DNA from: Acutalibacteraceae bacterium
GTDB taxonomy: Bacteria > Bacillota > Clostridia > Oscillospirales > Acutalibacteraceae
Assembly (NCBI GenBank): GCA_051881695.1
Contig: JBJEQJ010000020.1
Span: forward strand, 185,853 to 249,852
DNA: 64,000 nucleotides
Direction: 5' to 3'
Made by a program: the position numbers and the translations under genes. The notes below the pieces were generated by a model. It worked only from the letters and a program-made list of their open reading frames with translations, did no database searches and was not told the origin of the DNA. Shown piece after piece: positions 1 through 64,000 of the stretch (its first letter is position 1; every line of letters begins with the position of its first letter).

Positions 1-282
1 ATCGCCAAAGCCTGTAAAGGAGCGTATTGCCGCTAAAATGCCGGCAGTTGCCCCGTTTACAAGCATAAAGGCACGATTGACCCCGTAAAGGTGAGATGCC
101 TTGTCCTCAATTGCCTTTATACAGCCGTCGGCATTTTGCAGATTGTCAAAGCCGTCTATCTCTGTAAGGTCAATTTCATAGGGTATAGTGCCGTCAAAAA
201 GAGCGCTGTTGCGCTTGTGCCCCGGCATATGGAAGGGGTATATTCCGGTTTCAGAGTATTTTTTTAATTTGTCGTAAAGCAT
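1..282 (-). CDS. Orn/Lys/Arg decarboxylase-family PLP enzyme, N-terminal fragment (gene continues past the left edge)
   Basis: Minus-strand translation from ATG (282-280) reads MLYDKLKKYSETGIYPFHMPGHKRNSALFDG...VNGATAGILAAI. This is the FHMPGHK N-terminal signature of SpeA/LdcC-type decarboxylases. A GAGGAA RBS lies just upstream. Confidence 0.7.
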   Translation of the reverse strand, partial: MLYDKLKKYSETGIYPFHMPGHKRNSALFDGTIPYEIDLTEIDGFDNLQNADGCIKAIEDKASHLYGVNRAFMLVNGATAGILAAIRSFTGFGD

Positions 283-296
283 ATGTTCCTCGCTTT

Positions 297-314
297 TATA
301 CTAATATTAGTATA
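297..314. promoter_or_regulatory. Perfect 18 bp palindrome TATACTAATATTAGTATA, candidate operator upstream of the decarboxylase gene
   Basis: The sequence is its own reverse complement. It sits 15 nt upstream of the start codon, directly abutting the RBS. Confidence 0.35.
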
Positions 315-526
315 GGTTACATCTTACTTATATTGCTTCTGCCTTATATAACAAAACAATTTTATCCCATAGTAAATCAACTGTCAATTACAGCTTGAAA
401 TAAAGTCGGCAGCCCATACTTATATTTATTGTAAAAATTCAGGCGGAGAAATGTCTGTTACAGCAAGTGATGACGGAGTAAATGCCGCAGTTTGGCGGAG
501 GTCACGGGGTGTGTGGTAATTGAATG

Positions 527-562
527 AAAAAGAGCTGCAAGCGTTTGTGCTTACAGCTCTTT
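527..562 (-). terminator. Rho-independent terminator candidate after nrdG
   Basis: AGAGCTG / CAGCTCT stem flanked by A/T runs. On the minus strand the stem is followed by TTTTT. The right arm overlaps the last nrdG codons. Confidence 0.45.
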
Positions 563-1060
563 TATGACAGCCTCGCCTTTTTCAAGCGATTTTTTAACAT
601 CAATTGTGCGTTGGTTTTTTGAACCCTTAAAGCGCAGCATAAGGCTTTTCTGCTCTAAAATAAACGGACCGTCAATAAGTATATCCGTCTGCTCCAAAAG
701 CTCCTTCCACTGCGGATGCTCAGCAAAGCCCTCTAAAAGCTTTTCAAAGGTGTAGCCTGTGTAGGTCATAATATTAAGACCAAGCCGGTGTACCTGTTTT
801 GCAAGCTGTGCAAGCTCGTGCGCCTGCATAAACGGCTCTCCGCCGGAAAGCGTTACGCCCATAATCATAGGGTTTTCCTTAATTGCGTTTATTATGTTGT
901 CGGTGTTTGTTTCGTAGCCGCCGTTTGGGTCGTGAGTGTCGGGGTTATGACAGCCCTTACAGTTGTGCGGACAGCCCTGTGCAAATACGACAAAGCGTAT
1001 TCCGGGTCCGTCTACTATTGATTCTTTTATTACTCCTGCAAGACGAAGGGTGCAGTTCAT
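551..1060 (-). CDS. nrdG: Anaerobic ribonucleoside-triphosphate reductase activating protein (radical SAM)
   Basis: 169 aa with ESIVDGPGIRFVVFAQGCPHNCKGCHN, the radical-SAM CxxxCxxC-type cluster of NrdG. It lies directly downstream of nrdD. Confidence 0.9.
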   Translation of the reverse strand: MNCTLRLAGVIKESIVDGPGIRFVVFAQGCPHNCKGCHNPDTHDPNGGYETNTDNIINAIKENPMIMGVTLSGGEPFMQAHELAQLAKQVHRLGLNIMTYTGYTFEKLLEGFAEHPQWKELLEQTDILIDGPFILEQKSLMLRFKGSKNQRTIDVKKSLEKGEAVIKEL

Positions 1061-1098
1061 TTTTATATACCACCTTTTTATTAACCGAATATATGAGC

Positions 1099-1130
1099 AA
1101 AAAGGCGTACCGCAGCGAGTACGCCTTTTA
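1099..1130 (-). terminator. Intercistronic hairpin / partial terminator between nrdD and nrdG
   Basis: A 10 bp perfect stem, AAAGGCGTAC (1101-1110) pairing with GTACGCCTTT (1119-1128). On the minus strand it is followed by TTT(G)CT. Confidence 0.5.
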
Positions 1131-1149
1131 CAGTATGATTTTATTTTGA

Positions 1150-3480
1150 TTAAATCTTTTCCATTTCGGAGCCTATCTCATGCTTAACTCTGTCCTCAAC
1201 CTCTGCGCGCTTTGCGTTGTTAAAACGGTCTACCGTGCCTACCAAATATCCGGTGATTCTGCGTATACGCTCAAAGGCAACATTGTCGTTTTCTTTTCTG
1301 CCGCATTTAGGACATTCGTCGCCGATAATGCCGGTGTAGCCGCAGCAAGGGTCACGGTCAACGGGATGGTTTATGGAGCCGTAACCGATACCGCATTCCT
1401 TCATAAAGTGTACTACCTGCTCAAATGCGTCAAGGTTTTCTGTCGGGTCGCCGTCAAGCTCAATGTAAGATATATGTCCGCCGTTTGTTAAATTGTGATA
1501 CGGTGCTTCCAGCCTGATTTTTTCAAAAGCAGATATATTGTAATAAACAGGAATATGGAATGAGTTGGTGTAGTAATCTCTGTCTGTAACGCCCTCAATC
1601 TTGCCGAAGCGTTTTGCGTCCATACGTACAAATCTGCCGGAAAGTCCCTCAGCCGGAGTTGCAATGAGAGAGAAATTCATTCCGTACTTCTTTGTTGCGG
1701 CATCCATACGCTTTCTCATATAGCCTACAATCTCAAGACCAAGGTTCTGAGACTCCTTGCTTTCGCCGTGGTGATAACCTGTAAGGGCCTTTAAACATTC
1801 TGCAAGACCGATAAAGCCTATTGTGAGTGTTCCGTGCTTTAATATTTCTCTTATGCTGTCGTTAGGTCCTAAATTTTCAGAGTCTATCCATACACCCTGC
1901 CCCATAAGGAACGGGAAGTTTTTAACTTTTTTCTGAGCCTGAAGCTCAAAACGCTCTAAAAGCTGGTCAATTACAAGGTCAATCATTCTGTCAAGCTGCT
2001 CGTAGAAGAAGTCTATATTCTTGTTGCTCAGGATAGCAAGTCTGGGAAGATTTACAGATGTAAAGCTTAAGTTACCTCTGCCGTTTACAATTTCTCTTGT
2101 CGGGTCGTAAGCATTGCCTATAACTCTTGTGCGGCAGCCCATATATGCACATTCTGTTTCTGGGTGACCCTCTTTATAATACTGTGCGTTAAACGGAGCG
2201 TCAAGGAACGAGAAGTTCGGGAACAAACGCTTTGCACTTACTCTGCAGGCAAGCTTGAAAAGGTCGTAGTTCGGGTCTGAGCTGTTGTAGTTTATTCCCT
2301 CTTTAACCTTAAAGATGTGTATCGGGAAAATAGGAGTTTCGCCGTTGCCGAGTCCTGCCTCTGTTGCGAGCAGAACATTTTTTATAATCATACGTCCCTC
2401 GGGAGAGGTATCGGTACCGTAGTTGATGGAGCTGAACGGAATTTGTGCGCCTGCTCTTGAATGCATGGTGTTAAGGTTGTGAACAAAAGCCTCCATTGCC
2501 TGGAATACTGCTCTGTCCGTTTCTTTGTTTGCGTGATTGTATGCAAATTTCTGCATTTTATTCGCAATTTTTTCACCGTACTTTTCAGTAAGCAGAGAAA
2601 GCTCCGCCGCCATATATGCTTCGCCGTCGTCAAGCTTCGGTGTGCTTGAGCTGTCTGCCTCCGCCGTGTTTGCAAGATCCATAGCAGACTGTGCGGCGTC
2701 CTCGTCGTCTGTTAAAAGCTCTGCCGCACGGGCAAGGTTCTGGCGGTAAATTCTTCTGTATGTTTTTGCAACGCCCTTTGCCATACCATAGTCAAAGTTC
2801 GGTATGCTTTGTCCGCCGTGCTGGTCGTTTTGGTTTGACTGAATTGCAATACATGCAAGAGCCGAATAGCTTGCAATGTCGTTAGGCTCACGCAAAAAGC
2901 CGTGACCTGTTGAAAAGCCGTTTGTAAAAAGCTTGTCAATATCAATTTGACAGCAGGTGGTTGTAAGCGTTAAAAAGTCGAGGTCGTGGATATGTATATC
3001 GCCGTTTCTGTGTGCGGCGGCGTGCTTGGGGTTTAAAATATACATCTCATAGAACTGCTTTGCACCCTCAGAGCCGTACTTGAGCATAGTACCCATAGCG
3101 GTGTCACCGTCTATGTTGGCATTTTCGCGCTTTACGTCGTTATCCTTGGCGTCCTTAAATGTAAGGTCCTCGTATGTTTTCATAAGGCGTGTGTTCATTT
3201 CTCTTACTCTTGTGCGCTCTGCTCTGTACAGGATGAATTCCTTTGCGGTTCTTGCGTGACCGTTTTCAATAAGAACTCTCTCAACAACGTCCTGCACGTG
3301 CTCAACGGTAGGAGTACCTGCTTCTTTTTCAAGATATTGCTCAACCTTTAAGGCAAGCTGCTCTGCGGCTTTGTAATCATTTCCGCCGATAGCCTGAGCC
3401 GCCTTGTAGATTGCCTCTGTAATTTTCTGTAAATCAAAAACTACTGTACGGCCGTCGCGCTTTGTAATTGTTTTAAGCAT
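1150..3480 (-). CDS. nrdD: Anaerobic ribonucleoside-triphosphate reductase (class III RNR)
   Basis: N-terminal ATP-cone (MLKTITKRDGRTVVFDLQKI), a C-terminal Zn-ribbon CPKCG, and the glycyl-radical tail RIRRITGYLVG. Start moved to ATG 3480, which has an AAGGAGAG RBS, rather than the track start at 3513. Confidence 0.93.
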   Translation of the reverse strand: MLKTITKRDGRTVVFDLQKITEAIYKAAQAIGGNDYKAAEQLALKVEQYLEKEAGTPTVEHVQDVVERVLIENGHARTAKEFILYRAERTRVREMNTRLMKTYEDLTFKDAKDNDVKRENANIDGDTAMGTMLKYGSEGAKQFYEMYILNPKHAAAHRNGDIHIHDLDFLTLTTTCCQIDIDKLFTNGFSTGHGFLREPNDIASYSALACIAIQSNQNDQHGGQSIPNFDYGMAKGVAKTYRRIYRQNLARAAELLTDDEDAAQSAMDLANTAEADSSSTPKLDDGEAYMAAELSLLTEKYGEKIANKMQKFAYNHANKETDRAVFQAMEAFVHNLNTMHSRAGAQIPFSSINYGTDTSPEGRMIIKNVLLATEAGLGNGETPIFPIHIFKVKEGINYNSSDPNYDLFKLACRVSAKRLFPNFSFLDAPFNAQYYKEGHPETECAYMGCRTRVIGNAYDPTREIVNGRGNLSFTSVNLPRLAILSNKNIDFFYEQLDRMIDLVIDQLLERFELQAQKKVKNFPFLMGQGVWIDSENLGPNDSIREILKHGTLTIGFIGLAECLKALTGYHHGESKESQNLGLEIVGYMRKRMDAATKKYGMNFSLIATPAEGLSGRFVRMDAKRFGKIEGVTDRDYYTNSFHIPVYYNISAFEKIRLEAPYHNLTNGGHISYIELDGDPTENLDAFEQVVHFMKECGIGYGSINHPVDRDPCCGYTGIIGDECPKCGRKENDNVAFERIRRITGYLVGTVDRFNNAKRAEVEDRVKHEIGSEMEKI

Positions 3481-3565
3481 ATTTCTTTCTCTCCTTAATA
3501 TCCAAATTCCCAAATTTATTATTAGCCGGAAAAGTTTGACCGGTTTGTATGCAAAAGTATTGCAA

Positions 3566-3581
3566 GCACAATATATAGTAT
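3566..3581. promoter_or_regulatory. NrdR box 1
   Basis: GCACAATATATAGTAT fits the 16 bp NrdR palindrome consensus acaCwAtATaTwGtgt. It lies about 25 nt downstream of the predicted nrdD -10. Confidence 0.7.
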
Positions 3582-3604
3582 TTTAGGTTCGATAACAATT
3601 AGCA

Positions 3605-3633
3605 ATTATATATTAATTGCCAAAGATAGTCAA
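3605..3633 (-). promoter_or_regulatory. Sigma-A type promoter for nrdDG
   Basis: The minus strand reads TTGACT, a 17 nt spacer, then TATAAT. This is about 125 nt upstream of the nrdD ATG. Confidence 0.6.
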
Positions 3634-3741
3634 TAGTAAAAATGACGGTTTTATGTGCTGATTTTCGTGCAAAACAGAATAAATAATGGGTTATTGATTT
3701 TAAAGAATTAAAACAATATGTTGTCTTGCACTAAAATAAAG

Positions 3742-3757
3742 ACACAATATATTGTAT
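3742..3757. promoter_or_regulatory. NrdR box 2
   Basis: ACACAATATATTGTAT is a near-perfect match to the NrdR box consensus. Confidence 0.65.
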
Positions 3758-3876
3758 TAAAAGAGAAGCGAGAAAAAATATACGTTTTTTTGCTTTTTAA
3801 AAGTGAAAAAGTAAAATCCGCATTATGATGCGGCAAAACAGCTTTATAATGCCGAAAATGCATTAAAATTTTACAA

Positions 3877-3892
3877 CCACAATATATAGTGT
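3877..3892. promoter_or_regulatory. NrdR box 3
   Basis: CCACAATATATAGTGT has a palindromic CAC...GTG core that matches the NrdR box consensus. Confidence 0.65.
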
Positions 3893-3954
3893 TAAATAAC
3901 ACAGAGTGAAAAGCTTTAATTACACAGTTACCATACAAAAGCAGGTATAATACA

Positions 3955-3990
3955 AAATAACTCCCTGCGAAAAAATTTCCGCAGGGAGTA
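3955..3990 (-). terminator. Rho-independent terminator of putP
   Basis: CTCCCTGCG (3961-3969) pairs with CGCAGGGAG (3980-3988). On the minus strand the stem is followed by TTATTTTGT. Confidence 0.75.
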
Positions 3991-4081
3991 TGAATTTAAA
4001 ATATATAATATATAATACTATTTTCTGATTTAAAAGTTGATTTAAAAGAAATCTTTTTGCCTGTTCAGTCAATGGTTAGCA

Positions 4082-5653
4082 TTATTCTTTTGCGCCGGAT
4101 AAATCGTCAAGCTCCTTGGTGGTTCTTACATATTCAAATTCGTCAACAATTTCCTTTGCCGGCTTTTTGGTAAGCAGGCTTACAACTATCATAGCTATAA
4201 GTCCGAGCGCAAAGCCTACAACCAAGGAATAAAGTCCTGTAGCGGAGGCAAGCGTTAAGCTGCCGTCGGCGCCGGGGATAATCGGCAGATAGTCCCAAAG
4301 CATTACAAGACCGCCGCCGCATATCATTCCTGCAACTGCACCCGGTAGGTTTGAACGCTTCCAGAAAAGTGAGAGAAGAATAACAGGGCCGAAGGTTGCG
4401 CCGAAGCCTGCCCAAGCGTTAGACACAAGTCCCATAACGCTGCTGTTTTGGTCCAAAGCAATAATAAAAGCAATAACAGCAACAACGGCAACAGTTATAC
4501 GGCTTATTAAAAGGGTGCTTTTTTCAGAAGCTTTTTTGTTTATTGCTCCTTTGTATAAGTCCTCAGAAACTGATGAAGCAGTAACTAAAAGCTGAGAATC
4601 GGCAGTTGACATAACAGCCGCCAAAATACCGCAAAGAAGAATACCGCCGATAAACGGAAGCTCCCAGTGATTTTGGAAAAGCTCTATAATCATACTGATA
4701 AATACGTTTTCTGCCTGTGCGTCCTGCAAAGCTCCGCCTACAAATGCCTTACCGATAACGCCTACAAAGCAAGCTGCTGCAAGGGAGATTATAACCCAGA
4801 TAATAGCAATAACTCTGCTCTTTTTAACCTCGTCGGTCGACTTGATAGCCATAAAGCGAACGAGAATGTGCGGCATACCAAAGTAGCCTAACGCCCAACC
4901 GAGGTTGGATATTATGGAAACTGCTGTTACAGGCTCGCCTGTTGATGTGAGCAACGGGTTTAAGTAGCCGTTTACGTCAGCAACACCGTTTGCTGCAAGT
5001 CCTGCCGTAATACTGTCTGCTCCGCCCATAATGGCAAATGCCGCAATAGGCACAGCCATTAAAGCTGCAAGCATTAAAAGTCCCTGTATAAAGTCTGTTA
5101 CGCAAACAGCCATAAAGCCGCCGAAGAAGGTGTAAATCAATATTACAAGCGCACCAATGGCAAGCGCAACGGTATAGTCAACATTGAATACGTTGTTAAA
5201 AAGCACAGCGCCTGCTTTGAAGGCAGATGCTGTGTAAACGAGGAAGAACACAGCTATAAAGATAGAAGAAACTATCTTGAGTATTCTTGTTCTGTCGCGG
5301 AATCTGTTTTCAAAGAAAGATGGGAGAGTAAGCGAGTTGCCTGCCTTTATTGTGTATTTTCTTAAACGTGAGGCAACTAAAAACCAGTTGAGCACCGTAC
5401 CGATAAGCAAGCCTACTGCAATCCATATTTCGCCTGTTCCGGCAACATAGATTGCACCGGGAAGTCCCATAAGCAGCCAGCCGCTCATATCGGATGCCTG
5501 TGCCGAGAGTGCAGCAGTCCATCCGTTTAAGCTTCTGCCGCCGAGTATGTAGTCTTCTGAGCTTTTTGTTTTTCTGAAGTAGATAAAGCCGATTATAAGC
5601 ATTACCGCAAGATAAACAGCAAAAGCAATAAGAGTCCATATTGTGTCTGTCAT
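4082..5653 (-). CDS. putP: Sodium:proline symporter (SSS family)
   Basis: 523 aa polytopic membrane protein. The N-terminus FRKTKSSEDYILGGRSLNGWTAALSAQASDMSGWLLMGLPG is typical of PutP. Confidence 0.88.
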   Translation of the reverse strand: MTDTIWTLIAFAVYLAVMLIIGFIYFRKTKSSEDYILGGRSLNGWTAALSAQASDMSGWLLMGLPGAIYVAGTGEIWIAVGLLIGTVLNWFLVASRLRKYTIKAGNSLTLPSFFENRFRDRTRILKIVSSIFIAVFFLVYTASAFKAGAVLFNNVFNVDYTVALAIGALVILIYTFFGGFMAVCVTDFIQGLLMLAALMAVPIAAFAIMGGADSITAGLAANGVADVNGYLNPLLTSTGEPVTAVSIISNLGWALGYFGMPHILVRFMAIKSTDEVKKSRVIAIIWVIISLAAACFVGVIGKAFVGGALQDAQAENVFISMIIELFQNHWELPFIGGILLCGILAAVMSTADSQLLVTASSVSEDLYKGAINKKASEKSTLLISRITVAVVAVIAFIIALDQNSSVMGLVSNAWAGFGATFGPVILLSLFWKRSNLPGAVAGMICGGGLVMLWDYLPIIPGADGSLTLASATGLYSLVVGFALGLIAMIVVSLLTKKPAKEIVDEFEYVRTTKELDDLSGAKE

Positions 5654-5795
5654 TCTACCAGTCCTTTACATTAAATTTTTGTGAACCAATGTATAAAATA
5701 ATAACAAAAAATTGCAAAATATGCAAGTTTTTTTCTTTAATGTATTAAAATATTAAAAACCGGGTTTTGACTGACTGTATGCAGTATTATAAACA

Positions 5796-5824
5796 TTGAC
5801 GGTTATGAGTGATTGTCGTATAAT
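5796..5824 (+). promoter_or_regulatory. Sigma-A type promoter for alr
   Basis: TTGACG (5796-5801), a 17 nt spacer, then TATAAT (5819-5824). This lies 37 nt upstream of the ATG at 5861. Confidence 0.6.
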
Positions 5825-5860
5825 TTAATAGAAAAAGTTAAATATGGCGGAGGCTTAAAA

Positions 5861-7060
5861 ATGACAGGCTTTGTTAAAAGGACATGGGCTGAAATTAATC
5901 TTGATAATATTGAGCATAATTATAAAGAGATAAAAAGGAATGTTGCAAAGGGAGCAATGCTGTGCTGTGTTATAAAGGCTGACGGCTACGGCCACGGAGC
6001 AGTGGAGCTTGCAAGGGAATATTCCCGGTTAGGAGCCGATTGGTTTGCGGTTTCAAATATAGAAGAAGCAATACAGCTAAGAGAAGCGGATATTAAGGAG
6101 CCGATTTTAATTTTAGGCTATACGCCGTGCAAATGTGCAAAGTATTTGAGCAATATGAATATTTCACAGGCGGTGTATTCTCCGGATTATGCCGAAAACC
6201 TTGCAAGAGAAGCTGAAAATGCAGGAGTAAGGGTGAAAATACATTTAAAGCTGGATACCGGAATGAGCAGGATAGGGCTTATGTGCCAAAGCTTTGAAAG
6301 GGACAGTGCTTCTTTAGACGAGGCGGAGCGCATATGCCGCCTTCCGGGGTTTGAATGTGAGGGTGTGTTTACGCATTTTGCAGTATCTGACGAGGCAAAG
6401 GACGGGGAAGACTTTACAAGGCAGCAGTTTTCTTGCTTTATGCATTCCGTTAACGAGCTTGAAAAAAGGGGAGTAAGCTTTAAAATACGCCACTGTGCAA
6501 ACAGCGGAGCAATAATAGATTATAAGGAAATGCATCTCGATATGGTGCGTGCAGGCATAATTTTGTATGGTCTGTCGCCGTCGCAAAAGCTAAAGGATAA
6601 ATTTAACTTAATACCTGCTATGGAATTGAAATCTGTAATTTCGCACATAAAGACAATAGAAAGCGGCGCAACGGTAAGCTACGGCAGAACATATAAGGCA
6701 AGCGAAAGGCGAATAATAGCGACAATCCCCATAGGCTATGCAGACGGATATATAAGAACGCTTGCAAAGGACGGAAGCATAGGCGTTGCAGGAAAAAGAG
6801 CAAAAATTGTAGGCAGGGTATGTATGGACCAGCTTATGGCAGACGTTACAGACTGCGGAAATGTTAAGCGAGGCGACTGTGTGACCGTGTTCGGCACAGG
6901 AGATAATAACACGCCCACAGTAGATGAACTGGCTTTGTGGAGCAATACAATCAATTACGAGGTTGTGTGCCTTGTAGGTAAAAGAGTTGCAAGGGTGTAT
7001 ACTAAGGACGGAAAAATTGTAAACGCAGTTACGCTTACAAGTAATTTGGAGAGAAATTAA
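5861..7060 (+). CDS. alr: Alanine racemase
   Basis: VIKADGYGHG PLP-lysine motif with alr-like length and C-terminus. Start set to ATG 5861, which has a GGAGG RBS. The track start at 5813 lies inside the predicted promoter. Confidence 0.92.
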   Translation: MTGFVKRTWAEINLDNIEHNYKEIKRNVAKGAMLCCVIKADGYGHGAVELAREYSRLGADWFAVSNIEEAIQLREADIKEPILILGYTPCKCAKYLSNMNISQAVYSPDYAENLAREAENAGVRVKIHLKLDTGMSRIGLMCQSFERDSASLDEAERICRLPGFECEGVFTHFAVSDEAKDGEDFTRQQFSCFMHSVNELEKRGVSFKIRHCANSGAIIDYKEMHLDMVRAGIILYGLSPSQKLKDKFNLIPAMELKSVISHIKTIESGATVSYGRTYKASERRIIATIPIGYADGYIRTLAKDGSIGVAGKRAKIVGRVCMDQLMADVTDCGNVKRGDCVTVFGTGDNNTPTVDELALWSNTINYEVVCLVGKRVARVYTKDGKIVNAVTLTSNLERN

Positions 7061-7077
7061 GGAAACACTGATTAAAT
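7057..7077. repeat. Solo terminal inverted repeat of the MITE-like element, fused to the alr stop codon
   Basis: TTAAGGAAACACTGATTAAAT is identical (21/21) to the reverse complement of the 3' end of the elements at 34857-35032 and 49492-49671. The alr TAA stop (7058-7060) is the TAA of the TTAAGG terminus. Confidence 0.7.
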
Positions 7078-7131
7078 CCCCCTTAACCGGGCGGCAGACA
7101 GTATATTCTAAAAAGGAGTTTGTATAGTATT

Positions 7132-9726
7132 ATGAAGCTTTTGGTGCTTGACGGCAACAGTATATTAAACAGAGCGTTTTACGGTATTAAACTGCTCTCC
7201 ACAAAGGACGGCCAATATACAAACGCAATCTACGGTTTTTTGACAATGTTTAAAAAGATAAGCGAGGAAACCTCTCCTGACGGTGTTGCTGTTGCGTTTG
7301 ATATGAGAAAGCCGACATTCAGGCATTTAAAATACAGCGGTTACAAGGCACAGCGTAAGGGTATGCCGCCGGAGCTTGCACAGCAGCTGCCTATATTAAA
7401 GGAGCTTTTAGTATATCTCGGATATAAAATAGTAGAGTGTGAGGGCTACGAGGCGGACGACATTCTCGGAACGCTTGCCAAAAGGTGTGAAGAGGGCGGA
7501 AACGAATGTGTTATTGCAACCGGTGACAGAGACAGCCTGCAATTAGTATCTGACAATGTAACGGTAAGGCTTGCCGCCACCAAAATGGGCAGACCGCAGG
7601 TAACGCTTTATGACAAGGACAAGATTATGGAGGTTTACGGCGTTTCTCCGAAACAGCTTATAGAGATTAAGGCAATTCAGGGAGATACCTCCGACAATAT
7701 TCCGGGCGTTAAGGGAATAGGTGAAAAGGGCGCTTCCGACCTTATTAAGCGTTTTGAAAGCCTTGATAATATTTACGAAAAAATAGACGAAATAGATGTA
7801 AAGCCCGGCATAAGGGCAAAGCTGATTGCAGACAGGGAAAATGCATATTTAAGCCGATTTTTAGGTGAGATATGCACAGACGCACCGATAGACCTTGAGT
7901 TAAAAAGCTATATTCCCCAAAAAGTGGATAACGACAGCGCAGTGCGCCTTATGGCAAGGCTTGAGCTATTTTCTTTGATAGAGAAAATGGGGCTTAGAGA
8001 TACAGATACAGCGGTAACAGTACAAAAAAGCGAACAAAGTACTGCCGCCGTTACGTATTCTTCGGATTTTGAAGCTCTGTTAAGCGAGCTTTTGCAAAAC
8101 AAAAAAGCAGTATTTACGGCGGATATTAAGGATGGGAAAATTTCTTCTCTTGCGTTTTTAACAGGAGAGCGCATTGTCTGCGCTAAAGACGGTGAAGGCT
8201 TTGATAAGTTTTTAAAGCAGTTATTTGAAAGTGAAGAAATAATAAAGCAAACCCATAATATTAAGAGTGTGTATGCTGTGCTGGATAAAATGAATATACA
8301 GCTTAATGCTGTTGATTTTGATACTATGCTTGCGGCGTACCTTTTAAATCCGTCGGCTTCTTCATATGATATAAAAAGGCTTTGTGAGGAATATGCTGTA
8401 ATTGCACCTGTATGTGATGACGAAAATGCACAGGAATATGTTAAAAACGCCGCCGCACTTGGTGCTCTTACAGAAATGCTGTGTGCAAAGATTAAGGAAA
8501 ACAATCAGGAGGACTTGCTACGCAATATAGAAATTCCGCTTGCCGGTGTGCTTGCACAGATGGAAAACATCGGATTTATGGTTGACGCAGACGGCATAAG
8601 GGAATATGGAAAGGCTTTGTCACAGAAGCTTTATGAGCTTCAGGCGGAGATTTATGAAGAGGTAGGCTATGAGTTTAATATAAATTCACCTAAACAGCTT
8701 GGTGTTGCCCTGTTTGAAAAGCTGATGCTTCCGGCAGGCAAAAAGACAAAAAGCGGATATTCCACAAGCGCAGACGTATTAGAGGGACTTAGAAATGTGC
8801 ACCCTGCCGTTAATCACGTTTTGGAATACCGCGCGCTTTCAAAGCTTATTTCAACTTATTGTGACGGACTTTTAAAGGTAATAGCTGAGGACGGCAGAAT
8901 ACACACAAGCTTTAATCAGACGGAAACACGCACAGGGCGTATAAGCTCTACAGAGCCTAATCTGCAGAATATTCCCGTAAGAACACCGCAGGGAAGAGAG
9001 CTCAGAAGATTTTTCTGTGCGAAGCCCGGCTGTGTGCTGGTGGACGCAGATTACTCGCAGATTGAGCTGAGAGTTTTGGCGCACATAGCAAACGATGAGG
9101 CGATGATAAACGCCTTTAAAAACGGAGAGGACATACACACGATAACGGCGTCTCAGGTTTTTAATATTCCGCAGAATATGGTAACGCCTATTATGAGAAG
9201 CAGAGCGAAGGCTGTAAACTTCGGCATAGTGTACGGAATCGGCGCGTTTTCTCTAGCAAAGGATATATCCGTTACACGAAAAGAGGCGCAAAGCTATATA
9301 AATGCATATTTGAGCCACTACAGCGGAGTAGACGCTTATATGAACGCCGTTGTGGCGAAGGCGAAAAACGACGGCTATGTAGAAACAATGTACGGCAGAA
9401 GAAGATACTTGCCGGAGCTTACCTCCAGCAATTTCAATATGCGCTCATTTGGCGAGCGTGTTGCGCGCAATATGCCAATACAGGGAACGGCGGCAGATAT
9501 TATTAAAATTGCCATGATAAGGGTTGATAAACGCTTAAAGGAAGAAAAGCTTAATGCAAGACTTATTTTGCAGATACACGATGAGCTTATAGTTGAAGCG
9601 CCGCTTGACGAAGCAATGCGTGTTGCTATGCTTTTGCAGGAGGAAATGGAAAACGCTGTAAGCCTTAATGTGCCGCTTGTGGCAGAGGCGGCAATGGGTA
9701 CAACATGGTATGATGCAAAAGGGTAA
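7132..9726 (+). CDS. polA: DNA polymerase I
   Basis: 5'-nuclease N-terminus (LLVLDGNSILNRAFYG), polymerase motif A (DYSQIELRVLAH) and motif B/C region (RSRAKAVNFGIVYG, QIHDEL). ATG 7132 is preferred over TTG 7120, which lies 1 nt after the GGAG. Confidence 0.95.
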   Translation: MKLLVLDGNSILNRAFYGIKLLSTKDGQYTNAIYGFLTMFKKISEETSPDGVAVAFDMRKPTFRHLKYSGYKAQRKGMPPELAQQLPILKELLVYLGYKIVECEGYEADDILGTLAKRCEEGGNECVIATGDRDSLQLVSDNVTVRLAATKMGRPQVTLYDKDKIMEVYGVSPKQLIEIKAIQGDTSDNIPGVKGIGEKGASDLIKRFESLDNIYEKIDEIDVKPGIRAKLIADRENAYLSRFLGEICTDAPIDLELKSYIPQKVDNDSAVRLMARLELFSLIEKMGLRDTDTAVTVQKSEQSTAAVTYSSDFEALLSELLQNKKAVFTADIKDGKISSLAFLTGERIVCAKDGEGFDKFLKQLFESEEIIKQTHNIKSVYAVLDKMNIQLNAVDFDTMLAAYLLNPSASSYDIKRLCEEYAVIAPVCDDENAQEYVKNAAALGALTEMLCAKIKENNQEDLLRNIEIPLAGVLAQMENIGFMVDADGIREYGKALSQKLYELQAEIYEEVGYEFNINSPKQLGVALFEKLMLPAGKKTKSGYSTSADVLEGLRNVHPAVNHVLEYRALSKLISTYCDGLLKVIAEDGRIHTSFNQTETRTGRISSTEPNLQNIPVRTPQGRELRRFFCAKPGCVLVDADYSQIELRVLAHIANDEAMINAFKNGEDIHTITASQVFNIPQNMVTPIMRSRAKAVNFGIVYGIGAFSLAKDISVTRKEAQSYINAYLSHYSGVDAYMNAVVAKAKNDGYVETMYGRRRYLPELTSSNFNMRSFGERVARNMPIQGTAADIIKIAMIRVDKRLKEEKLNARLILQIHDELIVEAPLDEAMRVAMLLQEEMENAVSLNVPLVAEAAMGTTWYDAKG

Positions 9727-9783
9727 TCAGAAAGATTTTAGCGAAGAAAAAGACAGTAAATCTATAATAAAGGAAGATACAAA

Positions 9784-10224
9784 TTGATTAAAAAAATTAC
9801 ATTTGTCTGTACCGGTAACACCTGCAGAAGTCCTATGGCTAAGGCTGCATTTGACGAGATGATAAAAAAGACAGGACTTGATATTATCTCCGACAGCTGC
9901 GGACTTTCTGCCGCAAAAGGGGTGCAGGCTTCTGAAAACGCAGTGAAGGCGTGCGAAAAAATAGGTTTATACTCAATAAAAAATCATAAATCCAAGCCGA
10001 TAAATAATGATATTATTAAGGAAACAGACCTGTTTGCAGTTATGACAATGAGTCACGCTATGGCGCTTATAAATATGGGAGTAAAAAAAGAAAAAATATA
10101 TATTTTGAATATTGCAGACCCGTTTGGCGGCAATCCGGATGTATATGAAGGCTGTCTTGAGCAAATAAACGAGCAGCTTATTATACTTATTGAGCTTATA
10201 AAAAGACAGGAGAATAAGGCCTGA
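9784..10224 (+). CDS. Low-molecular-weight protein phosphatase (YwlE-like arginine/tyrosine phosphatase)
   Basis: CTGNTCRSPMA is the CX5R(S/T) P-loop, placed at the N-terminus of a 146 aa protein. TTG start with an AAGGAAG RBS. Confidence 0.8.
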   Translation: MIKKITFVCTGNTCRSPMAKAAFDEMIKKTGLDIISDSCGLSAAKGVQASENAVKACEKIGLYSIKNHKSKPINNDIIKETDLFAVMTMSHAMALINMGVKKEKIYILNIADPFGGNPDVYEGCLEQINEQLIILIELIKRQENKA

Positions 10225-10667
10225 TGGAGAATATACATATAGCTCCTATGGCTAAGGAGCATACAGCACAGCTTGCAGAGATTGAAAGGCTTTGTTTTTC
10301 AAAGCCGTGGAGCGAAAACGCACTTTTGCAGGAGCTTTCAAACAATGCCGCACATTTTCTTACGGCAGAAAATAACGGACAGGCAGTAGGGTATATAGGC
10401 CTGCACATTGTATGTGACGAGGCATATATAGCAAATTTGGCGGTGCATCCCGATTTTAGGCGAAAGGGCATTGCAAGACAGCTTTTGCAGACTGCCGAGG
10501 GCTTATCGCTTGGTATGGGATGCCGTTTTATTTCGCTTGAGGTGAGAAAAAGCAATAATGCCGCAATAAGCCTTTATAAATCAGAAGGCTTTAAAACTGC
10601 CGGCTACAGAAAGAATTTTTACTCTGACCCGAAGGAGGATGCGGCGATATTAACGCTGTTGTTTTAA
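10224..10667 (+). CDS. rimI: Ribosomal-protein-alanine N-acetyltransferase (GNAT)
   Basis: 147 aa GNAT with NLAVHPDFRRKGIARQLL. It sits immediately upstream of tsaD, as in the conserved t6A cluster. Confidence 0.8.
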   Translation: MENIHIAPMAKEHTAQLAEIERLCFSKPWSENALLQELSNNAAHFLTAENNGQAVGYIGLHIVCDEAYIANLAVHPDFRRKGIARQLLQTAEGLSLGMGCRFISLEVRKSNNAAISLYKSEGFKTAGYRKNFYSDPKEDAAILTLLF

Positions 10668-10733
10668 ATGAGCAATAGTGAAAGAGCGCTTTCTTCAGAT
10701 GTGTTTTACGAAAGGAAAATATGGTGATAATTA

Positions 10734-11753
10734 ATGAAGATTTTGGCGATAGAAAGCTCCTGCGATGAAACAGCCGCCGCAGTAGTGGAAGACGGAAGAA
10801 ATGTTTTGTCAAGCATAGTAGCCTCTCAGGTGGAGGAGCATAAGCTGTACGGCGGCGTAGTGCCGGAGATAGCCTCCCGCCGTCACGCAGAAAATATAGT
10901 AGGCGTTGTGGAGCAGGCGCTTTTGTCGGCAGACTGCACTATAAACGATATTGACGCCATTGCTGTTACGCACGCTCCGGGGCTTATCGGTGCGCTTTTG
11001 GTGGGAGTGAATTTTGCAAAGGGATTGTCGCTTTCAAGCGGACTGCCGGTTATTCCAACGCATCATCTGCGCTCACATATTGCGGCGAATTATTTAGAGC
11101 ACAAGGAGCTAAAGCCGCCGTTTTTATGTCTTGTTGTAAGCGGCGGACACAGCCACATTGTAAACGTAAAGGACTATACCGATATGGAAATTATCGGTGC
11201 AACCCGTGACGACGCCGCAGGCGAAGCATTTGACAAGGCGGCACGCACAATGGGTATGCCGTACCCCGGCGGTATTCACCTTGACAAAACGGCGCAAAAC
11301 GGCGACGAAAACGCATTTAAGCTTCCCAGGCCAAGGGTGGACGGCTGCCCTTACGATTTCAGCTTTTCCGGGCTTAAAACTGCGGTTATAAATTTAATAC
11401 ACAATGCAAAGCAAAAGGGCGAAGAGCTGCCTGTCGAGGATATAAGCGCAAGCTTTCGGAAAGCGGTGGTGGACTGCCTGGTACAAAACTTTATAAAGGC
11501 GGCTGAGGATCTAAACGAAAAAACGCTTGTCATAGCAGGCGGAGTGTCTGCAAATTCACTTTTGCGTTCAAGGCTTTCGGATGAGTGCAAAAAAAGAGGA
11601 TATTCACTTTATATGCCGCCGCTTAATTTATGCGGAGATAATGCGGCGATGGTCGGCGCACAGGCTTACTATGAATATTTAAACGGAAACACGGCTTCTC
11701 TTGATTTAAACGCACAGGCAACCCTGCCGATTGATTATTCTACTCAAAAATAA
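10734..11753 (+). CDS. tsaD: tRNA N6-adenosine threonylcarbamoyltransferase
   Basis: MKILAIESSCDETAAAVV, GGVVPEIASRRH and VSGGHSH are Kae1/TsaD signatures. Confidence 0.93.
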   Translation: MKILAIESSCDETAAAVVEDGRNVLSSIVASQVEEHKLYGGVVPEIASRRHAENIVGVVEQALLSADCTINDIDAIAVTHAPGLIGALLVGVNFAKGLSLSSGLPVIPTHHLRSHIAANYLEHKELKPPFLCLVVSGGHSHIVNVKDYTDMEIIGATRDDAAGEAFDKAARTMGMPYPGGIHLDKTAQNGDENAFKLPRPRVDGCPYDFSFSGLKTAVINLIHNAKQKGEELPVEDISASFRKAVVDCLVQNFIKAAEDLNEKTLVIAGGVSANSLLRSRLSDECKKRGYSLYMPPLNLCGDNAAMVGAQAYYEYLNGNTASLDLNAQATLPIDYSTQK

Positions 11754-11876
11754 TGTTCAAAGCGTGGCAGGGATTCCTTGCGCAAGGTTCAGAAAAATAT
11801 GGCTTTCGCTTTAAGCGAATAATAGACAAGGCGGCTCTAAAAATAAGCTTGTAAAAACAATTTGGAGTAGATAAAA

Positions 11877-12443
11877 ATGACGGAAAACAAGCTTATTAAA
11901 TACTGTTCGCCTACTCTTGCGGGGCTTAAAACTGCAAATTTATATACAGAACGCTTTGATAATACAGCACAGCTTAATGATTATATTTATATCTGGAACA
12001 AACGTCTTAACTGCAAGGGAGTAAGCTTAGATGCTCTCAGGGTTAAAAATAATTCTGCGCTTATTTATGTATGCAGAAAGCAAAGGCTTAATGCAGACCT
12101 GCAAAAACAGGGTGTATGCGAATTTTTACGGGAGTTTGGTTATGACAGCGCTTTAACGGCGGAAAAGACAATACAGAATTTAAAGCGCAGGCTTATGTGC
12201 AATAAGAATTTTCCGCACGAAATAGGACTTTTTCTCGGCTACCCTTTGTGTGATGTAAAGGCGTTTATTGAAAATAAAGGAAAGAATAGCAAATTTAACG
12301 GCGTATGGAAGGTATATTCTGATGTGCAGCAGGCAAGAAGAACATTTGAAGGATTTAAGAAATGCAGAAATATTTATGCTGAACAATATAAAACGGGTAA
12401 GAGCGTTGTCCAGCTTACAGCAAACAGTAGCGGAGTAAAATAA
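11877..12443 (+). CDS. DUF3793-family protein
   Basis: 188 aa. The N-terminal CSPTLAGLKTANLY and the later HEIGLFLGYP motifs are as remembered for DUF3793. Function is unknown. Confidence 0.55.
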   Translation: MTENKLIKYCSPTLAGLKTANLYTERFDNTAQLNDYIYIWNKRLNCKGVSLDALRVKNNSALIYVCRKQRLNADLQKQGVCEFLREFGYDSALTAEKTIQNLKRRLMCNKNFPHEIGLFLGYPLCDVKAFIENKGKNSKFNGVWKVYSDVQQARRTFEGFKKCRNIYAEQYKTGKSVVQLTANSSGVK

Positions 12444-12544
12444 AAATTAGAAAAAGTATTGACAGTGTGGTTAGTTAATGCTAATCTATTATTAGTTAGT
12501 GATGACCAACTAACTTTAAGACTATTTCTGTTAAGGGCGGCGGA

Positions 12545-12580
12545 GCAAAACGCAGGCGGTAAAATCCGTCTGCGTTTTGC
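12545..12580. terminator. Bidirectional hairpin between convergent DUF3793 gene and thiD
   Basis: GCAAAACGCAGGCGG / CCGTCTGCGTTTTGC forms a roughly 14 bp stem with one mismatch. The U-tracts are weak on both strands. Confidence 0.5.
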
Positions 12581-12581
12581 G

Positions 12582-13364
12582 TTATATATTATAGTTATGC
12601 AAAAGAGGTCCTTTGCCTTTACCTAAATTCAGCTGTGCTTTTAATGCACCTGTAAGGTATTCCTTTGCAAGCTTAACGCTTTGCGGAAGCGTTAAGCCGT
12701 TTGCCATATTGCACGCAACAGCAGAGGAAAGCGTACAGCCTGTTCCGTGCGTGTTTTCGTTATTTACAAGCTCTGTCTTAAAAAGGTGAGTATTGCCGTT
12801 TTCATACAGCAGGTCGGCAGTGTTTTCTTTTAGGTGACCGCCCTTTATAAGAACAGCGGTGTTGATTTTTTTGCTTAGTATTTCTGCAGCAGTATGCATA
12901 TCGCTTTCGTTTTTTATTGCTATACCGCTTAATACTTCTGCCTCCGGAACATTTGGAGTGATAACGTTTGCAAGCGGTAAAAGCTCTGCCACAAGCGTTT
13001 TTTCTGCCTCCTCTGTAATAAGCCTGCATCCGCTTGTAGATACCATCACAGGGTCGATAACAATATTTTTTGCATTAAATTGCACAAGCTTTTTTGCAAT
13101 GACCTTGATTATTTCTGCATTTGAAACCATACCGATTTTAACAGCGTCAGGGAAAATATCGTTAAATACACAGTCCAGCTGGCTTTGGACAAACGCAGGG
13201 GTAACATCGTAAATTCCGTAAACGCCCGTAGTGTTTTGAGCAGTTAAAGAGGTTATAACGCTCATAGCGTACATTTTGTGGACGGTAATTGTCTTTATAT
13301 CTGCCTGTATTCCTGCGCCTCCGGAGCAGTCAGATCCGGCTATTGTAAGCACCTTTTTAATCAA
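12582..13364 (-). CDS. thiD: Hydroxymethylpyrimidine/phosphomethylpyrimidine kinase
   Basis: VLTIAGSDCSGGAGIQADIKT and the C-terminal GTGCTLSSA motif. A TTG start at 13364 (GAGGG RBS) overlaps the HAD gene stop. The alternative is ATG 13394. Confidence 0.9.
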   Translation of the reverse strand: MIKKVLTIAGSDCSGGAGIQADIKTITVHKMYAMSVITSLTAQNTTGVYGIYDVTPAFVQSQLDCVFNDIFPDAVKIGMVSNAEIIKVIAKKLVQFNAKNIVIDPVMVSTSGCRLITEEAEKTLVAELLPLANVITPNVPEAEVLSGIAIKNESDMHTAAEILSKKINTAVLIKGGHLKENTADLLYENGNTHLFKTELVNNENTHGTGCTLSSAVACNMANGLTLPQSVKLAKEYLTGALKAQLNLGKGKGPLLHNYNI

Positions 13365-14007
13365 AATAATCCCTCGCTTGTTCAAAGCTTTCAATGTATA
13401 TATCGCAAAGCGCCTTTAGCTGCTGCTGATGGTCCTTTGAGCTGTTATCGTAAACTCCTACCACGTTAAATCCGGCTTCCTTTGCAGTTTTTGCCGCATA
13501 AAGGGCGTCCTCAAAAACATACGTGTATTCCCTTTTTGTGTTTAAAATTTTGAGTGCGGCTTTGTAAATTGCCGGGTTGTCCTTGCTGCAGCCTATTTCA
13601 TAGCAGGTAAGAATTTTATTGAAATAGGGAAGAAGCCCGCAGCGCTTAAGCGCAAGCCGTGACAGCTTATAATCTGTTAAGGTTGCAATACACATTTTAA
13701 CGCCCCTTGCACTCATTTGCTCTAAAAACTCCTTTACGCCGGGCTTTGGCTGTGCTTCGTTTATATAAAAATCTGCAATAAGCATATTTATACCGTCTAT
13801 TACCTCTTGCGGCGTTTTTTCAAGACCGTAACGGGAGATTAAGTACTGCGCCCCCTGAGCAAGGCTTTTTGTGCGGAGAATATCGTTTAAATCAGGCTCG
13901 GGAGTTTTACCGAGAGATAAAAGATAATTTGCGCCGCTGCCGCGCCATATGTGCATAGAGTCTAAAAGCGTACCGTCCATATCAAAGATTATTCCGTCAA
14001 CTCTCAT
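13357..14007 (-). CDS. HAD-superfamily hydrolase embedded in the thiamine operon
   Basis: HAD motif I is present (IIFDMDGTLLDS) and the length is 216 aa. It overlaps thiE (4 nt) and thiD, so it is translationally coupled. Confidence 0.75.
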   Translation of the reverse strand: MRVDGIIFDMDGTLLDSMHIWRGSGANYLLSLGKTPEPDLNDILRTKSLAQGAQYLISRYGLEKTPQEVIDGINMLIADFYINEAQPKPGVKEFLEQMSARGVKMCIATLTDYKLSRLALKRCGLLPYFNKILTCYEIGCSKDNPAIYKAALKILNTKREYTYVFEDALYAAKTAKEAGFNVVGVYDNSSKDHQQQLKALCDIYIESFEQARDYFD

Positions 14008-14645
14008 AATGCCACCGCTTTTTTACATTCATTTAAAAGTAATTTACATTCTTCCGTTATATTTTCGCTTGCAAATATGCCGGAAACTACCGCCGCACCG
14101 CTTATGCCTGTGCCGCAAAGCATATTTATATTATTTCTATTAATGCCGCCTATTGCAACGACAGGTATGCTTACAGCGCTGCATATTTCTTTAAGTGTGC
14201 TTTGAGAAAGGGGCATGGCGTCTGCTTTTGTAGAAGTGCCGAAAACTGCGCCTACGCCGAGATAATCAGCACCGTCTGCCTGTGCCTTTACTGCAAGCTG
14301 AACGGTTCTTGCTGATACGCCTATTATCATATTGTTTCCTGCAATTATGCGAGCATCTTTTGCACTCATATCACCCTGCCCGACGTGAACGCCGTCTGCT
14401 TTGCATTTAACGGCAATTTCCACGTCATCATTAATAATAAGCGGTACGTTATATTTACTGCAAAGCTCCTTAACTGCGAACGCTTCGTTTAAAAACTCCT
14501 CTTTAGAAAGCCTTTTTTCACGAAGCTGAACACAGGTAACACCGCCCCTAAGCGCCATTTCTATCTGCTGTAAAAGCGTGTTGTCGCCAAGCCAGGAACG
14601 GTCCGTAACGGCGTATAAAAGCAGATGCTCTTTTTTTAGCTTCAT
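14004..14645 (-). CDS. thiE: Thiamine-phosphate synthase
   Basis: 213 aa with LYAVTDR, VQLREK and IGVSARTV...GADYLGVGAVFGTSTK motifs. Confidence 0.9.
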   Translation of the reverse strand: MKLKKEHLLLYAVTDRSWLGDNTLLQQIEMALRGGVTCVQLREKRLSKEEFLNEAFAVKELCSKYNVPLIINDDVEIAVKCKADGVHVGQGDMSAKDARIIAGNNMIIGVSARTVQLAVKAQADGADYLGVGAVFGTSTKADAMPLSQSTLKEICSAVSIPVVAIGGINRNNINMLCGTGISGAAVVSGIFASENITEECKLLLNECKKAVAL

Positions 14646-14675
14646 AATATTTAACCTCGTTTATCGGAGTATGAA

Positions 14676-15983
14676 TTATTCATCAAATATAGAGATATTC
14701 TCTCCGTCTAAAATTCTGTTCATATTTTTAACTGCACAGAAATTTCCGCACATACTGCAGGTGTCTTCCTTTTCGGGTTTTGACTCTTCTCTGTAGCGCC
14801 TTGCCTTTTCGGGGTCTATGGCAAGCGAGAACATCTTTTCCCAGTCCAGTTTTTTGCGTGCAAGGCTCATTTCGTTGTCTATATCCATTGCGTGCGGTAC
14901 ACCCTTTGCTATGTCTGCGCTGTGGGCGGCGATTTTTGCGGCGATAATGCCTTCTTTAACGTCGTTTACATCGGGCAGACGCAGATGCTCGGCAGGTGTT
15001 ACATAGCAAAGGAAGGAAGCGCCGTATGTAGCCGCCAATGCTCCGCCGATTGCAGAGGTTATGTGGTCGTAGCCGGGTGCAATATCTGTAACAAGAGGAC
15101 CGAGAACATAAAACGGAGCGCCGTGGCAGAGAGTTTTCTGTATTTCCATATTAGCCGCTATCTGGTTTATCGGCATATGGCCGGGGCCTTCTATCATAAC
15201 CTGAACGTCCTTTTCCCACGCACGCTTTGTAAGCTCACCGAGGGTTATAAGCTCTTCAATCTGAGAAGCGTCCGTTGCGTCCTTTAAGCATCCGGGACGG
15301 CAGGCGTCGCCTAAACTGAGAGTAATATCGTATTCTCTGCAAATTTCAAGTATCTCGTCATAATGCTCGTAAAACGGATTTTCCTCGCCGGTCATTTCCA
15401 TCCACGCAAAAATAATTGAGCCGCCGCGGGATACAATGTTTGTTAAACGTCTGTTCTTTTTAAATTTATGAGCAGTTTCTTTATTTATTCCGCAGTGGAT
15501 TGTCATAAAGTCAACGCCGTCTTCTGCGTGCATTTTTACAATATCAATCCATTCTCTGGAGGTGATGGTTTTAAGCGCCTTGTGGTAATATACAACTGCG
15601 TCGTAAATCGGTACTGTTCCTATCATAGCAGGACATTCAGAGGTCAGCTTTCTTCTGAATTTGCGCGTATCGCCCCAGGAGCTTAAATCCATAATAGCCT
15701 CTGCGCCCATATCAACGGCGCTTTTAACCTTTTGATATTCAACGTCTAAATCCTTGCTGTCCCTGGAGGTGCCTAAATTTACGTTGATTTTAGTTTTAAG
15801 CATTGTACCCAGAGCGTTAGGCTCTATACATTTATGAAGCTTGTTGCAAGGGATAATTACCTTTCCCTGAGCCATAAGCTCCATAAGCTTTTCGGGAGCA
15901 ATATGCTCCTTTTCGCTTACTGCCTTCATTTCTTTTGTAAATATGCCCTTTCTTGCGGCGTCCATTTGTGTTGTGTATTCCAT
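14676..15983 (-). CDS. thiC: Phosphomethylpyrimidine synthase (radical SAM)
   Basis: 435 aa with [13 protein letters not shown] and the C-terminal CSMCGNFCA cluster motif. Confidence 0.93.
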
Positions 15984-16210
15984 AGTAACATCCTTTCCTT
16001 AAGATATTGTTTGTTTATTTAAAGTATTTCTTTGAAATGATAAAAAAGTTTCGGCGGATATTCCCTTTAATAAGCTGAAAATGAATTCCACCACCGCCCT
16101 GCACATCTTTCCCTTTAACAAGGGAGGCCGGAGAATAACGCTTGAAACGGCTGCTTTTGTTTATCTGCAAACCCTTAATTTACCCTATAGGAATAGATAA
16201 TTGAATAAAT

Positions 16211-16253
16211 CTTTTTAAAAACAAAAGGTATACATCGTTTTGTATACCTTTTT
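16211..16253 (-). terminator. Riboswitch expression-platform terminator
   Basis: AAGGTATACA (16225-16234) pairs with TGTATACCTT (16241-16250). On the minus strand the stem is followed by TTGTTTTTAAAAAG. Confidence 0.7.
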
Positions 16254-16257
16254 ATAT

Positions 16258-16345
16258 ATAATTCCTACGTTGGCATTATCCAAATCAGGTATAAGGGTCG
16301 AAGCTAAAAATCTTCCTCTCAGCCTGTTCACAAGCTCCCCGAATA
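16258..16345 (-). promoter_or_regulatory. TPP (THI-box) riboswitch
   Basis: The minus strand reads GGGGAGC...GGCTGAGAGG...GACCCTTATACCTGATTTGGATAATGCCAACGTAGGAA. This carries the conserved CUGAGA and ACCUGAUCUGGAUAAUGCCAGCG-type cores. Confidence 0.88.
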
Positions 16346-16350
16346 TTCAA

Positions 16351-16395
16351 ATTATAATCTGTAATTATCGTATCATTCAGGGCGGATTTTGTCAA
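16351..16395 (-). promoter_or_regulatory. Candidate promoter of the thi operon
   Basis: On the minus strand, TTGACA (16395-16390), 17 nt, then TACGAT. An alternative TATAAT (16356-16351) sits right before the aptamer. Confidence 0.4.
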
Positions 16396-16401
16396 TAAAA
16401 T

Positions 16402-17811
16402 TTACTCTTCAAATCTCCACTTAATGCCCTGTGGTGAATCCTCAACTATTATGCGGCGCGCCTTAAGCTCATCTCTTATGGCGTCGGCAGTTGCCCAGTC
16501 CTTGTTTTTTCTTGCTTCACTGCGTTTTGCAATAAGAGCTTCAATCTCTGCGGTCAGGTCTTTGTCTGCGCCGCTGTTTTCTGCTTTGGCGGCGGCATTT
16601 AATAAGTCAAGTGACAAAACCTCGTCGAATTTTTCTATTACACAGCGCTTTGTCACATCTGCAATGTCTGCCTTTAAAACATCGTAAACAGCCGTAAGCG
16701 CAAGCGAGGTGTTGAGGTCGTTATCCATAGCGGCGGCAAAGCTTTCAAGATAAGGCTTTGCCTGATCAGCGTCCGGCGTGCCGTCAGTGCTTAAATTGGA
16801 AATTCTTTTAATAAGCTTTTCGTACGCTTTTGCAGTATTGTCAAGGCTGTCGTAGGTAAAGGTGAGAGGCTTTCTGTAATGCGACTGCAGGCAGAACATA
16901 CGGTAAACAAGCGGGTCATATCCTTTTTCCTCCAAAAGTGAAACTGTAAGGAAATCTCCCTTAGACTTGCTCATTTTTCCTCTTGCGTCGTTCAGGTGAA
17001 GAACGTGAAACCAGTAATTGCACCACTTATGCCCTAAAAAGGCTTCGCTCTGTGCAATTTCGTTAGTGTGGTGGGGGAAGGCGTTATCTACACCGCCGCA
17101 GTGTATGTCAAGGTGTTCTCCCAGATGCTTTATGCTTATTGCAGAGCACTCAATATGCCAGCCGGGGTATCCGTAACCCCACGGGCTGTCCCACTTAAGC
17201 TCCTGATCCTCAAATTTAGACTTTGTAAACCAAAGCACAAAGTCGCACTTGTTGCGCTTGTTTTCGTCTTCCTCTACGCTTTCTCTGACGCCTACAGCAA
17301 GGTCGTCCTCGTTTTGGTTGCCGAAAACATAGTAGCTGTCAAGTTTGGAGGTGTCAAAATAAACATTTCCGCCTGCCTGATAAGCATAGCCCTTATCAAG
17401 CAAAACAGACACCATATTTATAAATTCGTCTATGCAGTTTGTTGCCGGCTCCACAATGTCCGGAGTCTTAATGTTAAGCTTTTTACAGTCTGCAAAAAAA
17501 GCGTCCGTGTAGAATTTTGCAATCTCCATAACGGACTTATGCTCTCTTTTTGCGCCTGCAAGCATTTTGTCCTCGCCCGTATCTGCGTCGCTTGAAAGAT
17601 GTCCAACGTCGGTAATATTCATAACTCTTGTAACATCAAGCCCCGTATATCTTAAATATTTTTCAAGCACGTCCTCCATTATATAAGTTCTGAGGTTTCC
17701 TATATGGGCATAGTGGTATACGGTAGGTCCGCAGGTATACATACGAACCTTGCCGCTTTCGTGCGGAATAAATTTCTGCTTGGTTTGTCCTAATGTATTA
17801 TACAGCTCCAC
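16402..17811 (-). CDS. cysS: Cysteine--tRNA ligase
   Basis: Class I HIGH motif (HYAHIGN) and KMSKS motif (GKMSKSKG). 469 aa. Confidence 0.95.
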   Translation of the reverse strand: MELYNTLGQTKQKFIPHESGKVRMYTCGPTVYHYAHIGNLRTYIMEDVLEKYLRYTGLDVTRVMNITDVGHLSSDADTGEDKMLAGAKREHKSVMEIAKFYTDAFFADCKKLNIKTPDIVEPATNCIDEFINMVSVLLDKGYAYQAGGNVYFDTSKLDSYYVFGNQNEDDLAVGVRESVEEDENKRNKCDFVLWFTKSKFEDQELKWDSPWGYGYPGWHIECSAISIKHLGEHLDIHCGGVDNAFPHHTNEIAQSEAFLGHKWCNYWFHVLHLNDARGKMSKSKGDFLTVSLLEEKGYDPLVYRMFCLQSHYRKPLTFTYDSLDNTAKAYEKLIKRISNLSTDGTPDADQAKPYLESFAAAMDNDLNTSLALTAVYDVLKADIADVTKRCVIEKFDEVLSLDLLNAAAKAENSGADKDLTAEIEALIAKRSEARKNKDWATADAIRDELKARRIIVEDSPQGIKWRFEE

Positions 17812-18447
17812 TTATTTTTCCTCCAGTTTTTTTACTATTTTCTCTATTTTTTCTATATCAAAATGAACCTTGCAAAGCTCCTGTGCAACAGGGTCGGCTA
17901 TGTGGATTTGGTCAAGGTATTCTGTACGTATTCCGTTAATGCGTACAATTCGCGCAGGAACACCCACCGCTGTTGCATTCGGCGGAACTTCGTCCAATAC
18001 CACTGCGCCTGCGGCAATTCTTGCGTTGTCGCCCACCTTAAACGGGCCGAGTACCTTTGCACCTGCACCGACAAGCACATTGTTGCCAAGCGTAGGGTGA
18101 CGCTTGCCGTGTTCCTTGCCTGTTCCTCCCAGCGTTACGTTCTGATATATGGTACAGTTGTCGCCTATTATGGTAGTTTCTCCTATAACAACACCCATTC
18201 CGTGGTCGATAAAAAGTCCTTTTCCTATTGTTGCGCCGGGGTGTATCTCTATACCCGTTTTATGGCGGCTTCTTTGCGAAATATAGCGTGCTATAAATTT
18301 ATGATTATGGCGGTAAAACCAATTGGCAAGACGATAGGAGCGCACAGCCTTAAAGCCGGAATAAAGCAAAAATATTTCTATCCTGCTTCTGGCGGCGGGG
18401 TCGCGCGACATAATGGAGTCAAGGTCCTCCTTTAAGCTTTTGAACAT
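17812..18447 (-). CDS. cysE: Serine O-acetyltransferase
   Basis: Hexapeptide-repeat C-terminus (GATIGKGLFIDHGMGVVIGETTIIGDNCTIYQNVTLGGTG) and an SAT N-terminal domain. The stop abuts the cysS start. Confidence 0.9.
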   Translation of the reverse strand: MFKSLKEDLDSIMSRDPAARSRIEIFLLYSGFKAVRSYRLANWFYRHNHKFIARYISQRSRHKTGIEIHPGATIGKGLFIDHGMGVVIGETTIIGDNCTIYQNVTLGGTGKEHGKRHPTLGNNVLVGAGAKVLGPFKVGDNARIAAGAVVLDEVPPNATAVGVPARIVRINGIRTEYLDQIHIADPVAQELCKVHFDIEKIEKIVKKLEEK

Positions 18448-18519
18448 TCATCATACTCCTTTCAGTTTAATTCACATTATGGTATCAGCCGCAGTTAATA
18501 AGTGTTAAAGCAAAGCGGC

Positions 18520-18775
18520 TAACATAAAAAATACCCCGTCCCAAAGCAGGGACGAGGATAAAATCTTCGTGGTTCCACCCAGATTCAGCGGTAAAACCGC
18601 CCTTTAAAGGCATTAACGCTGCCCATACGCACAGCCATACTGGCTTAAATGTTTTCCGGCTGTGTGCTGACGGGTGCATTTCGCAGGCTTGATTTTAATG
18701 GCGGATTTCAGCTTTTTCCGCCAATCTCTGTTAAAACAAGGTTCTGCTACTTCTCCCGGTAAACGCATTTTTATA
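18520..18775 (-). promoter_or_regulatory. T-box leader, cysteine-specific, controlling cysE-cysS
   Basis: The minus strand has the T-box core TCTGGGTGGAACCACG (plus 18568-18580). It also has the terminator CCTCGTCCCTGCTTTGGGACGGGGTATTTTTT (plus 18525-18558). The specifier-loop context is GAAA-UGC-A (UGC = plus 18678-18676). Confidence 0.85.
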
Positions 18776-18840
18776 TTTTTTTCTTCATTAGCTATTATAT
18801 AACATTTATGATAAAAAGGGAACTGTTAAAATATAAAATT

Positions 18841-19437
18841 TTACTTAGTCCTGCTTATAAATTTTATGTTGTCTTTAATATAAATTACGCCGGAAATAAC
18901 GGTGAACAGCACGCTTATATATATAAGCGCCTGCGAAGCTATATTGAAGCAGGATGAGATCAGGAAAAGACTGCTTTCAGATATGCTTATTATGCCAAGA
19001 GATGTAAGCTCCAGAATATACTGAAAAAGCATAATGAAGCATATTACAATAATCTGGCTTACGGTTTTCACCTTGCCCCATATATTGGCGGCTACAACCT
19101 CGCCGCTGCTTGCCGCCACAAGGCGAATTGAGGTAACTGTAAATTCGCGGAAAAGTACGATAATAACGGGTACTGCTCCAATGATGCCAAGCTGAACAAA
19201 GCATAAGAATGCCGAGATAACAAGTATTTTATCTGCAAGCGGGTCTGCAAATTTACCGAAGTCTGTTATAAGATTATTTTTTCTTGCTATTTTGCCATCG
19301 AGCATATCGGTTAAAGAGGCAATGCCAAAGATAAGCCCGGCTATAAGAAAGTGGTGGGGGATATTAATAAGCAAAAAGGCAACAAAAAATGGAACAAGTA
19401 TAATTCTCAGTATTGTTAGCTTATTTGGAATATTCAA
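18841..19437 (-). CDS. pgsA: CDP-diacylglycerol--glycerol-3-phosphate 3-phosphatidyltransferase
   Basis: CDP-alcohol phosphatidyltransferase motif DMLDGKIARKNNLITDFGKFADPLADK. 198 aa membrane protein. Confidence 0.9.
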   Translation of the reverse strand: MNIPNKLTILRIILVPFFVAFLLINIPHHFLIAGLIFGIASLTDMLDGKIARKNNLITDFGKFADPLADKILVISAFLCFVQLGIIGAVPVIIVLFREFTVTSIRLVAASSGEVVAANIWGKVKTVSQIIVICFIMLFQYILELTSLGIISISESSLFLISSCFNIASQALIYISVLFTVISGVIYIKDNIKFISRTK

Positions 19438-19455
19438 TATATCACCAGCCGTCGT

Positions 19456-20799
19456 TTATTCTGTCATAGTGCCAATCGGGTCGCAGTCGATAAAATCGTC
19501 AATCAATACATTTACATATTCACCGAGGGAGGGCTTTCTGCCGTTTGTGTTGAAAAACACCTTTCCGTCAACATCGGGCGAATCTGCAAAGCTTCTGCCG
19601 AAATAGCACTGTGCAAATTTATCAAAGCCCTCTGTTACTACCTCTACGGTTTTTCCTATAAGGCTTTTGCAGTACTGCTCCATAATAGGATATTGCTGTT
19701 CCATTATAATTTCCTGACGTTTATTTTTAACGTCCTCGTCAAGCTGATTTTCAAATTCTGCGGCGGGGGTGTCCTCCTCCTGTGAATAAGCAAAACAGCC
19801 CAGACGTTCAAACTTTATCTCATTTACAAACTCTGAAAGCTCTGTAAAGTCATCTTCTGTTTCTCCGGGAAAGCCTGTTATCAATGTAGTTCTCAGCACA
19901 ACTCCCGGTATTTTTTCTCTTATCCTTTTAATAAGTGATGTAAGGCTTTCTTTGTTTCCGTGCCTGTTCATTGATTTCAGGATTTTGCCGTTGCAGTGCT
20001 GAAGCGGCAGGTCAATATATTTTAATATTTTGTCCTCGCTTGCAATAACATCTAAAAGCTCGTCTGTAATTCTGTCCGGATAGCAGTATAAAATGCGTAT
20101 CCATTTAAGCTTTTCAATTTTGCAAAGCTCCTTTAAAAGCTTTGGCAGCATTAAAGAGCCGTATATATCCTCGCCGTAGCGGGTTGTATCCTGTGCAATA
20201 ACGATAAGCTCTGTCACACCGTTTTCGGCAAGTGTTTTTGCCTCGGAGATTAATTCTTCCATTTTGCGGCTTCTGAATCCGCCTCTGATAAGCGGAATGG
20301 CACAGTAGGTACAGCGGTTGTCACAGCCGTCTGCTACCTTTAAATATGCATAATAAAATGGTGTGCTTTGTATTCTGCCGCCGTCAAGCGGCATTTTTGC
20401 TTTATCAGGGAAGCTTTCTATCTTTTTACCCTCCAGGCATTTTGCAATTATGTCTGCTATCTGCGTATTTGCGCCTATTCCCACAACTGCGTCAACCTCG
20501 TAAAGCTCCTTCATAACGTCGTGCTGATAACGCTCAGAAAGGCAGCCGGTTACAACAATAGCCTTAATTCTGCCCTCTTTTTTAAGCTTTGCAAGCTCTA
20601 AAATTTCTTCTATGCTTTCCTGCTTTGCGCTTTCTATAAAGCCGCAGGTGTTTATTATTGCAACGTCTGCCATAGCGGGGTCTTCAATAATTTTGTAACC
20701 TGCCTGCCGCAGAGTAAAAAGCATCATTTCAGCGTCTACTATGTTCTTTGCACAGCCTAAGCTTATCATTCCTACTGTATAAGTCATTTTTGTGACCAT
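19456..20799 (-). CDS. rimO: Ribosomal protein S12 methylthiotransferase
   Basis: MTTase N-terminal domain (ISLGCAKN), radical SAM CDNRCTYC, and a TRAM C-terminus. The start could instead be the ATG 12 nt downstream. Confidence 0.88.
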   Translation of the reverse strand: MVTKMTYTVGMISLGCAKNIVDAEMMLFTLRQAGYKIIEDPAMADVAIINTCGFIESAKQESIEEILELAKLKKEGRIKAIVVTGCLSERYQHDVMKELYEVDAVVGIGANTQIADIIAKCLEGKKIESFPDKAKMPLDGGRIQSTPFYYAYLKVADGCDNRCTYCAIPLIRGGFRSRKMEELISEAKTLAENGVTELIVIAQDTTRYGEDIYGSLMLPKLLKELCKIEKLKWIRILYCYPDRITDELLDVIASEDKILKYIDLPLQHCNGKILKSMNRHGNKESLTSLIKRIREKIPGVVLRTTLITGFPGETEDDFTELSEFVNEIKFERLGCFAYSQEEDTPAAEFENQLDEDVKNKRQEIIMEQQYPIMEQYCKSLIGKTVEVVTEGFDKFAQCYFGRSFADSPDVDGKVFFNTNGRKPSLGEYVNVLIDDFIDCDPIGTMTE

Positions 20800-20808
20800 T
20801 CCCTTATT

Positions 20809-21432
20809 TTAAATATATTCTTCTTCGTCGTCTGTTATGTAGCTGTCCATAACAGGTTTTATATCACTCCAACGGTAACCCATGCGCTGTAAGGCGGCAA
20901 AGGTACGTTTTCTGCTTTTTTCGTCATACAGCTTATTTCTGTATTTACCCTCAAGCAATGCCTGTATCTGCTCTGCCGGGTCAACCTCGAGCTCGCAAAG
21001 CAGCTGTTCAATCAGGCTGCGGTCAATACCCTTTTCTCTAAGCTTGTAGGACACAGCCGTCTTTGACATATGCTTTTTGTTTATAAGCTCCTCGCAAAGG
21101 CGGCGTGCATATTTTTCATCGTCAACAAGTCCAAGCTCCTCCATACGGTCGGCGGCATTTTGCGCTGCTTCTAAGCCGTACTCCGGCTTGATTTTATCAA
21201 TAAGCTCTTTTTTGGAGCGATCTCTGTATGATATAAGCCACAAAGCCTTTTCCTTTGCTCTGCGCTCGTTTGATTTGTCTATCAGCTCCTTTAATTGCTC
21301 ATCTGTTATTTCTGCTCCGGCAGTTATGCGGTTTTCAATAAGCGTTTGAGTATCCAGCTTTAAGGCAAATTCACCGTCAATGTAAAGTGCGGAAAAGGAG
21401 CGTTTTCTCGGCTCTATTGCAGTTATCAGCAT
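20809..21432 (-). CDS. recX: Recombination regulator RecX
   Basis: 207 aa helical-repeat protein immediately downstream of recA (1 nt gap). RecX-like repeats are present (ALWLISYRDRSKKELIDKI...). Confidence 0.8.
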   Translation of the reverse strand: MLITAIEPRKRSFSALYIDGEFALKLDTQTLIENRITAGAEITDEQLKELIDKSNERRAKEKALWLISYRDRSKKELIDKIKPEYGLEAAQNAADRMEELGLVDDEKYARRLCEELINKKHMSKTAVSYKLREKGIDRSLIEQLLCELEVDPAEQIQALLEGKYRNKLYDEKSRKRTFAALQRMGYRWSDIKPVMDSYITDDEEEYI

Positions 21433-21433
21433 A

Positions 21434-22597
21434 TTAATCTACCAAAATATCTATATCCTCATCGTCAGATACGGTGGGGAAGGCGCTGTCGTCGGGATCG
21501 TCCTTTTCAATCGGCTTTACAGAGGCTTTTGCAGACTTATCCGCTTTCGGCGACGGCTTGCCGGTGATTTTCTCAAGATTTTCCATAAGCCTGTCTTCAA
21601 TTTCCTTAGCGGTTTCGGGGTTATCAAGAATAAATTTCTTTGCGTTATCTCTGCCCTGACCGATTTTTGAGCCGTTATATGAGAACCAGGCTCCGCTTTT
21701 TTCTATAATATCCGCTTCTACGGCAAGGTCTAAAAGCTCTCCCTCACGGGAAATACCTTTGCCGTACATAATATCAAACTCCGCCTCTTTAAAGGGAGGG
21801 GCAATTTTGTTTTTAACTACCTTTGCTCTGGTGCGTGAGCCAATCATTTCCGAGCCGGATTTCAGGGTTTCAATTTTTCTTATATCTATACGAACGGAGG
21901 AATAGAATTTCAGCGCACGTCCGCCGGGGGTAACCTCCGGATTACCGTAAACTACGCCTACCTTTTCACGAAGCTGGTTGATAAAGATAGCTACACAGTT
22001 TGATTTTGATATTGCGCCTGTGAGCTTTCTTAATGCCTGCGACATAAGTCTTGCCTGAATACCAACGTGAGAATCGCCCATTTCTCCTTCTATTTCTGCT
22101 CTGGGTACTAATGCGGCAACAGAGTCTACAACAATTACGTCAATCGCTCCGCTTCGCACTAAAGCTTCTGTAATTTCAAGAGCATTTTCGCCCGAATCAG
22201 GCTGTGAAACAAGCAGATTGTCAACATCTACGCCGAGTGCGGCGGCATAAACAGGGTCAAGTGCGTGCTCAACGTCAATAAATGCAACATTTCCGCCTGC
22301 TTTTTGTCCTTCTGCTATGCAATGGAGAGAAAGCGTAGTTTTACCTGAGGATTCAGGACCGTATATTTCAATAATTCTGCCGCGCGGCAATCCGCCTATG
22401 CCAAGGGCAATATCAAGCGACAGACTGCCGGTTGAGATATGCTCTACATTCAGGTTCTGATTTTGACCGAGGCGCATAACCGCACCCTTGCCGAATTGCT
22501 TTTCTATTTGGGTTAAAGCCGTACTTAATGCCTTAGCTTTTTCTTCGTCATTTTTCGGAACGCTCACTGGCGGTTTCGGCTTATTCTTTGATGCCAT
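21434..22597 (-). CDS. recA: Recombinase A
   Basis: Walker A ([10 protein letters not shown]) and IVVDSVAAL. Start set to ATG 22597, which has a GGAGGT RBS, not TTG 22612. Confidence 0.96.
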
Positions 22598-22630
22598 TGT
22601 TGTTACCTCCAAAGTTAAATCTTTAACTAA

Positions 22631-22659
22631 ATTATATATTATTAAGTATAAAAAAGCAA
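22631..22659 (-). promoter_or_regulatory. Sigma-A type promoter for recA
   Basis: The minus strand reads TTGCTT, a 17 nt spacer, then TATAAT. Confidence 0.55.
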
Positions 22660-22667
22660 TTAAAACA

Positions 22668-22680
22668 GAACATAAATTTG
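22668..22680. promoter_or_regulatory. Degenerate LexA (SOS/Cheo-like) box candidate
   Basis: GAACATAAATTTG is GAAC-N4-ATTT versus the Firmicute GAAC-N4-GTTC/GTTT, so one half-site is imperfect. It lies about 10 nt upstream of the recA -35. Confidence 0.3.
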
Positions 22681-22741
22681 CCCTTTAAGCGTAAAAGTCC
22701 AATAAAAAGGACTTATGGTAAGAGTGTTTAAAGAGAAAAAA

Positions 22742-23608
22742 TCAGGCGTCGTATATTCCTGCAATGCTCCGTCTGCAGCCGCCAAGGTCAAGGCGGTATT
22801 CTATATCTTTAAAACCGTTTTCAAGCATAAGCTTTTTTACATAGTCGTACTGTCCCTCGCCAAGCTCAAATGCCATTACTCCGCCGGATTTAAGCAGACT
22901 CTTATACCTTATAACTATCTCCCGATAGAATTTACAGCCGTCATCTCCGCCGTTAAGAGCCATTTCAGGCTCAAAAAGCACCTCTTTTTGAAGCATTGGA
23001 ATTTCATCACAGGCAATATACGGAGGATTTGAAATAATAAGGTCAAAGCTATTATCCTCAGACAGAAATTCACAGGACAAAACATCCGCCATAACAGGGG
23101 CAATGTTTTTTACCTTGTGATATTTAATATTTTTAATTAGGTAAGGGAAAGCCTTGTCCGAAAGCTCCACCGCCGTAACAAAAGAGTTTGTAAAGCGTTT
23201 TGCAAGCGTTATCGCTATAATTCCGCTTCCTGAGCAAAGGTCTAATATATTAAGGGTTTGATTTTCTTTGCCAAGCAAAAGCTTACAGGCTTGTTCAATA
23301 ACTACGCTCGTGTCCTCACGGGGGATAAGCACACCCTCGCCCACAAAATAGTCAAGCCCCATAAAGCTCCATTTGCCCAGAATATACTGCAAAGGTATGC
23401 CCTCGGCACGCTTTTGTGCAAGGGCAAAAAGCTCGGCGGCTTTTTGCTGTGTAATTTCTTTGCCGCCGTTTGTAATTATATAGCTTTTGTCATAGCCCAG
23501 CAGATGCTGAATAAGACAGCCTGCGTCGAATTCCGGACTTTCAATGTCTGCAGTTTTGAGAATTTGCTTTGTATGCAGGTAAGCTTCTTTTAATGTATAG
23601 CTGTTCAT
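22742..23608 (-). CDS. prmC: Release factor glutamine N5-methyltransferase
   Basis: SAM motif LDLCSGSG and catalytic NPPY (IISNPPYI). Confidence 0.9.
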   Translation of the reverse strand: MNSYTLKEAYLHTKQILKTADIESPEFDAGCLIQHLLGYDKSYIITNGGKEITQQKAAELFALAQKRAEGIPLQYILGKWSFMGLDYFVGEGVLIPREDTSVVIEQACKLLLGKENQTLNILDLCSGSGIIAITLAKRFTNSFVTAVELSDKAFPYLIKNIKYHKVKNIAPVMADVLSCEFLSEDNSFDLIISNPPYIACDEIPMLQKEVLFEPEMALNGGDDGCKFYREIVIRYKSLLKSGGVMAFELGEGQYDYVKKLMLENGFKDIEYRLDLGGCRRSIAGIYDA

Positions 23609-24640
23609 TTATATTTCACTGCCTGACGGCACACCCTCGCCGCTGACAGAGCTTTTAGCAGCGCAGGGCTTTTCTCCGCTTATTATATCCTCGCCGTTTT
23701 CGGGTATAACGGGCTTCATAGCGGCAATAGCTATTTCTATCATTGAATCGTCCGGCTCTTTTGTGGTGATTCTCTGCGCCCACAAGCCGGGTGCGGCTAT
23801 AATGCGGGTAAGGGTATTGTCATATTTTCCGCATATTTTTATAAGCTCGTAGCCTATTCCGCAGGTAACGGGGAGAAGAAGTATTTTAGTAACCGAGCGA
23901 AGTATGGGGTCTGTAAACGGCACAAAAAGACCGATGATAATTGCAATAATAAGCATAATTACCATAAAGCTTGTGCCGCAGCGGGGATGAAAGCGCTTAT
24001 ATTTTTTTATGTTTTCAACCGTCAGCTCTTCGTCATTTTCGTAGCAGAATATAGTCTTGTGCTCTGCTCCGTGGTACTGAAATACTCTTTTCATATCCTG
24101 CATCTGAGAGCATACTACAATATACAAAAGGAAAAGAGCAATTCTTAAAATTCCCTCAAAAGCGCTTCTGAAAACAATATTGCCTGCAAAATCCGGCAAT
24201 AGGTTTGTAGTTGTTACGTTAAAGAGCCATGTGGGAAGCATAAAGAAAAGGGCAAAGGCAAGTACAACGCCGAGCACTGTGGATACTGTCATAAGCACCT
24301 TCATAAAGCTGTCGCCGAAATGCTTTTCAATCCACTGCTCAAGCTTTGAAGGGCCCTCTTCATCCTCGGGAATATCCTCCATTGCCTTTTCGGCAGATAT
24401 TGAAAGAGCCTTAAAGCTCAATCGCATAGAGTCAACAAGACCTGCAAGACCGCGGATGAACGGAACTTTAAAAATTTTATATTTCTGTGCAAGTCCCGTA
24501 AATTCAATATCCTGTGTATATATTTCGTTTTCCTTCACGCGAACAGCAACTGTTGTGCGCTTAGGTCCTCTCATCATTATACCCTCTATTAAAGCAGAGC
24601 CGCCTATAGAGGTAATTCTTTTTGTTTTTTTATCAGACAT
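23609..24640 (-). CDS. DUF1385 (YqhQ-like) membrane protein
   Basis: IGGSALIEGIMMRGP N-terminus and the HGAEHK motif. It shows the conserved pairing with prmC seen in Firmicutes. Confidence 0.75.
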   Translation of the reverse strand: MSDKKTKRITSIGGSALIEGIMMRGPKRTTVAVRVKENEIYTQDIEFTGLAQKYKIFKVPFIRGLAGLVDSMRLSFKALSISAEKAMEDIPEDEEGPSKLEQWIEKHFGDSFMKVLMTVSTVLGVVLAFALFFMLPTWLFNVTTTNLLPDFAGNIVFRSAFEGILRIALFLLYIVVCSQMQDMKRVFQYHGAEHKTIFCYENDEELTVENIKKYKRFHPRCGTSFMVIMLIIAIIIGLFVPFTDPILRSVTKILLLPVTCGIGYELIKICGKYDNTLTRIIAAPGLWAQRITTKEPDDSMIEIAIAAMKPVIPENGEDIISGEKPCAAKSSVSGEGVPSGSEI

Positions 24641-24672
24641 AATTTTAACTGTTAGCTCCTTTCAAACTTTAC

Positions 24673-26088
24673 TTATTTTTCCGTATCTTCCTTTATCACA
24701 GGGAAGGTTATGGTAACTGTTGTACCGATTCCCTCGGTGCTTTCAATATCTAAGCTGCCGCCGTGAAGCTGCATAATTTCGTCTGCAACGGCAAGACCGA
24801 TTCCGCTGCCGCGCACTGTTTGATTAGCCTTGTAGAATTTTTCTTTAATTTTGGGCAGATGCTGTGCAGGAATACCGCAGCCGTTGTCGCTTATTGTTAT
24901 TTTCAGGTTGTTTTCATCCGAATTTACCTGTATTCCTATTACACCGCTTGCCGGAGTATATTTTAAGGCGTTGTCTATAATATTGATGAACACCTGGCGT
25001 ATCTTATTTTTATCTGCCATTATCGGAGGTACGGCGTCAGGCTCGTCATACAGAAGATGCTTATGCTCGGAAAGCGCACGCTCTCTCAGCATATATATAG
25101 CCTCGTCAAGCTCCGCTATTACATCAGTTTTATCCATCATAAGCATCATTCTGCCGCTTTGAATACGGGAAAAGTCCAAAAGCTCTTCAACTATTCCTGT
25201 AAGACGTTCCGATTCCTTTACGATAACTGACATACCCTTTTCCATTGTCGGGTCTGCCGTTGTGCCCATCTGCATAGTTTCCGCCCAGCCCTTAATTGCG
25301 GTAAGCGGAGTTCTAAGCTCGTGCGATACAGATGAAATAAAGTCGTTTTTCATTTTTTCTGCGGCGGAAAGCTCCTGTGCCATATAATTTATAGAATCGC
25401 ACAGCTCGCCTATTTCGTCATTGTGCGTTTTTGTAAGCTTAGTGCTGAAATCACCCTGGGCAATTTTCTTTGCAGTGGCACAAACCTCCTTAACGGGGTT
25501 AACGATACTTCTTATAAAATATGAGCCTGAAAGCACAACAAAAAAGGTTATGAGAATTCCTGCCAGGATAAAGGTGACTATGTATAAAAATATTTTTCTG
25601 TTTGCTGCTTCAAGAGATACGGCATAGCGAACAGCGCCGATATTATTGCCGAAGGAGTCCTGTATTACTCTGGTGACAGACATTATGTTTTCTCCCGCCG
25701 AGGTTTGCCCTGTCCAGGTTGCATATCCGTTGTTGTCGACCATTGCTGTGTCGTAGTCCGGCATAGGCTCGCTTTTATCAGGCTCAAAGCCTGTTGAGGT
25801 TATAATAACCTCTCCGTTTGAGTTTATTACCATAAGCTCCATAAGCTCTTTATCGGGGAAGTTTTCAACATATGTGCGTGCAGTTGAATTAAACTGCACT
25901 GCGTCTGCCGTGGTGTAATTTCCGAAGAAGTTTACAAGCTCGTTGCTTCGTCCGCTTATTGTCTGCAAAATACCGTTATAATAAAAGGACTGAATAATAA
26001 GGGACAGCGCTATAATGATAGTAACAATAATAATAAGGGTTACGCCAAGTGTGTTTATAAGCCAGCGCCTTGTAATGCCCTTTGACAT
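24673..26088 (-). CDS. Sensor histidine kinase (TM-sensor-TM-HAMP-HisKA-HATPase)
   Basis: H-box SHELRTPLT. N/G boxes are present (IIDNALKYT, DNGCGIP, GSGIGLAV). Two TM segments flank an extracytoplasmic domain of about 140 aa. Confidence 0.88.
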   Translation of the reverse strand: MSKGITRRWLINTLGVTLIIIVTIIIALSLIIQSFYYNGILQTISGRSNELVNFFGNYTTADAVQFNSTARTYVENFPDKELMELMVINSNGEVIITSTGFEPDKSEPMPDYDTAMVDNNGYATWTGQTSAGENIMSVTRVIQDSFGNNIGAVRYAVSLEAANRKIFLYIVTFILAGILITFFVVLSGSYFIRSIVNPVKEVCATAKKIAQGDFSTKLTKTHNDEIGELCDSINYMAQELSAAEKMKNDFISSVSHELRTPLTAIKGWAETMQMGTTADPTMEKGMSVIVKESERLTGIVEELLDFSRIQSGRMMLMMDKTDVIAELDEAIYMLRERALSEHKHLLYDEPDAVPPIMADKNKIRQVFINIIDNALKYTPASGVIGIQVNSDENNLKITISDNGCGIPAQHLPKIKEKFYKANQTVRGSGIGLAVADEIMQLHGGSLDIESTEGIGTTVTITFPVIKEDTEK

Positions 26089-26126
26089 ATTCTCAGTCCT
26101 TTCCGAATGTATTTTTTATAATTAAA

Positions 26127-26831
26127 TCATTTTGCGTCCCATTTATAGCCAAGCCCCCATACTGTTACAATGTATTTCGGGTTGCTCGGTTCGTCCTCTA
26201 CCTTCATACGCAGTCTGCGTATGTTTACGTCTACTATTTTTTCTTCGCCGACATACTGATTGCCCCAGACATGGTTTAAAATATCTGTTCTGTCAAGGGC
26301 AACGCCGGGGTTTGAAAAGAAGTATTCCATTATTTGAAATTCAACCTGAGTTAAATCTATCATTTTTCCGTTTTTAAGCAAGGCTCGGTTTCTTAAGTTT
26401 AATACAAACTCTCCGGAAACAAGCTCCTCTTTAAAGCTTGACTCATTTCTCTGCTGTGCAAGTAAAACCCTTCTGTACAGAGCGTCAACTCTGGCTGTAA
26501 GCTCAGAAGGACTGAACGGCTTTGTAACGTAGTCGTCTGCGCCAAGCATTAAGCCGGTTACCTTGTCCATCTCCTGTGTACGTGCTGTAAGCATTATTAT
26601 GCCAATGCCGCCGTTTCTCTGCCTTAACTCCTTACAAACTGCAAAGCCGTCAATGCCCGGCATCATAATATCAAGAATAGCAACGTCAATATCGCCGCCG
26701 TTTTCCTCATATTTTTCAAGAGCCTGCTCACCGCAGTTTGCCTCTATAACGTCATATCCTGCACGTGTAAGATTTATTACCACAAAATCTCTTATAGCGT
26801 CTTCGTCTTCGCAAACAAGAATTTTTTTCAT
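26127..26831 (-). CDS. OmpR-family response regulator
   Basis: Receiver domain (ILVCEDE...ILDIMMPGIDG) plus a winged-helix C-terminus (VDVNIRRLRMKVE...VWGLGYKW). Confidence 0.9.
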   Translation of the reverse strand: MKKILVCEDEDAIRDFVVINLTRAGYDVIEANCGEQALEKYEENGGDIDVAILDIMMPGIDGFAVCKELRQRNGGIGIIMLTARTQEMDKVTGLMLGADDYVTKPFSPSELTARVDALYRRVLLAQQRNESSFKEELVSGEFVLNLRNRALLKNGKMIDLTQVEFQIMEYFFSNPGVALDRTDILNHVWGNQYVGEEKIVDVNIRRLRMKVEDEPSNPKYIVTVWGLGYKWDAK

Positions 26832-26879
26832 ATTTATTTTCCTTTCTTATGTTAGGATTATTTAGAACGATAAATACAA

Positions 26880-28229
26880 TCAGATAAGTAAATTCAGACT
26901 TTTGTTGATTTCCTCCATAGAAAGCAGTAATTCAGACATACTGCTTTCCGGAACCTTTACTGCATATATAAGACCGGAGGAGTTTATCATCTCGATAAAG
27001 TCGTCTGTGTCCTTGCGTGCCTTCCAGTCCTTTTCGGTGAATACCTGAATTGTCAGAAGTACTTGTCCTCTTTTTTCTCTGCCCGAAACATTCAGCCACT
27101 CATAAAAAGTAACAGAGCGTGAGGCAGTATCCTGTCTGGCGGTTACGTTTCCCTCCCATGCGCTTGGCAAAGAGAAATAGTAACCGTCCGTAGTGCTGAT
27201 AACCGTTTGCAAATCAGGCTCCAGTGTTTTGCTTTTTATATTAAAGCTGTTCCAGATTGTAAGGCTGCAAACTCTGTCAGAAGTAAGATTTTCTTTTGCT
27301 TCCATCGGCATTAATTCAACAGTAGGAATATTCATAATCCCGCTTGAGTTTACATCCTTGCAAACAGTGGTACCGGTGCGAAGAGTTGGATTTTCCTTTT
27401 TTGCTGTGTTAAGCGGATTTAAAAGTGTTGACTGCTCTTTATCCCAGTATACTACCTCTGTGAGCAAATCGTTGTTATTTTTTGCGCCGTCAACAAAAAC
27501 TGCCGGGGTGCTGTTGTCAGTCATACCCTGCTGTACGCAGACAAAGCGCGTGATGTTTTCATTTATAGCAATGATTGACCGCGTGAATATCTGCCGTACC
27601 TCCGGGTTATACTGCAAAAGCTTAGCGCTTGCAGGAGCTTCTCCCACAGGAATGGACAATAGCATTATGCTGCATTTGCCGTCGCCTGTTAAATCGCCTA
27701 CAACACATTCGCTGAAGCTTTCGTCAATGGGCAGCTCGCTGGATTTTTTGTTTCCTACAAAATAAGCGGTCATTTGGTTTGCCGATGCAACTGCACTTTT
27801 CCAGCTTACCAAAACCTCTTTTGTTCTGTCACCGTCAATATCGCCTATATTAATGCTGTCAATGTCATTACTTATTCCGGAAAAATCCCCGACAGACTGC
27901 CATATACCGTTTATATTTCTGATAAACATTATGTGGGTGGTGGTAGCGTCTCCCGAAGGCTTATAAAGCGCTATTGCCTCGTCAATTCCGTCACCGTTAA
28001 GGTCCTTCATAATTATTGCGCTTCTGTAATCTCCTCTTTGCGGATATTTCAGCGTGTAGTCGCCGCCTGCCGTAGTTTCTATTACTGCTTCTATCTCCGC
28101 CTTGTTTCCGGTTGCTCTGGGCGGGCGCAAAAGGTCGGAATTATCAAAGCTGTTCGGAGCGCAGGAGGAAAAAAGAGTGCAAACAAGCATTAAAATCAAG
28201 ACGGCTGTAAGCCTTTTCCTTATTTTCAT
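26880..28229 (-). CDS. Lipoprotein with FG-GAP/VCBS-like Ca-binding repeats
   Basis: Signal peptide with lipobox LFSSC. There are three DxDGDG-type motifs (DLNGDGIDEA, GDIDGDRTKEV, GDLTGDGKCSI). Confidence 0.55.
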   Translation of the reverse strand: MKIRKRLTAVLILMLVCTLFSSCAPNSFDNSDLLRPPRATGNKAEIEAVIETTAGGDYTLKYPQRGDYRSAIIMKDLNGDGIDEAIALYKPSGDATTTHIMFIRNINGIWQSVGDFSGISNDIDSINIGDIDGDRTKEVLVSWKSAVASANQMTAYFVGNKKSSELPIDESFSECVVGDLTGDGKCSIMLLSIPVGEAPASAKLLQYNPEVRQIFTRSIIAINENITRFVCVQQGMTDNSTPAVFVDGAKNNNDLLTEVVYWDKEQSTLLNPLNTAKKENPTLRTGTTVCKDVNSSGIMNIPTVELMPMEAKENLTSDRVCSLTIWNSFNIKSKTLEPDLQTVISTTDGYYFSLPSAWEGNVTARQDTASRSVTFYEWLNVSGREKRGQVLLTIQVFTEKDWKARKDTDDFIEMINSSGLIYAVKVPESSMSELLLSMEEINKSLNLLI

Positions 28230-28263
28230 ACATTGCGCTCCTTTCCGGTTTGTTTTTTGTTGT

Positions 28264-28923
28264 TTATTTCAGGTTTAAAGCGTTCAGGGCAAATATTTTC
28301 TTGCCCATTTCGGTAAACATTTTTTCGTGCTCAGTTTCTATATTATCAGCAAGCTTTAAGCTGTGTAAATCCTCGGTTGAAAAGGTTATTTCAAAGCCGC
28401 ACTCCTTAAAATATTCAAGGCTGTCACGGTACAGCTGCTCATCGTCTGTTTTAAAGCGGATTTCACCGCCGCTTTTCAAAAAGCTCTTGTAAAGCTTTAG
28501 CTGCCTTGGGTGTGTAAGCCGTCTTTTTTTGTGCTTGGCTTTTGGCCACGGATTGCAGAAATTTATATAAATTCTCTCTATTTCGTCATCCGGTGTAAGA
28601 ATTTGATCAATCCTTTCAATGTCCCACGACATCATAAGAACATTCTCAACTTCTCTGCCGTTCTCTTCAAATTTTTTAACTATATTTCTTCTGCCTACTG
28701 CAAGCACTTCGCTTTTAATATCTATGGCTATATAGTTAATATCCGGATTATTAAAAGCGAGCTGTGCCATAAATGTGCCCTTGCCGCAGCCAAGCTCCAG
28801 ATGCAGCGGCTGTTCTTTTGCAAAGGAGTTATGCCATTTTCCCTTAAGAGTAAGCGGTTCGTCTACAAAAAATTTGCAGGCTGCAAGCTCCGGCCTTGCC
28901 CATGGCTTTCTTCTCATTCTCAT
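28264..28923 (-). CDS. trmB: tRNA (guanine46-N7)-methyltransferase
   Basis: [10 protein letters not shown]-terminus, SAM motif LELGCGKG, and NFCNPWPK. Confidence 0.88.
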
Positions 28924-29075
28924 ATGCTCACCGTTATCAGTTTATTTTATCACTTTATTATATCAAAAAGAGTATATATTTGCAATGGAATAATTGTATA
29001 TTTTTTAGCTGTATTTTTTAAAGTATTTTTTAAAAGCTTTGTTAGGAAAACAGATGTAACCGGGCTTTGGTAACA

Positions 29076-29116
29076 GAAAAAAGGGGACAGCCGCATAAGG
29101 ATTGCCGCTGTCCCTG
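29076..29116 (-). terminator. Rho-independent terminator of csp
   Basis: GGGACAGC / GCTGTCCC stem. On the minus strand it is followed by CTTTTTTTCTG. Confidence 0.8.
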
Positions 29117-29140
29117 TTGTTCAGTCATTTGCTGAAAAGC

Positions 29141-29353
29141 TTATTGCCTGCAAACATTCACTGCTCTCAGCTTGCTTGCGTCCTTCGGGTCCTGCTCGGT
29201 TTCAAATGTAACCTTGTCGCCCTCGTTTAAGGTTTTAAAGCCGTCTGCAACGATTGCAGAGAAATGTACGAATACATCGTCGCCGCCGTCGTCGTTAGAA
29301 ATAAAACCGTAGCCCTTTTCTGCATTAAACCATTTTACTGTACCGTTATTCAT
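29141..29353 (-). CDS. Cold-shock protein (CspA family)
   Basis: [18 protein letters not shown] (RNP1) and VFVHFS (RNP2). 70 aa, from ATG 29353 with a GGAGGT RBS. The 108 aa track ORF is an artefactual upstream extension. Confidence 0.93.
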
Positions 29354-29407
29354 CTTGGTACCTCCATATAAAATTATAATCATATCCATATACTGCAATA
29401 TACCAAA

Positions 29408-29463
29408 ACTCGCATATTTTTGTAACTCATTAACGAAACAATGACCTACAAAAATATGCGAGT
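29408..29463 (-). promoter_or_regulatory. Structured csp 5' leader (17 bp perfect stem)
   Basis: ACTCGCATATTTTTGTA (29408-29424) pairs perfectly with TACAAAAATATGCGAGT (29447-29463). The loop is 22 nt. Confidence 0.5.
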
Positions 29464-29492
29464 TCAATGTGTAGCATTTTGAATACCTGTTA

Positions 29493-29521
29493 AGTATATA
29501 TCATTTTACAGTACTTGTCAA
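29493..29521 (-). promoter_or_regulatory. Sigma-A type promoter for csp
   Basis: The minus strand reads TTGACA, a 17 nt spacer, then TATACT. This gives a leader of about 135 nt. Confidence 0.6.
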
Positions 29522-29539
29522 ATATTAAAATATAAATAT

Positions 29540-29953
29540 TCAGTTATGCGATTTATTTAAAAATTCCATAACATTTTTGCTGAGCATAGAGGCAATCTGT
29601 TCGGGGTCATCGGGCAGCAGCACAATATGCTGCTTTGCATAGGAAAGGATATATCCGGTGCTGCCCTTTAACGGGTTAGGAATTTTTTGAGCAACGGGTA
29701 AGGGGGTTAAATGCTTAAAGCCCTTTGATAATACAGTAGTTATATTGCTTTCGTCATTTCGCGAAAGTCCGCCGACTATAAATATAAGGTCGGTGATGTC
29801 TGCGGCTTCGTTCAGGCTTTTCGCAAGCATTTCGTCCGAAAACGCCGGCAGCACACAGTGCGTGTTTATGCCGTTAGCCATAAGCACGTTTCTTAGCGAG
29901 GTTTCGCAATAGCCTGTTTTGTGCGCCATATAAAATATAATACTGCATTTCAT
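29540..29953 (-). CDS. Hypothetical protein with degenerate CinA-N/MogA-like (MoCF-biosynthesis fold) features
   Basis: DLIFIVGGLSRNDESNIT resembles the GGLGPTxDDxT motif, and HIVLLPDDPEQI resembles the CinA vvLPGvPxE motif. GAAAGG RBS. The similarity is weak and judged by eye. Confidence 0.4.
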   Translation of the reverse strand: MKCSIIFYMAHKTGYCETSLRNVLMANGINTHCVLPAFSDEMLAKSLNEAADITDLIFIVGGLSRNDESNITTVLSKGFKHLTPLPVAQKIPNPLKGSTGYILSYAKQHIVLLPDDPEQIASMLSKNVMEFLNKSHN

Positions 29954-29992
29954 AGTGATTTGCCTTTCGTTTAGTATTTCAGGTTAAGCTGA

Positions 29993-32365
29993 TTACAGAT
30001 CCTCTTCATTTATAGCCTGCGGCGATTGACGCTCGGCTTCCTCGGTGGGAGTCTGCGGAGCTTGACTTTGCGAGGATGGCGGGTTTGACGAGGAGGGGCG
30101 TGATGAGTTTACAGTTGTATTGCCTAAAACCGTAACATTGCAGGCGAGCGATATTCCGTTGCTTGTGCTTACCGTAATAACCGCATTGCCCGCCCTTTTA
30201 CCTGTTACAACTCCGTTTGAATTTACAGAAGCTACAGAGCTGTTTGAAGATTTCCATGTAAGTTTTTTGTTGGTTGCATTACTTGGACTTACAGTTGCAG
30301 TTAAAGTGAAGCTTTGACCGACTTTTACGTTATATCCCGACCAGTTAAGGGAAAGTGTTTCAACCGGCTGCAATACCTTTACCTTGCAGTATGCAGTACA
30401 TCCGTTAGGGGTTTCTGCCTTTATTGTAGCGGTTCCGGGTCCTACGGCGGTTAATCTTCCGCCGGCGGCAATTTTTGCAACATTTGTATCAGAAGAAGTC
30501 CACGTTACTTTTTTCTCTGTTGTATTTGACGGGTTCCAGCTTATGGAAAGATTATCGGTGTCGCCGTTATTCATTGTTATGCTGGAATAATTAAGCGAAA
30601 TGATATAAGGCAGTATTTTTTCCTTAGTTGGCGCCTGTGTAGGTGCCGGTGTCGGAGCCTGTGTAGGCACCTCGGTTTCTTCCTCTGTTTTCTGAACATG
30701 ATCAAACAGCGTGAACATACGCTCTTTACCTTTTAGCTTGCCGCTTCCGTCATACCAATCTATTTCTTTAGCCTTGTAGGCTGTCTTGAAGGTTGTAATT
30801 TCAGGCTTTGTTCCGCCGTATCTGCTGTACCATGCGTCGGGGAAGAGGGCGTCGTTGTTTATTGAAGCTTTCTTGACATCTACCTTTTCGCTTTCGCCCT
30901 TGCGTACCTTTCTGGCAACCACTACTGTTCTGAACTCCGAAAGCTCATACGAGCAGGTGGAAAGCGTAAGAAGCTGGTCGTCTTCATTTACGTTTACGGG
31001 TATATCGAAGAACGAGCGTTCTCTTATAAGATAAACATAATTCATAAATTCGGCGTCGCTTGCAAATGTACCCGTAAGATAATCGAAGTATTCGCCCTGC
31101 GACTCTAAGGTGTTTGTCTTGTATACGGAAATTATCTTATAAACAGCGTCGCCGTCGGGAGTATCAAAATGAATAGTCGGGTGTTTTCTGTAAAAATCAA
31201 TATCGCCGTAGGTTGTTCCGTAGCCCATAAGGTTCTGGAACATTCTGCCGTCCTGCATATGGTGACCGTGAAGAATTATGTTTTTGGATTTTGTACCCTG
31301 CTTGCTTCTGAAATCTATAAATATGCTTCCGTAGCCGCTGTAATTTCCCTCATAGTCAGCATACAGATATTTCTGATAATCAATAGTATCGCTTTTGCTT
31401 TGAAGCACAGGGTAATCAATGTACTGGGTGTCGTCAATTTTTACCCACGCAACTATTTCCTTGTTTATCTTTTTAAGCTTATCCCAGTCGTGAGAAAGGG
31501 TTTTTACTACTTTTTTTGTTTTAGGGTCAGTTACAACCTCAACCTCGGAAACGCTGCCGGTATCTTTAATTTTACTTACAGATATGTCATTAAAATACGG
31601 CTGAATAACAAGGTAATTAATAAGATACCCTGCTGTTATTAAAAACGTGATTATAGCTATAATCAGAATAATTTTCCTTGCTATTTCCTTTGCGCCGTCG
31701 CCCCTCATCGGGATTATTCCTGCCCAGAAGCCGCGTTTTTTCTTGCTTTTATTTTCAAAAGCAGGTACAAACTTAATTCCGTTTTCCATAAGCTCTCCGT
31801 CAGAAAGCTTTGCGGCAGCTGCACAAAGAGATGCCGCCGAGATAATCATTTGAGAGGATGAAATACCGGTAAGCTCTTCCTTAGGCAAGGCTATTATTTT
31901 TTTGTCCTTGTAAAAGAAGCAATAGGAATAATAGCCTATTCCCATATCTGCAAGCTTAACGGCGTTTGAATATGCCTTTTCCGGGTCTGTTTCATAAATC
32001 GGCTCTGCTTGGGTGGGAAAATCCATTGCCATTACCAAATCCGGCATATGCTCCTGCTCAAGCCGGAGCATATGGTCTTTTTCTTTTGTAAGCATATTAG
32101 AGGTAAGTGCGCAAAGAGTTGAATAAATCGTATTGTTTTCGTCACCGTCCAGTGCATTTGCGATTATAACGGTATCTATATTGTCCTTAGAAGCGAAGGA
32201 TTGTGCAAGTCCCTCAAGCAGCTTGGTGCTGTCGCAGTCCATTTCCGTTTTATAAAGAAGACGGCTTGAGGAGCCTTCAAGTGCAGAGGAAATATCGGAA
32301 AGCTCGCTATTCAGCTTCTGCATAGCTTCTTCGTCTGTTCTTATAGAATATATTTCAATATTCAT
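29993..32365 (-). CDS. Multidomain membrane protein: cytoplasmic CinA-like N-domain, TM segment, class B sortase domain, two Big_2 Ig-like domains, Pro/Ser-rich tail
   Basis: Sortase B catalytic His (NIILHGHHMQDGRMF), Cys (LLTLSTCSYE) and Arg (VVVARKV). Big_2 repeats are present (VTWTSSDTNVAKIAAGGRLTAVGPGTATIKA; LTWKSSNSSVASVNSNGVVTGKRAGNAVITV). The TM segment is IILIIAIITFLITAGYLINYLVI. Confidence 0.8.
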   Translation of the reverse strand: MNIEIYSIRTDEEAMQKLNSELSDISSALEGSSSRLLYKTEMDCDSTKLLEGLAQSFASKDNIDTVIIANALDGDENNTIYSTLCALTSNMLTKEKDHMLRLEQEHMPDLVMAMDFPTQAEPIYETDPEKAYSNAVKLADMGIGYYSYCFFYKDKKIIALPKEELTGISSSQMIISAASLCAAAAKLSDGELMENGIKFVPAFENKSKKKRGFWAGIIPMRGDGAKEIARKIILIIAIITFLITAGYLINYLVIQPYFNDISVSKIKDTGSVSEVEVVTDPKTKKVVKTLSHDWDKLKKINKEIVAWVKIDDTQYIDYPVLQSKSDTIDYQKYLYADYEGNYSGYGSIFIDFRSKQGTKSKNIILHGHHMQDGRMFQNLMGYGTTYGDIDFYRKHPTIHFDTPDGDAVYKIISVYKTNTLESQGEYFDYLTGTFASDAEFMNYVYLIRERSFFDIPVNVNEDDQLLTLSTCSYELSEFRTVVVARKVRKGESEKVDVKKASINNDALFPDAWYSRYGGTKPEITTFKTAYKAKEIDWYDGSGKLKGKERMFTLFDHVQKTEEETEVPTQAPTPAPTQAPTKEKILPYIISLNYSSITMNNGDTDNLSISWNPSNTTEKKVTWTSSDTNVAKIAAGGRLTAVGPGTATIKAETPNGCTAYCKVKVLQPVETLSLNWSGYNVKVGQSFTLTATVSPSNATNKKLTWKSSNSSVASVNSNGVVTGKRAGNAVITVSTSNGISLACNVTVLGNTTVNSSRPSSSNPPSSQSQAPQTPTEEAERQSPQAINEEDL

Positions 32366-32379
32366 TTTGTTTACCTCCC

Positions 32380-32396
32380 AATCAGTGTTTCCTTAA
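32380..32396. repeat. Solo end of the MITE-like element, fused to the thiI stop codon
   Basis: AATCAGTGTTTCCTTAA matches 17/17 to the 3' end of the elements at 34857-35032 and 49492-49671. The thiI TAA stop (complement of 32393-32395) is the TAA of TTAAGG. Confidence 0.65.
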
Positions 32397-33565
32397 TATC
32401 CGATTTTTGTTATTTTTAAATTATTTACAGCATTTTCAATAAGCTCGTCGCAGTTCAGCTTTTCCTGTGCCTGCTTTACATATTTCAGGATTGGGCGTGT
32501 GCGCGGATGCTTGGGCGTAAATACGGTACAGCAGTCCTCATACGGCTGTATAGAGGTTTCAAACGTGCCTATTTTGCGCGAGATAACTATAATTTCCTCC
32601 TTGTCCATTCCTATAAGAGGTCTGAACACAGGCATACTGCACGCCTCGTCCGTTACAGCAATGGCGTGAATAGTCTGGCTTGCCACCTGCCCCAGGCTTT
32701 CGCCTGTTATAAGGGCGGCGCAGCTATTGTTCTTGGCGACCTTTTCTGCTATTTCCATCATAAAACGCCGCATTATTATCGTAAACAGCTCCTCGGGGCA
32801 GTTTTTCTGTATCTGCTCCTGTATCTCTGTAAACGGAACTGTATACATTGTCATTCTGCCGCTGTAGGCAGATACAATCTCTAAAAGCTCCTTAACCTTT
32901 TGCTCCGCACGCTCGCTTGTATACGGAGGGCTTGCAAAGTGAACTGCTGTCAGCTCAATTCCTCTTTTAGCCATCATATATGCAGCAACGGGACTGTCAA
33001 TACCGCCGCTTATAAGTATTGCCGCCTTGCCGCCTGTGCCCACAGGTATTCCGCCTGCGCCCTTTATGGACGCTCCCCTTATATATGCGCCAAAATCCCT
33101 TACCTCTACAGTTACTGTAATATCCGGGTTGTGCACGTCAACATGAAGATTGTCGTATGCGTTTAACAGTCTTTCGCCCAGTGCGGCACATATTTGCGGC
33201 GAGGTAAGCGGGAATTTTTTGTCAGAGCGTTTAGCCTCTACCTTAAAGCTTTTACATAGCGAAAGCTCGTCCTCAAGGTATTTTTCCGCCTTTTCAAGAA
33301 TATCGTCCATATCCTTTTTTGCAACGCAGGCTCTTGAAAAAGCGGCAATGCCAAAAACTGTTTCAAGCAGGCGCTGCGCCTCATCAAGGTCTATATTCTC
33401 ATCATCAGGCGTTATATATATTGTAGACTGCGCCGTTTTTATTTCAAATCTTCCAAGGAGGCGAAGCCTTCTCTTTATATTCTTAACAAGAATATCCTCG
33501 AAGGTTCTTCTGTTAAGTCCCTTAAGTGCAAGCTCGCCAACCTTAACAAGCAGTATTTCTTCCAT
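32393..33565 (-). CDS. thiI: tRNA 4-thiouridine(8) synthase
   Basis: THUMP N-terminus plus a PP-loop (ILISGGIDSPVAAY). 390 aa, so no rhodanese domain. Confidence 0.9.
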   Translation of the reverse strand: MEEILLVKVGELALKGLNRRTFEDILVKNIKRRLRLLGRFEIKTAQSTIYITPDDENIDLDEAQRLLETVFGIAAFSRACVAKKDMDDILEKAEKYLEDELSLCKSFKVEAKRSDKKFPLTSPQICAALGERLLNAYDNLHVDVHNPDITVTVEVRDFGAYIRGASIKGAGGIPVGTGGKAAILISGGIDSPVAAYMMAKRGIELTAVHFASPPYTSERAEQKVKELLEIVSAYSGRMTMYTVPFTEIQEQIQKNCPEELFTIIMRRFMMEIAEKVAKNNSCAALITGESLGQVASQTIHAIAVTDEACSMPVFRPLIGMDKEEIIVISRKIGTFETSIQPYEDCCTVFTPKHPRTRPILKYVKQAQEKLNCDELIENAVNNLKITKIGY

Positions 33566-33594
33566 TTTTTAGTTCCTTTCAGAATTAATATAAT

Positions 33595-34719
33595 TCAGCT
33601 TTTCTTTCTTACCAGTGTTTTTGTTCCTTCAATTATTGCACAGACAAGTCTGTCAATATCCTGTATTGTGTTGAATTTAGAAAAGCTTACCCGTATTGCG
33701 CTGTCAATATATTCATAGCTTAGTCCCATTGATTCCAATACATGGCTTTTCTTTCCTTTTGCACAGGCTGAGCCGCTTGAAACATAAATATTTTTTGAGG
33801 AAAGAAAATGAAGCATAGTTTCACTTCTTATACCCGGTACAGAAAAATTCAGAATATACGGCAAAGCGTTATCGGGGGAGTTTATTTTAATGTTGTCAAG
33901 AGCTTTAAGCTGTTTTCTTAAATACTCGTTAAGCTCAACAATGTATTCTGTGCTTTCAAAATCAATTTCTCTTACTGCGGCGCCAAAGCCTGCAATAAGC
34001 GGAGCAGCTTCCGTTCCTGGACGTATGCGCTTTTCCTGTTCTCCGCCGTAGGCTCTAGGAATTATGCGCGTACCCTTTTTTATATAGAGCGCACCTGTTC
34101 CCTTTGGTCCGTGTATTTTGTGCGCCGTAACAGTTAAAAGGTCGGCGTCAATTTTCTTAGGCTTAACAGGAATTTTGCCGAATGCCTGCACAGCGTCACA
34201 GTGAAACAAAGCAGGCGAATGCTTTGCCTTTATCACTTTTTTAACCTTGTCAACCGGCAAAATAAGTCCGGTTTCGTTATTTACATACATCATACTAACC
34301 AAAACAGTTTTGTCGTCTATTGCGTCTGAAAGCTGTTTTAAGGTTATGCTGCCGTTTTCAGGCTTTAAATAAATTATCTCAAAGCCTTTATTTTCAAGGT
34401 GCCTGATGCTGTCAAATACAGAGGAATGTTCCATCGCTGTAGTTACAATTTTATTTCCCATTCGTTCACGGGCTTTGCAGCACCCGAAAATTGCCAGGTT
34501 ATTTGCTTCAGTACCTCCGCTTGTAAAATAAATTTCGTCACGGCCTGCCGACAGTATGTCTGCTATTGCTGTGCGTGTGGCTGTTATTTCTTTCTCGGCT
34601 TCAAGACCTTTTGAATGAAGCGACGAAGGATTGCCGTAATTATCGGTAAGAAGCTCTGTTATTTTATCAACAGCTTTGGAGCAGGGTTTAGTAGTTGCGC
34701 TGTTGTCAAGATATACCTC
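33595..34719 (-). CDS. Cysteine desulfurase (NifS/IscS class), no canonical in-frame start codon
   Basis: The in-frame translation continues 86 codons upstream of the track ORF (EVYLDNSATTKPCSKAVDKI...FTSGGTEANNLAI). PLP-Lys motif (TAHKIHGPKG) and catalytic Cys (SSGSACA) are present. The only RBS-served ATG (34721-34719) is out of frame. Confidence 0.8.
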   Translation of the reverse strand, partial: EVYLDNSATTKPCSKAVDKITELLTDNYGNPSSLHSKGLEAEKEITATRTAIADILSAGRDEIYFTSGGTEANNLAIFGCCKARERMGNKIVTTAMEHSSVFDSIRHLENKGFEIIYLKPENGSITLKQLSDAIDDKTVLVSMMYVNNETGLILPVDKVKKVIKAKHSPALFHCDAVQAFGKIPVKPKKIDADLLTVTAHKIHGPKGTGALYIKKGTRIIPRAYGGEQEKRIRPGTEAAPLIAGFGAAVREIDFESTEYIVELNEYLRKQLKALDNIKINSPDNALPYILNFSVPGIRSETMLHFLSSKNIYVSSGSACAKGKKSHVLESMGLSYEYIDSAIRVSFSKFNTIQDIDRLVCAIIEGTKTLVRKKS

Positions 34720-34856
34720 ATTATGCGTAAAAATACCTCCAAATTATTATCCGAGCAAAATATATACTAAAATACAGCTTACATTATACACTAAATCAGC
34801 ATATATTCAAAGAGCGAAATTAAAAGTTTACAAAAAATTATTAAAAAATTATGGAT

Positions 34857-35032
34857 TTAAGGAACCGCTTAATAAATCACGCCAAAAAGCTGTTTGCACA
34901 TCTTGCTTGCGTATTTTCCTCCGTTTTGCCCAAAAAATCCTCGTAATGCGTCAGCATTACTGCGGTTTGTATATTCTAACGAAAAATCTGACGGCGCAAT
35001 ATGCACAAACAATTTAATCAGTGTTTCCTTAA
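34857..35032 (+). mobile_element. MITE-like non-autonomous element, copy A (176 bp)
   Basis: Roughly 90% identical to 49492-49671. It has imperfect terminal inverted repeats of about 21 bp (TTAAGGAACCGCTTAATAAAT ... ATTTAATCAGTGTTTCCTTAA) and TTAA at both ends. There is an internal hairpin (GTAATGC-GTCA-GCATTAC) and no ORF. Confidence 0.7.
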
Positions 35033-35231
35033 GACGTAATTAAGAGGAATGTAATAATGTATATTCTGCTTTAGCCTTGTATCCTACCGTTCTGAAGAAC
35101 TGGCAGGAGTTTTTAAAATGTAATAAAATAGTGCAATTATGCACATTTGAATAATGCTTTGCGGATACTGTGTAAAACAACTAATATTTCAGAAAAATAA
35201 GCAAAGTATTTCTATGCTTACGATGACTTTG

Positions 35232-35245
35232 AAAGCATATGCTTT
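35232..35245. promoter_or_regulatory. Perfect 14 bp palindrome AAAGCATATGCTTT abutting the locus promoter
   Basis: The sequence is self-complementary and ends 2 nt upstream of the predicted -35. Confidence 0.35.
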
Positions 35246-35247
35246 GC

Positions 35248-35276
35248 TTGATTTTTATTAAATTTTTTGGTATAAT
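35248..35276 (+). promoter_or_regulatory. Candidate main promoter of the polysaccharide locus (extended -10)
   Basis: TTGATT (35248-35253), a 17 nt spacer ending in TGG, then TATAAT (35271-35276). It lies about 230 nt upstream of the first gene. Confidence 0.55.
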
Positions 35277-35505
35277 TTTTGTGGATTTTTCTGTAATTTT
35301 AACTAAATAGCTGTCATTTTAAGATTTTGAACAGAAAATTTGTTTTATTATCACAAATGTTTAATATTGTTAAAGTCCTAAAAAGAGTTTTGACAACCGA
35401 ATTCATAAAGCAAAGATAAGCTGAAATAATGCCGGCTTTGTATAGAATAATTACAGAATAGTATGTGTATTTGTTAATTGGTTAGCAATAAAAAAGGGGT
35501 ATTGT

Positions 35506-36165
35506 ATGTATAGTAAGGTTAAACGCGGCTTCGACCTTGTTGTTTCCGTTATCGGATTAATTTGTTCCTCTCCTGTTTTGCTTATCACTGCGGCGGCAAT
35601 CAAGCTGGAATCTCCCGGTCCGGTGCTTTTTAAGCAAAAAAGAATAGGCAAAAACGGAAAGGTGTTTGACATATTAAAATTCCGTTCAATGTGCGTGGGC
35701 GCCGAAAAAACGGGAAGCGGAGTTTACTCGGGAAAAAATGATTCAAGAGTGACAAAGGTCGGCAAAATAATAAGAGCGACAAGCATTGACGAGCTTCCGC
35801 AGTTTATCAACATAATCAAGGGCGAAATGAGTCTTATCGGTCCGCGCCCGGTGCTTACATATCATCCTTGGGAATATAAGGACTATACACAGGAGCAGCT
35901 AAAGAGATTTAACGTGCGTCCCGGTGTAACAGGTCTTGCACAGGTAAACGGCAGAAAAGGAATCCCTTGGGACGAACGGTTAAAATATGATGTTGAGTAT
36001 GTTGAGAATTTATCATTTAAGGTAGATTTAAAAATTTTCTTTTTAACAATAGCAAAGGTATTTACAAATGCTGACAATGTGAATACTTCCAAAACGGCGG
36101 GCATATCTGAAACTGACGAAAAAGGTCAGGAAAATTCATTAATTAGTGAGGGGACGGCTGACTGA
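35506..36165 (+). CDS. Priming phosphoglycosyl transferase (small monotopic 'bacterial sugar transferase', PglC/WbaP C-domain type)
   Basis: 219 aa with a re-entrant N-terminal helix, then PVLFKQKRIGKNGKVFDILKFRSM and DELPQFINIIKGEMSLIGPRP. Confidence 0.9.
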   Translation: MYSKVKRGFDLVVSVIGLICSSPVLLITAAAIKLESPGPVLFKQKRIGKNGKVFDILKFRSMCVGAEKTGSGVYSGKNDSRVTKVGKIIRATSIDELPQFINIIKGEMSLIGPRPVLTYHPWEYKDYTQEQLKRFNVRPGVTGLAQVNGRKGIPWDERLKYDVEYVENLSFKVDLKIFFLTIAKVFTNADNVNTSKTAGISETDEKGQENSLISEGTAD

Positions 36166-36998
36166 TGTTAAAGCTAATGTACATAACGAATAACCCCGAA
36201 ATTGCAAAAATTGCCGAAAACAGCGGTGTAGACAGAATCTTTCTTGATTTGGAAATTATCGGCAAGGAAGAACGGCAGGGACATTTGGATACTGTTATCT
36301 CAAGGCATAATGTTGATGATATTGTGTCTTTAAAGGACTGTCTTAAAAAAAGCGAACTGCTTGTAAGGTCAAACCCGATTTATGACGGATCAAAGGAAGA
36401 AATAGACAAAATAATAGAGTATGGAGCAGATATAATTATGCTGCCGTACTTTAAAACGGTAGAAGAGGTAAAAACCTTCTTGAATATAGTAAACGGCAGG
36501 ACAAAGACCTGCCTGCTGGTTGAAACGCCCGAGGCGGTTGAGGTTATTGATGATATTTTATCTCTTGACGGAATTGACGAGGTTCATATAGGGCTTAATG
36601 ATCTGCATTTGGGCTATGGGCTTACCTTTATGTTTGAGCTTTTAAGCAACGGCACTGTAGATATGCTCTGCCGCAAATTTAAAGAAAAGGGCATACCCTA
36701 CGGCTTTGGCGGAATTGCAAGTATGGGCAAGGGTATGCTGCCGTCTGAACACGTTATTGCAGAGCATTACAGGCTTGGTTCAACCCGTGCCATACTTTCA
36801 AGAAGCTTCTGCAATACCGATAAGATTAAAGATTTAGATGAGATAAATCAGGTTTTTGTAGAAGGTATGAAAGAGATAAGAGCCTTTGAAGCTCAGATTG
36901 AAAATGCAACTGAAACCTTTTTTGCAAACAATAACAAGTCGGTTGAACAGATTATAGCCAAAATTGTCGAGGAGAAAAATAAGAACAAATCAGAATAA
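36165..36998 (+). CDS. HpcH/HpaI aldolase / citrate-lyase-beta family TIM-barrel protein
   Basis: LLVETPEAVEVIDDILSLDGIDEVHIGLNDL matches the ...iEt.eav.n.deI....gvD...iG..DL core of the family. The start overlaps the upstream stop (TGATG). Confidence 0.6.
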   Translation: MLKLMYITNNPEIAKIAENSGVDRIFLDLEIIGKEERQGHLDTVISRHNVDDIVSLKDCLKKSELLVRSNPIYDGSKEEIDKIIEYGADIIMLPYFKTVEEVKTFLNIVNGRTKTCLLVETPEAVEVIDDILSLDGIDEVHIGLNDLHLGYGLTFMFELLSNGTVDMLCRKFKEKGIPYGFGGIASMGKGMLPSEHVIAEHYRLGSTRAILSRSFCNTDKIKDLDEINQVFVEGMKEIRAFEAQIENATETFFANNNKSVEQIIAKIVEEKNKNKSE

Positions 36999-37041
36999 TA
37001 TTGCGGCGAAGAAAATAAAAAGAATCTGTCAGAGGTAATTT

Positions 37042-38016
37042 ATGGTTTTTTACATTACGTTTTTAAGAGCAATAGCCGCATGTTTTATTACGAATGCACA
37101 TTATACGGGAATATATCCTACAGATTTAATTGCAAACGGTGGATTGATAGGAGACATTCTGTTTTTTGCAGTTTCAGGCTACTGCCTTTTTAACGTTAAA
37201 GCTTCTTTTCCTCGTTGGTATGGAAAGAGGCTTTACAGAGTGTATCCGCCGGTTATCATTATAACTGTAGTGTTTATTTTAATAGGTGTATACAGCCTTG
37301 AAAGTCAGCCTTTATACTGGTGGCTGATATATCCAACATATTATCACTTTGTTGCATCAATTATTGTGCTTTATATTCCGTTCTATTTTGTGATGAGAAT
37401 TGATTGGCTCAGAAACCATATTCCTCATATTATGGCGATTATTTTAGCAGTGTGGGCAGTTGTTTATTTCTTATTTTATGATAAATCGTATTACCATATT
37501 GACAATGTCAGAGAACCGATGATCAGATTATTATTTTTTGAATCTATGCTGTTAGGCGCATGGTTTAGAAAAAACGATGCTCAACTGCGTAATAATTTCA
37601 AAATACGATATGTCATCGGTGTAATATTATCTTTTATTATTTATTTTATAAGCAAAATGATGTTTTCAAAGTATGACGGCATATCTTTATATCAATGTGT
37701 CAACCAGATAATTATTTTCATTTTGCTGTTCTTCATATTCAGAGTGTTTGCCGCCTTGGACGGAAAGCTGGAGAAGTTACCTTTATGGATTAAAAAAGTT
37801 GTATCTGTTATATCTAAATTGACCCTCGAGATATATGTTGTTCAATATGTATTAATCGCTTGGCTCAGAGATTTTGCGTTTTTCCCTGTTAACTGGATTG
37901 TTCTTACGGCGGTAATTTTTGTTTCTGCATTGGTGCTGAATAAAGTATGTTCTCTTTTTTATCTTTTGTGCGGAAAAATGTGCACAAGCATTTCAGCAAG
38001 AATAAATAAGAGTTAA
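37042..38016 (+). CDS. Acyltransferase-3 family membrane O-acyltransferase
   Basis: Polytopic, with FFAVSGYCL and KRLYRVYPP motifs. Confidence 0.8.
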   Translation: MVFYITFLRAIAACFITNAHYTGIYPTDLIANGGLIGDILFFAVSGYCLFNVKASFPRWYGKRLYRVYPPVIIITVVFILIGVYSLESQPLYWWLIYPTYYHFVASIIVLYIPFYFVMRIDWLRNHIPHIMAIILAVWAVVYFLFYDKSYYHIDNVREPMIRLLFFESMLLGAWFRKNDAQLRNNFKIRYVIGVILSFIIYFISKMMFSKYDGISLYQCVNQIIIFILLFFIFRVFAALDGKLEKLPLWIKKVVSVISKLTLEIYVVQYVLIAWLRDFAFFPVNWIVLTAVIFVSALVLNKVCSLFYLLCGKMCTSISARINKS

Positions 38017-38032
38017 TTGGAGATAAAAACTT

Positions 38033-38926
38033 ATGAATCTGTTAGTTACCGGGGCATGGAACGGCGCAAAGGATAAAATAAAGCTTTTAGAAAATAACGG
38101 ACATTGCGTTTGCTTTTTGCAATTTGAAAAGGATAAATTGCCTTGTGCATATGAATGGGTTGAGGGAATAATCGGAAACGGAGTATTCCTGTTTCATCCT
38201 ATTGAGAAATTTGTTAATTTAAAATATATTCAGTTAACCAGCGCAGGCTTTGACAGGGTTCCTATGGATTATGTAAAAGATAATAATATTGAAATACATA
38301 ATGCAAAGGGTGTTTACAGCATACCAATGGCAGAATTTGCGATTGCCGGCGTATTGCAGCTATATAAACAGATGGATTTTTTTCGTAAACAGCAGAAGAG
38401 CCGTGAATGGAATAAGCACCGCGGATTGCTTGAATTATTCGGAAAGACAGTATGTATTGTAGGCTGCGGCAATGTAGGAACCGAATGTGCAAAGAGATTC
38501 GGCGCATTTGGGTGCGATGTGGTTGGTGTTGATATACTCCCGAGAGAAGATAAAAACTACCTGAAAATGGTCGGACTTAATGAGTTTAATAAGGTTTTGC
38601 CCGAGGCGGATATATTGGTTTTAACATTACCGTTAACTGATGATACAAAGCATATTATGGATAAAGATAAGCTTGCGCTGTTAAAGAAAACCGCTGTTAT
38701 TGTAAACATTGCAAGAGGGGCAGTAATTGATACGCAGGCGTTAGCTGAAAGTGTTAAACAAATCGGCGGTGCAGTTCTTGATGTTTTTGAGGATGAACCG
38801 CTTAATAATCACAGCCCGCTATGGGGTTTTGAGAATGTTATTATAACGCCTCATAACAGTTTTGTCGGCGATAATAATCAAAAGCGTTTAGATGAAGTTA
38901 TTATGAGAAATTTAAAGGTTGAATAA
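38033..38926 (+). CDS. D-isomer-specific 2-hydroxyacid dehydrogenase (NAD-binding)
   Basis: Rossmann motif VGCGNVGTECAKRFGAFGCDVVGVD, then NIARGAVID, and catalytic-region ITPHNS. Confidence 0.8.
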   Translation: MNLLVTGAWNGAKDKIKLLENNGHCVCFLQFEKDKLPCAYEWVEGIIGNGVFLFHPIEKFVNLKYIQLTSAGFDRVPMDYVKDNNIEIHNAKGVYSIPMAEFAIAGVLQLYKQMDFFRKQQKSREWNKHRGLLELFGKTVCIVGCGNVGTECAKRFGAFGCDVVGVDILPREDKNYLKMVGLNEFNKVLPEADILVLTLPLTDDTKHIMDKDKLALLKKTAVIVNIARGAVIDTQALAESVKQIGGAVLDVFEDEPLNNHSPLWGFENVIITPHNSFVGDNNQKRLDEVIMRNLKVE

Positions 38927-38944
38927 TTACGGGGTAACAGGAAA

Positions 38945-40054
38945 ATGAAAGTACTTTTAACAGCGACTGTGCAGAGTCATATTTGTCAATTTCATAAACC
39001 GTTAGCTGAGCTGCTTCATGAGCACGGATATGAGGTTCATGTTGCGGCAAAAGATAATTTAGCAGAAAAGAACGGGCTGAAGCTGGATTTTGCAGATAAG
39101 GTTTTTGACGTGCCGTTTTCTCGTTCTCCCAAAAGTACGGATAATATTAAGGCGTACAAAAAACTTAAAAAAATTATTGAAAATGAACACTACGATGTAA
39201 TTCATTGTAATACACCTATGGGCGGTATTGTTACAAGACTTGCGGCAAAAAAAGCAAGAAAACGCGGAACAAAAGTATATTACACAGCCCATGGGTTTCA
39301 TTTTTATAAGGGAGCGCCAAAGAAAAACTGGATTGTTTTCTACCCGATTGAAAAATATTTCTCTCGCCTTACTGATAAGCTGATTGCAATCACAAATGAG
39401 GATTACAAGCTGGCAAGTGAAAAATTCCACTGTGATGTATTTCATATTCACGGTGTAGGTGCAAACTCATCAAAATTTTATGTGATGAGTGACGAAGAAA
39501 AGGACTTAATCAGAAATGAGCTAGATATACCTAAGGATATTAAGGTGATTCTCAATATTGGTGAGCTGCTGCCTAATAAAAATCAGAAAACCGCAATTGC
39601 CGCAATGGAAGCAGTAGTAAAAAAAGTTCCGAACAGCAGACTGCTTATAGCAGGCAACGGAACAGAAAAAGAAAACCTTGAAGAGTTAATCAGAGAAAAA
39701 CGCTTGGAAGAGCACGTAACAATGTTGGGCTATACTACGGAAGTTAATAAATATCTCAACATATGTGATGTGTTAGCAGCGTGCAGCTACAGAGAGGGAC
39801 TGCCGCTGAACCTGATGGAGGCTATGCTGTGCGGTAAGCCTATTGTTGCGTCAAAAAACAGAGGACACTGTGAACTTATAAACGACGGCGAGAATGGATA
39901 TTTGATAGACGCACAAGATGTACAGGCATTTGCAGATTGTATTTGCAGTGTTTTAACAGACGGAAAAGATTATGTGCATAAGGCGCTGGAAGCGGTAAAA
40001 CCATTTACTGATGTCAGTGTGCGTGAAGAATTGAAAATATTATATGAGTTGTAA
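38945..40054 (+). CDS. Glycosyltransferase family 4 (GT-B)
   Basis: 369 aa with the C-terminal EGLPLNLMEAMLCGKPIVAS E-x7-E region. Confidence 0.85.
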   Translation: MKVLLTATVQSHICQFHKPLAELLHEHGYEVHVAAKDNLAEKNGLKLDFADKVFDVPFSRSPKSTDNIKAYKKLKKIIENEHYDVIHCNTPMGGIVTRLAAKKARKRGTKVYYTAHGFHFYKGAPKKNWIVFYPIEKYFSRLTDKLIAITNEDYKLASEKFHCDVFHIHGVGANSSKFYVMSDEEKDLIRNELDIPKDIKVILNIGELLPNKNQKTAIAAMEAVVKKVPNSRLLIAGNGTEKENLEELIREKRLEEHVTMLGYTTEVNKYLNICDVLAACSYREGLPLNLMEAMLCGKPIVASKNRGHCELINDGENGYLIDAQDVQAFADCICSVLTDGKDYVHKALEAVKPFTDVSVREELKILYEL

Positions 40055-40065
40055 AGGATTTTATT

Positions 40066-41115
40066 ATGGACCCAAAAGTTAGTATTATTATTCCGGTTTA
40101 TAATGTTGAGGCATATCTTGCTAAGTGTTTAGACAGCGTCATTAATCAAACATATGAAAATCTTGAGATTATTTGCGTTAATGACGGTTCGACTGACGGC
40201 AGCTTATCTGTTTTGGAGCTTTATGCTCATAATGATACAAGGATAAAAATCGTAAACAAAAGCAACGGAGGTCTTTCCGATGCGAGAAACGAAGGGCATA
40301 AATATGTGACCGGTAAATACATTATGTATCTTGACAGTGATGATTGGATTGACTTGCATACTTGTGAATCGGCGGTAAAAAAAGCAGAGGATGAAAATGC
40401 AGATGTAGTTTTTTGGAACTATGTCAGAGAATTTGAACATTGCTCTAAACCAAAACATATTTTTGATAAAGAAGAAATTTCTTTTGAAACCCCTGAGCAG
40501 ATTTGTGCACTGCACAGACGATTTATCGGATTGTATGCTGAAGAACTAAAGCACCCTGAAAACGCAGATTCAATTGTTACAGCATGGGGTAAATTGTATA
40601 GCTCCAATATTATTTTGGATAACCGCATTGAATTTGTAGATACAAGAATAATCGGTACTGAGGACGCACTCTTTAATTTGTATGTATTTGGTTATGTAAA
40701 TAAAGCAATTTATATTAGCGATTGCTTTAACCATTACAGAAAATTAAACGAGACATCGCTTACTAAGACTTATAAGAAAGCTCTTAAAACTCAATGGGAC
40801 GCCTTGCACGAGTATATGTATAGGTATGTTAATGAGAATAATTGCAGTGAAACTTTCTCTGCTGCACTATGTAACCGGATTTGTTTGAGCATAATAGGTT
40901 TGGGAATGAACATACTCAGAGGAGATTCGTCTGTTAATAAAAGAAAGGCAGTTAAAGAAATTATTTCCGATAAGGGATATCGTACTGCGGCAAAACAGTT
41001 AACGCTAAAATATTTTCCGATACATTGGAAAGTTTTTTTCTGGCTTGCAAAACACAACTGTGCTTCAGGCGTGTATTTTACGTTAGTATGTATTAAAAAA
41101 CTGAAAGGTAGTTAA
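40066..41115 (+). CDS. Glycosyltransferase family 2
   Basis: VSIIIPVYNVEAYLAKCLDSVINQTY...VNDGSTDGS and a DSDD motif. Confidence 0.88.
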   Translation: MDPKVSIIIPVYNVEAYLAKCLDSVINQTYENLEIICVNDGSTDGSLSVLELYAHNDTRIKIVNKSNGGLSDARNEGHKYVTGKYIMYLDSDDWIDLHTCESAVKKAEDENADVVFWNYVREFEHCSKPKHIFDKEEISFETPEQICALHRRFIGLYAEELKHPENADSIVTAWGKLYSSNIILDNRIEFVDTRIIGTEDALFNLYVFGYVNKAIYISDCFNHYRKLNETSLTKTYKKALKTQWDALHEYMYRYVNENNCSETFSAALCNRICLSIIGLGMNILRGDSSVNKRKAVKEIISDKGYRTAAKQLTLKYFPIHWKVFFWLAKHNCASGVYFTLVCIKKLKGS

Positions 41116-41117
41116 CC

Positions 41118-41951
41118 GTGAATCAAGGTAAGAAAATTTCTATTATTATGGGAATTTACAATTGTTCATCTACTTTGGATGAAGCAATTAAGTCAATTTT
41201 AGAACAAACATATACAAACTGGGAGTTTATTATTTGCGATGACGGCTCCGCAGATGATTCTTACAGCATTGCAGAAAAATATAAGGATTTATATCCGGAG
41301 AAATTTGTGTTGCTGAAAAATGACCGTAATATGGGTTTGAATTATACGCTTAATCACTGTTTAAGCGCAGTGTCAGGCGATTATGTTGCCCGAATGGACG
41401 GTGATGACATTTCTTTACCAAGCCGTTTTGAAAAAGAAGCTGAGTTTTTAAATTGCCATCCGGAATATGCAATTGTCAGTACCCCGATGATTCTATTTGA
41501 TGAAACGGGAGAATGGGGACAGACATCTGTAATTGAAAAGCCTGAAATTGAAGATTTTGTATATCATACCCCGTTTTTTTGCCATGCAGCATGTATGGTC
41601 AGACGAGAAGCGTACACGTCTGTTGATGGGTATACGGTTGACCCTAAATTGTTAAGATTTGAAGACTGTAATTTGTGGTTTAAAATGTATGGAAAAGGAT
41701 ATAGAGGATATAACCTAAATGAACCGCTATATAAAATGCGTGATGACAGAGCTGCTTTTTCCAGAAGAAAGTTCTCGGCAAGAATGAGGGGGGTATATGT
41801 AAAATACACAGGCTTTAAAATTGTACATATGCCAAAGCGCTACTATTATGCACTTATTGTTGAGTTTGTTAAATGTTTAATAATTGGTATATGTCCGCCT
41901 AAAGTGTATGGTCTTATGCATAAAAAGAAGCAGGAAAGGAGAACAGATTAA
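41118..41951 (+). CDS. Glycosyltransferase family 2
   Basis: ISIIMGIYNCSSTLDEAIKSILEQTY...CDDGSADDS and DGDD. GTG start. Confidence 0.85.
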   Translation: MNQGKKISIIMGIYNCSSTLDEAIKSILEQTYTNWEFIICDDGSADDSYSIAEKYKDLYPEKFVLLKNDRNMGLNYTLNHCLSAVSGDYVARMDGDDISLPSRFEKEAEFLNCHPEYAIVSTPMILFDETGEWGQTSVIEKPEIEDFVYHTPFFCHAACMVRREAYTSVDGYTVDPKLLRFEDCNLWFKMYGKGYRGYNLNEPLYKMRDDRAAFSRRKFSARMRGVYVKYTGFKIVHMPKRYYYALIVEFVKCLIIGICPPKVYGLMHKKKQERRTD

Positions 41952-41953
41952 CA

Positions 41954-43078
41954 GTGATAGTTTACACTTCAATGTTTGTCTATATCTTCTTGATTGGATA
42001 CATAGGAAAAGCATTTATAAACAGTAAGGGCATTAAGACAAAATACCAAAACGGTGCCACAATGTTTTTGGCTATACTTGTTCTGGCTATGCCGGTGTTT
42101 TTTATTGGTATGAGAACCAATTATGTGGATACAAAAAGTTATATAGAAGGATTTGAGGCATTAGCGACTGACTGGGGGACTATTGCCGACAGTCTTTCCG
42201 ACTCTAAAGGTGCAGGCTGGATTATATATGAATGGATAATTAAGTGTTTTATTACTAAAGATGCAAATGTATTTTTGATGATAACTGCAATTATACAAGC
42301 AGGAGCGCTGTTGAAGCTTTACTATAAATATTCAATTGATTATGTATACAGTATTTTAATTTTCTTTTTATCGTGCGCTTTTGTAAATATGATGAACGGT
42401 ATACGTCAGTTTCTTGCAGTTGCGCTTATTCTTTATTTTGTAGATTGGATTTTTGAAAAAAAGTATTTAAAATTTATTCTTGTAGTGCTTGTGGCAATAT
42501 CAATTCATATGTCTGCGATTATTTGGCTGCCGGCAGTTTTTTTGGTGCAGGGAAAGCCGTGGAACAGAAAAACAGTCTTGTCAAGCATATTAATCCTGTT
42601 CGCAATTTTGTTTCTTGATAAATTCACAAATTTATTGGAAGATACGCTGTCATCTACGGCTTATTCGGGATATACCGCTCAGTTCGCATCGGACGACGGC
42701 TCCAACATTATGCATACGCTTATTGCAGCGGTACCGGTTTTAATAGCATTTATCGGCAGGCAGGCTATTGCGGACAAAAATGACTGTAAGGCGAACATAA
42801 TGGTAAATATATCTTTGCTGGGGCTGATGGTTAATTTACTTGCTAATTTTACAAGCGGTATTTTGATTGGAAGAATGCCGATATATTTTACTTTGTTTAA
42901 TTATGCATTGCTGCCGTGGCTGTTTGAAAATGTGTTCAGAGCAGAAAGCAAAAAGCTTATGCGCGTATTTTGTATTATAGGATACGGTGCGTATGCTCTG
43001 TATTATATGTTGAACTCATGGGGAAGCTTAGGTATGCCGTATATCAGCGATATTCTAGGTATAAATACTTGGAAATAA
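41954..43078 (+). CDS. EpsG-family polysaccharide polymerase (Wzy-like)
   Basis: 374 aa with about 10-11 TM segments and EpsG-like features (GMRTNYVDTKSYIEGF, NGIRQFLAVAL). Confidence 0.7.
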   Translation: MIVYTSMFVYIFLIGYIGKAFINSKGIKTKYQNGATMFLAILVLAMPVFFIGMRTNYVDTKSYIEGFEALATDWGTIADSLSDSKGAGWIIYEWIIKCFITKDANVFLMITAIIQAGALLKLYYKYSIDYVYSILIFFLSCAFVNMMNGIRQFLAVALILYFVDWIFEKKYLKFILVVLVAISIHMSAIIWLPAVFLVQGKPWNRKTVLSSILILFAILFLDKFTNLLEDTLSSTAYSGYTAQFASDDGSNIMHTLIAAVPVLIAFIGRQAIADKNDCKANIMVNISLLGLMVNLLANFTSGILIGRMPIYFTLFNYALLPWLFENVFRAESKKLMRVFCIIGYGAYALYYMLNSWGSLGMPYISDILGINTWK

Positions 43079-43093
43079 AATGAGGGGTAAAAA

Positions 43094-44201
43094 ATGGAAA
43101 AGAAAAAAGTTGCGATTATTTTGCACGGCTTAGGAGCAAATGGAATAGATACATTATTTGCAAACCTTTCTAAGCAATGGGATTACGATAATTTTGAGTT
43201 CACTTATTTTCTGGCGGTTGACGAAGATGCAAAACAGTTTTGGGAGCAAACTGTGAAGGAAAACGGTGTAAGAGTTATCCATTTACATGACCTTGATAAA
43301 AAACGAATACTTGGCTGGCCAAAGTCGCTGTTAAATGCGTTGAAAAAATATGGACCGTTTGATGCAATTCATGTAAATATGGATATGTTAAATGGGATTA
43401 ATTTGTTAATAGCGAAGTTTGCAGGGATTAAAACCAGAGTTTGTCATGCACATGTTTCTTCAAATAAAATTGCCCACGGCAGAATAAAACAAGTAATAAA
43501 GAATTTATATTTAGTGATTATGAAGCAAATGATTAGATTATTTGCAACGCAAAAGGTTGCCTGTTCAGACTTAGCCGGAAATTATTTTTACGGAGAAAAT
43601 AACTATACTTTGTTATATAACGGAATCAATTTGGAACAGTATAGGGACAAGCAAGTTGCATCTGATATATTGCCTGAGAGATAATTCATTATTGTTTGTA
43701 ACGGTAGGGCGAATGAATAAACAAAAAAATCCGTTGTTTATTGTTGATCTGATTAAAGAGATATGTGAGAGAAAGCCAAACTCAAAAATGCTTTGGGTCG
43801 GCGGTGGCGAATTGGAGAATCAAATAAAAGAAAAGGTTGATAAGTTAGGTATACAAGATAAAATTTCATTTCTGGGGATAAGAAATGATGTAAGCAGTAT
43901 TTTGCAAACGTGTGATTATTTTCTGCTTCCGTCTCTTTATGAGGGATTAAGTCTTGCGCTTGCAGAGGCTCAGGCGGCGGGATTGGATTGTTTTGTTTCC
44001 GATACAGTTTCTAGGCTTTCTGACTGCGGTAAATGTAAATTTATTTCTTTGGATAAAAGTGCGGCAGAGTGGGCAGATGAGATAATTACATATATTAACA
44101 GCGGAGAACATATGAAAACCATTGAAGCTCAAATGAATAAATTTGACATTAGGTGCATGGCTCGCTCCTTAGAGGATATGTATTCCGGCAAAAATGTATA
44201 A
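43094..44201 (+). pseudogene. GT4 glycosyltransferase split by a frameshift
   Basis: ORF 43094-43684 is a GT-B N-domain ending ...YNGINLEQYRDKQVASDILPER*. The overlapping ORF 43656-44201 supplies ...LLFVTVGRMNKQKNP...PSLYEGLSLALAEAQAAGL, the C-domain. The frames meet at GAGAGA (43676-43681). Confidence 0.75.
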
Positions 44202-44292
44202 ATAAGTATTAATCGTAATGGCTGTATCATTAAACAGATTGTTTCCCATTACAACTAAAAAGATAAATTATTAGTTAAAAGTGAGTGGCTAT

Positions 44293-44940
44293 ATGAGATT
44301 AGGTAAAATTTGGCTAAAGATTAATTTATTTAATAAATTAAGAATAAAGAAGAATAGAAAAAACCTTAAAAACAAGGATTTAACAATCATTACGTCAAAT
44401 TGTATAGGTGGACTAATTTACAACAGTTTAGGGTTGAGGTTTAATTCCCCAACAATTAATACAAGCATTTCATCAAAAGCTTTTGTTAAATTTATTTTGG
44501 ATATTGATAATTATCTGAATTTAGATCTTACTTTCATTGATACAGATAAGAATTTCCCTGTGGGAATGCTTGGAGATATAAAAATTAATTTTGTGCATTA
44601 TAAAACTGAAAAAGAATGTGCAGAAAAGTGGGAAACCAGAAAAAAACGCATGGATTTTTCAAATGCATATTACTTCCTTAATGACCGAGATGGTATTAAC
44701 GAGGATGATTTAAAAAAGCTTGATGACTGCGGAAAGAAAAATATAGTAGTGTTTACCTCAAAACCATATCCTTATAAATGCGCTTTTTATTTGCCAAGTT
44801 TTAAGAATCAACCGTGCGTCGGTAATGTGTTGAAAAAATGGTGGTTTGACGGAAGAATGGAATTTGAAAAATACTTAGATATTGTAAGTTTATTTAACGC
44901 AAGTGAGTATTCAAGTTTAGAGGAGTTTAGGATAAGATAG
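44293..44940 (+). CDS. DUF1919-family protein (exopolysaccharide-locus associated)
   Basis: TIITSNCIGGLIYNSLGLRFNSPTIN matches the SNNCwGG..y......SPt motif of DUF1919. Confidence 0.6.
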   Translation: MRLGKIWLKINLFNKLRIKKNRKNLKNKDLTIITSNCIGGLIYNSLGLRFNSPTINTSISSKAFVKFILDIDNYLNLDLTFIDTDKNFPVGMLGDIKINFVHYKTEKECAEKWETRKKRMDFSNAYYFLNDRDGINEDDLKKLDDCGKKNIVVFTSKPYPYKCAFYLPSFKNQPCVGNVLKKWWFDGRMEFEKYLDIVSLFNASEYSSLEEFRIR

Positions 44941-44995
44941 TATAGTATTATTAGTAAAATTGTTTAAACAAAGAATTATTGTTGGGAGCAATAAA

Positions 44996-46120
44996 ATGAT
45001 GAAAAAAATTCTCTTTTTTATTCCTACTCTTGGACAAGGCGGCGCTGAAAAGGTGCTTGTAAATCTTGTGAATAATTTGGATAAAAATAAATATGATGTA
45101 ACTGTTCAGGTCTTGTTCGACGGAGGAGTTAACAGGCAATTTTTACATCCCTACGTAAAATACAAGGCGGTTTTTAAAAGGCCTTTTAAGGCTAACTGTA
45201 AAATATTGTCATTGTTTTCACCGCAATACTTACATAAAAAATTCATACGGGAAAAATATGACATTGAGGTTGCATATCTTGAGGGTATTGCTGCCAGAAT
45301 TATAAGCGGATGCCCGAATGCAGATACAAAATTGATTTCATGGATTCATGTTGAGCAGCATACGAAGGAATGTGCGTCATATGCATTTAAATCCTACGAG
45401 GAAGCACAAAAATGTTATGACAGATATGACAGAACAATTTGTGTTTCCAATTACGTATTGAATGATTTTTCAAACATATTTCAAACTAAAAACCTGCAGG
45501 TGCTTTATAATACGGTTGATACGGATGAAATACTTAAAAAGTCAAGAGAACCTGCCGATAAAATTATGAAGCAGGACGGATGGACAAATATTATTGCTGT
45601 TGGCTCTCTTAAGAAAAGCAAAGGATTTGATAAGCTCATTAGGATACATAAAAAATTGCTTGAGCAAGGGATAAAACAGAGAGTTTATATACTTGGAAGA
45701 GGTCCGGAAAAAGAAAGACTGGAAAAAGACATAAAGGATAATAAGCTTGAGGATACATTTATGCTTCTCGGATATGATACAAATCCGTATAAATATGTGT
45801 CTGACTGTGATTTGTTTGTATGCTCTTCTGAGGCTGAGGGTTTTAGTACTGCTGTTACAGAGAGTTTGGTTGTGGGAACTCCGGTGGTAACAACCCTTTG
45901 TTCCGGAATGGAGGAGCTTCTTGGGGAAAATAACGAATACGGTATTATTACAGAGAATAACGAGGCTGCACTTTATGAGGGCATTAAAAGAATTTTAACG
46001 GATAGTAATCTTTTAAATATGTATGCTCAAAGGGCAAAGGAACGAGGAAATGTTTTCAGTAAAGAGAAAACGGTTAAAGCTGTTGAGGAAATGTTTGATA
46101 GTATATTAGAAGAGGAGTAA
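44996..46120 (+). CDS. Glycosyltransferase family 4
   Basis: MMKKILFFIPTLGQGGAEKVLVNL N-terminus and the C-terminal SEAEGFSTAVTESLVVGTPVV. Start at ATG 44996 with a GGGAG RBS. Confidence 0.85.
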   Translation: MMKKILFFIPTLGQGGAEKVLVNLVNNLDKNKYDVTVQVLFDGGVNRQFLHPYVKYKAVFKRPFKANCKILSLFSPQYLHKKFIREKYDIEVAYLEGIAARIISGCPNADTKLISWIHVEQHTKECASYAFKSYEEAQKCYDRYDRTICVSNYVLNDFSNIFQTKNLQVLYNTVDTDEILKKSREPADKIMKQDGWTNIIAVGSLKKSKGFDKLIRIHKKLLEQGIKQRVYILGRGPEKERLEKDIKDNKLEDTFMLLGYDTNPYKYVSDCDLFVCSSEAEGFSTAVTESLVVGTPVVTTLCSGMEELLGENNEYGIITENNEAALYEGIKRILTDSNLLNMYAQRAKERGNVFSKEKTVKAVEEMFDSILEEE

Positions 46121-46125
46121 AACGT

Positions 46126-46902
46126 ATGAAGGTAGTAATTCTGGCCGGAGGTTTTGGAACCAGAATATCGGAAGAGTCGGCGTTTAAACCAAAACCGATG
46201 ATAGAAATCGGCGGTATGCCTATATTGTGGCATATAATGAAGACTTACTCTTACTATGGGTTTAATGAGTTTATTATTTGTGCCGGTTATAAGCAGCATG
46301 TTATCAAAGAGTGGTGTGCAGATTATTTTTTGCATACATCCGACGTTACCTTTGACTTTACAAACGGAAACAAAATGATTGTGCATAATAAACATGCCGA
46401 GCCATGGAAAGTTACAGTTGTAGATACCGGCTTAAATACTCAGACCGGCGGTCGTGTAAAGCGTGTTAAAGACTATGTAGGTGATGAAACCTTTATGCTT
46501 ACATACGGTGACGCGGTTGGAGATGTAAATATACCGGAGTTGCTGGAGTACCACAAAGCTCATGGTAAAATAGGAACCATATCTATGTATAATTTCGGAC
46601 AGAACAAGGGTGTTGTTGAAGTAGGCAAGGATGGAACAATTGCGGCATTCCGGGAAAAATCTGATTTGGATGGAGATCTGATTAACATAGGTTTTATGGT
46701 GTTTGAGCCTGATTTGTTTGACTATATTGAAGGGGATAACACTATATTTGAAAAAGGTCCTCTGACAGATTTGGTTAAAGAACAACAGTTAGCAGGCTAT
46801 GTTCATAAGGGCTATTGGCAGTGTATGGATACATTAAGAGAAAAGCAGCAGCTGGAAAAGCTTTGGGAAACAAACAAGGCGCCTTGGAAGCTTTGGAAAT
46901 AA
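46126..46902 (+). CDS. rfbF: Glucose-1-phosphate cytidylyltransferase
   Basis: MKVVILAGGFGTRISEES..KPKPMIEIGGMPILWHIMK is the RfbF/DdhA signature. 258 aa. Confidence 0.9.
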   Translation: MKVVILAGGFGTRISEESAFKPKPMIEIGGMPILWHIMKTYSYYGFNEFIICAGYKQHVIKEWCADYFLHTSDVTFDFTNGNKMIVHNKHAEPWKVTVVDTGLNTQTGGRVKRVKDYVGDETFMLTYGDAVGDVNIPELLEYHKAHGKIGTISMYNFGQNKGVVEVGKDGTIAAFREKSDLDGDLINIGFMVFEPDLFDYIEGDNTIFEKGPLTDLVKEQQLAGYVHKGYWQCMDTLREKQQLEKLWETNKAPWKLWK

Positions 46903-46917
46903 ATTGGAGGAGCTCAG

Positions 46918-47973
46918 ATGGAATTTGATTTAAGTTTTTATAAAGGGAAAAGAGTGTTTTTAACAGGCCATACCGGATTTAAGGGCTCATGGATGTGCAA
47001 AATGCTTACTGATTCCGGTGCAATTGTAACAGGTTATTCTTTGAATCCTCCTACTGTTCCGTCTTTGTTTGAAATTGCAGACATACAAAGTGATGTAACT
47101 TCTGTAATTGGAGATATCAGAGATTATGCTTCGTTAAAATCTGCATTTGATATGGCGCAGCCTGAAATTGTATTCCATTTAGCAGCACAGCCTATCGTGC
47201 GCGACAGCTACAAAGACCCTGCATACACTTATGAAACAAATGTAATGGGTACTGTAAACATTCTTGAATGTGTCAGAAACAGCGACTGTGTAAAGTCTTT
47301 TCTTAATGTTACAACCGATAAAGTGTATTTGAATAAAGAGTGGGAATGGGGCTATCGTGAAAATGAAGAATTGGACGGCTATGACCCATATTCAAATTCA
47401 AAATCCTGTTCCGAGCTTGTTACACACAGCTATAAAAACAGTTTTTTCTCAGACGGTAGAGTAGCAATTTCCACAGCCAGAGCGGGAAATGTTATTGGTG
47501 GCGGCGATTTTGCTAATGACAGAATCATACCCGATTGTGTCCGTGCGGCAATGAAGAGCGAAAATATTGTTGTACGAAATCCGTTTTCAACAAGACCGTA
47601 TCAGCATGTATTAGAACCCTTGTATGCTTACTTAATGATTGCAGCAATGCAGTATCAAGATGAAAAATACTCCGGATATTATAATGTTGGTCCCGATGAC
47701 TATGACTGCTTTCAAACAGGTGCGCTTGTTGATTTGTTTGTAAAACACTGGGGCGAAGATTTGAAATGGATAAACAAATACGATGGGGGACCACATGAAG
47801 CAAATTTCCTTAAATTGGATTGCTCAAAATTAAAAGCTAAATTTGGATGGAAGCCGCATTGGAATTTGGACAAGGCGATTGAGAAGGTTGTTGAATGGAG
47901 TAAGTGCTGGATTGGCGGCGGAGATGTCAGAGATTGTATGGATAAACAGATAAAGGAGTTTTTAGAAATATAA
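46918..47973 (+). CDS. rfbG: CDP-glucose 4,6-dehydratase
   Basis: FLTGHTGFKGSW, YDPYSNSKSCSE (YxxxK) and RAGNVIGGGD motifs. 351 aa. Confidence 0.9.
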   Translation: MEFDLSFYKGKRVFLTGHTGFKGSWMCKMLTDSGAIVTGYSLNPPTVPSLFEIADIQSDVTSVIGDIRDYASLKSAFDMAQPEIVFHLAAQPIVRDSYKDPAYTYETNVMGTVNILECVRNSDCVKSFLNVTTDKVYLNKEWEWGYRENEELDGYDPYSNSKSCSELVTHSYKNSFFSDGRVAISTARAGNVIGGGDFANDRIIPDCVRAAMKSENIVVRNPFSTRPYQHVLEPLYAYLMIAAMQYQDEKYSGYYNVGPDDYDCFQTGALVDLFVKHWGEDLKWINKYDGGPHEANFLKLDCSKLKAKFGWKPHWNLDKAIEKVVEWSKCWIGGGDVRDCMDKQIKEFLEI

Positions 47974-47984
47974 AGGAGAACAAA

Positions 47985-48929
47985 ATGAAAAATGTAATTA
48001 TTACAGGCGCCGATGGGTTTGTCGGAAGCTATACGGTTAATTATTTTTTGGAACAGGGAATGACTGTTCTTGCACTTGATATAAGTGAAAAACCGAATCG
48101 ATTGGTTACACACGCTAATTTAACATATATGCAGTGCGATATTTCAAATACAAAAGCAATGTCAGAAAAAATACCAAACGGAGTTTACGATACTTTTATT
48201 CACTTTGCTTGGGCAGGATCCGCAGGACAGGCTCGTGTTGACTATAAGCTTCAGATGAAAAATGCATTGGATACAGTTGAATGTATGAAAACAGCTAAAG
48301 AACTTGGGTGCTCCCGATTTGTTTGTGCAGGAAGCATTATGGAGTATGAGGTTGAAGCGGCAATCCATGCGCAGGGAAGTCAACCGGGAATGGGCTATAT
48401 ATACGGAATGGGAAAGCATATTGCACATTGTATGTGTAAATCGGTTGCGGCAAATATTGGCATTGAATTGGTTTGGCCGATGATTACTAATGCTTACGGA
48501 GCAGGAGAGCTTTCTCCGCGTTTTGTTAATACTACTTTGCGTAAAATTATTAACGGAGAACCCTTACAGTTTACGGCTGCAACTCAGAATTATGATTTTG
48601 TTTATGTTACAGACGTTGCAAAAGCCTTCTATTTAATTGCAAAAAACGGTAAGCCTTTCTGTGAATATATGATTGGCAGCTCAAATGCGCGCCCTCTTAA
48701 AGAGTTTATTCTGGAGATGCAGCAGGCACTTGCACCTGAGGTTATACCATTGTTTGGTGATGTACCCTTCACAGGAACTAATATGCCGCTAAGCACGTTT
48801 GATACCGGTGCTACCGAGCAGGATTGTGGATTTAAAGCAGAGGTTAGTTTTGCTGAGGGAACAGGGATGACGATGGATTGGTTGAAAGCTTTGCAAGAAG
48901 GGGAAAACAGAGATGATACAAAAATTTGA
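47985..48929 (+). CDS. NAD(P)-dependent SDR sugar-nucleotide reductase/epimerase (RfbS/RfbJ-like)
   Basis: ITGADGFVGS Rossmann motif and YGMGK catalytic YxxxK. 314 aa. Confidence 0.75.
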   Translation: MKNVIITGADGFVGSYTVNYFLEQGMTVLALDISEKPNRLVTHANLTYMQCDISNTKAMSEKIPNGVYDTFIHFAWAGSAGQARVDYKLQMKNALDTVECMKTAKELGCSRFVCAGSIMEYEVEAAIHAQGSQPGMGYIYGMGKHIAHCMCKSVAANIGIELVWPMITNAYGAGELSPRFVNTTLRKIINGEPLQFTAATQNYDFVYVTDVAKAFYLIAKNGKPFCEYMIGSSNARPLKEFILEMQQALAPEVIPLFGDVPFTGTNMPLSTFDTGATEQDCGFKAEVSFAEGTGMTMDWLKALQEGENRDDTKI

Positions 48930-49485
48930 CTTTCAGGAGCTTGATTTAAAGGACGCATACCTTATTAAGCCTTTTTATGCAACAGATGAACGCGGAGGTC
49001 TTATTAAGGACTATAATGCAGATACTTTCAGGAGCAATGGGATAAAACACGATTTGAAAGAGGTTTTCTATACTATATCCAAGAAAGGCGTTATTCGTGC
49101 CACTCACTTTCAGCTTGAAAAACAACAGGCAAAGCTGGTCAGATGCATAAGCGGTCATGTATATGATGTTATTGTCGATTTGCGTCCGGATTCGCAAACC
49201 TACGGTCAGTGGAGAGGCTTTCACCTGACAGGGGAAAATACCAGATGTTTGTTGGTGCCTCCTTTTTTCGGCCATGGGTATTTGGTTATTGAAGATTCTG
49301 TAGTCAGCTACAAATGCGCTGAAGTTTTCTACGGTGAAGGTGATTCCGGCATAATGTATAATGATCCGGATATTGATATTAAGTGGCCTTTTGATGAAAT
49401 CGGCGGTATCCAAAATCTTATTATCAGCGAGAAAGATCTCAATTTGATGAGCTTTAAGGATTATACAAAACTATTTGAAAAATAA
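48913..49485 (+). CDS. RmlC-like cupin sugar-nucleotide 3,5- (or 5-/3-) epimerase
   Basis: DERGGLIKDY, VIRATHFQ...QAKLVRCISGHVYDVIVDLR and GHGYLV, following the RmlC pattern. It overlaps the upstream gene by 17 nt. Confidence 0.8.
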   Translation: MIQKFDFQELDLKDAYLIKPFYATDERGGLIKDYNADTFRSNGIKHDLKEVFYTISKKGVIRATHFQLEKQQAKLVRCISGHVYDVIVDLRPDSQTYGQWRGFHLTGENTRCLLVPPFFGHGYLVIEDSVVSYKCAEVFYGEGDSGIMYNDPDIDIKWPFDEIGGIQNLIISEKDLNLMSFKDYTKLFEK

Positions 49486-49491
49486 GAATTA

Positions 49492-49671
49492 TTAAGGAAC
49501 CACTGAATAAATTATGCCAAAAAGCTGTTTGCACATCTTGCTTGCATATTTTCCGCCGGTTTGCCCAAAAAATCCTCGTAATGCGTCAGCATTACTGCGG
49601 TTTGTTTGTACAATCTAACGAAAAATCTGACGGCGCAATATGCACAAACGATTTAATCAGTGTTTCCTTAA
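49492..49671 (+). mobile_element. MITE-like non-autonomous element, copy B (180 bp)
   Basis: A direct repeat of 34857-35032, with about 11 substitutions plus a 4 nt indel by eye. The TIRs match 19/21 (TTAAGGAACCACTGAATAAAT versus the reverse complement TTAAGGAAACACTGATTAAAT). Confidence 0.7.
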
Positions 49672-49690
49672 GCTTGGGGAGATAAATGTA

Positions 49691-50719
49691 ATGAAAATCA
49701 GTATTATCACAACAATATATAAAGCTGAGAAGGATTTGCCCCGCTTATTGGAATCTATGATGGCGCAGAAAAGTCCGGAATTAGAATTTTTTTTAATTGA
49801 CAATGGTTCGCCGGACAATTGCGGTGAAGTTTGCAATGAATATGCGAAGAAGGATAGCCGTTTTACAGTATATACATTAAAAGATAATATCGGATATATT
49901 CGGGCAAGAAATCTTGGAATACAAAAATGCTCCGGTGATTATGTCGGTTTTTGTGATTCGGATGATTATTTGGAGAACGGCGGATATGATAGAGCAATCG
50001 AAAAAATATATGAAACTCAGTGTGATTTGTATTTAACTTCATATCGGACAATATTTACAAAACGTGAAGAGATAAATTTGCTTCCGTATGAATGTGGATT
50101 GTATAAAAACCAACAGGTACAGACGGTTATTCGTCCGCAGGCGTTTGGCAGGCTTCCCGGAAAAGGAGTTTTACATGGATTTGCTTGGAAGCAAATATTT
50201 AGAAAAAGTATTATTCTTGATAATAGATTTGAATTTATGCCTGAGCTGCAGCCGTATGAGGATCAGCTGTTTAACACAGATATCATAGGAAAATGTAACA
50301 GTGTTTATGTGGATGACAATGTTATCTATAATTATATTGTTAATGAGCAGTCCATTACTGCAAAGCTGCTTGCTGATTTTGATTCATCTGCCGAATGGGG
50401 CAGGATAGCTCTTTTATATAAAGAGAAATTAAAAAGAGCAAAGAATCAGGCTGAAATTGAAGCTAATTGCAATGAATCATTAGAAAAGATTTATGAATAT
50501 TTACTTAATTTAGCTAAGCAAAACAAAACTGTACGGCAGATTAAATCAACAGTCTGCAGTGATTTAGATAAAACAATAGTAAGTGAAGTATTAAAAGATT
50601 CTTCAAAAAAGCTGTCCGGAAATTGTACTTTTGTCAGGTCTTGTCTTAGACTTAAGCTTTATTCTATAATGATAGCTTGTTTAAAAAGTGCTTTATATTT
50701 ACGGAAGAAAATCAGATAA
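49691..50719 (+). CDS. Glycosyltransferase family 2
   Basis: MKISIITTIYKAEKDLPRLLESMMAQ...IDNGSPD and CDSDD. Start at ATG 49691. The track ORF extension reads into the MITE. Confidence 0.85.
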   Translation: MKISIITTIYKAEKDLPRLLESMMAQKSPELEFFLIDNGSPDNCGEVCNEYAKKDSRFTVYTLKDNIGYIRARNLGIQKCSGDYVGFCDSDDYLENGGYDRAIEKIYETQCDLYLTSYRTIFTKREEINLLPYECGLYKNQQVQTVIRPQAFGRLPGKGVLHGFAWKQIFRKSIILDNRFEFMPELQPYEDQLFNTDIIGKCNSVYVDDNVIYNYIVNEQSITAKLLADFDSSAEWGRIALLYKEKLKRAKNQAEIEANCNESLEKIYEYLLNLAKQNKTVRQIKSTVCSDLDKTIVSEVLKDSSKKLSGNCTFVRSCLRLKLYSIMIACLKSALYLRKKIR

Positions 50720-50829
50720 AATTAATTGCAGCGTGAGAAGATTAAGCTTTCAGTAATGCTGTATTGTAAAAAAGAGACAAAGAGGGCAAAATTTCAAAGT
50801 GACTTTTTCTATTGTCGGAGGTAAAATGA

Positions 50830-51591
50830 ATGAATTTAAAAAACTATATAATATCTCTTAAACAGTATTTAGATAATAGGTCGACCTGTAATGAGCTTAG
50901 AAAATACAAAAACATACATAAAGGAGAGCGTTGCTTCATTATAGGAACAGGTCCCAGCCTTACAACAGAGGATTTGGAAAAATTGAAGGATGAGGTTACA
51001 TTTGGGTCAAACCGAATATTTGAAATTTTCCCTCAAACAGATTGGCGTCCCACTTATTATATGAACCAGGATTATCAGCTGATTTGTAAGTTTGCAGATG
51101 ATATTAAGAATATTGTCGTAAAACGTAAGTTTATGCCGATTGAGGCTAAGCGTTTTTTTGAAGATTCAAATGATATCTCTTATTTTGTTTTGAGATACAA
51201 AGAATATTATCCGAAGGACGCAGACTTCAGTAAGCATCTTGATAAATATATGGGACAAGGCTTTACAGTTACTTACGGTGCAATTCAAATGGCTTACTAT
51301 ATGGGATTTTCCGAGGTTTACCTGTTAGGTATAGATCATAACTACTCCATCAGTTTAAATGAAAAGGGAGTGCCCGTACTTAACGAGGGAACTCAGGATT
51401 ATTTTAAGGGCTCTAAGGCAAGTAATAAAGGACTGAATCTTCCTCGTGTGGTTGAAAGTACAGTAGCCTATATGACGGCAAGAAAGTTTGCAGACAGCCA
51501 CAGCGACTTTGCTGTTTATAATGCTACCCGCGGAGGTAAGCTGGAAGCTTTTTCCCGAGTTGATTTAGACGAAGTGTTAAAAAAGAGTTGA
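50830..51591 (+). CDS. DUF115 / MptE-like (Maf-type) protein, candidate CMP-sugar-acid transferase
   Basis: CFIIGTGPSL, FGSNRI and GFTVTYGAIQMAYYMGFSEVYLLGIDHNY follow the DUF115 pattern. GGAGG RBS. Confidence 0.6.
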   Translation: MNLKNYIISLKQYLDNRSTCNELRKYKNIHKGERCFIIGTGPSLTTEDLEKLKDEVTFGSNRIFEIFPQTDWRPTYYMNQDYQLICKFADDIKNIVVKRKFMPIEAKRFFEDSNDISYFVLRYKEYYPKDADFSKHLDKYMGQGFTVTYGAIQMAYYMGFSEVYLLGIDHNYSISLNEKGVPVLNEGTQDYFKGSKASNKGLNLPRVVESTVAYMTARKFADSHSDFAVYNATRGGKLEAFSRVDLDEVLKKS

Positions 51592-51697
51592 GTCTGAGAA
51601 GTTCTTTGTGTTTTAATACATAATTTGATCAATACAGTAGGGAGTATAAAATGGAAAGAAAACAAATTTAGTATGATAAGTATTGATAAGGGCTTTA

Positions 51698-51726
51698 TTA
51701 ACGAAAAATCTTGATAAAAGTATAAT
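51698..51726 (+). promoter_or_regulatory. Candidate internal promoter
   Basis: TTAACG, a 17 nt spacer, then TATAAT. It sits in the 216 bp gap before the acyltransferase gene. Confidence 0.35.
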
Positions 51727-51807
51727 GACAAGTTGAGGTTTACAGTTCGATTTTAATCAGTGAATGTAATGCTGTGGACTTTATTTAAAGAGTCATTTGG
51801 AGGAAAA

Positions 51808-52872
51808 ATGTTTATTATTACGTTATTATTTGTGTTTATTCTATTCTACAAATTAAAGTTTGCAGGGATTAATGGGTATTTTGATGACTACCTTTCCTTA
51901 GAAAATACAAAAGCGATTAAAGGAATTATGGCTGTTGTTATTGTACTGCATCATCTATATAGACAATTTGCTGATAATGGAGTTTACGAAATTTGGCTAA
52001 AACCTTTTGATTCTCCTATGGGATGGCTTGTGGTTGGTGTGTTCTTTTTTTTCAGTGGATATGGTCTTATGTTGGGGTATTTAAATAAGAAACTATACCT
52101 AAATAGTTTTTTAAAAAAAAGATTGCCCGCAGTGTTAATTCCGTTGCTTACAGCAACTGTTTTATACTTTCCTTTTCAGTTGATTATTAATAAAGAAAGT
52201 TTGAGTTTTACATATTGGTTAGGTATACTTACAGGAAATAATTTTCTTGTGCGTAACTGTTGGTATGTTTATGCGATTGTTGTATTTTATTTTTTGTTTT
52301 ATATAATATTTAAGTTTATTAAAAATACTAAGCTGGCCATTGTTAGTTTTTTATTTTCAATTTGTGCTTATGAAGTAATATGCTTTGTTGTATATAATAA
52401 TTTTGTTTGGAGTTCGTCATCAATAGCTATTGCTTTAGGCGTTATTTGTGCATATTACTATCAAGCAATGACTGCATTTTTAAAGAAATATTATTATTTG
52501 TTATTGCCGGCTTGTGTTGTTGGGTATGTTGGAGGAATGGCTATAAACCCGATTTTTAATAGATTGTTTCACTTTTATCCACCTGAATTTATTTCTGAAA
52601 ACTTATGTGTAATATTTTTTACATTATTTGTGATAATTGTTTTATTAAAGTTTAGATTTAATAATATGATTATAAAATTTTTGGGAAATATATCATACGA
52701 AATATACTTAATGCACGGGCTTTTTATGCTTGTTTTCACCAACTTTATAAAGGTTAATAATCATATTATTTATGTGGTTTTAGTAATCGCTTTTACTATA
52801 TTGTCATCGTGGCTGTTGAATAAGATTAACACTTCGCTTTTCAAAAAATATAATCAAGTATTAATTAAGTGA
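51808..52872 (+). CDS. Acyltransferase-3 family membrane O-acyltransferase
   Basis: IKGIMAVVIVLHH, FFFFSGYGL and KKRLPAVLIP. Start at ATG 51808 with a GGAGG RBS. Confidence 0.8.
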   Translation: MFIITLLFVFILFYKLKFAGINGYFDDYLSLENTKAIKGIMAVVIVLHHLYRQFADNGVYEIWLKPFDSPMGWLVVGVFFFFSGYGLMLGYLNKKLYLNSFLKKRLPAVLIPLLTATVLYFPFQLIINKESLSFTYWLGILTGNNFLVRNCWYVYAIVVFYFLFYIIFKFIKNTKLAIVSFLFSICAYEVICFVVYNNFVWSSSSIAIALGVICAYYYQAMTAFLKKYYYLLLPACVVGYVGGMAINPIFNRLFHFYPPEFISENLCVIFFTLFVIIVLLKFRFNNMIIKFLGNISYEIYLMHGLFMLVFTNFIKVNNHIIYVVLVIAFTILSSWLLNKINTSLFKKYNQVLIK

Positions 52873-52954
52873 TAAAAGTATAAAAGAATGTGAATACTGT
52901 AAAGCCTGAAATAGCATGACATAAAATTATTATTAATAATTTTCGGAGGAAATT

Positions 52955-54040
52955 ATGGAAAGAATTAATCCCAAGATTTCTATTATTGTTCCTATATATA
53001 ATTCAGAACAGTTTTTATCAAGATGTGTGGATAGTATTTTAAAACAAACCGTAACCGATTTTGAATTACTGTTGATTGATGACGGCTCTCCTGATAAAAG
53101 CGGAATAATATGCGATGAATATGCCTCAAAGGATAATAGAATAAGAGTATTGCATAAGGAAAACGGCGGGGTTTCTACTGCAAGAAATATTGGACTTGAT
53201 AGTGCTTTAGGTGAATACATATGTTTTGTAGACAGCGATGACTTTTTAGAGAAAAATTATTTAGAAGTTTTATTGAAAAATTCATTGGAAAATAATGCAG
53301 AAATGATAGTGTGTTCATATTTTTCGCATAGTGCAAGGGAAATATCCTATTGTAATATGAAGACGAGTATTATAGATCATTGTAATGAAAATTGGAAAAC
53401 AGCGGATTTAATTTCAAGCAGTTTTATGTATTATCCATGGAATAAGCTTTTTTTAAGAAAAATCTTGGAAAAGAACAATATAAGATTTGATGAAACAATT
53501 AAGTTTTCGGAAGATTTGATTTTTAATTGTAATTATATAGTATATTGTCAGACAATCGTTACTTTATCTGAAGAATTATATCATTACAATCAAGAAAATT
53601 TACAAAATGCATCGAGTAAGTATTTCCCATTATATTTTAAATATTTGATTGCTCGTTTTATTAGTCAAGAAGAAGCGATAAATAAACTTAAAATAGAAAA
53701 TTGTATTAAAGACAGTAAAATTTTTACTCTTGCACTTTTTAATTTTAAACGCATTTCTGATTATTATTTGTTTAAAAAGATTGATGTAAAAGATGTTGTT
53801 GAAATTTACAATAAATCATATAAATTTTTTTATCCATACTTTGAACGAATGATTACTACCGGAAATAAGCCTGACAAGGTTAATTATGAGCCTGATTTAC
53901 TGAAATGGTATAATAAATACCTTCCGTATTTGAAAGAATGGGATTCAAAAAGATATTATAAAGCAATATATAAGCATAAAGTATTAAGATATGAATTAGG
54001 TGGAATAAAGAGAATTTTGAGGAGAATGATGAAGCCTTAA
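52955..54040 (+). CDS. Glycosyltransferase family 2
   Basis: ISIIVPIYNSEQFLSRCVDSILKQT...IDDGSPDKS and VDSDD. Confidence 0.88.
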   Translation: MERINPKISIIVPIYNSEQFLSRCVDSILKQTVTDFELLLIDDGSPDKSGIICDEYASKDNRIRVLHKENGGVSTARNIGLDSALGEYICFVDSDDFLEKNYLEVLLKNSLENNAEMIVCSYFSHSAREISYCNMKTSIIDHCNENWKTADLISSSFMYYPWNKLFLRKILEKNNIRFDETIKFSEDLIFNCNYIVYCQTIVTLSEELYHYNQENLQNASSKYFPLYFKYLIARFISQEEAINKLKIENCIKDSKIFTLALFNFKRISDYYLFKKIDVKDVVEIYNKSYKFFYPYFERMITTGNKPDKVNYEPDLLKWYNKYLPYLKEWDSKRYYKAIYKHKVLRYELGGIKRILRRMMKP

Positions 54041-54298
54041 TGCGAATTATGTATGGTTTTTATTTGTGAAATAGTTAGATTGTTTTGATAATATGGCAAG
54101 CTAAAATACGATTGAAAGATATAACAAAAATTACTTAAAAGCTGACTGTGAGTATTATCATGATGATTTTAAGCAATATGCAAAAGTTTTGTTTTTATAT
54201 TTGAATTATTTATGATATGAAATATAAAATCGAATTAAGCTTTACAACATAAAAAGCTTAAACGTAAAATTTTAAAATGATATCAGGAGGAATCAGTT

Positions 54299-55063
54299 AT
54301 GAAAATTATTGGCGTTATTCCGGCTCGTTACAAATCTTCTCGTTTTCCGGGAAAACCGTTAGCAGATATTTGCGGCAAGCCAATGATATGGTGGGTTTAT
54401 CAGCAGTGCAAAAAAGTTGAGGATTTTGATGCAGTTTACGTGGCAACAGATGATGATAAAATTTTTGATACCTGTAAATCTCTCGGTATTGAGGTTATTA
54501 TGACTTCTGATAAGCATAAAACAGGAACTGACAGAATAGGAGAGGTTGCAAGGAAGATTCCTGCTGACTTGATTGTAAATATCCAGGGTGATGAACCGTT
54601 GCTTGAGCCTGCAACAATTAAGGCAGCCATTGAGCCTTTTTATACTAATTCTCAGCTTCAGGTTTCTAATCTTATGACCAAGATTAATGACCCGGTAGAT
54701 GTTGTAAACTTTACTGTTCCCAAAGTTATCACAAATAAGGACGGTATCGGTATATATTTAACCCGCGCAACTGCGCCTTATCCTAAAGGCAGTATTGATT
54801 ATGCATACTACAAGCAGGTTTGTGTATATGGCTTTAAGCCTGAAGCACTCGACTTTTATTGTGACTATGGTATGAAATATGGTAAAGCAAAGATAGAGGC
54901 GGTTGAAGATATAGAAATTCTCCGCTTTATTGAAAACGGATATAAAGTTCAGTACATTGAGGTGGATTCTGAAACTGTAGCAGTAGATACACCGAATGAT
55001 TTAGAAAAGGTTCGTGCGATTGTTTCTGAGAAAATAGAGTCGGGTGAAATTAGTAATCAGTAA
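54299..55063 (+). CDS. kdsB: 3-deoxy-manno-octulosonate cytidylyltransferase homologue (CMP-ulosonic-acid synthetase)
   Basis: IGVIPARYKSSRFPGKPLADICGKPMIWWV, MTSDKHKTGTDRIGEV and NIQGDEPLL align motif-for-motif with E. coli KdsB ([42 protein letters not shown]). Confidence 0.8.
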   Translation: MKIIGVIPARYKSSRFPGKPLADICGKPMIWWVYQQCKKVEDFDAVYVATDDDKIFDTCKSLGIEVIMTSDKHKTGTDRIGEVARKIPADLIVNIQGDEPLLEPATIKAAIEPFYTNSQLQVSNLMTKINDPVDVVNFTVPKVITNKDGIGIYLTRATAPYPKGSIDYAYYKQVCVYGFKPEALDFYCDYGMKYGKAKIEAVEDIEILRFIENGYKVQYIEVDSETVAVDTPNDLEKVRAIVSEKIESGEISNQ

Positions 55064-55074
55064 GAGGTACTCAT

Positions 55075-56655
55075 ATGGGCAGCATAAAAGTTCTGGATTG
55101 TACGTTAAGAGACGGCGGTTATTGTAACGAATGGCTCTTTGGCAAAAATAATACGGTTAAAATTATTAACGGTCTTGTTGAAGCCGGTGTTGATATTGTT
55201 GAGTGTGGATTTCTGACTAATCAGGTGGAATATAATGAGGATGTAACTAAGTTTACCACAATGGAGGAAGTTGCTGCTGTGCTTCCGCAAAACCGTGAGG
55301 GTAAGCTGTTTGTTTGCCTTACTAATTACGGCGAATATAATCCGGATGATATTCCTGATAATGATGGATCTTCGCTTGACGGTATTCGTATTGCATTTCA
55401 TAAAAAGGATATGATTCCTGCACTTAAACTTTGTAAAGAAATAAAGAAAAAGGGATACAAGGTCTTTGTTCAGGCAATGGTTTCGTTGAATTACAGTGAT
55501 GAGGAGTTTATTGATCTTATCCGCCGTGTTAATGAATTTATGCCCTATGCGTTTTACATAGTAGACAGCTTTGGTGTAATGAAACGCAAGGACTTAATAC
55601 GGCTGTTTTATATGGTAGAGCATAACCTTTCCGACGGGATTACTATCGGTTATCACTCTCACAATAATCTACAGCTGGCTTATTCAAATGCACAGGCTCT
55701 TGTGGATATTAGAACTAAACGTGATCTGATTTTAGATTCCAGTGTTTTTGGTATGGGACGCGGGGCAGGAAATTTAAATACAGAGCTGTTCGTAGAATAT
55801 TTAAATGATAATATAGGTACGCAATACAAGCTAAAGCCATTGCTGACTATTATTGATGAGATTTTAAATCCGTTTTATCAGCGCAATTATTGGGGGTATT
55901 CTCTGCCGAACTACCTTTCTGCAAAGCATAATGCACATCCCAATTATGCAGGTTATCTTGATGCGAAGAAAACCTTAACTGTAGAGAATATAGACGAGAT
56001 TTTCGCCATGATGGATGATGATAAACGAACAAGCTATGATAAGGAATATATTGAGAATCTATATGTAAAATATATGGCTACAGGCAATGTTCAGGAATCT
56101 CATTTGGCTGAACTTAAAGGAATAATTGCAGGAAAAGAAGTATTGATTATTGCACCGGGGCGCAGTTCTGTTGAAGAAAAGGAAGCAATTATCAGTAGGG
56201 CAAAGCAAAAAGATGTAGTTTCAATCAGCGTTAATTTTGATTATACAGAATTTGATACGGACTTTATTTTCATCAGTAATCTTAGACGGTTTCGGGAGCT
56301 TAATACGAACAAACATAAGAAGTGTATAGTTACCTCAAATATTCCTGCTATTGATATTTATTTGCAAACAAATTATCAAAGCCTTTTAAACGGACAGGAT
56401 TATGTTCGTGATAATGCGGGAATGATGCTGATTAAGTACCTTATAATGCTTGGGGCAAAGAAAGTGCTGGTTGCAGGTGTTGACGGCTACTCGATTGATC
56501 CTACTCAGAACTTTGCGGATCAAAAAATGAATTTCTTTACACAAAAAGCAACCTTCGAGGCTATGAATCTTGGTATGAATGAGGTTCTCAGTGAGTACAG
56601 CAAACAAATTGATATTGAATTTATTACCACGCCAAAATTTGTGCGTGTAATGTGA
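55075..56655 (+). CDS. Fusion protein: HMGL-like (DmpG-type) pyruvate aldolase domain plus a C-terminal DUF115/MptE-like domain
   Basis: The N-domain has VLDCTLRDGGY, the GYHSHNN His-x-His metal site and GMGRGAGNLNTE. The C-domain has VLIIAPGRSS ... ISVNF ... LGAKKVLVAGVDGYS, the same layout as the DUF115 protein at 50830. Confidence 0.65.
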   Translation: MGSIKVLDCTLRDGGYCNEWLFGKNNTVKIINGLVEAGVDIVECGFLTNQVEYNEDVTKFTTMEEVAAVLPQNREGKLFVCLTNYGEYNPDDIPDNDGSSLDGIRIAFHKKDMIPALKLCKEIKKKGYKVFVQAMVSLNYSDEEFIDLIRRVNEFMPYAFYIVDSFGVMKRKDLIRLFYMVEHNLSDGITIGYHSHNNLQLAYSNAQALVDIRTKRDLILDSSVFGMGRGAGNLNTELFVEYLNDNIGTQYKLKPLLTIIDEILNPFYQRNYWGYSLPNYLSAKHNAHPNYAGYLDAKKTLTVENIDEIFAMMDDDKRTSYDKEYIENLYVKYMATGNVQESHLAELKGIIAGKEVLIIAPGRSSVEEKEAIISRAKQKDVVSISVNFDYTEFDTDFIFISNLRRFRELNTNKHKKCIVTSNIPAIDIYLQTNYQSLLNGQDYVRDNAGMMLIKYLIMLGAKKVLVAGVDGYSIDPTQNFADQKMNFFTQKATFEAMNLGMNEVLSEYSKQIDIEFITTPKFVRVM

Positions 56656-56665
56656 GGATAGTAAA

Positions 56666-57694
56666 ATGAAAAAAGTTGTATCATTTGGAGAGATATTATT
56701 GCGTTTGGCTGCACCGGGTTATACTAAGCTGTTTCAGAAAGACAGTTTAGATTCCACTTTTTGCGGAGGCGAAGCAAATGTTGCTGTTTCATTATCAATA
56801 TTTGGTTTGGAGTCCGCCTTTGTGACAAAGCTGCCACATAATGATGTTGGTATTGCAGCGGCAAATTCTTTGAATTATTTTCGGGTTGATACTTCCAAAA
56901 TCATATATGGAGAAGGCAGAATGGGTCTTTATTATCTTGAAAAAGGTGCGTCGCAGCGCCCTTCAAAGGTAATTTATGACCGTGCTTATTCTGCAATTGC
57001 AATGGCAAAACAGAATGAGTTTGACTGGGATTCTATCCTTGAAGGTGCAGATTGGTTCCACTGGACAGGAATTAATCCGGCGTTATCTGACGAGCTTGCG
57101 GAAATTTGTTTACATGCATGTAAAGCTGCAAAGGCGAAGGGGATTACAGTTTCCTGCGATTTAAATTATCGTAAAAATTTGTGGAGCAGTGAAAAGGCAA
57201 AATCAGTTATGACAAAATTGATGCCTTATGTAGATGTATGCATCGCAAATGAAGAAGATGCGGAAAAGGTTCTTGGGATTAAGTCTTTTGGAACAGATGT
57301 TGAAAGCGGTGCATTAAATGTTTCCGGATATCAACAGGTTGCAGAAGAAATTTGTAAAGCATACGGCTGTAAATACGCAGCTGTTACATTAAGAAAAAGT
57401 TATTCTGCCAGCCGTAACGGTTGGCAAGCTATGTTGTATAACGCTTCTGAAGAGAAAGCGTATTTTTCAAAAGAATATGACATCCAGATTGTTGACCGTG
57501 TCGGCGGTGGAGACAGCTTTACTGCCGCGTTAATTTATAGCCTGATTACAGAAAAAGAAAACCGGTATGCTATTGAATTTGCAACAGCAGCAAGCTGCCT
57601 TAAACACACAATTGAGGGTGACTATAATCGCACAACAGTGCAGGACGTAGAAGCACTGCTTAGAAGCGGAGGAAACGGCAGAGTACAGCGTTAA
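56666..57694 (+). CDS. PfkB-family sugar-acid kinase, 2-dehydro-3-deoxygluconokinase-like
   Basis: VVSFGEILLRLAAPG...FCGGEANVAVSL N-terminus and the C-terminal DRVGGGDSFTAALIY anion-hole motif, as in KdgK. Confidence 0.75.
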   Translation: MKKVVSFGEILLRLAAPGYTKLFQKDSLDSTFCGGEANVAVSLSIFGLESAFVTKLPHNDVGIAAANSLNYFRVDTSKIIYGEGRMGLYYLEKGASQRPSKVIYDRAYSAIAMAKQNEFDWDSILEGADWFHWTGINPALSDELAEICLHACKAAKAKGITVSCDLNYRKNLWSSEKAKSVMTKLMPYVDVCIANEEDAEKVLGIKSFGTDVESGALNVSGYQQVAEEICKAYGCKYAAVTLRKSYSASRNGWQAMLYNASEEKAYFSKEYDIQIVDRVGGGDSFTAALIYSLITEKENRYAIEFATAASCLKHTIEGDYNRTTVQDVEALLRSGGNGRVQR

Positions 57695-57773
57695 TTTTTT
57701 ATTGGTTTTTCAGGTAACGCAATTTGCCTGAATATGATTTCAAGATTATATTCGTTTGAAAAGGGGGGAGCTT

Positions 57774-58802
57774 ATGGATATAAAGGCAAATAGTAATAGA
57801 ATAGAGTGGGTTGATACTGCCAAGGGTATCGGTCTTTTGTTAGTTATGCTTGGACATTTACCGACTCCTTATCTTGATACGTGGATTTACACTTTCCATA
57901 TGCCGCTCTTCTTTTTTTTATCCGGCTTTGTTTTTTCCGGACAAAAATATAGTTTTAAAGATTTTTTGATTAAGCGAATTAAATCACTGGTTATTCCTTA
58001 TTTTACGTTAGGAGCAGTTATTTATTTGTTCTATGTTATTGTCAATGCGATAATCGGACCTGAAAACGGATTATATGGCTCTAATATGGATATGCTGTGT
58101 AACTTTTTGGTGCAAAAGCATTTTTGGACAGTTTGGTTTTTAGCCTGCCTGTTTATTGTCGAGATTATTTATTATTGGATTTCTGCTTTGTTTTCCAAAT
58201 TTCGGGGAATTTCAACTGTTGTTTCTCTATGTATATGTGTAATTGGATTATCGTTATATCATTTTGGTTGTAACGGATTGCCGTGGAACATTGATGTTGC
58301 TCTTGTTGCACAGTTCTTCTTTCATGCGGGCTTTAAGTTACGTAAGGCTGATAATTTCAGAAGCTTTCTTTTTAACCTTTCCAAAGCAAAATACATACTT
58401 ACAATACTGGGTTTGCTTGTTGTTAATGTCGGAGCAGGTGCTCTTTGCATCAAGGTGGCGAGGGAATCGTTGGATATGTCTGTCGGACTCTACGGCAATG
58501 AACCCTTAACCTTTATCTCTGCATTCGCAGGAATAATGATGATAATAATGGTTGCAAATAAAATCCACAGCAGATTTTTTTCATATCTTGGCAGAAATAC
58601 AATGATATTGTTTTCTTGGCATTCCAGGATAGTGATTGTACTTTGCGGATATATTTATAAATACTTCGGAATTTTTCAAGGCGGCAGATTGGCAGAAGAG
58701 ATTCTTAACACAGTTGTGACATTAGCGGTTATTCTTGCTGTTTTGATTCCTGTAAATGAATTGATTAAAAAGAGCAGATTTCATGCAATATTCGGAGTGT
58801 AA
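57774..58802 (+). CDS. Acyltransferase-3 family membrane O-acyltransferase
   Basis: RIEWVDTAKGIGLLLVMLGH, MPLFFFLSGFVF and IKRIKSLVIPYF. Start at ATG 57774 with a GGGGGAG RBS. Confidence 0.8.
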   Translation: MDIKANSNRIEWVDTAKGIGLLLVMLGHLPTPYLDTWIYTFHMPLFFFLSGFVFSGQKYSFKDFLIKRIKSLVIPYFTLGAVIYLFYVIVNAIIGPENGLYGSNMDMLCNFLVQKHFWTVWFLACLFIVEIIYYWISALFSKFRGISTVVSLCICVIGLSLYHFGCNGLPWNIDVALVAQFFFHAGFKLRKADNFRSFLFNLSKAKYILTILGLLVVNVGAGALCIKVARESLDMSVGLYGNEPLTFISAFAGIMMIIMVANKIHSRFFSYLGRNTMILFSWHSRIVIVLCGYIYKYFGIFQGGRLAEEILNTVVTLAVILAVLIPVNELIKKSRFHAIFGV

Positions 58803-58943
58803 GTAAATGCAATATGAATGAATTTCAGTTGCAATGCCGTGGAATTAAAAGTATAATATGAGTGGCAAATCAGAAAGGATTAAGCTATAAAAGAGTTAAG
58901 AGCAAAAATACTGATTATATCCGGAAATGAATTTTAAGGGAGT

Positions 58944-59957
58944 ATGGAAATGAACAACGAATCACTTATAAGTGTAATTGTACCTATCTATAAGGTTGAA
59001 AAATACTTAAAAAGATGTGTTGACAGTATATTAAATCAGACATATAAGAATTTGGAGATAATACTTGTTGACGACGGCTCGCCTGATAATTGCCCGAGGA
59101 TGTGTGACGAATACGCTGAGAAGGACGATAGAATAAAGGTTATTCATAAAGAGAACGGAGGCTTATCTGACGCCAGAAATAAGGGGATTGACATTGCAAA
59201 CGGTGAATACCTTGCTTTTATTGATTCTGATGATTTTGTTAGTGAGGATTATATTGAAAAGCTATATGATGCAATTTTAAAAGGTGATGCCGATTTATCT
59301 ATGTGCAGTTTTATTTATGTGGACGAGCAAGGGGCAATCCTTTCCGATAAAAGAAATCACAATCCTATGGTTGACACTGTTTTATGTGCTAAAGAGGTAC
59401 TGGAATATTTTTATAGGGAAAACGGATGGTACTATGTTGTTGCTTGGAATAAGTTGTACAAAAAAGAGTTATTTAATGATGTAAGATTTCCATATGGAAA
59501 GGTGCATGAGGATCAATATGTTTTTCATCATATCATAAGTAAATGCAGCAGAGTTTCTGTGATAAGCAGTCGCCTTGTATACTATTCGCAAAGACAAGAC
59601 AGTATTATGGGTACTTTAAACAGTAAAACAATTCCTGATGATATGGGCTGGCGATATGAACGGTTTATGTTTTTTAGACATAAGGGTTGGGAAGAACTTG
59701 AAAAACTTGCGGCACTGGATTATTTTTATGCAGGGTATAATGTGCTTTCCCGAATTTGGAAGAGCTTTGAAAAGCAGGAGAGATTGTGTGCTAAGGCATT
59801 GCTAAAGCAGATGAAGGAAGTATACCTATGGCTGAAAATGAATAATGAATTAAAAGAATTTTCAAATCTTGGTTTTAATCTGCTCAAACATAATTACAGG
59901 CTTTATTTTTTACTTATAACATTAAAGCGCAGAGTGAAAGGGAAAAGTAAGGGATAA
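58944..59957 (+). CDS. Glycosyltransferase family 2
   Basis: ISVIVPIYKVEKYLKRCVDSILNQTY...VDDGSPDN and IDSDD. Its N-domain is a close paralogue of the GT2 at 52955. Confidence 0.88.
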   Translation: MEMNNESLISVIVPIYKVEKYLKRCVDSILNQTYKNLEIILVDDGSPDNCPRMCDEYAEKDDRIKVIHKENGGLSDARNKGIDIANGEYLAFIDSDDFVSEDYIEKLYDAILKGDADLSMCSFIYVDEQGAILSDKRNHNPMVDTVLCAKEVLEYFYRENGWYYVVAWNKLYKKELFNDVRFPYGKVHEDQYVFHHIISKCSRVSVISSRLVYYSQRQDSIMGTLNSKTIPDDMGWRYERFMFFRHKGWEELEKLAALDYFYAGYNVLSRIWKSFEKQERLCAKALLKQMKEVYLWLKMNNELKEFSNLGFNLLKHNYRLYFLLITLKRRVKGKSKG

Positions 59958-60209
59958 TATAATTTGATAATACAGTGGGTTAGTTTATGCTTTGGTTATT
60001 AATTTGTTAAAAATACTATATTAAGTTGTATAAATAGGTTGGTGAAAAACAGGTTGAAATAACCATGGATTAATTTGTCTTCAATTATTGCTGTTAATCA
60101 ATATGCTGATGATTATGATGTACTGTATGCTGCATAATTTTCAATTACAATAGCTTGTAGTTTACGAGTGTGCGAATACGTCCGGCATAAAAACAGAAAG
60201 GTAGATAAT

Positions 60210-61760
60210 ATGTCAAGAAGATTTAACACGGGTTTAGATAATAAAAGAATTGCAATTAATATGGTTTTTAGTGTTATAGCCTTTGCGTTAAACACTTTTA
60301 TCAGTTTCTTTATTACACCATATATAACAAAAAAATTGGGGTCTGATGCGTATGGATTTGTTAAGTTGGCAAATGACTTTACTAGCTACGCTTCATTGGC
60401 GAGCATTGCTTTAAATTCTATGGCCAGCCGCTTTATTATGCTGGAGAGAGAAAAAAAGAATTTTGACGGAGCCATTAGGTATTATTCTTCGATAACAATT
60501 GCAAATATTGTGCTATCGGCAATCTTAGCGCTTCCTTCTTTAATATGTATTATCTTCCTTGACAAAATCATTAATGTTCCTGTTTCTATGATTACGGAGG
60601 TTAGAATAACATTTGCAATTACTTTTACGAATTTTATGTTATCTTTGGCCTTTTCGACATTTGGCAACTGCTACTATCTTACCAATAGATTGGACAAAAG
60701 CTCTGTTAGGAATATGCAGTCGAATATAATTCGAGTGGGATGTATTTTGGGATTGTTTTTGGCATTTTCTCCGCATATTAGTTTTATAGCAGTAGGTAGC
60801 TTGGCTTCTGTTGTGTTTTTAATTATTTGTAATTTATACTATCACCGAAAATTAACACCGGATTTGGTGTTTGACCGACGCACTTTTGATTGGGCTGCAG
60901 TGAGAGAGGTGCTCGCTGCCGGCGTTTGGAATAGTTTAACCAAATTAAGTCAGATTTTTTCGTCGGGTTTAGATTTATTGGTGACGAATATCTTTATAGG
61001 CTCTACAGAAATGGGCTATTTATCTATAGCAAAAACAATTCCCAGTCTGATTGTTTCTTTAAATTCAACTGTCTCGAATGCTTTCAACCCTAATATGATG
61101 CAATTATATGCGAAGGGGGATATGCAGCAGCTAAAAAAAGCAACTAAGTCGGCAATGAGATTTATGTGTCTGTTTGTGACAGTTCCCACAGCAATACTGA
61201 TAACTATGGGCGAGGAATTTTTCTGCCTGTGGGTTCCTGACCAACCGGCAAAATTAATTAACATACTATCTGTTTTGACGGTTGTTAATTCTTGTATTAC
61301 AGGTCCCATGCAGCCTCTTTATCAGGTTTTTACAATTGCAAACAAGGTTAAACAAAGCTCGATTGTTATGATTATATATGGATTTGCAAGCATTTTGTGC
61401 ACCTATATTTGCCTTCAGACAACAAATTTGGGGTTATATGCGGTTGCGGGTGTCAGCCTGGTTGGTTCTGTGGTTGTAGCTCTTTGTTATCATATTCCAT
61501 TTGCAGCGGTTTATGTTGGTTTACCATGGTATACTTTTTTTCCGGAGATATTAAAAAGTGTTCTTTCGCTTGCAGTTGTCAGCGCAGTGGGAGCTTTGGT
61601 TAATCTATTTTTTGCGCTGGAAACTTCTTGGATAATGTGGTTCACAGGCGCAGGTGTTACTGCTTGCATTGGTCTGTGTTTGAATGCATTATTAATTCTG
61701 AACAAGAAGGAACGTAAGAAGCTACTGAGTGTTTTATACGGAAAGTTGAGGAGAAGATGA
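60210..61760 (+). CDS. Wzx-type oligosaccharide flippase (MOP superfamily)
   Basis: 517 aa with about 14 TM segments and a polysaccharide-biosynthesis-protein-like N-terminus. Start at ATG 60210. Confidence 0.75.
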   Translation: MSRRFNTGLDNKRIAINMVFSVIAFALNTFISFFITPYITKKLGSDAYGFVKLANDFTSYASLASIALNSMASRFIMLEREKKNFDGAIRYYSSITIANIVLSAILALPSLICIIFLDKIINVPVSMITEVRITFAITFTNFMLSLAFSTFGNCYYLTNRLDKSSVRNMQSNIIRVGCILGLFLAFSPHISFIAVGSLASVVFLIICNLYYHRKLTPDLVFDRRTFDWAAVREVLAAGVWNSLTKLSQIFSSGLDLLVTNIFIGSTEMGYLSIAKTIPSLIVSLNSTVSNAFNPNMMQLYAKGDMQQLKKATKSAMRFMCLFVTVPTAILITMGEEFFCLWVPDQPAKLINILSVLTVVNSCITGPMQPLYQVFTIANKVKQSSIVMIIYGFASILCTYICLQTTNLGLYAVAGVSLVGSVVVALCYHIPFAAVYVGLPWYTFFPEILKSVLSLAVVSAVGALVNLFFALETSWIMWFTGAGVTACIGLCLNALLILNKKERKKLLSVLYGKLRRR

Positions 61761-62875
61761 GTATAAAAAATGTTTTGATACGGAATGATTTGGTTTTCGG
61801 CGGTGGGGTAGAAAATGTTATGTATAACCTTGTAAATTATCTGTCGAAACGCGGTTACAGAGTGACTGTTGCAGGGGAGCAATGCAAAAAAAGAGAATTC
61901 TATAAATCCTATCCGCAGGAGGTAAGGTTTGTTAGAGAAAAACTGTTTTATGAAAGACAAACTCGCTATTCGATAAAATGGTTATTTGCAGGGTGCCTAA
62001 ATAGGATATATAAATTATATTATGAGCATATAACGAAAAGACATTATGATGTAGCCATTGCCTTAAAAGAGGGACCTTGTATGAAAGAACTTGTTTGCGC
62101 AAATGCCGAAAAAAAGTTTGCATGGGTTCACGTAGACTATAATTATGCGCATTGGACCAGTTGTTGTTTTAAATCAAATGAAGAAGAGCGACAATATATG
62201 AGACAATACGATCGTGTTGTTTGTGTGTCGCAGTCAGCAGCGGATTCAGTTGTGCATACAATCGGTGATCCGGGGAATTTATGTGTAAAATACAATCCGC
62301 TTGATGTAAAACGGATAAAGGAATTATCTGCAGTTCCCGACGAACAGATAAAAAGAAGCGAAAAGCTGATTTTTGTGTCTGTCGGAAGACTGGCTAAGCC
62401 AAAAAACTATCCATTACTGCTACAGGTTTGCACTGAGTTAGAAAAGAAGTATAACTTCGAGGTTTGGATTATTGGAGACGGGCCTGAAGAGGGAGCGATA
62501 AAAAAAATGATTGAAGAGCTTGGTACATCCAGCGTCAGGCTGTTAGGCAAAAAAGGTAATCCGTATTGTATTATGAGCTGTGCAGATGTGTTTGTGAGCT
62601 CGTCAACTTGTGAGAGTTACGGTCTTGCGATTCAGGAGGCATTGATTCTGGGCCTTCCGGTTGTAGCAGTTAAATGTCCTGCGATTGAGGAGGTTTTTGA
62701 CAAACGGTTTGGTATTTTGTCAGATAATTCTTTCGGGGGATTATACGAGGCTATAGAAAAGATGTTACTTTACGAAGAGCTACGCAGACAATGCAAAAAC
62801 AATATTAAGAATTATTATCGAACTGATAATCTGTATGAGAAACGGTTGCATGAAATTTGCAGATTATGGGAGTGA
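61757..62875 (+). CDS. Glycosyltransferase family 4
   Basis: GGGVENVMYNL N-terminus and the C-terminal SSTCESYGLAIQEALILGLPVVA. It has an ATGA overlap with the flippase gene. Confidence 0.85.
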   Translation: MSIKNVLIRNDLVFGGGVENVMYNLVNYLSKRGYRVTVAGEQCKKREFYKSYPQEVRFVREKLFYERQTRYSIKWLFAGCLNRIYKLYYEHITKRHYDVAIALKEGPCMKELVCANAEKKFAWVHVDYNYAHWTSCCFKSNEEERQYMRQYDRVVCVSQSAADSVVHTIGDPGNLCVKYNPLDVKRIKELSAVPDEQIKRSEKLIFVSVGRLAKPKNYPLLLQVCTELEKKYNFEVWIIGDGPEEGAIKKMIEELGTSSVRLLGKKGNPYCIMSCADVFVSSSTCESYGLAIQEALILGLPVVAVKCPAIEEVFDKRFGILSDNSFGGLYEAIEKMLLYEELRRQCKNNIKNYYRTDNLYEKRLHEICRLWE

Positions 62876-62880
62876 CTTAT

Positions 62881-64000
62881 ATGAAAAAAGTATTAAAAAA
62901 GAGAGTTGCTACAATGACGTTCCATATAGCGCATAATTATGGGGCGATGCTTCAGGCGTATGCATTAACGGCAGCCGTACGAAAATTAGGATTTGATTGC
63001 GAGGTTATTGATTATAGGTTCCAGTACATATATAAGTGGGGAAGGGTAGATTATCTAAAAGAATTAAAGCACAAATTCGGTTTTATCGGTGGATTGTTAA
63101 GATACTGTAGAAATCTTTGCTTAGGTAATTATAATCCGCATATCAAAAAGAACAAATTTAATTGTTTTCGTGATAAAGTGATTCCTCATTCAAAAAAAAC
63201 TTATTATTCTAAGGATGAGCTTGTTAATTTGGATTATGACGCTATACTCTTTGGCAGTGATCAAATTTGGAATGAAGAGCTGACAAATGGTCTGGCAACA
63301 GAATTTTTTGGAGATTTCCCATGCTTGGAAAAAACTAAAAAGATTGCATATGCCGCCAGCAATGGAATCGGTTACTTTAAGGACGATGTTAAACAGTTGT
63401 ATAATAACTTGCTTAAAGATTTTTACGCAATTGGAGTTAGGGAAAGAGATTTAGCAAAATCATTAAATTCATATGGCTTTAATGCGGTTAAGGTATTGGA
63501 TCCTACATTGCTTTTAGGGCAAGAGGAATGGAAATATATGCTGAAAAAAGCATATAAGGATATATCTGTTCCAAAAGAGAAATACCTGCTGATTTATGCT
63601 TTTGACGAAGATGATTCAATATATGAAATTGCAAGAGAAATAGCGAAAAAGTATAGTTTAAAAATTGTTGTAATTGCCTATGAAGCAAAAAAGGTTACGG
63701 AAGAATTTACAGTATTTACAGAGTGCGGTCCGGGAGATTTTATAAATTTATTTTATAATGCTAATGCTGTTCTTACAACATCATTTCACGGAACCGTTTT
63801 CTCTATAATTTTTCACAAAGATTTTTACTGTATACCGCATAAATTATATCATTCCCGTACAGATGATTTGCTTGATAGCCTTAATTTATCCCAAAGAAAT
63901 ATTAATTCATATGATAAATTAAAAACTGCGGCAAACATAAATTGGGATGCAGTTGATGCAGTTTTAGAAAAAGAAAAAGAAAAGTCACTCGATTTTATAA
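62881..64000 (+). CDS. Polysaccharide pyruvyl transferase family protein (3' end beyond the window)
   Basis: Not in the ORF track because no stop is reached. My own translation is open from ATG 62881 to 64000 (MKKVLKKRVATMTFHIAHNYGAMLQAYALT...LTTSFHGTVFSIIFHKDF). This matches the PS_pyruv_trans pattern. Confidence 0.75.
   Translation, partial: MKKVLKKRVATMTFHIAHNYGAMLQAYALTAAVRKLGFDCEVIDYRFQYIYKWGRVDYLKELKHKFGFIGGLLRYCRNLCLGNYNPHIKKNKFNCFRDKVIPHSKKTYYSKDELVNLDYDAILFGSDQIWNEELTNGLATEFFGDFPCLEKTKKIAYAASNGIGYFKDDVKQLYNNLLKDFYAIGVRERDLAKSLNSYGFNAVKVLDPTLLLGQEEWKYMLKKAYKDISVPKEKYLLIYAFDEDDSIYEIAREIAKKYSLKIVVIAYEAKKVTEEFTVFTECGPGDFINLFYNANAVLTTSFHGTVFSIIFHKDFYCIPHKLYHSRTDDLLDSLNLSQRNINSYDKLKTAANINWDAVDAVLEKEKEKSLDFI

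What the first reader, a model, noticed from the sequence alone, without database searches (positions are those of the whole stretch)
54299..57694. Non-canonical CMP-ulosonic-acid module in a Gram-positive glycan locus: KdsB homologue, HMGL-type pyruvate aldolase and KdgK-type kinase
Seen in sequence: three tightly packed genes with 11 and 10 nt gaps follow a 258 bp AT-rich break.
- The first gene aligns motif-for-motif with KdsB.
- The second carries an intact DmpG/HMGL-type metal site (DCTLRDG, HSH, GAGN).
- The third has the KdgK N-terminus and GGGDSF motif.

Established knowledge: KdsB activates 3-deoxy-2-ulosonic acids with CTP. DmpG-type class II aldolases make or break 4-hydroxy-2-oxo acids from pyruvate plus an aldehyde. 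KdgK phosphorylates 2-keto-3-deoxygluconate. All three families therefore act on the 3-deoxy-2-keto-acid chemotype.

The canonical PEP-dependent route is absent from the window: no KdsA or NeuB synthase, no KdsC phosphatase and no KdsD isomerase.

Inference: the locus builds or salvages a Kdo-like or KDG-like sugar acid by pyruvate aldol condensation. It then activates it as a CMP-sugar for insertion into a capsule or cell-wall polysaccharide. I am not aware of a described pathway with this composition.
Basis: partly seen in the sequence, partly recalled or inferred. Interest (0 to 1): 0.78.

Follow-up and report, generated by a model that had tools for sequence, protein, structure and literature searches.

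The report
Pyruvate-aldolase cassette for a CMP-sugar acid
A gut Clostridia surface-polysaccharide locus carries a widespread, uncharacterised gene cassette (KdsB-like CMP-activating enzyme plus a metal aldolase fused to an MptE/sialyltransferase-like domain, here with a KDG kinase) that probably makes a sialic-acid-like sugar acid from pyruvate instead of PEP.

Summary
The three genes are real and the family assignments hold: KdsB-type cytidylyltransferase (54299-55063), HMGL-like class II aldolase (55075-56655) and a KdgK-type kinase (56666-57694). They are packed with 11 and 10 nt gaps inside a ~30 kb Wzx/Wzy polysaccharide locus of an Acutalibacteraceae MAG.

- **Core unit.** The conserved unit is cytidylyltransferase plus aldolase, not the triad. 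A CTP_transf_3 gene, KdsB-type or PseF/NeuA-type, sits directly upstream of the aldolase wherever upstream sequence exists in 81 loci. Natural aldolase-cytidylyltransferase fusion proteins also exist.
- **Kinase.** It is accessory: present in 33 of 81 loci, with no aldolase residue tracking its presence.
The 526-aa "aldolase" is a fixed two-domain protein with a divergent MptE/DUF115-like C-terminal domain. A stand-alone DUF115 gene (50830-51591) belongs to a family matching GT42 sialyltransferases.
- **Canonical route.** No KdsA, NeuB, KdsC or KdsD gene was found in the window or among recurrent neighbours in related loci.
- **Spread.** The family counts 829 clusters at 50% identity and at least 564 matching stretches in the species-representative genome set.

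I found no paper describing it. The sugar's identity, the kinase's role and the C-terminal domain's activity remain inferred.

The parts
54041..54298 (+). 258-nt AT-rich intergenic region upstream of the cassette, with a promoter-like site (54241-54270) and an AGGAGG ribosome-binding site
   Evidence: Sequence; consensus scan. The scan is a consensus match only and is not proof of a promoter.
54299..55063 (+). KdsB-type CMP-ulosonic-acid synthetase (CTP_transf_3), module-associated subfamily
   Evidence: PF02348 E 1.2e-47, NF009905 294 bits (cut-off 255), TIGR00466 167 bits (cut-off 155). PDB KdsB matches at E 7e-48. The signature KQVCVYGF / EDIEILRF replaces (R/K)HxGxYAY / LEQLR of solved KdsBs. 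It is 70-93% identical in related loci.
55075..55884 (+). N-terminal HMGL-like TIM-barrel domain (residues 1-270) of the 526-aa fusion protein; predicted divalent-metal pyruvate aldolase
   Evidence: PF00682 E 3e-20. Best NCBIfam hits are DmpG-type. PDB 3dxi E 1e-29; DmpG, HsaF and AmnG at E 1e-14 to 1e-10. Foldseek gives the same set. Metal ligands D13, H194 and H196 are kept. DmpG His21 is Tyr16. pLDDT is mostly above 90.
55885..56094 (+). Conserved linker/helical region (residues 271-340; motif WGYS..P.YLSA...HPNYA.YL)
   Evidence: W273, G274, Y275, H288, P289 and Y291 are invariant or nearly so across representatives of 33-54% identity. The region is modelled with low confidence.
56095..56655 (+). 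C-terminal divergent MptE-like/DUF115-like alpha/beta domain (residues 341-526)
   Evidence: No Pfam hit for the window copy. AF2 pLDDT 88. Foldseek top hits are SteA and M. jannaschii MptE HPPK, E 6e-4 to 1e-3. hhalign against stand-alone DUF115 gives 88.7% probability, E 2.6e-6, aligning APGxS with GxGPS and AGxDGY with LLGxD. 8 of 20 homologues give weak PF01973 hits. Family-wide invariant or nearly invariant residues: G362, N387, N402, R405, N422, N447, D470, G471, N498.
56666..57694 (+). KdgK-type PfkB kinase (2-keto-3-deoxygluconate kinase homologue); accessory member of the cassette
   Evidence: PF00294 E 2.3e-31. NF041633 kinase part scores 546 bits. 2afb E 1.6e-110. It lies directly downstream of the aldolase in 33 of 81 loci, at 64-79% identity.
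57709..57732 (+). Weak hairpin after the kinase stop codon (possible attenuating or terminator-like element)
   Evidence: Only 3 G-C pairs and a poor T tract, so weak evidence.
50830..51591 (+). Stand-alone DUF115/MptE-like protein; candidate CMP-ulosonic-acid transferase of the locus
   Evidence: PF01973 56.5 bits (cut-off 34.6). The family profile hits Cst-II GT42 sialyltransferase at E 1.7e-8, Maf 5mu5 at 9.5e-5 and Cst-I at 4.5e-3. DUF115 genes occur near the cassette in 32 of 81 loci.
35506..64000 (+). Enclosing Wzx/Wzy-type polysaccharide locus: initiating transferase, GT2/GT4 enzymes, EpsG-type polymerase, flippase, three O-acyltransferases and 6-deoxyhexose genes. GC is 27-41% against about 43% in the flanks.
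   Evidence: The locus continues about 3.5 kb past the window end with a pyruvyl transferase and an FrhB-like gene.

Best explanation
**What it is.** The region is one copy of a horizontally mobile two-gene core cassette found in polysaccharide loci. The core is a CTP_transf_3 cytidylyltransferase plus a 525-aa fusion of an HMGL-like metal aldolase with an MptE/DUF115-like domain.

**Proposed pathway.**
1. The aldolase domain binds pyruvate at its Asp/His/His metal site. It adds the enolate to a common cellular aldehyde (an aldose or aldose phosphate), giving a 3-deoxy-2-ulosonic acid without PEP.
2. The KdsB-like enzyme makes the reaction effectively irreversible by converting the sugar acid to its CMP ester.
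3. A sialyltransferase-like enzyme puts it on the glycan. Here that is the stand-alone DUF115/GT42-like protein at 50830-51591; elsewhere it is a polysialyltransferase-like protein.

**C-terminal domain.** It is conserved like a precursor-forming enzyme rather than like an acceptor-specific glycosyltransferase. I therefore think it acts on a soluble nucleotide-linked or phosphorylated precursor (kinase, nucleotide-sugar hydrolase or product sensor).

**Kinase.** The KdgK-type kinase is an optional add-on. It links the cassette to the KDG/KDPG pool, either by feeding in a phosphorylated 2-keto-3-deoxy-hexonate or by draining an off-pathway one.

**Shown:** gene structure, family and fold assignments, co-occurrence, fusions, and absence of PEP-dependent genes nearby.

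**Inferred:** the reaction, its direction, the sugar, and the roles of the C-terminal domain and the kinase.
For: - **Coupling of aldolase and cytidylyltransferase.** A CTP_transf_3 gene ends within a few tens of nt of the aldolase start in 75 of 81 loci. The other six are cut by contig ends or were lost to my ORF filter (L023 was confirmed by Pfam). Single polypeptides aldolase-MptE-like-CTP_transf_3 exist: P0207, P0250, P0256, P0264, P0291.
- **Breadth.** The pair occurs in Clostridia, Bacilli, Negativicutes, Treponema, Succinivibrio, Tannerellaceae, Fretibacterium and a Thermoplasmata archaeon. A 27%-identical version occurs on a Leisingera plasmid.
- **Aldolase-type active site.** D13, H194 and H196 align with the DmpG metal ligands and R12 with Arg17. 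DmpG-type models and structures score far better than Claisen-type synthases.
- **CMP-ulosonate context.** The stand-alone DUF115 family matches GT42 sialyltransferases and Maf. Polysialyltransferase/GT52-like genes appear in other loci. Maf enzymes are reported to transfer Kdo and Neu5Ac (bioRxiv 10.1101/2020.06.03.131540, title and abstract).
- **No alternative synthase.** No KdsA, NeuB, SIS or KdsC-type gene was seen in the window or among annotated gene clusters recurring in at least 4 of the 81 neighbourhoods.
- **C-terminal domain is retained and conserved.** The two-domain architecture is kept down to 33% identity. The domain is 43-74% identical across loci with unrelated glycosyltransferase sets, whereas stand-alone DUF115 proteins in the same loci are 26-44% identical.
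- **Kinase is accessory.** It is present in 33 of 81 loci, and no aldolase position discriminates kinase-plus from kinase-minus loci.
Against: - No biochemical datum exists for any member.
- Class II pyruvate aldolases of this fold are known only from catabolism, and the equilibrium of pyruvate aldol additions is unfavourable without coupling.
- The catalytic His of DmpG is replaced by Tyr.
- The aldehyde partner is unknown, and free aldoses are scarce in cytoplasm.
- A KDG kinase works in the opposite sense to the HAD phosphatases seen in distant relatives. No single scheme yet accounts for both.
- The C-terminal domain could simply be the glycosyltransferase.
- KdsA elsewhere in the genome could not be excluded, because only this window and flanks of 10 kb were readable.
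Confidence: 0.55

Rival explanations
1. Ordinary CMP-Kdo supply. The KdsB homologue activates authentic Kdo made by a canonical KdsD/KdsA/KdsC set elsewhere in the genome, or scavenged from dietary pectin RG-II. The aldolase and kinase would be a catabolic or balancing side branch, as NanA is for sialic acid.
For: - The protein passes the TIGR00466 KdsB equivalog cut-off and NCBI names it KdsB.
- Class II pyruvate aldolases and KdgK are classically catabolic.
- The carriers are gut and rumen organisms exposed to plant Kdo and KDG (my own knowledge).
Against: - The aldolase is bound to the cytidylyltransferase in every locus and is even fused to it. A catabolic lyase would not be.
- Half of the loci use a PseF/NeuA-type enzyme instead of KdsB with the same aldolase.
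- Two positions invariant in five solved KdsBs are changed.
- No transporter and no kdsA/C/D gene recurs near the cassette.
- The NF003948 equivalog cut-off is missed (179 against 281 bits).
Confidence: 0.1
2. The HMGL-like domain is a Claisen-type synthase like isopropylmalate, citramalate or homocitrate synthase. It would condense acetyl-CoA with a 2-oxo acid (possibly KDG or KDPG supplied by the kinase), making a branched hydroxy-acid that is then CMP-activated or attached as a substituent.
For: - The HMGL-like superfamily includes these synthases, and they give weaker but significant hits (E 7e-13 to 1e-10; Foldseek).
- All family members bind a 2-oxo acid at the same metal site.
- KDG and KDPG are 2-oxo acids, which would explain a KDG kinase.
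Against: - DmpG-type aldolase models and structures score clearly higher (90 against 48 bits; PDB E 1e-14 against 8e-5).
- The LeuA-type post-barrel subdomains and regulatory domain are absent.
- CTP_transf_3 enzymes are only known to activate the anomeric hydroxyl of cyclic 2-ulosonic acids (established knowledge).
Confidence: 0.1
3. The core pathway is as in the best explanation, but the C-terminal MptE/DUF115-like domain is itself the CMP-ulosonate glycosyltransferase. The 526-aa protein would then both make and transfer the sugar.
For: - hhalign relates the domain to stand-alone DUF115 proteins, with the GxGPS-like and GxDxY motifs aligned.
- That DUF115 family matches GT42 sialyltransferases.
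- About 29 of 81 loci show no other sialyltransferase-like gene within the 7 kb examined.
Against: - The domain is far more conserved than glycosyltransferases of variable loci, and more than the co-resident DUF115 proteins.
- Its nearest folds are MptE pyrophosphokinase and SteA rather than Cst-II.
- Its profile finds no sialyltransferase in PDB.
- It is retained in fusions with HAD phosphatase, which points to precursor metabolism.
Confidence: 0.2
4. The three genes are neighbours by accident of locus shuffling and do not act in one pathway.
For: - Polysaccharide loci are mosaics.
- The kinase is absent from all other members of the window's own aldolase clade.
Against: - The 10-11 nt spacing points to translational coupling.
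- The cytidylyltransferase-aldolase order is conserved across phyla, and fusions exist.
- The kinase recurs at the same position in 33 loci.
Confidence: 0.03

Closest known systems
Kdo pathway of Gram-negative bacteria (KdsD, KdsA, KdsC, KdsB)
   Same: It ends with a KdsB-family CTP-dependent activation of a 3-deoxy-2-ulosonic acid. HAD phosphatases are fused to or next to distant relatives of the aldolase, echoing KdsC.
   Different: There is no PEP-dependent KdsA (DAHP-synthase fold), no KdsD and no KdsC here. An HMGL-like metal aldolase takes the synthase position. The KdsB homologue carries Q and I where solved KdsBs have invariant H and Q. The carriers are mostly monoderm bacteria without LPS.
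Bacterial sialic/nonulosonic acid systems (NeuC/NeuB/NeuA, PseI/PseF, LegI/LegF) with GT42, GT52/GT38 or Maf transferases
   Same: The same logic applies: synthase, then CMP-synthetase, then a sialyltransferase-like enzyme, inside a surface-glycan locus. PseF/NeuA-type cytidylyltransferases and GT42/DUF115 or polysialyltransferase-like genes accompany the aldolase in many loci.
   Different: The synthase is not a NeuB-family PEP condensing enzyme. No hexosamine-tailoring genes are conserved with the cassette.
DmpG/BphI/HsaF 4-hydroxy-2-oxovalerate aldolases (class II, HMGL-like)
   Same: The TIM barrel, the Asp/His/His metal site, the Arg next to the Asp, and the best sequence and fold matches are shared.
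   Different: - The catalytic His21 is Tyr.
- Curated cut-offs are missed (85 against 286 bits).
- There is no partner acylating dehydrogenase.
- The C-terminal communication domain is replaced by an MptE-like domain.
- The setting is biosynthetic rather than aromatic catabolism.
Semi-phosphorylative Entner-Doudoroff module (KD(P)G aldolase plus KDG kinase) of Sulfolobus, Thermoproteus and Thermotoga-type hexuronate catabolism
   Same: A pyruvate aldolase gene lies next to a KDG kinase gene. The kinase is a close homologue of T. maritima KdgK.
   Different: The aldolase there is a class I Schiff-base enzyme (DHDPS/NAL or Eda fold) and the pathway is catabolic. Here the aldolase is metal-dependent, tied to a CMP-synthetase, and sits in a glycan locus.
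One-pot chemoenzymatic sialoside synthesis (sialic acid aldolase plus CMP-sialic acid synthetase plus sialyltransferase)
   Same: A reversible pyruvate aldolase is pulled in the synthetic direction by CTP-dependent activation and transfer. This is the thermodynamic logic proposed here.
   Different: That is a laboratory arrangement using a class I catabolic aldolase. No natural pathway of this design is described, to my knowledge.

Membership tests
KdsB (CMP-Kdo synthetase, TIGR00466 / PF02348) | CTP_transf_3 fold with the PARxxSxRxPGKPL, QGDEP and VDTPxDL motifs | tested here: met
   PF02348 E 1.2e-47. The motifs are visible in alignments to 3oam, 1gq9, 3duv, 1vh3 and 4fcu.
KdsB (CMP-Kdo synthetase, TIGR00466 / PF02348) | Score above curated equivalog cut-offs | tested here: inconclusive
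   TIGR00466 167.2 bits against 155.2 (passes). NF003948 178.6 against 281 (fails). Subfamily NF009905 293.7 against 255 (passes).
KdsB (CMP-Kdo synthetase, TIGR00466 / PF02348) | Residues invariant in solved KdsBs in the (R/K)HxGxYAY and LEQLR segments. I recall these from memory as part of the Kdo pocket. | tested here: not met
   The window has KQVCVYGF and EDIEILRF. The same holds in 33 module-associated KdsB-type proteins, including the Leisingera one.
KdsB (CMP-Kdo synthetase, TIGR00466 / PF02348) | Kdo as substrate, with KdsA/KdsC/KdsD in the genome | not testable with these tools
   These genes are absent from the window and its flanks. The rest of the 354.5-kb contig and genome could not be read.
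DmpG/BphI-type 4-hydroxy-2-oxovalerate aldolase | HMGL-like barrel with Asp and two His metal ligands and the adjacent Arg | tested here: met
   R12, D13, H194 and H196 align with DmpG R17, D18, H200 and H202. They are invariant or nearly so across the family.
DmpG/BphI-type 4-hydroxy-2-oxovalerate aldolase | Catalytic His (DmpG His21 / BphI His20) | tested here: not met
   The aligned residue is Tyr16 (RDGGY). It is invariant in 79 of 80 close homologues and is also Tyr in 3dxi.
DmpG/BphI-type 4-hydroxy-2-oxovalerate aldolase | Curated equivalog score, and an adjacent acylating aldehyde dehydrogenase (DmpF) | tested here: not met
   TIGR03217 85.4 bits against cut-off 286. No dehydrogenase gene is in the locus.
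KdgK (2-dehydro-3-deoxygluconokinase, PfkB) | PfkB fold with the GxGD anion-hole/catalytic motif, and close similarity to a KDG kinase | tested here: met
   PF00294 E 2.3e-31. VGGGDSF is present. 2afb (T. maritima KdgK) E 1.6e-110 over the full length. NF041633 kinase part scores 546 bits.
KdgK (2-dehydro-3-deoxygluconokinase, PfkB) | Curated equivalog cut-off, and a hexuronate/ED catabolic neighbourhood (eda, uxa, kdu) | tested here: not met
   NF041332 228.6 against 440; NF040938 117 against 400; NF052444 44.6 against 400. The neighbours are glycan genes.
MptE-like / DUF115 (PF01973), related to GT42 sialyltransferases and Maf: C-terminal domain of the 526-aa protein | Pfam gathering score | tested here: not met
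   No hit for the window copy even at E 10. 8 of 20 homologues hit weakly, best E 0.0064.
MptE-like / DUF115 (PF01973), related to GT42 sialyltransferases and Maf: C-terminal domain of the 526-aa protein | Fold and profile-level relatedness, with GxGPS-like and GxD motifs | tested here: inconclusive
   hhalign 88.7%, E 2.6e-6. Foldseek top hits are SteA and MptE HPPK, E about 1e-3, TM about 0.45. The profile finds nothing in PDB by sequence.
MptE-like / DUF115 (PF01973): stand-alone gene 50830-51591 | Pfam gathering score and relatedness to CMP-sugar transferases | tested here: met
   PF01973 56.5 bits against 34.6. The family profile hits Cst-II at E 1.7e-8 and Maf 5mu5 at 9.5e-5.
PEP-dependent ulosonic acid synthase pathways (KdsA, NeuB/PseI/LegI) | A DAHP-synthase-fold or NeuB-fold synthase gene in the locus | tested here: not met
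   None was found in the window, in L001-L005, or among annotated gene clusters recurring in at least 4 of the 81 neighbourhoods.

The most novel reading that the evidence does not exclude
A mobile cassette present in at least 564 matching stretches of the species-representative genome set encodes a third, PEP-independent route to CMP-activated 3-deoxy-2-ulosonic acids. The carriers are gut and rumen bacteria and at least one archaeon. The route would be built on a class II metal aldolase permanently fused to an MptE/GT42-like domain. The product would be a so far unrecognised sialic-acid-like surface sugar of commensal Clostridia, possibly a hexulosonic (KDG-type) or Kdo-epimer acid.
Probability: 0.4. 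Interest if true: 0.82.

Novelty: new variant of a known kind. Interest (0 to 1): 0.7.

Why it matters
To my knowledge, every described de novo route to Kdo, sialic, pseudaminic, legionaminic acids and Kdn uses a PEP-dependent synthase. A pyruvate-dependent metal aldolase in that position would be a new biosynthetic solution.

It would also point to an unrecognised acidic sugar on the surface of many gut and rumen commensals. Such sugars usually dominate immune recognition, phage adsorption and lectin binding.

The cassette is small (two or three genes), very conserved and easy to express, so the question is directly testable. The enzymes could also serve chemoenzymatic synthesis of ulosonic acid glycosides.

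Finally, it would give a function to 829 clusters at 50% identity (about 7,900 hits among clusters at 90% identity). Most carry no source name; those that do are called 'aldolase catalytic domain-containing protein' or '4-hydroxy 2-oxovalerate aldolase'. It would likewise explain the orphan structure 3dxi.

Tried and rejected
- **C-terminal domain against the neighbouring DUF115 protein.** Direct BLASTP gave nothing. Only profile and fold comparisons showed the relation.
- **Pfam on the C-terminal domain alone.** No hit.
- **C-terminal domain profile against PDB sequences.** Nothing meaningful.
- **Literature.** Ten full-text searches covered HMGL-like with cytidylyltransferase or capsule, KdsB with aldolase, BVU_2661, CMP-Kdo in Gram-positives, ulosonic/DUF115, hexulosonic acids/CMP-KDG, teichulosonic acid, MptE-like, KdsB in Clostridia, and the MptE structure. 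None returned a paper on this module. The only hexulosonic acid glycan found was E. coli K3, which is 4-deoxy rather than 3-deoxy.
- **Aldolase residues tracking the kinase.** I looked for positions that discriminate kinase-plus from kinase-minus loci, to tie the kinase to a different sugar. There were none.
- **DmpG hydrophobic pocket.** I considered arguing for a polar aldehyde pocket from replacements of DmpG Leu88 and Leu90. The aligned positions 81 and 83 vary (A/C/V and I/M/V/T), so I dropped that argument. Only the inserted Asn84 and Tyr85 are conserved.
- **HpcH/HpaI-like gene at 36165-36998.** I tested whether it matches the HpcH domain fused to an aldolase homologue (P0160). Identity is only 25%, so no link is claimed.
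- **Plasmid collection.** It yielded only distant relatives. The Priestia and Paraburkholderia contexts were uninformative.
- **Whole-genome search for kdsA/kdsC/kdsD.** Not possible with the tools.

Full report
**1. What is there**

- The intergenic gaps are 11 and 10 nt, each with a GAGG-type ribosome-binding site.
- Upstream lies a 258-nt AT-rich spacer with AGGAGG before the start codon and a promoter-like match at 54241-54270.
- A weak hairpin follows the kinase stop codon.

The exact proteins are on record in NCBI from an Acutalibacteraceae MAG (Oscillospirales, Clostridia), on a 354,509-bp contig. They are annotated as 3-deoxy-manno-octulosonate cytidylyltransferase, aldolase catalytic domain-containing protein and PfkB family carbohydrate kinase.

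**2. Setting**

From 35.5 kb to beyond the window end runs one + strand polysaccharide locus. It contains:
- an initiating Bac_transf enzyme;
- GT2 and GT4 transferases;
- an EpsG-type polymerase and a flippase;
- three Acyl_transf_3 O-acyltransferases;
- a four-gene 6-deoxyhexose set;
- DUF1919;
- a stand-alone MptE-like/DUF115 gene at 50830-51591.

A pyruvyl transferase and an FrhB-like gene follow just past the window. GC falls from about 43% in the flanks to 27-41% in the locus. The first 35 kb are housekeeping genes. Nothing in the window, or in the 5 kb after it, belongs to the KdsA, NeuB, KdsC or KdsD families.

**3. Family assignments**

*Gene 1* is a KdsB-family cytidylyltransferase.
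- PF02348 E 1.2e-47. NF009905 scores 294 bits against a cut-off of 255, and TIGR00466 scores 167 against 155. The stricter NF003948 scores 179 against 281.
- Solved KdsBs match at E 7e-48 to 3e-29.
- In alignments to five of them, two segments invariant in the solved enzymes, (R/K)HxGxYAY and LEQLR, read KQVCVYGF and EDIEILRF here.
- This signature is shared by all 33 module-associated KdsB-type proteins I collected, including one from an alphaproteobacterial plasmid.
- From memory, that His and Gln lie in the Kdo pocket. I could not verify this with the tools.

*Gene 3* is a close homologue of Thermotoga maritima KDG kinase (2afb, E 1.6e-110 over the full length). It also matches the kinase half of clostridial Eda-KdgK fusion proteins (NF041633, 546 bits).

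*Gene 2* has an N-terminal HMGL-like barrel.
- PF00682 E 3e-20.
- Best hits are DmpG-type aldolases and the orphan structure 3dxi, described as the N-terminal domain of Bacteroides vulgatus BVU_2661.
- R12, D13, H194 and H196 align with DmpG R17, D18, H200 and H202.
- DmpG's catalytic His21 is Tyr16 here and in 3dxi.

**4. The second domain**

Residues about 341-526 of gene 2 have no Pfam hit, but they fold confidently (pLDDT 88). Three independent weak-to-moderate lines place the domain in the MptE/DUF115 superfamily:
- The best Foldseek matches are SteA and the M. jannaschii MptE pyrophosphokinase, E 6e-4 to 1e-3.
- A profile-profile comparison with the stand-alone DUF115 family gives 88.7% probability, E 2.6e-6. 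It aligns APGxS with GxGPS and AGxDGY with LLGxD.
- 8 of 20 homologues give sub-threshold PF01973 hits.

The stand-alone DUF115 family, including the window gene 50830-51591, matches Campylobacter Cst-II (GT42) at E 1.7e-8 and Maf at 9.5e-5. That gene is therefore a good candidate for a CMP-ulosonic-acid transferase.

**5. Comparative genomics**

The 526-aa architecture is very common.
- About 7,900 hits among clusters at 90% identity.
- 829 clusters at 50% identity with E up to 1e-30, keeping both domains down to 33% identity.
- Carriers span Clostridia, Bacilli, Erysipelotrichia, Negativicutes, Treponema, Succinivibrio, Tannerellaceae, Fretibacterium and a Thermoplasmata archaeon.

I clustered all ORFs around the aldolase in 82 non-redundant loci, 81 of them carrying the aldolase ORF cluster.
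- A CTP_transf_3 gene lies immediately upstream in 75.
- The other six are cut by a contig end or were lost to my overlap filter. L023 was confirmed by Pfam.
- The cytidylyltransferase is KdsB-type in about half and PseF/NeuA-type in the rest. The two types are mixed within aldolase clades.
- The kinase follows the aldolase in 33 loci, mostly in one clade. The window is the only kinase-bearing member of its own clade.
- No aldolase position separates kinase-plus from kinase-minus loci, and all active-site-like positions are invariant.
- DUF115 genes occur in 32 loci and polysialyltransferase/GT52-like genes in others.
- No other enzyme family recurs. In particular, no KdsA, NeuB, SIS or KdsC-type gene was seen.

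**6. Fusions**

Among the representatives:
- Five proteins are aldolase-MptE-like-CTP_transf_3 fusions.
- Two are aldolase-MptE-like-HAD phosphatase fusions.
- One has an N-terminal HpcH/HpaI domain.

On a Leisingera caerulea plasmid, a 27%-identical two-domain aldolase is followed by a KdsB with the same signature and by a HAD hydrolase, inside an ABC-transporter capsule locus.

The cytidylyltransferase fusions establish the functional link. The HAD fusions suggest that, at least in those lineages, a phosphorylated intermediate is dephosphorylated before activation.

**7. Mechanism proposed**

The only universally conserved enzymes are the aldolase fusion and the cytidylyltransferase. The sugar must therefore be made from common metabolites. 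The aldolase-type active site argues for pyruvate plus an aldehyde, giving a 4-hydroxy-2-oxo acid, that is, a 3-deoxy-2-ulosonic acid.

CTP_transf_3 enzymes act on the anomeric hydroxyl of the cyclic form. The acid therefore needs at least six carbons (established chemistry). CMP formation with pyrophosphate loss would pull an unfavourable aldol equilibrium. This logic is used in one-pot chemoenzymatic sialoside synthesis.

The C-terminal domain is 43-74% identical across loci whose glycosyltransferases are unrelated. The co-resident stand-alone DUF115 proteins are only 26-44% identical. That pattern fits an enzyme acting on a soluble precursor better than an acceptor-specific transferase. Candidate activities:
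- a kinase or pyrophosphokinase, as in MptE;
- a nucleotide-sugar hydrolase that releases the aldose;
- a CMP-sugar sensor.

The kinase almost certainly acts on KDG or a very close analogue. Its presence hints that the sugar is of the hexulosonic type, or that KDPG is on or next to the pathway. A kinase and the HAD phosphatases of distant relatives point in opposite directions, and I cannot reconcile them in one scheme. This is the main unexplained point.

**8. Rivals**

- *Canonical CMP-Kdo with an unrelated aldolase.* This is contradicted by the obligate pairing, the fusions and the interchangeability with PseF/NeuA-type enzymes.
- *A Claisen-type synthase reading of the HMGL domain.* This is less likely from scores but is not excluded.
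- *The C-terminal domain as the transferase.* This is a live sub-hypothesis.
- *Chance neighbourhood.* This is excluded for the core pair.

**9. Novelty**

Ten full-text searches found nothing on this cassette. Where source databases name it at all, they use generic names. The only solved structure is an unpublished structural-genomics entry.

I rate it a new variant of a known kind: CMP-ulosonic-acid biosynthesis and transfer, but with a different synthase and an unexplained extra domain.

The unit is a pair rather than a triad. The aldolase is a two-domain protein. The cytidylyltransferase is probably not Kdo-specific.

Noticed in passing
window 43094-43684 and 43656-44201: A GT4 glycosyltransferase is split into two overlapping ORFs in different frames: a Glyco_transf_4 N-terminal half and a Glycos_transf_1 C-terminal half. 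The first ends at TAA 43682-43684. This could be a frameshifted pseudogene, a phase-variable gene or an assembly error.
   Followed up: partly
window 36165-36998 and 38033-38926: Near the start of the locus lie an HpcH/HpaI-like protein (weak hit, E 1.8e-11) and a D-2-hydroxyacid dehydrogenase. These may form a second pyruvate or 2-oxo-acid-related tailoring pair. One distant aldolase homologue (P0160) carries an N-terminal HpcH/HpaI domain, but the window protein is only 25% identical to it.
   Followed up: partly
window 37042-38016, 51760-52872, 57756-58802: Three separate Acyl_transf_3 O-acyltransferase genes sit in one locus. The last lies directly after the kinase. The glycan is probably heavily O-acylated.
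   Followed up: no
window 35000-64000: GC content drops to 27-41% in the polysaccharide locus, against about 43% in the housekeeping flank. GC skew is uniformly positive. A Logan assembly of the same organism breaks its contig at the locus border. Both fit a horizontally exchanged, strain-variable locus.
   Followed up: no
L003/L004/L005 1-2500, L025 771-2333, L083 7193-8731: Some loci carry two paralogous aldolase fusions (30-46% identical to each other) and two cytidylyltransferases. In L003 only the divergent paralogue is followed by the kinase. This may mean two different ulosonic acids in one glycan.
   Followed up: partly
L086 (Desulfobaculum bizertense plasmid NZ_CP090010) 3846-8014: A single-domain homologue of the aldolase (37% identity, no C-terminal domain) sits next to RfbH and a split transketolase. 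This context suggests branched-chain or dideoxy nucleotide-sugar chemistry rather than ulosonic acids.
   Followed up: no
L001/L002 15388-17868: Next to a related polysaccharide locus lie a gene with only a faint nucleotide-cyclase Pfam hit and a PycTM-domain gene. Together they resemble a Pycsar-type anti-phage system.
   Followed up: no
window 29993-32365 (- strand): A 790-aa protein combines a sortase domain with Big_2 immunoglobulin-like repeats, an unusual pairing. It lies just upstream of the glycan locus.
   Followed up: no
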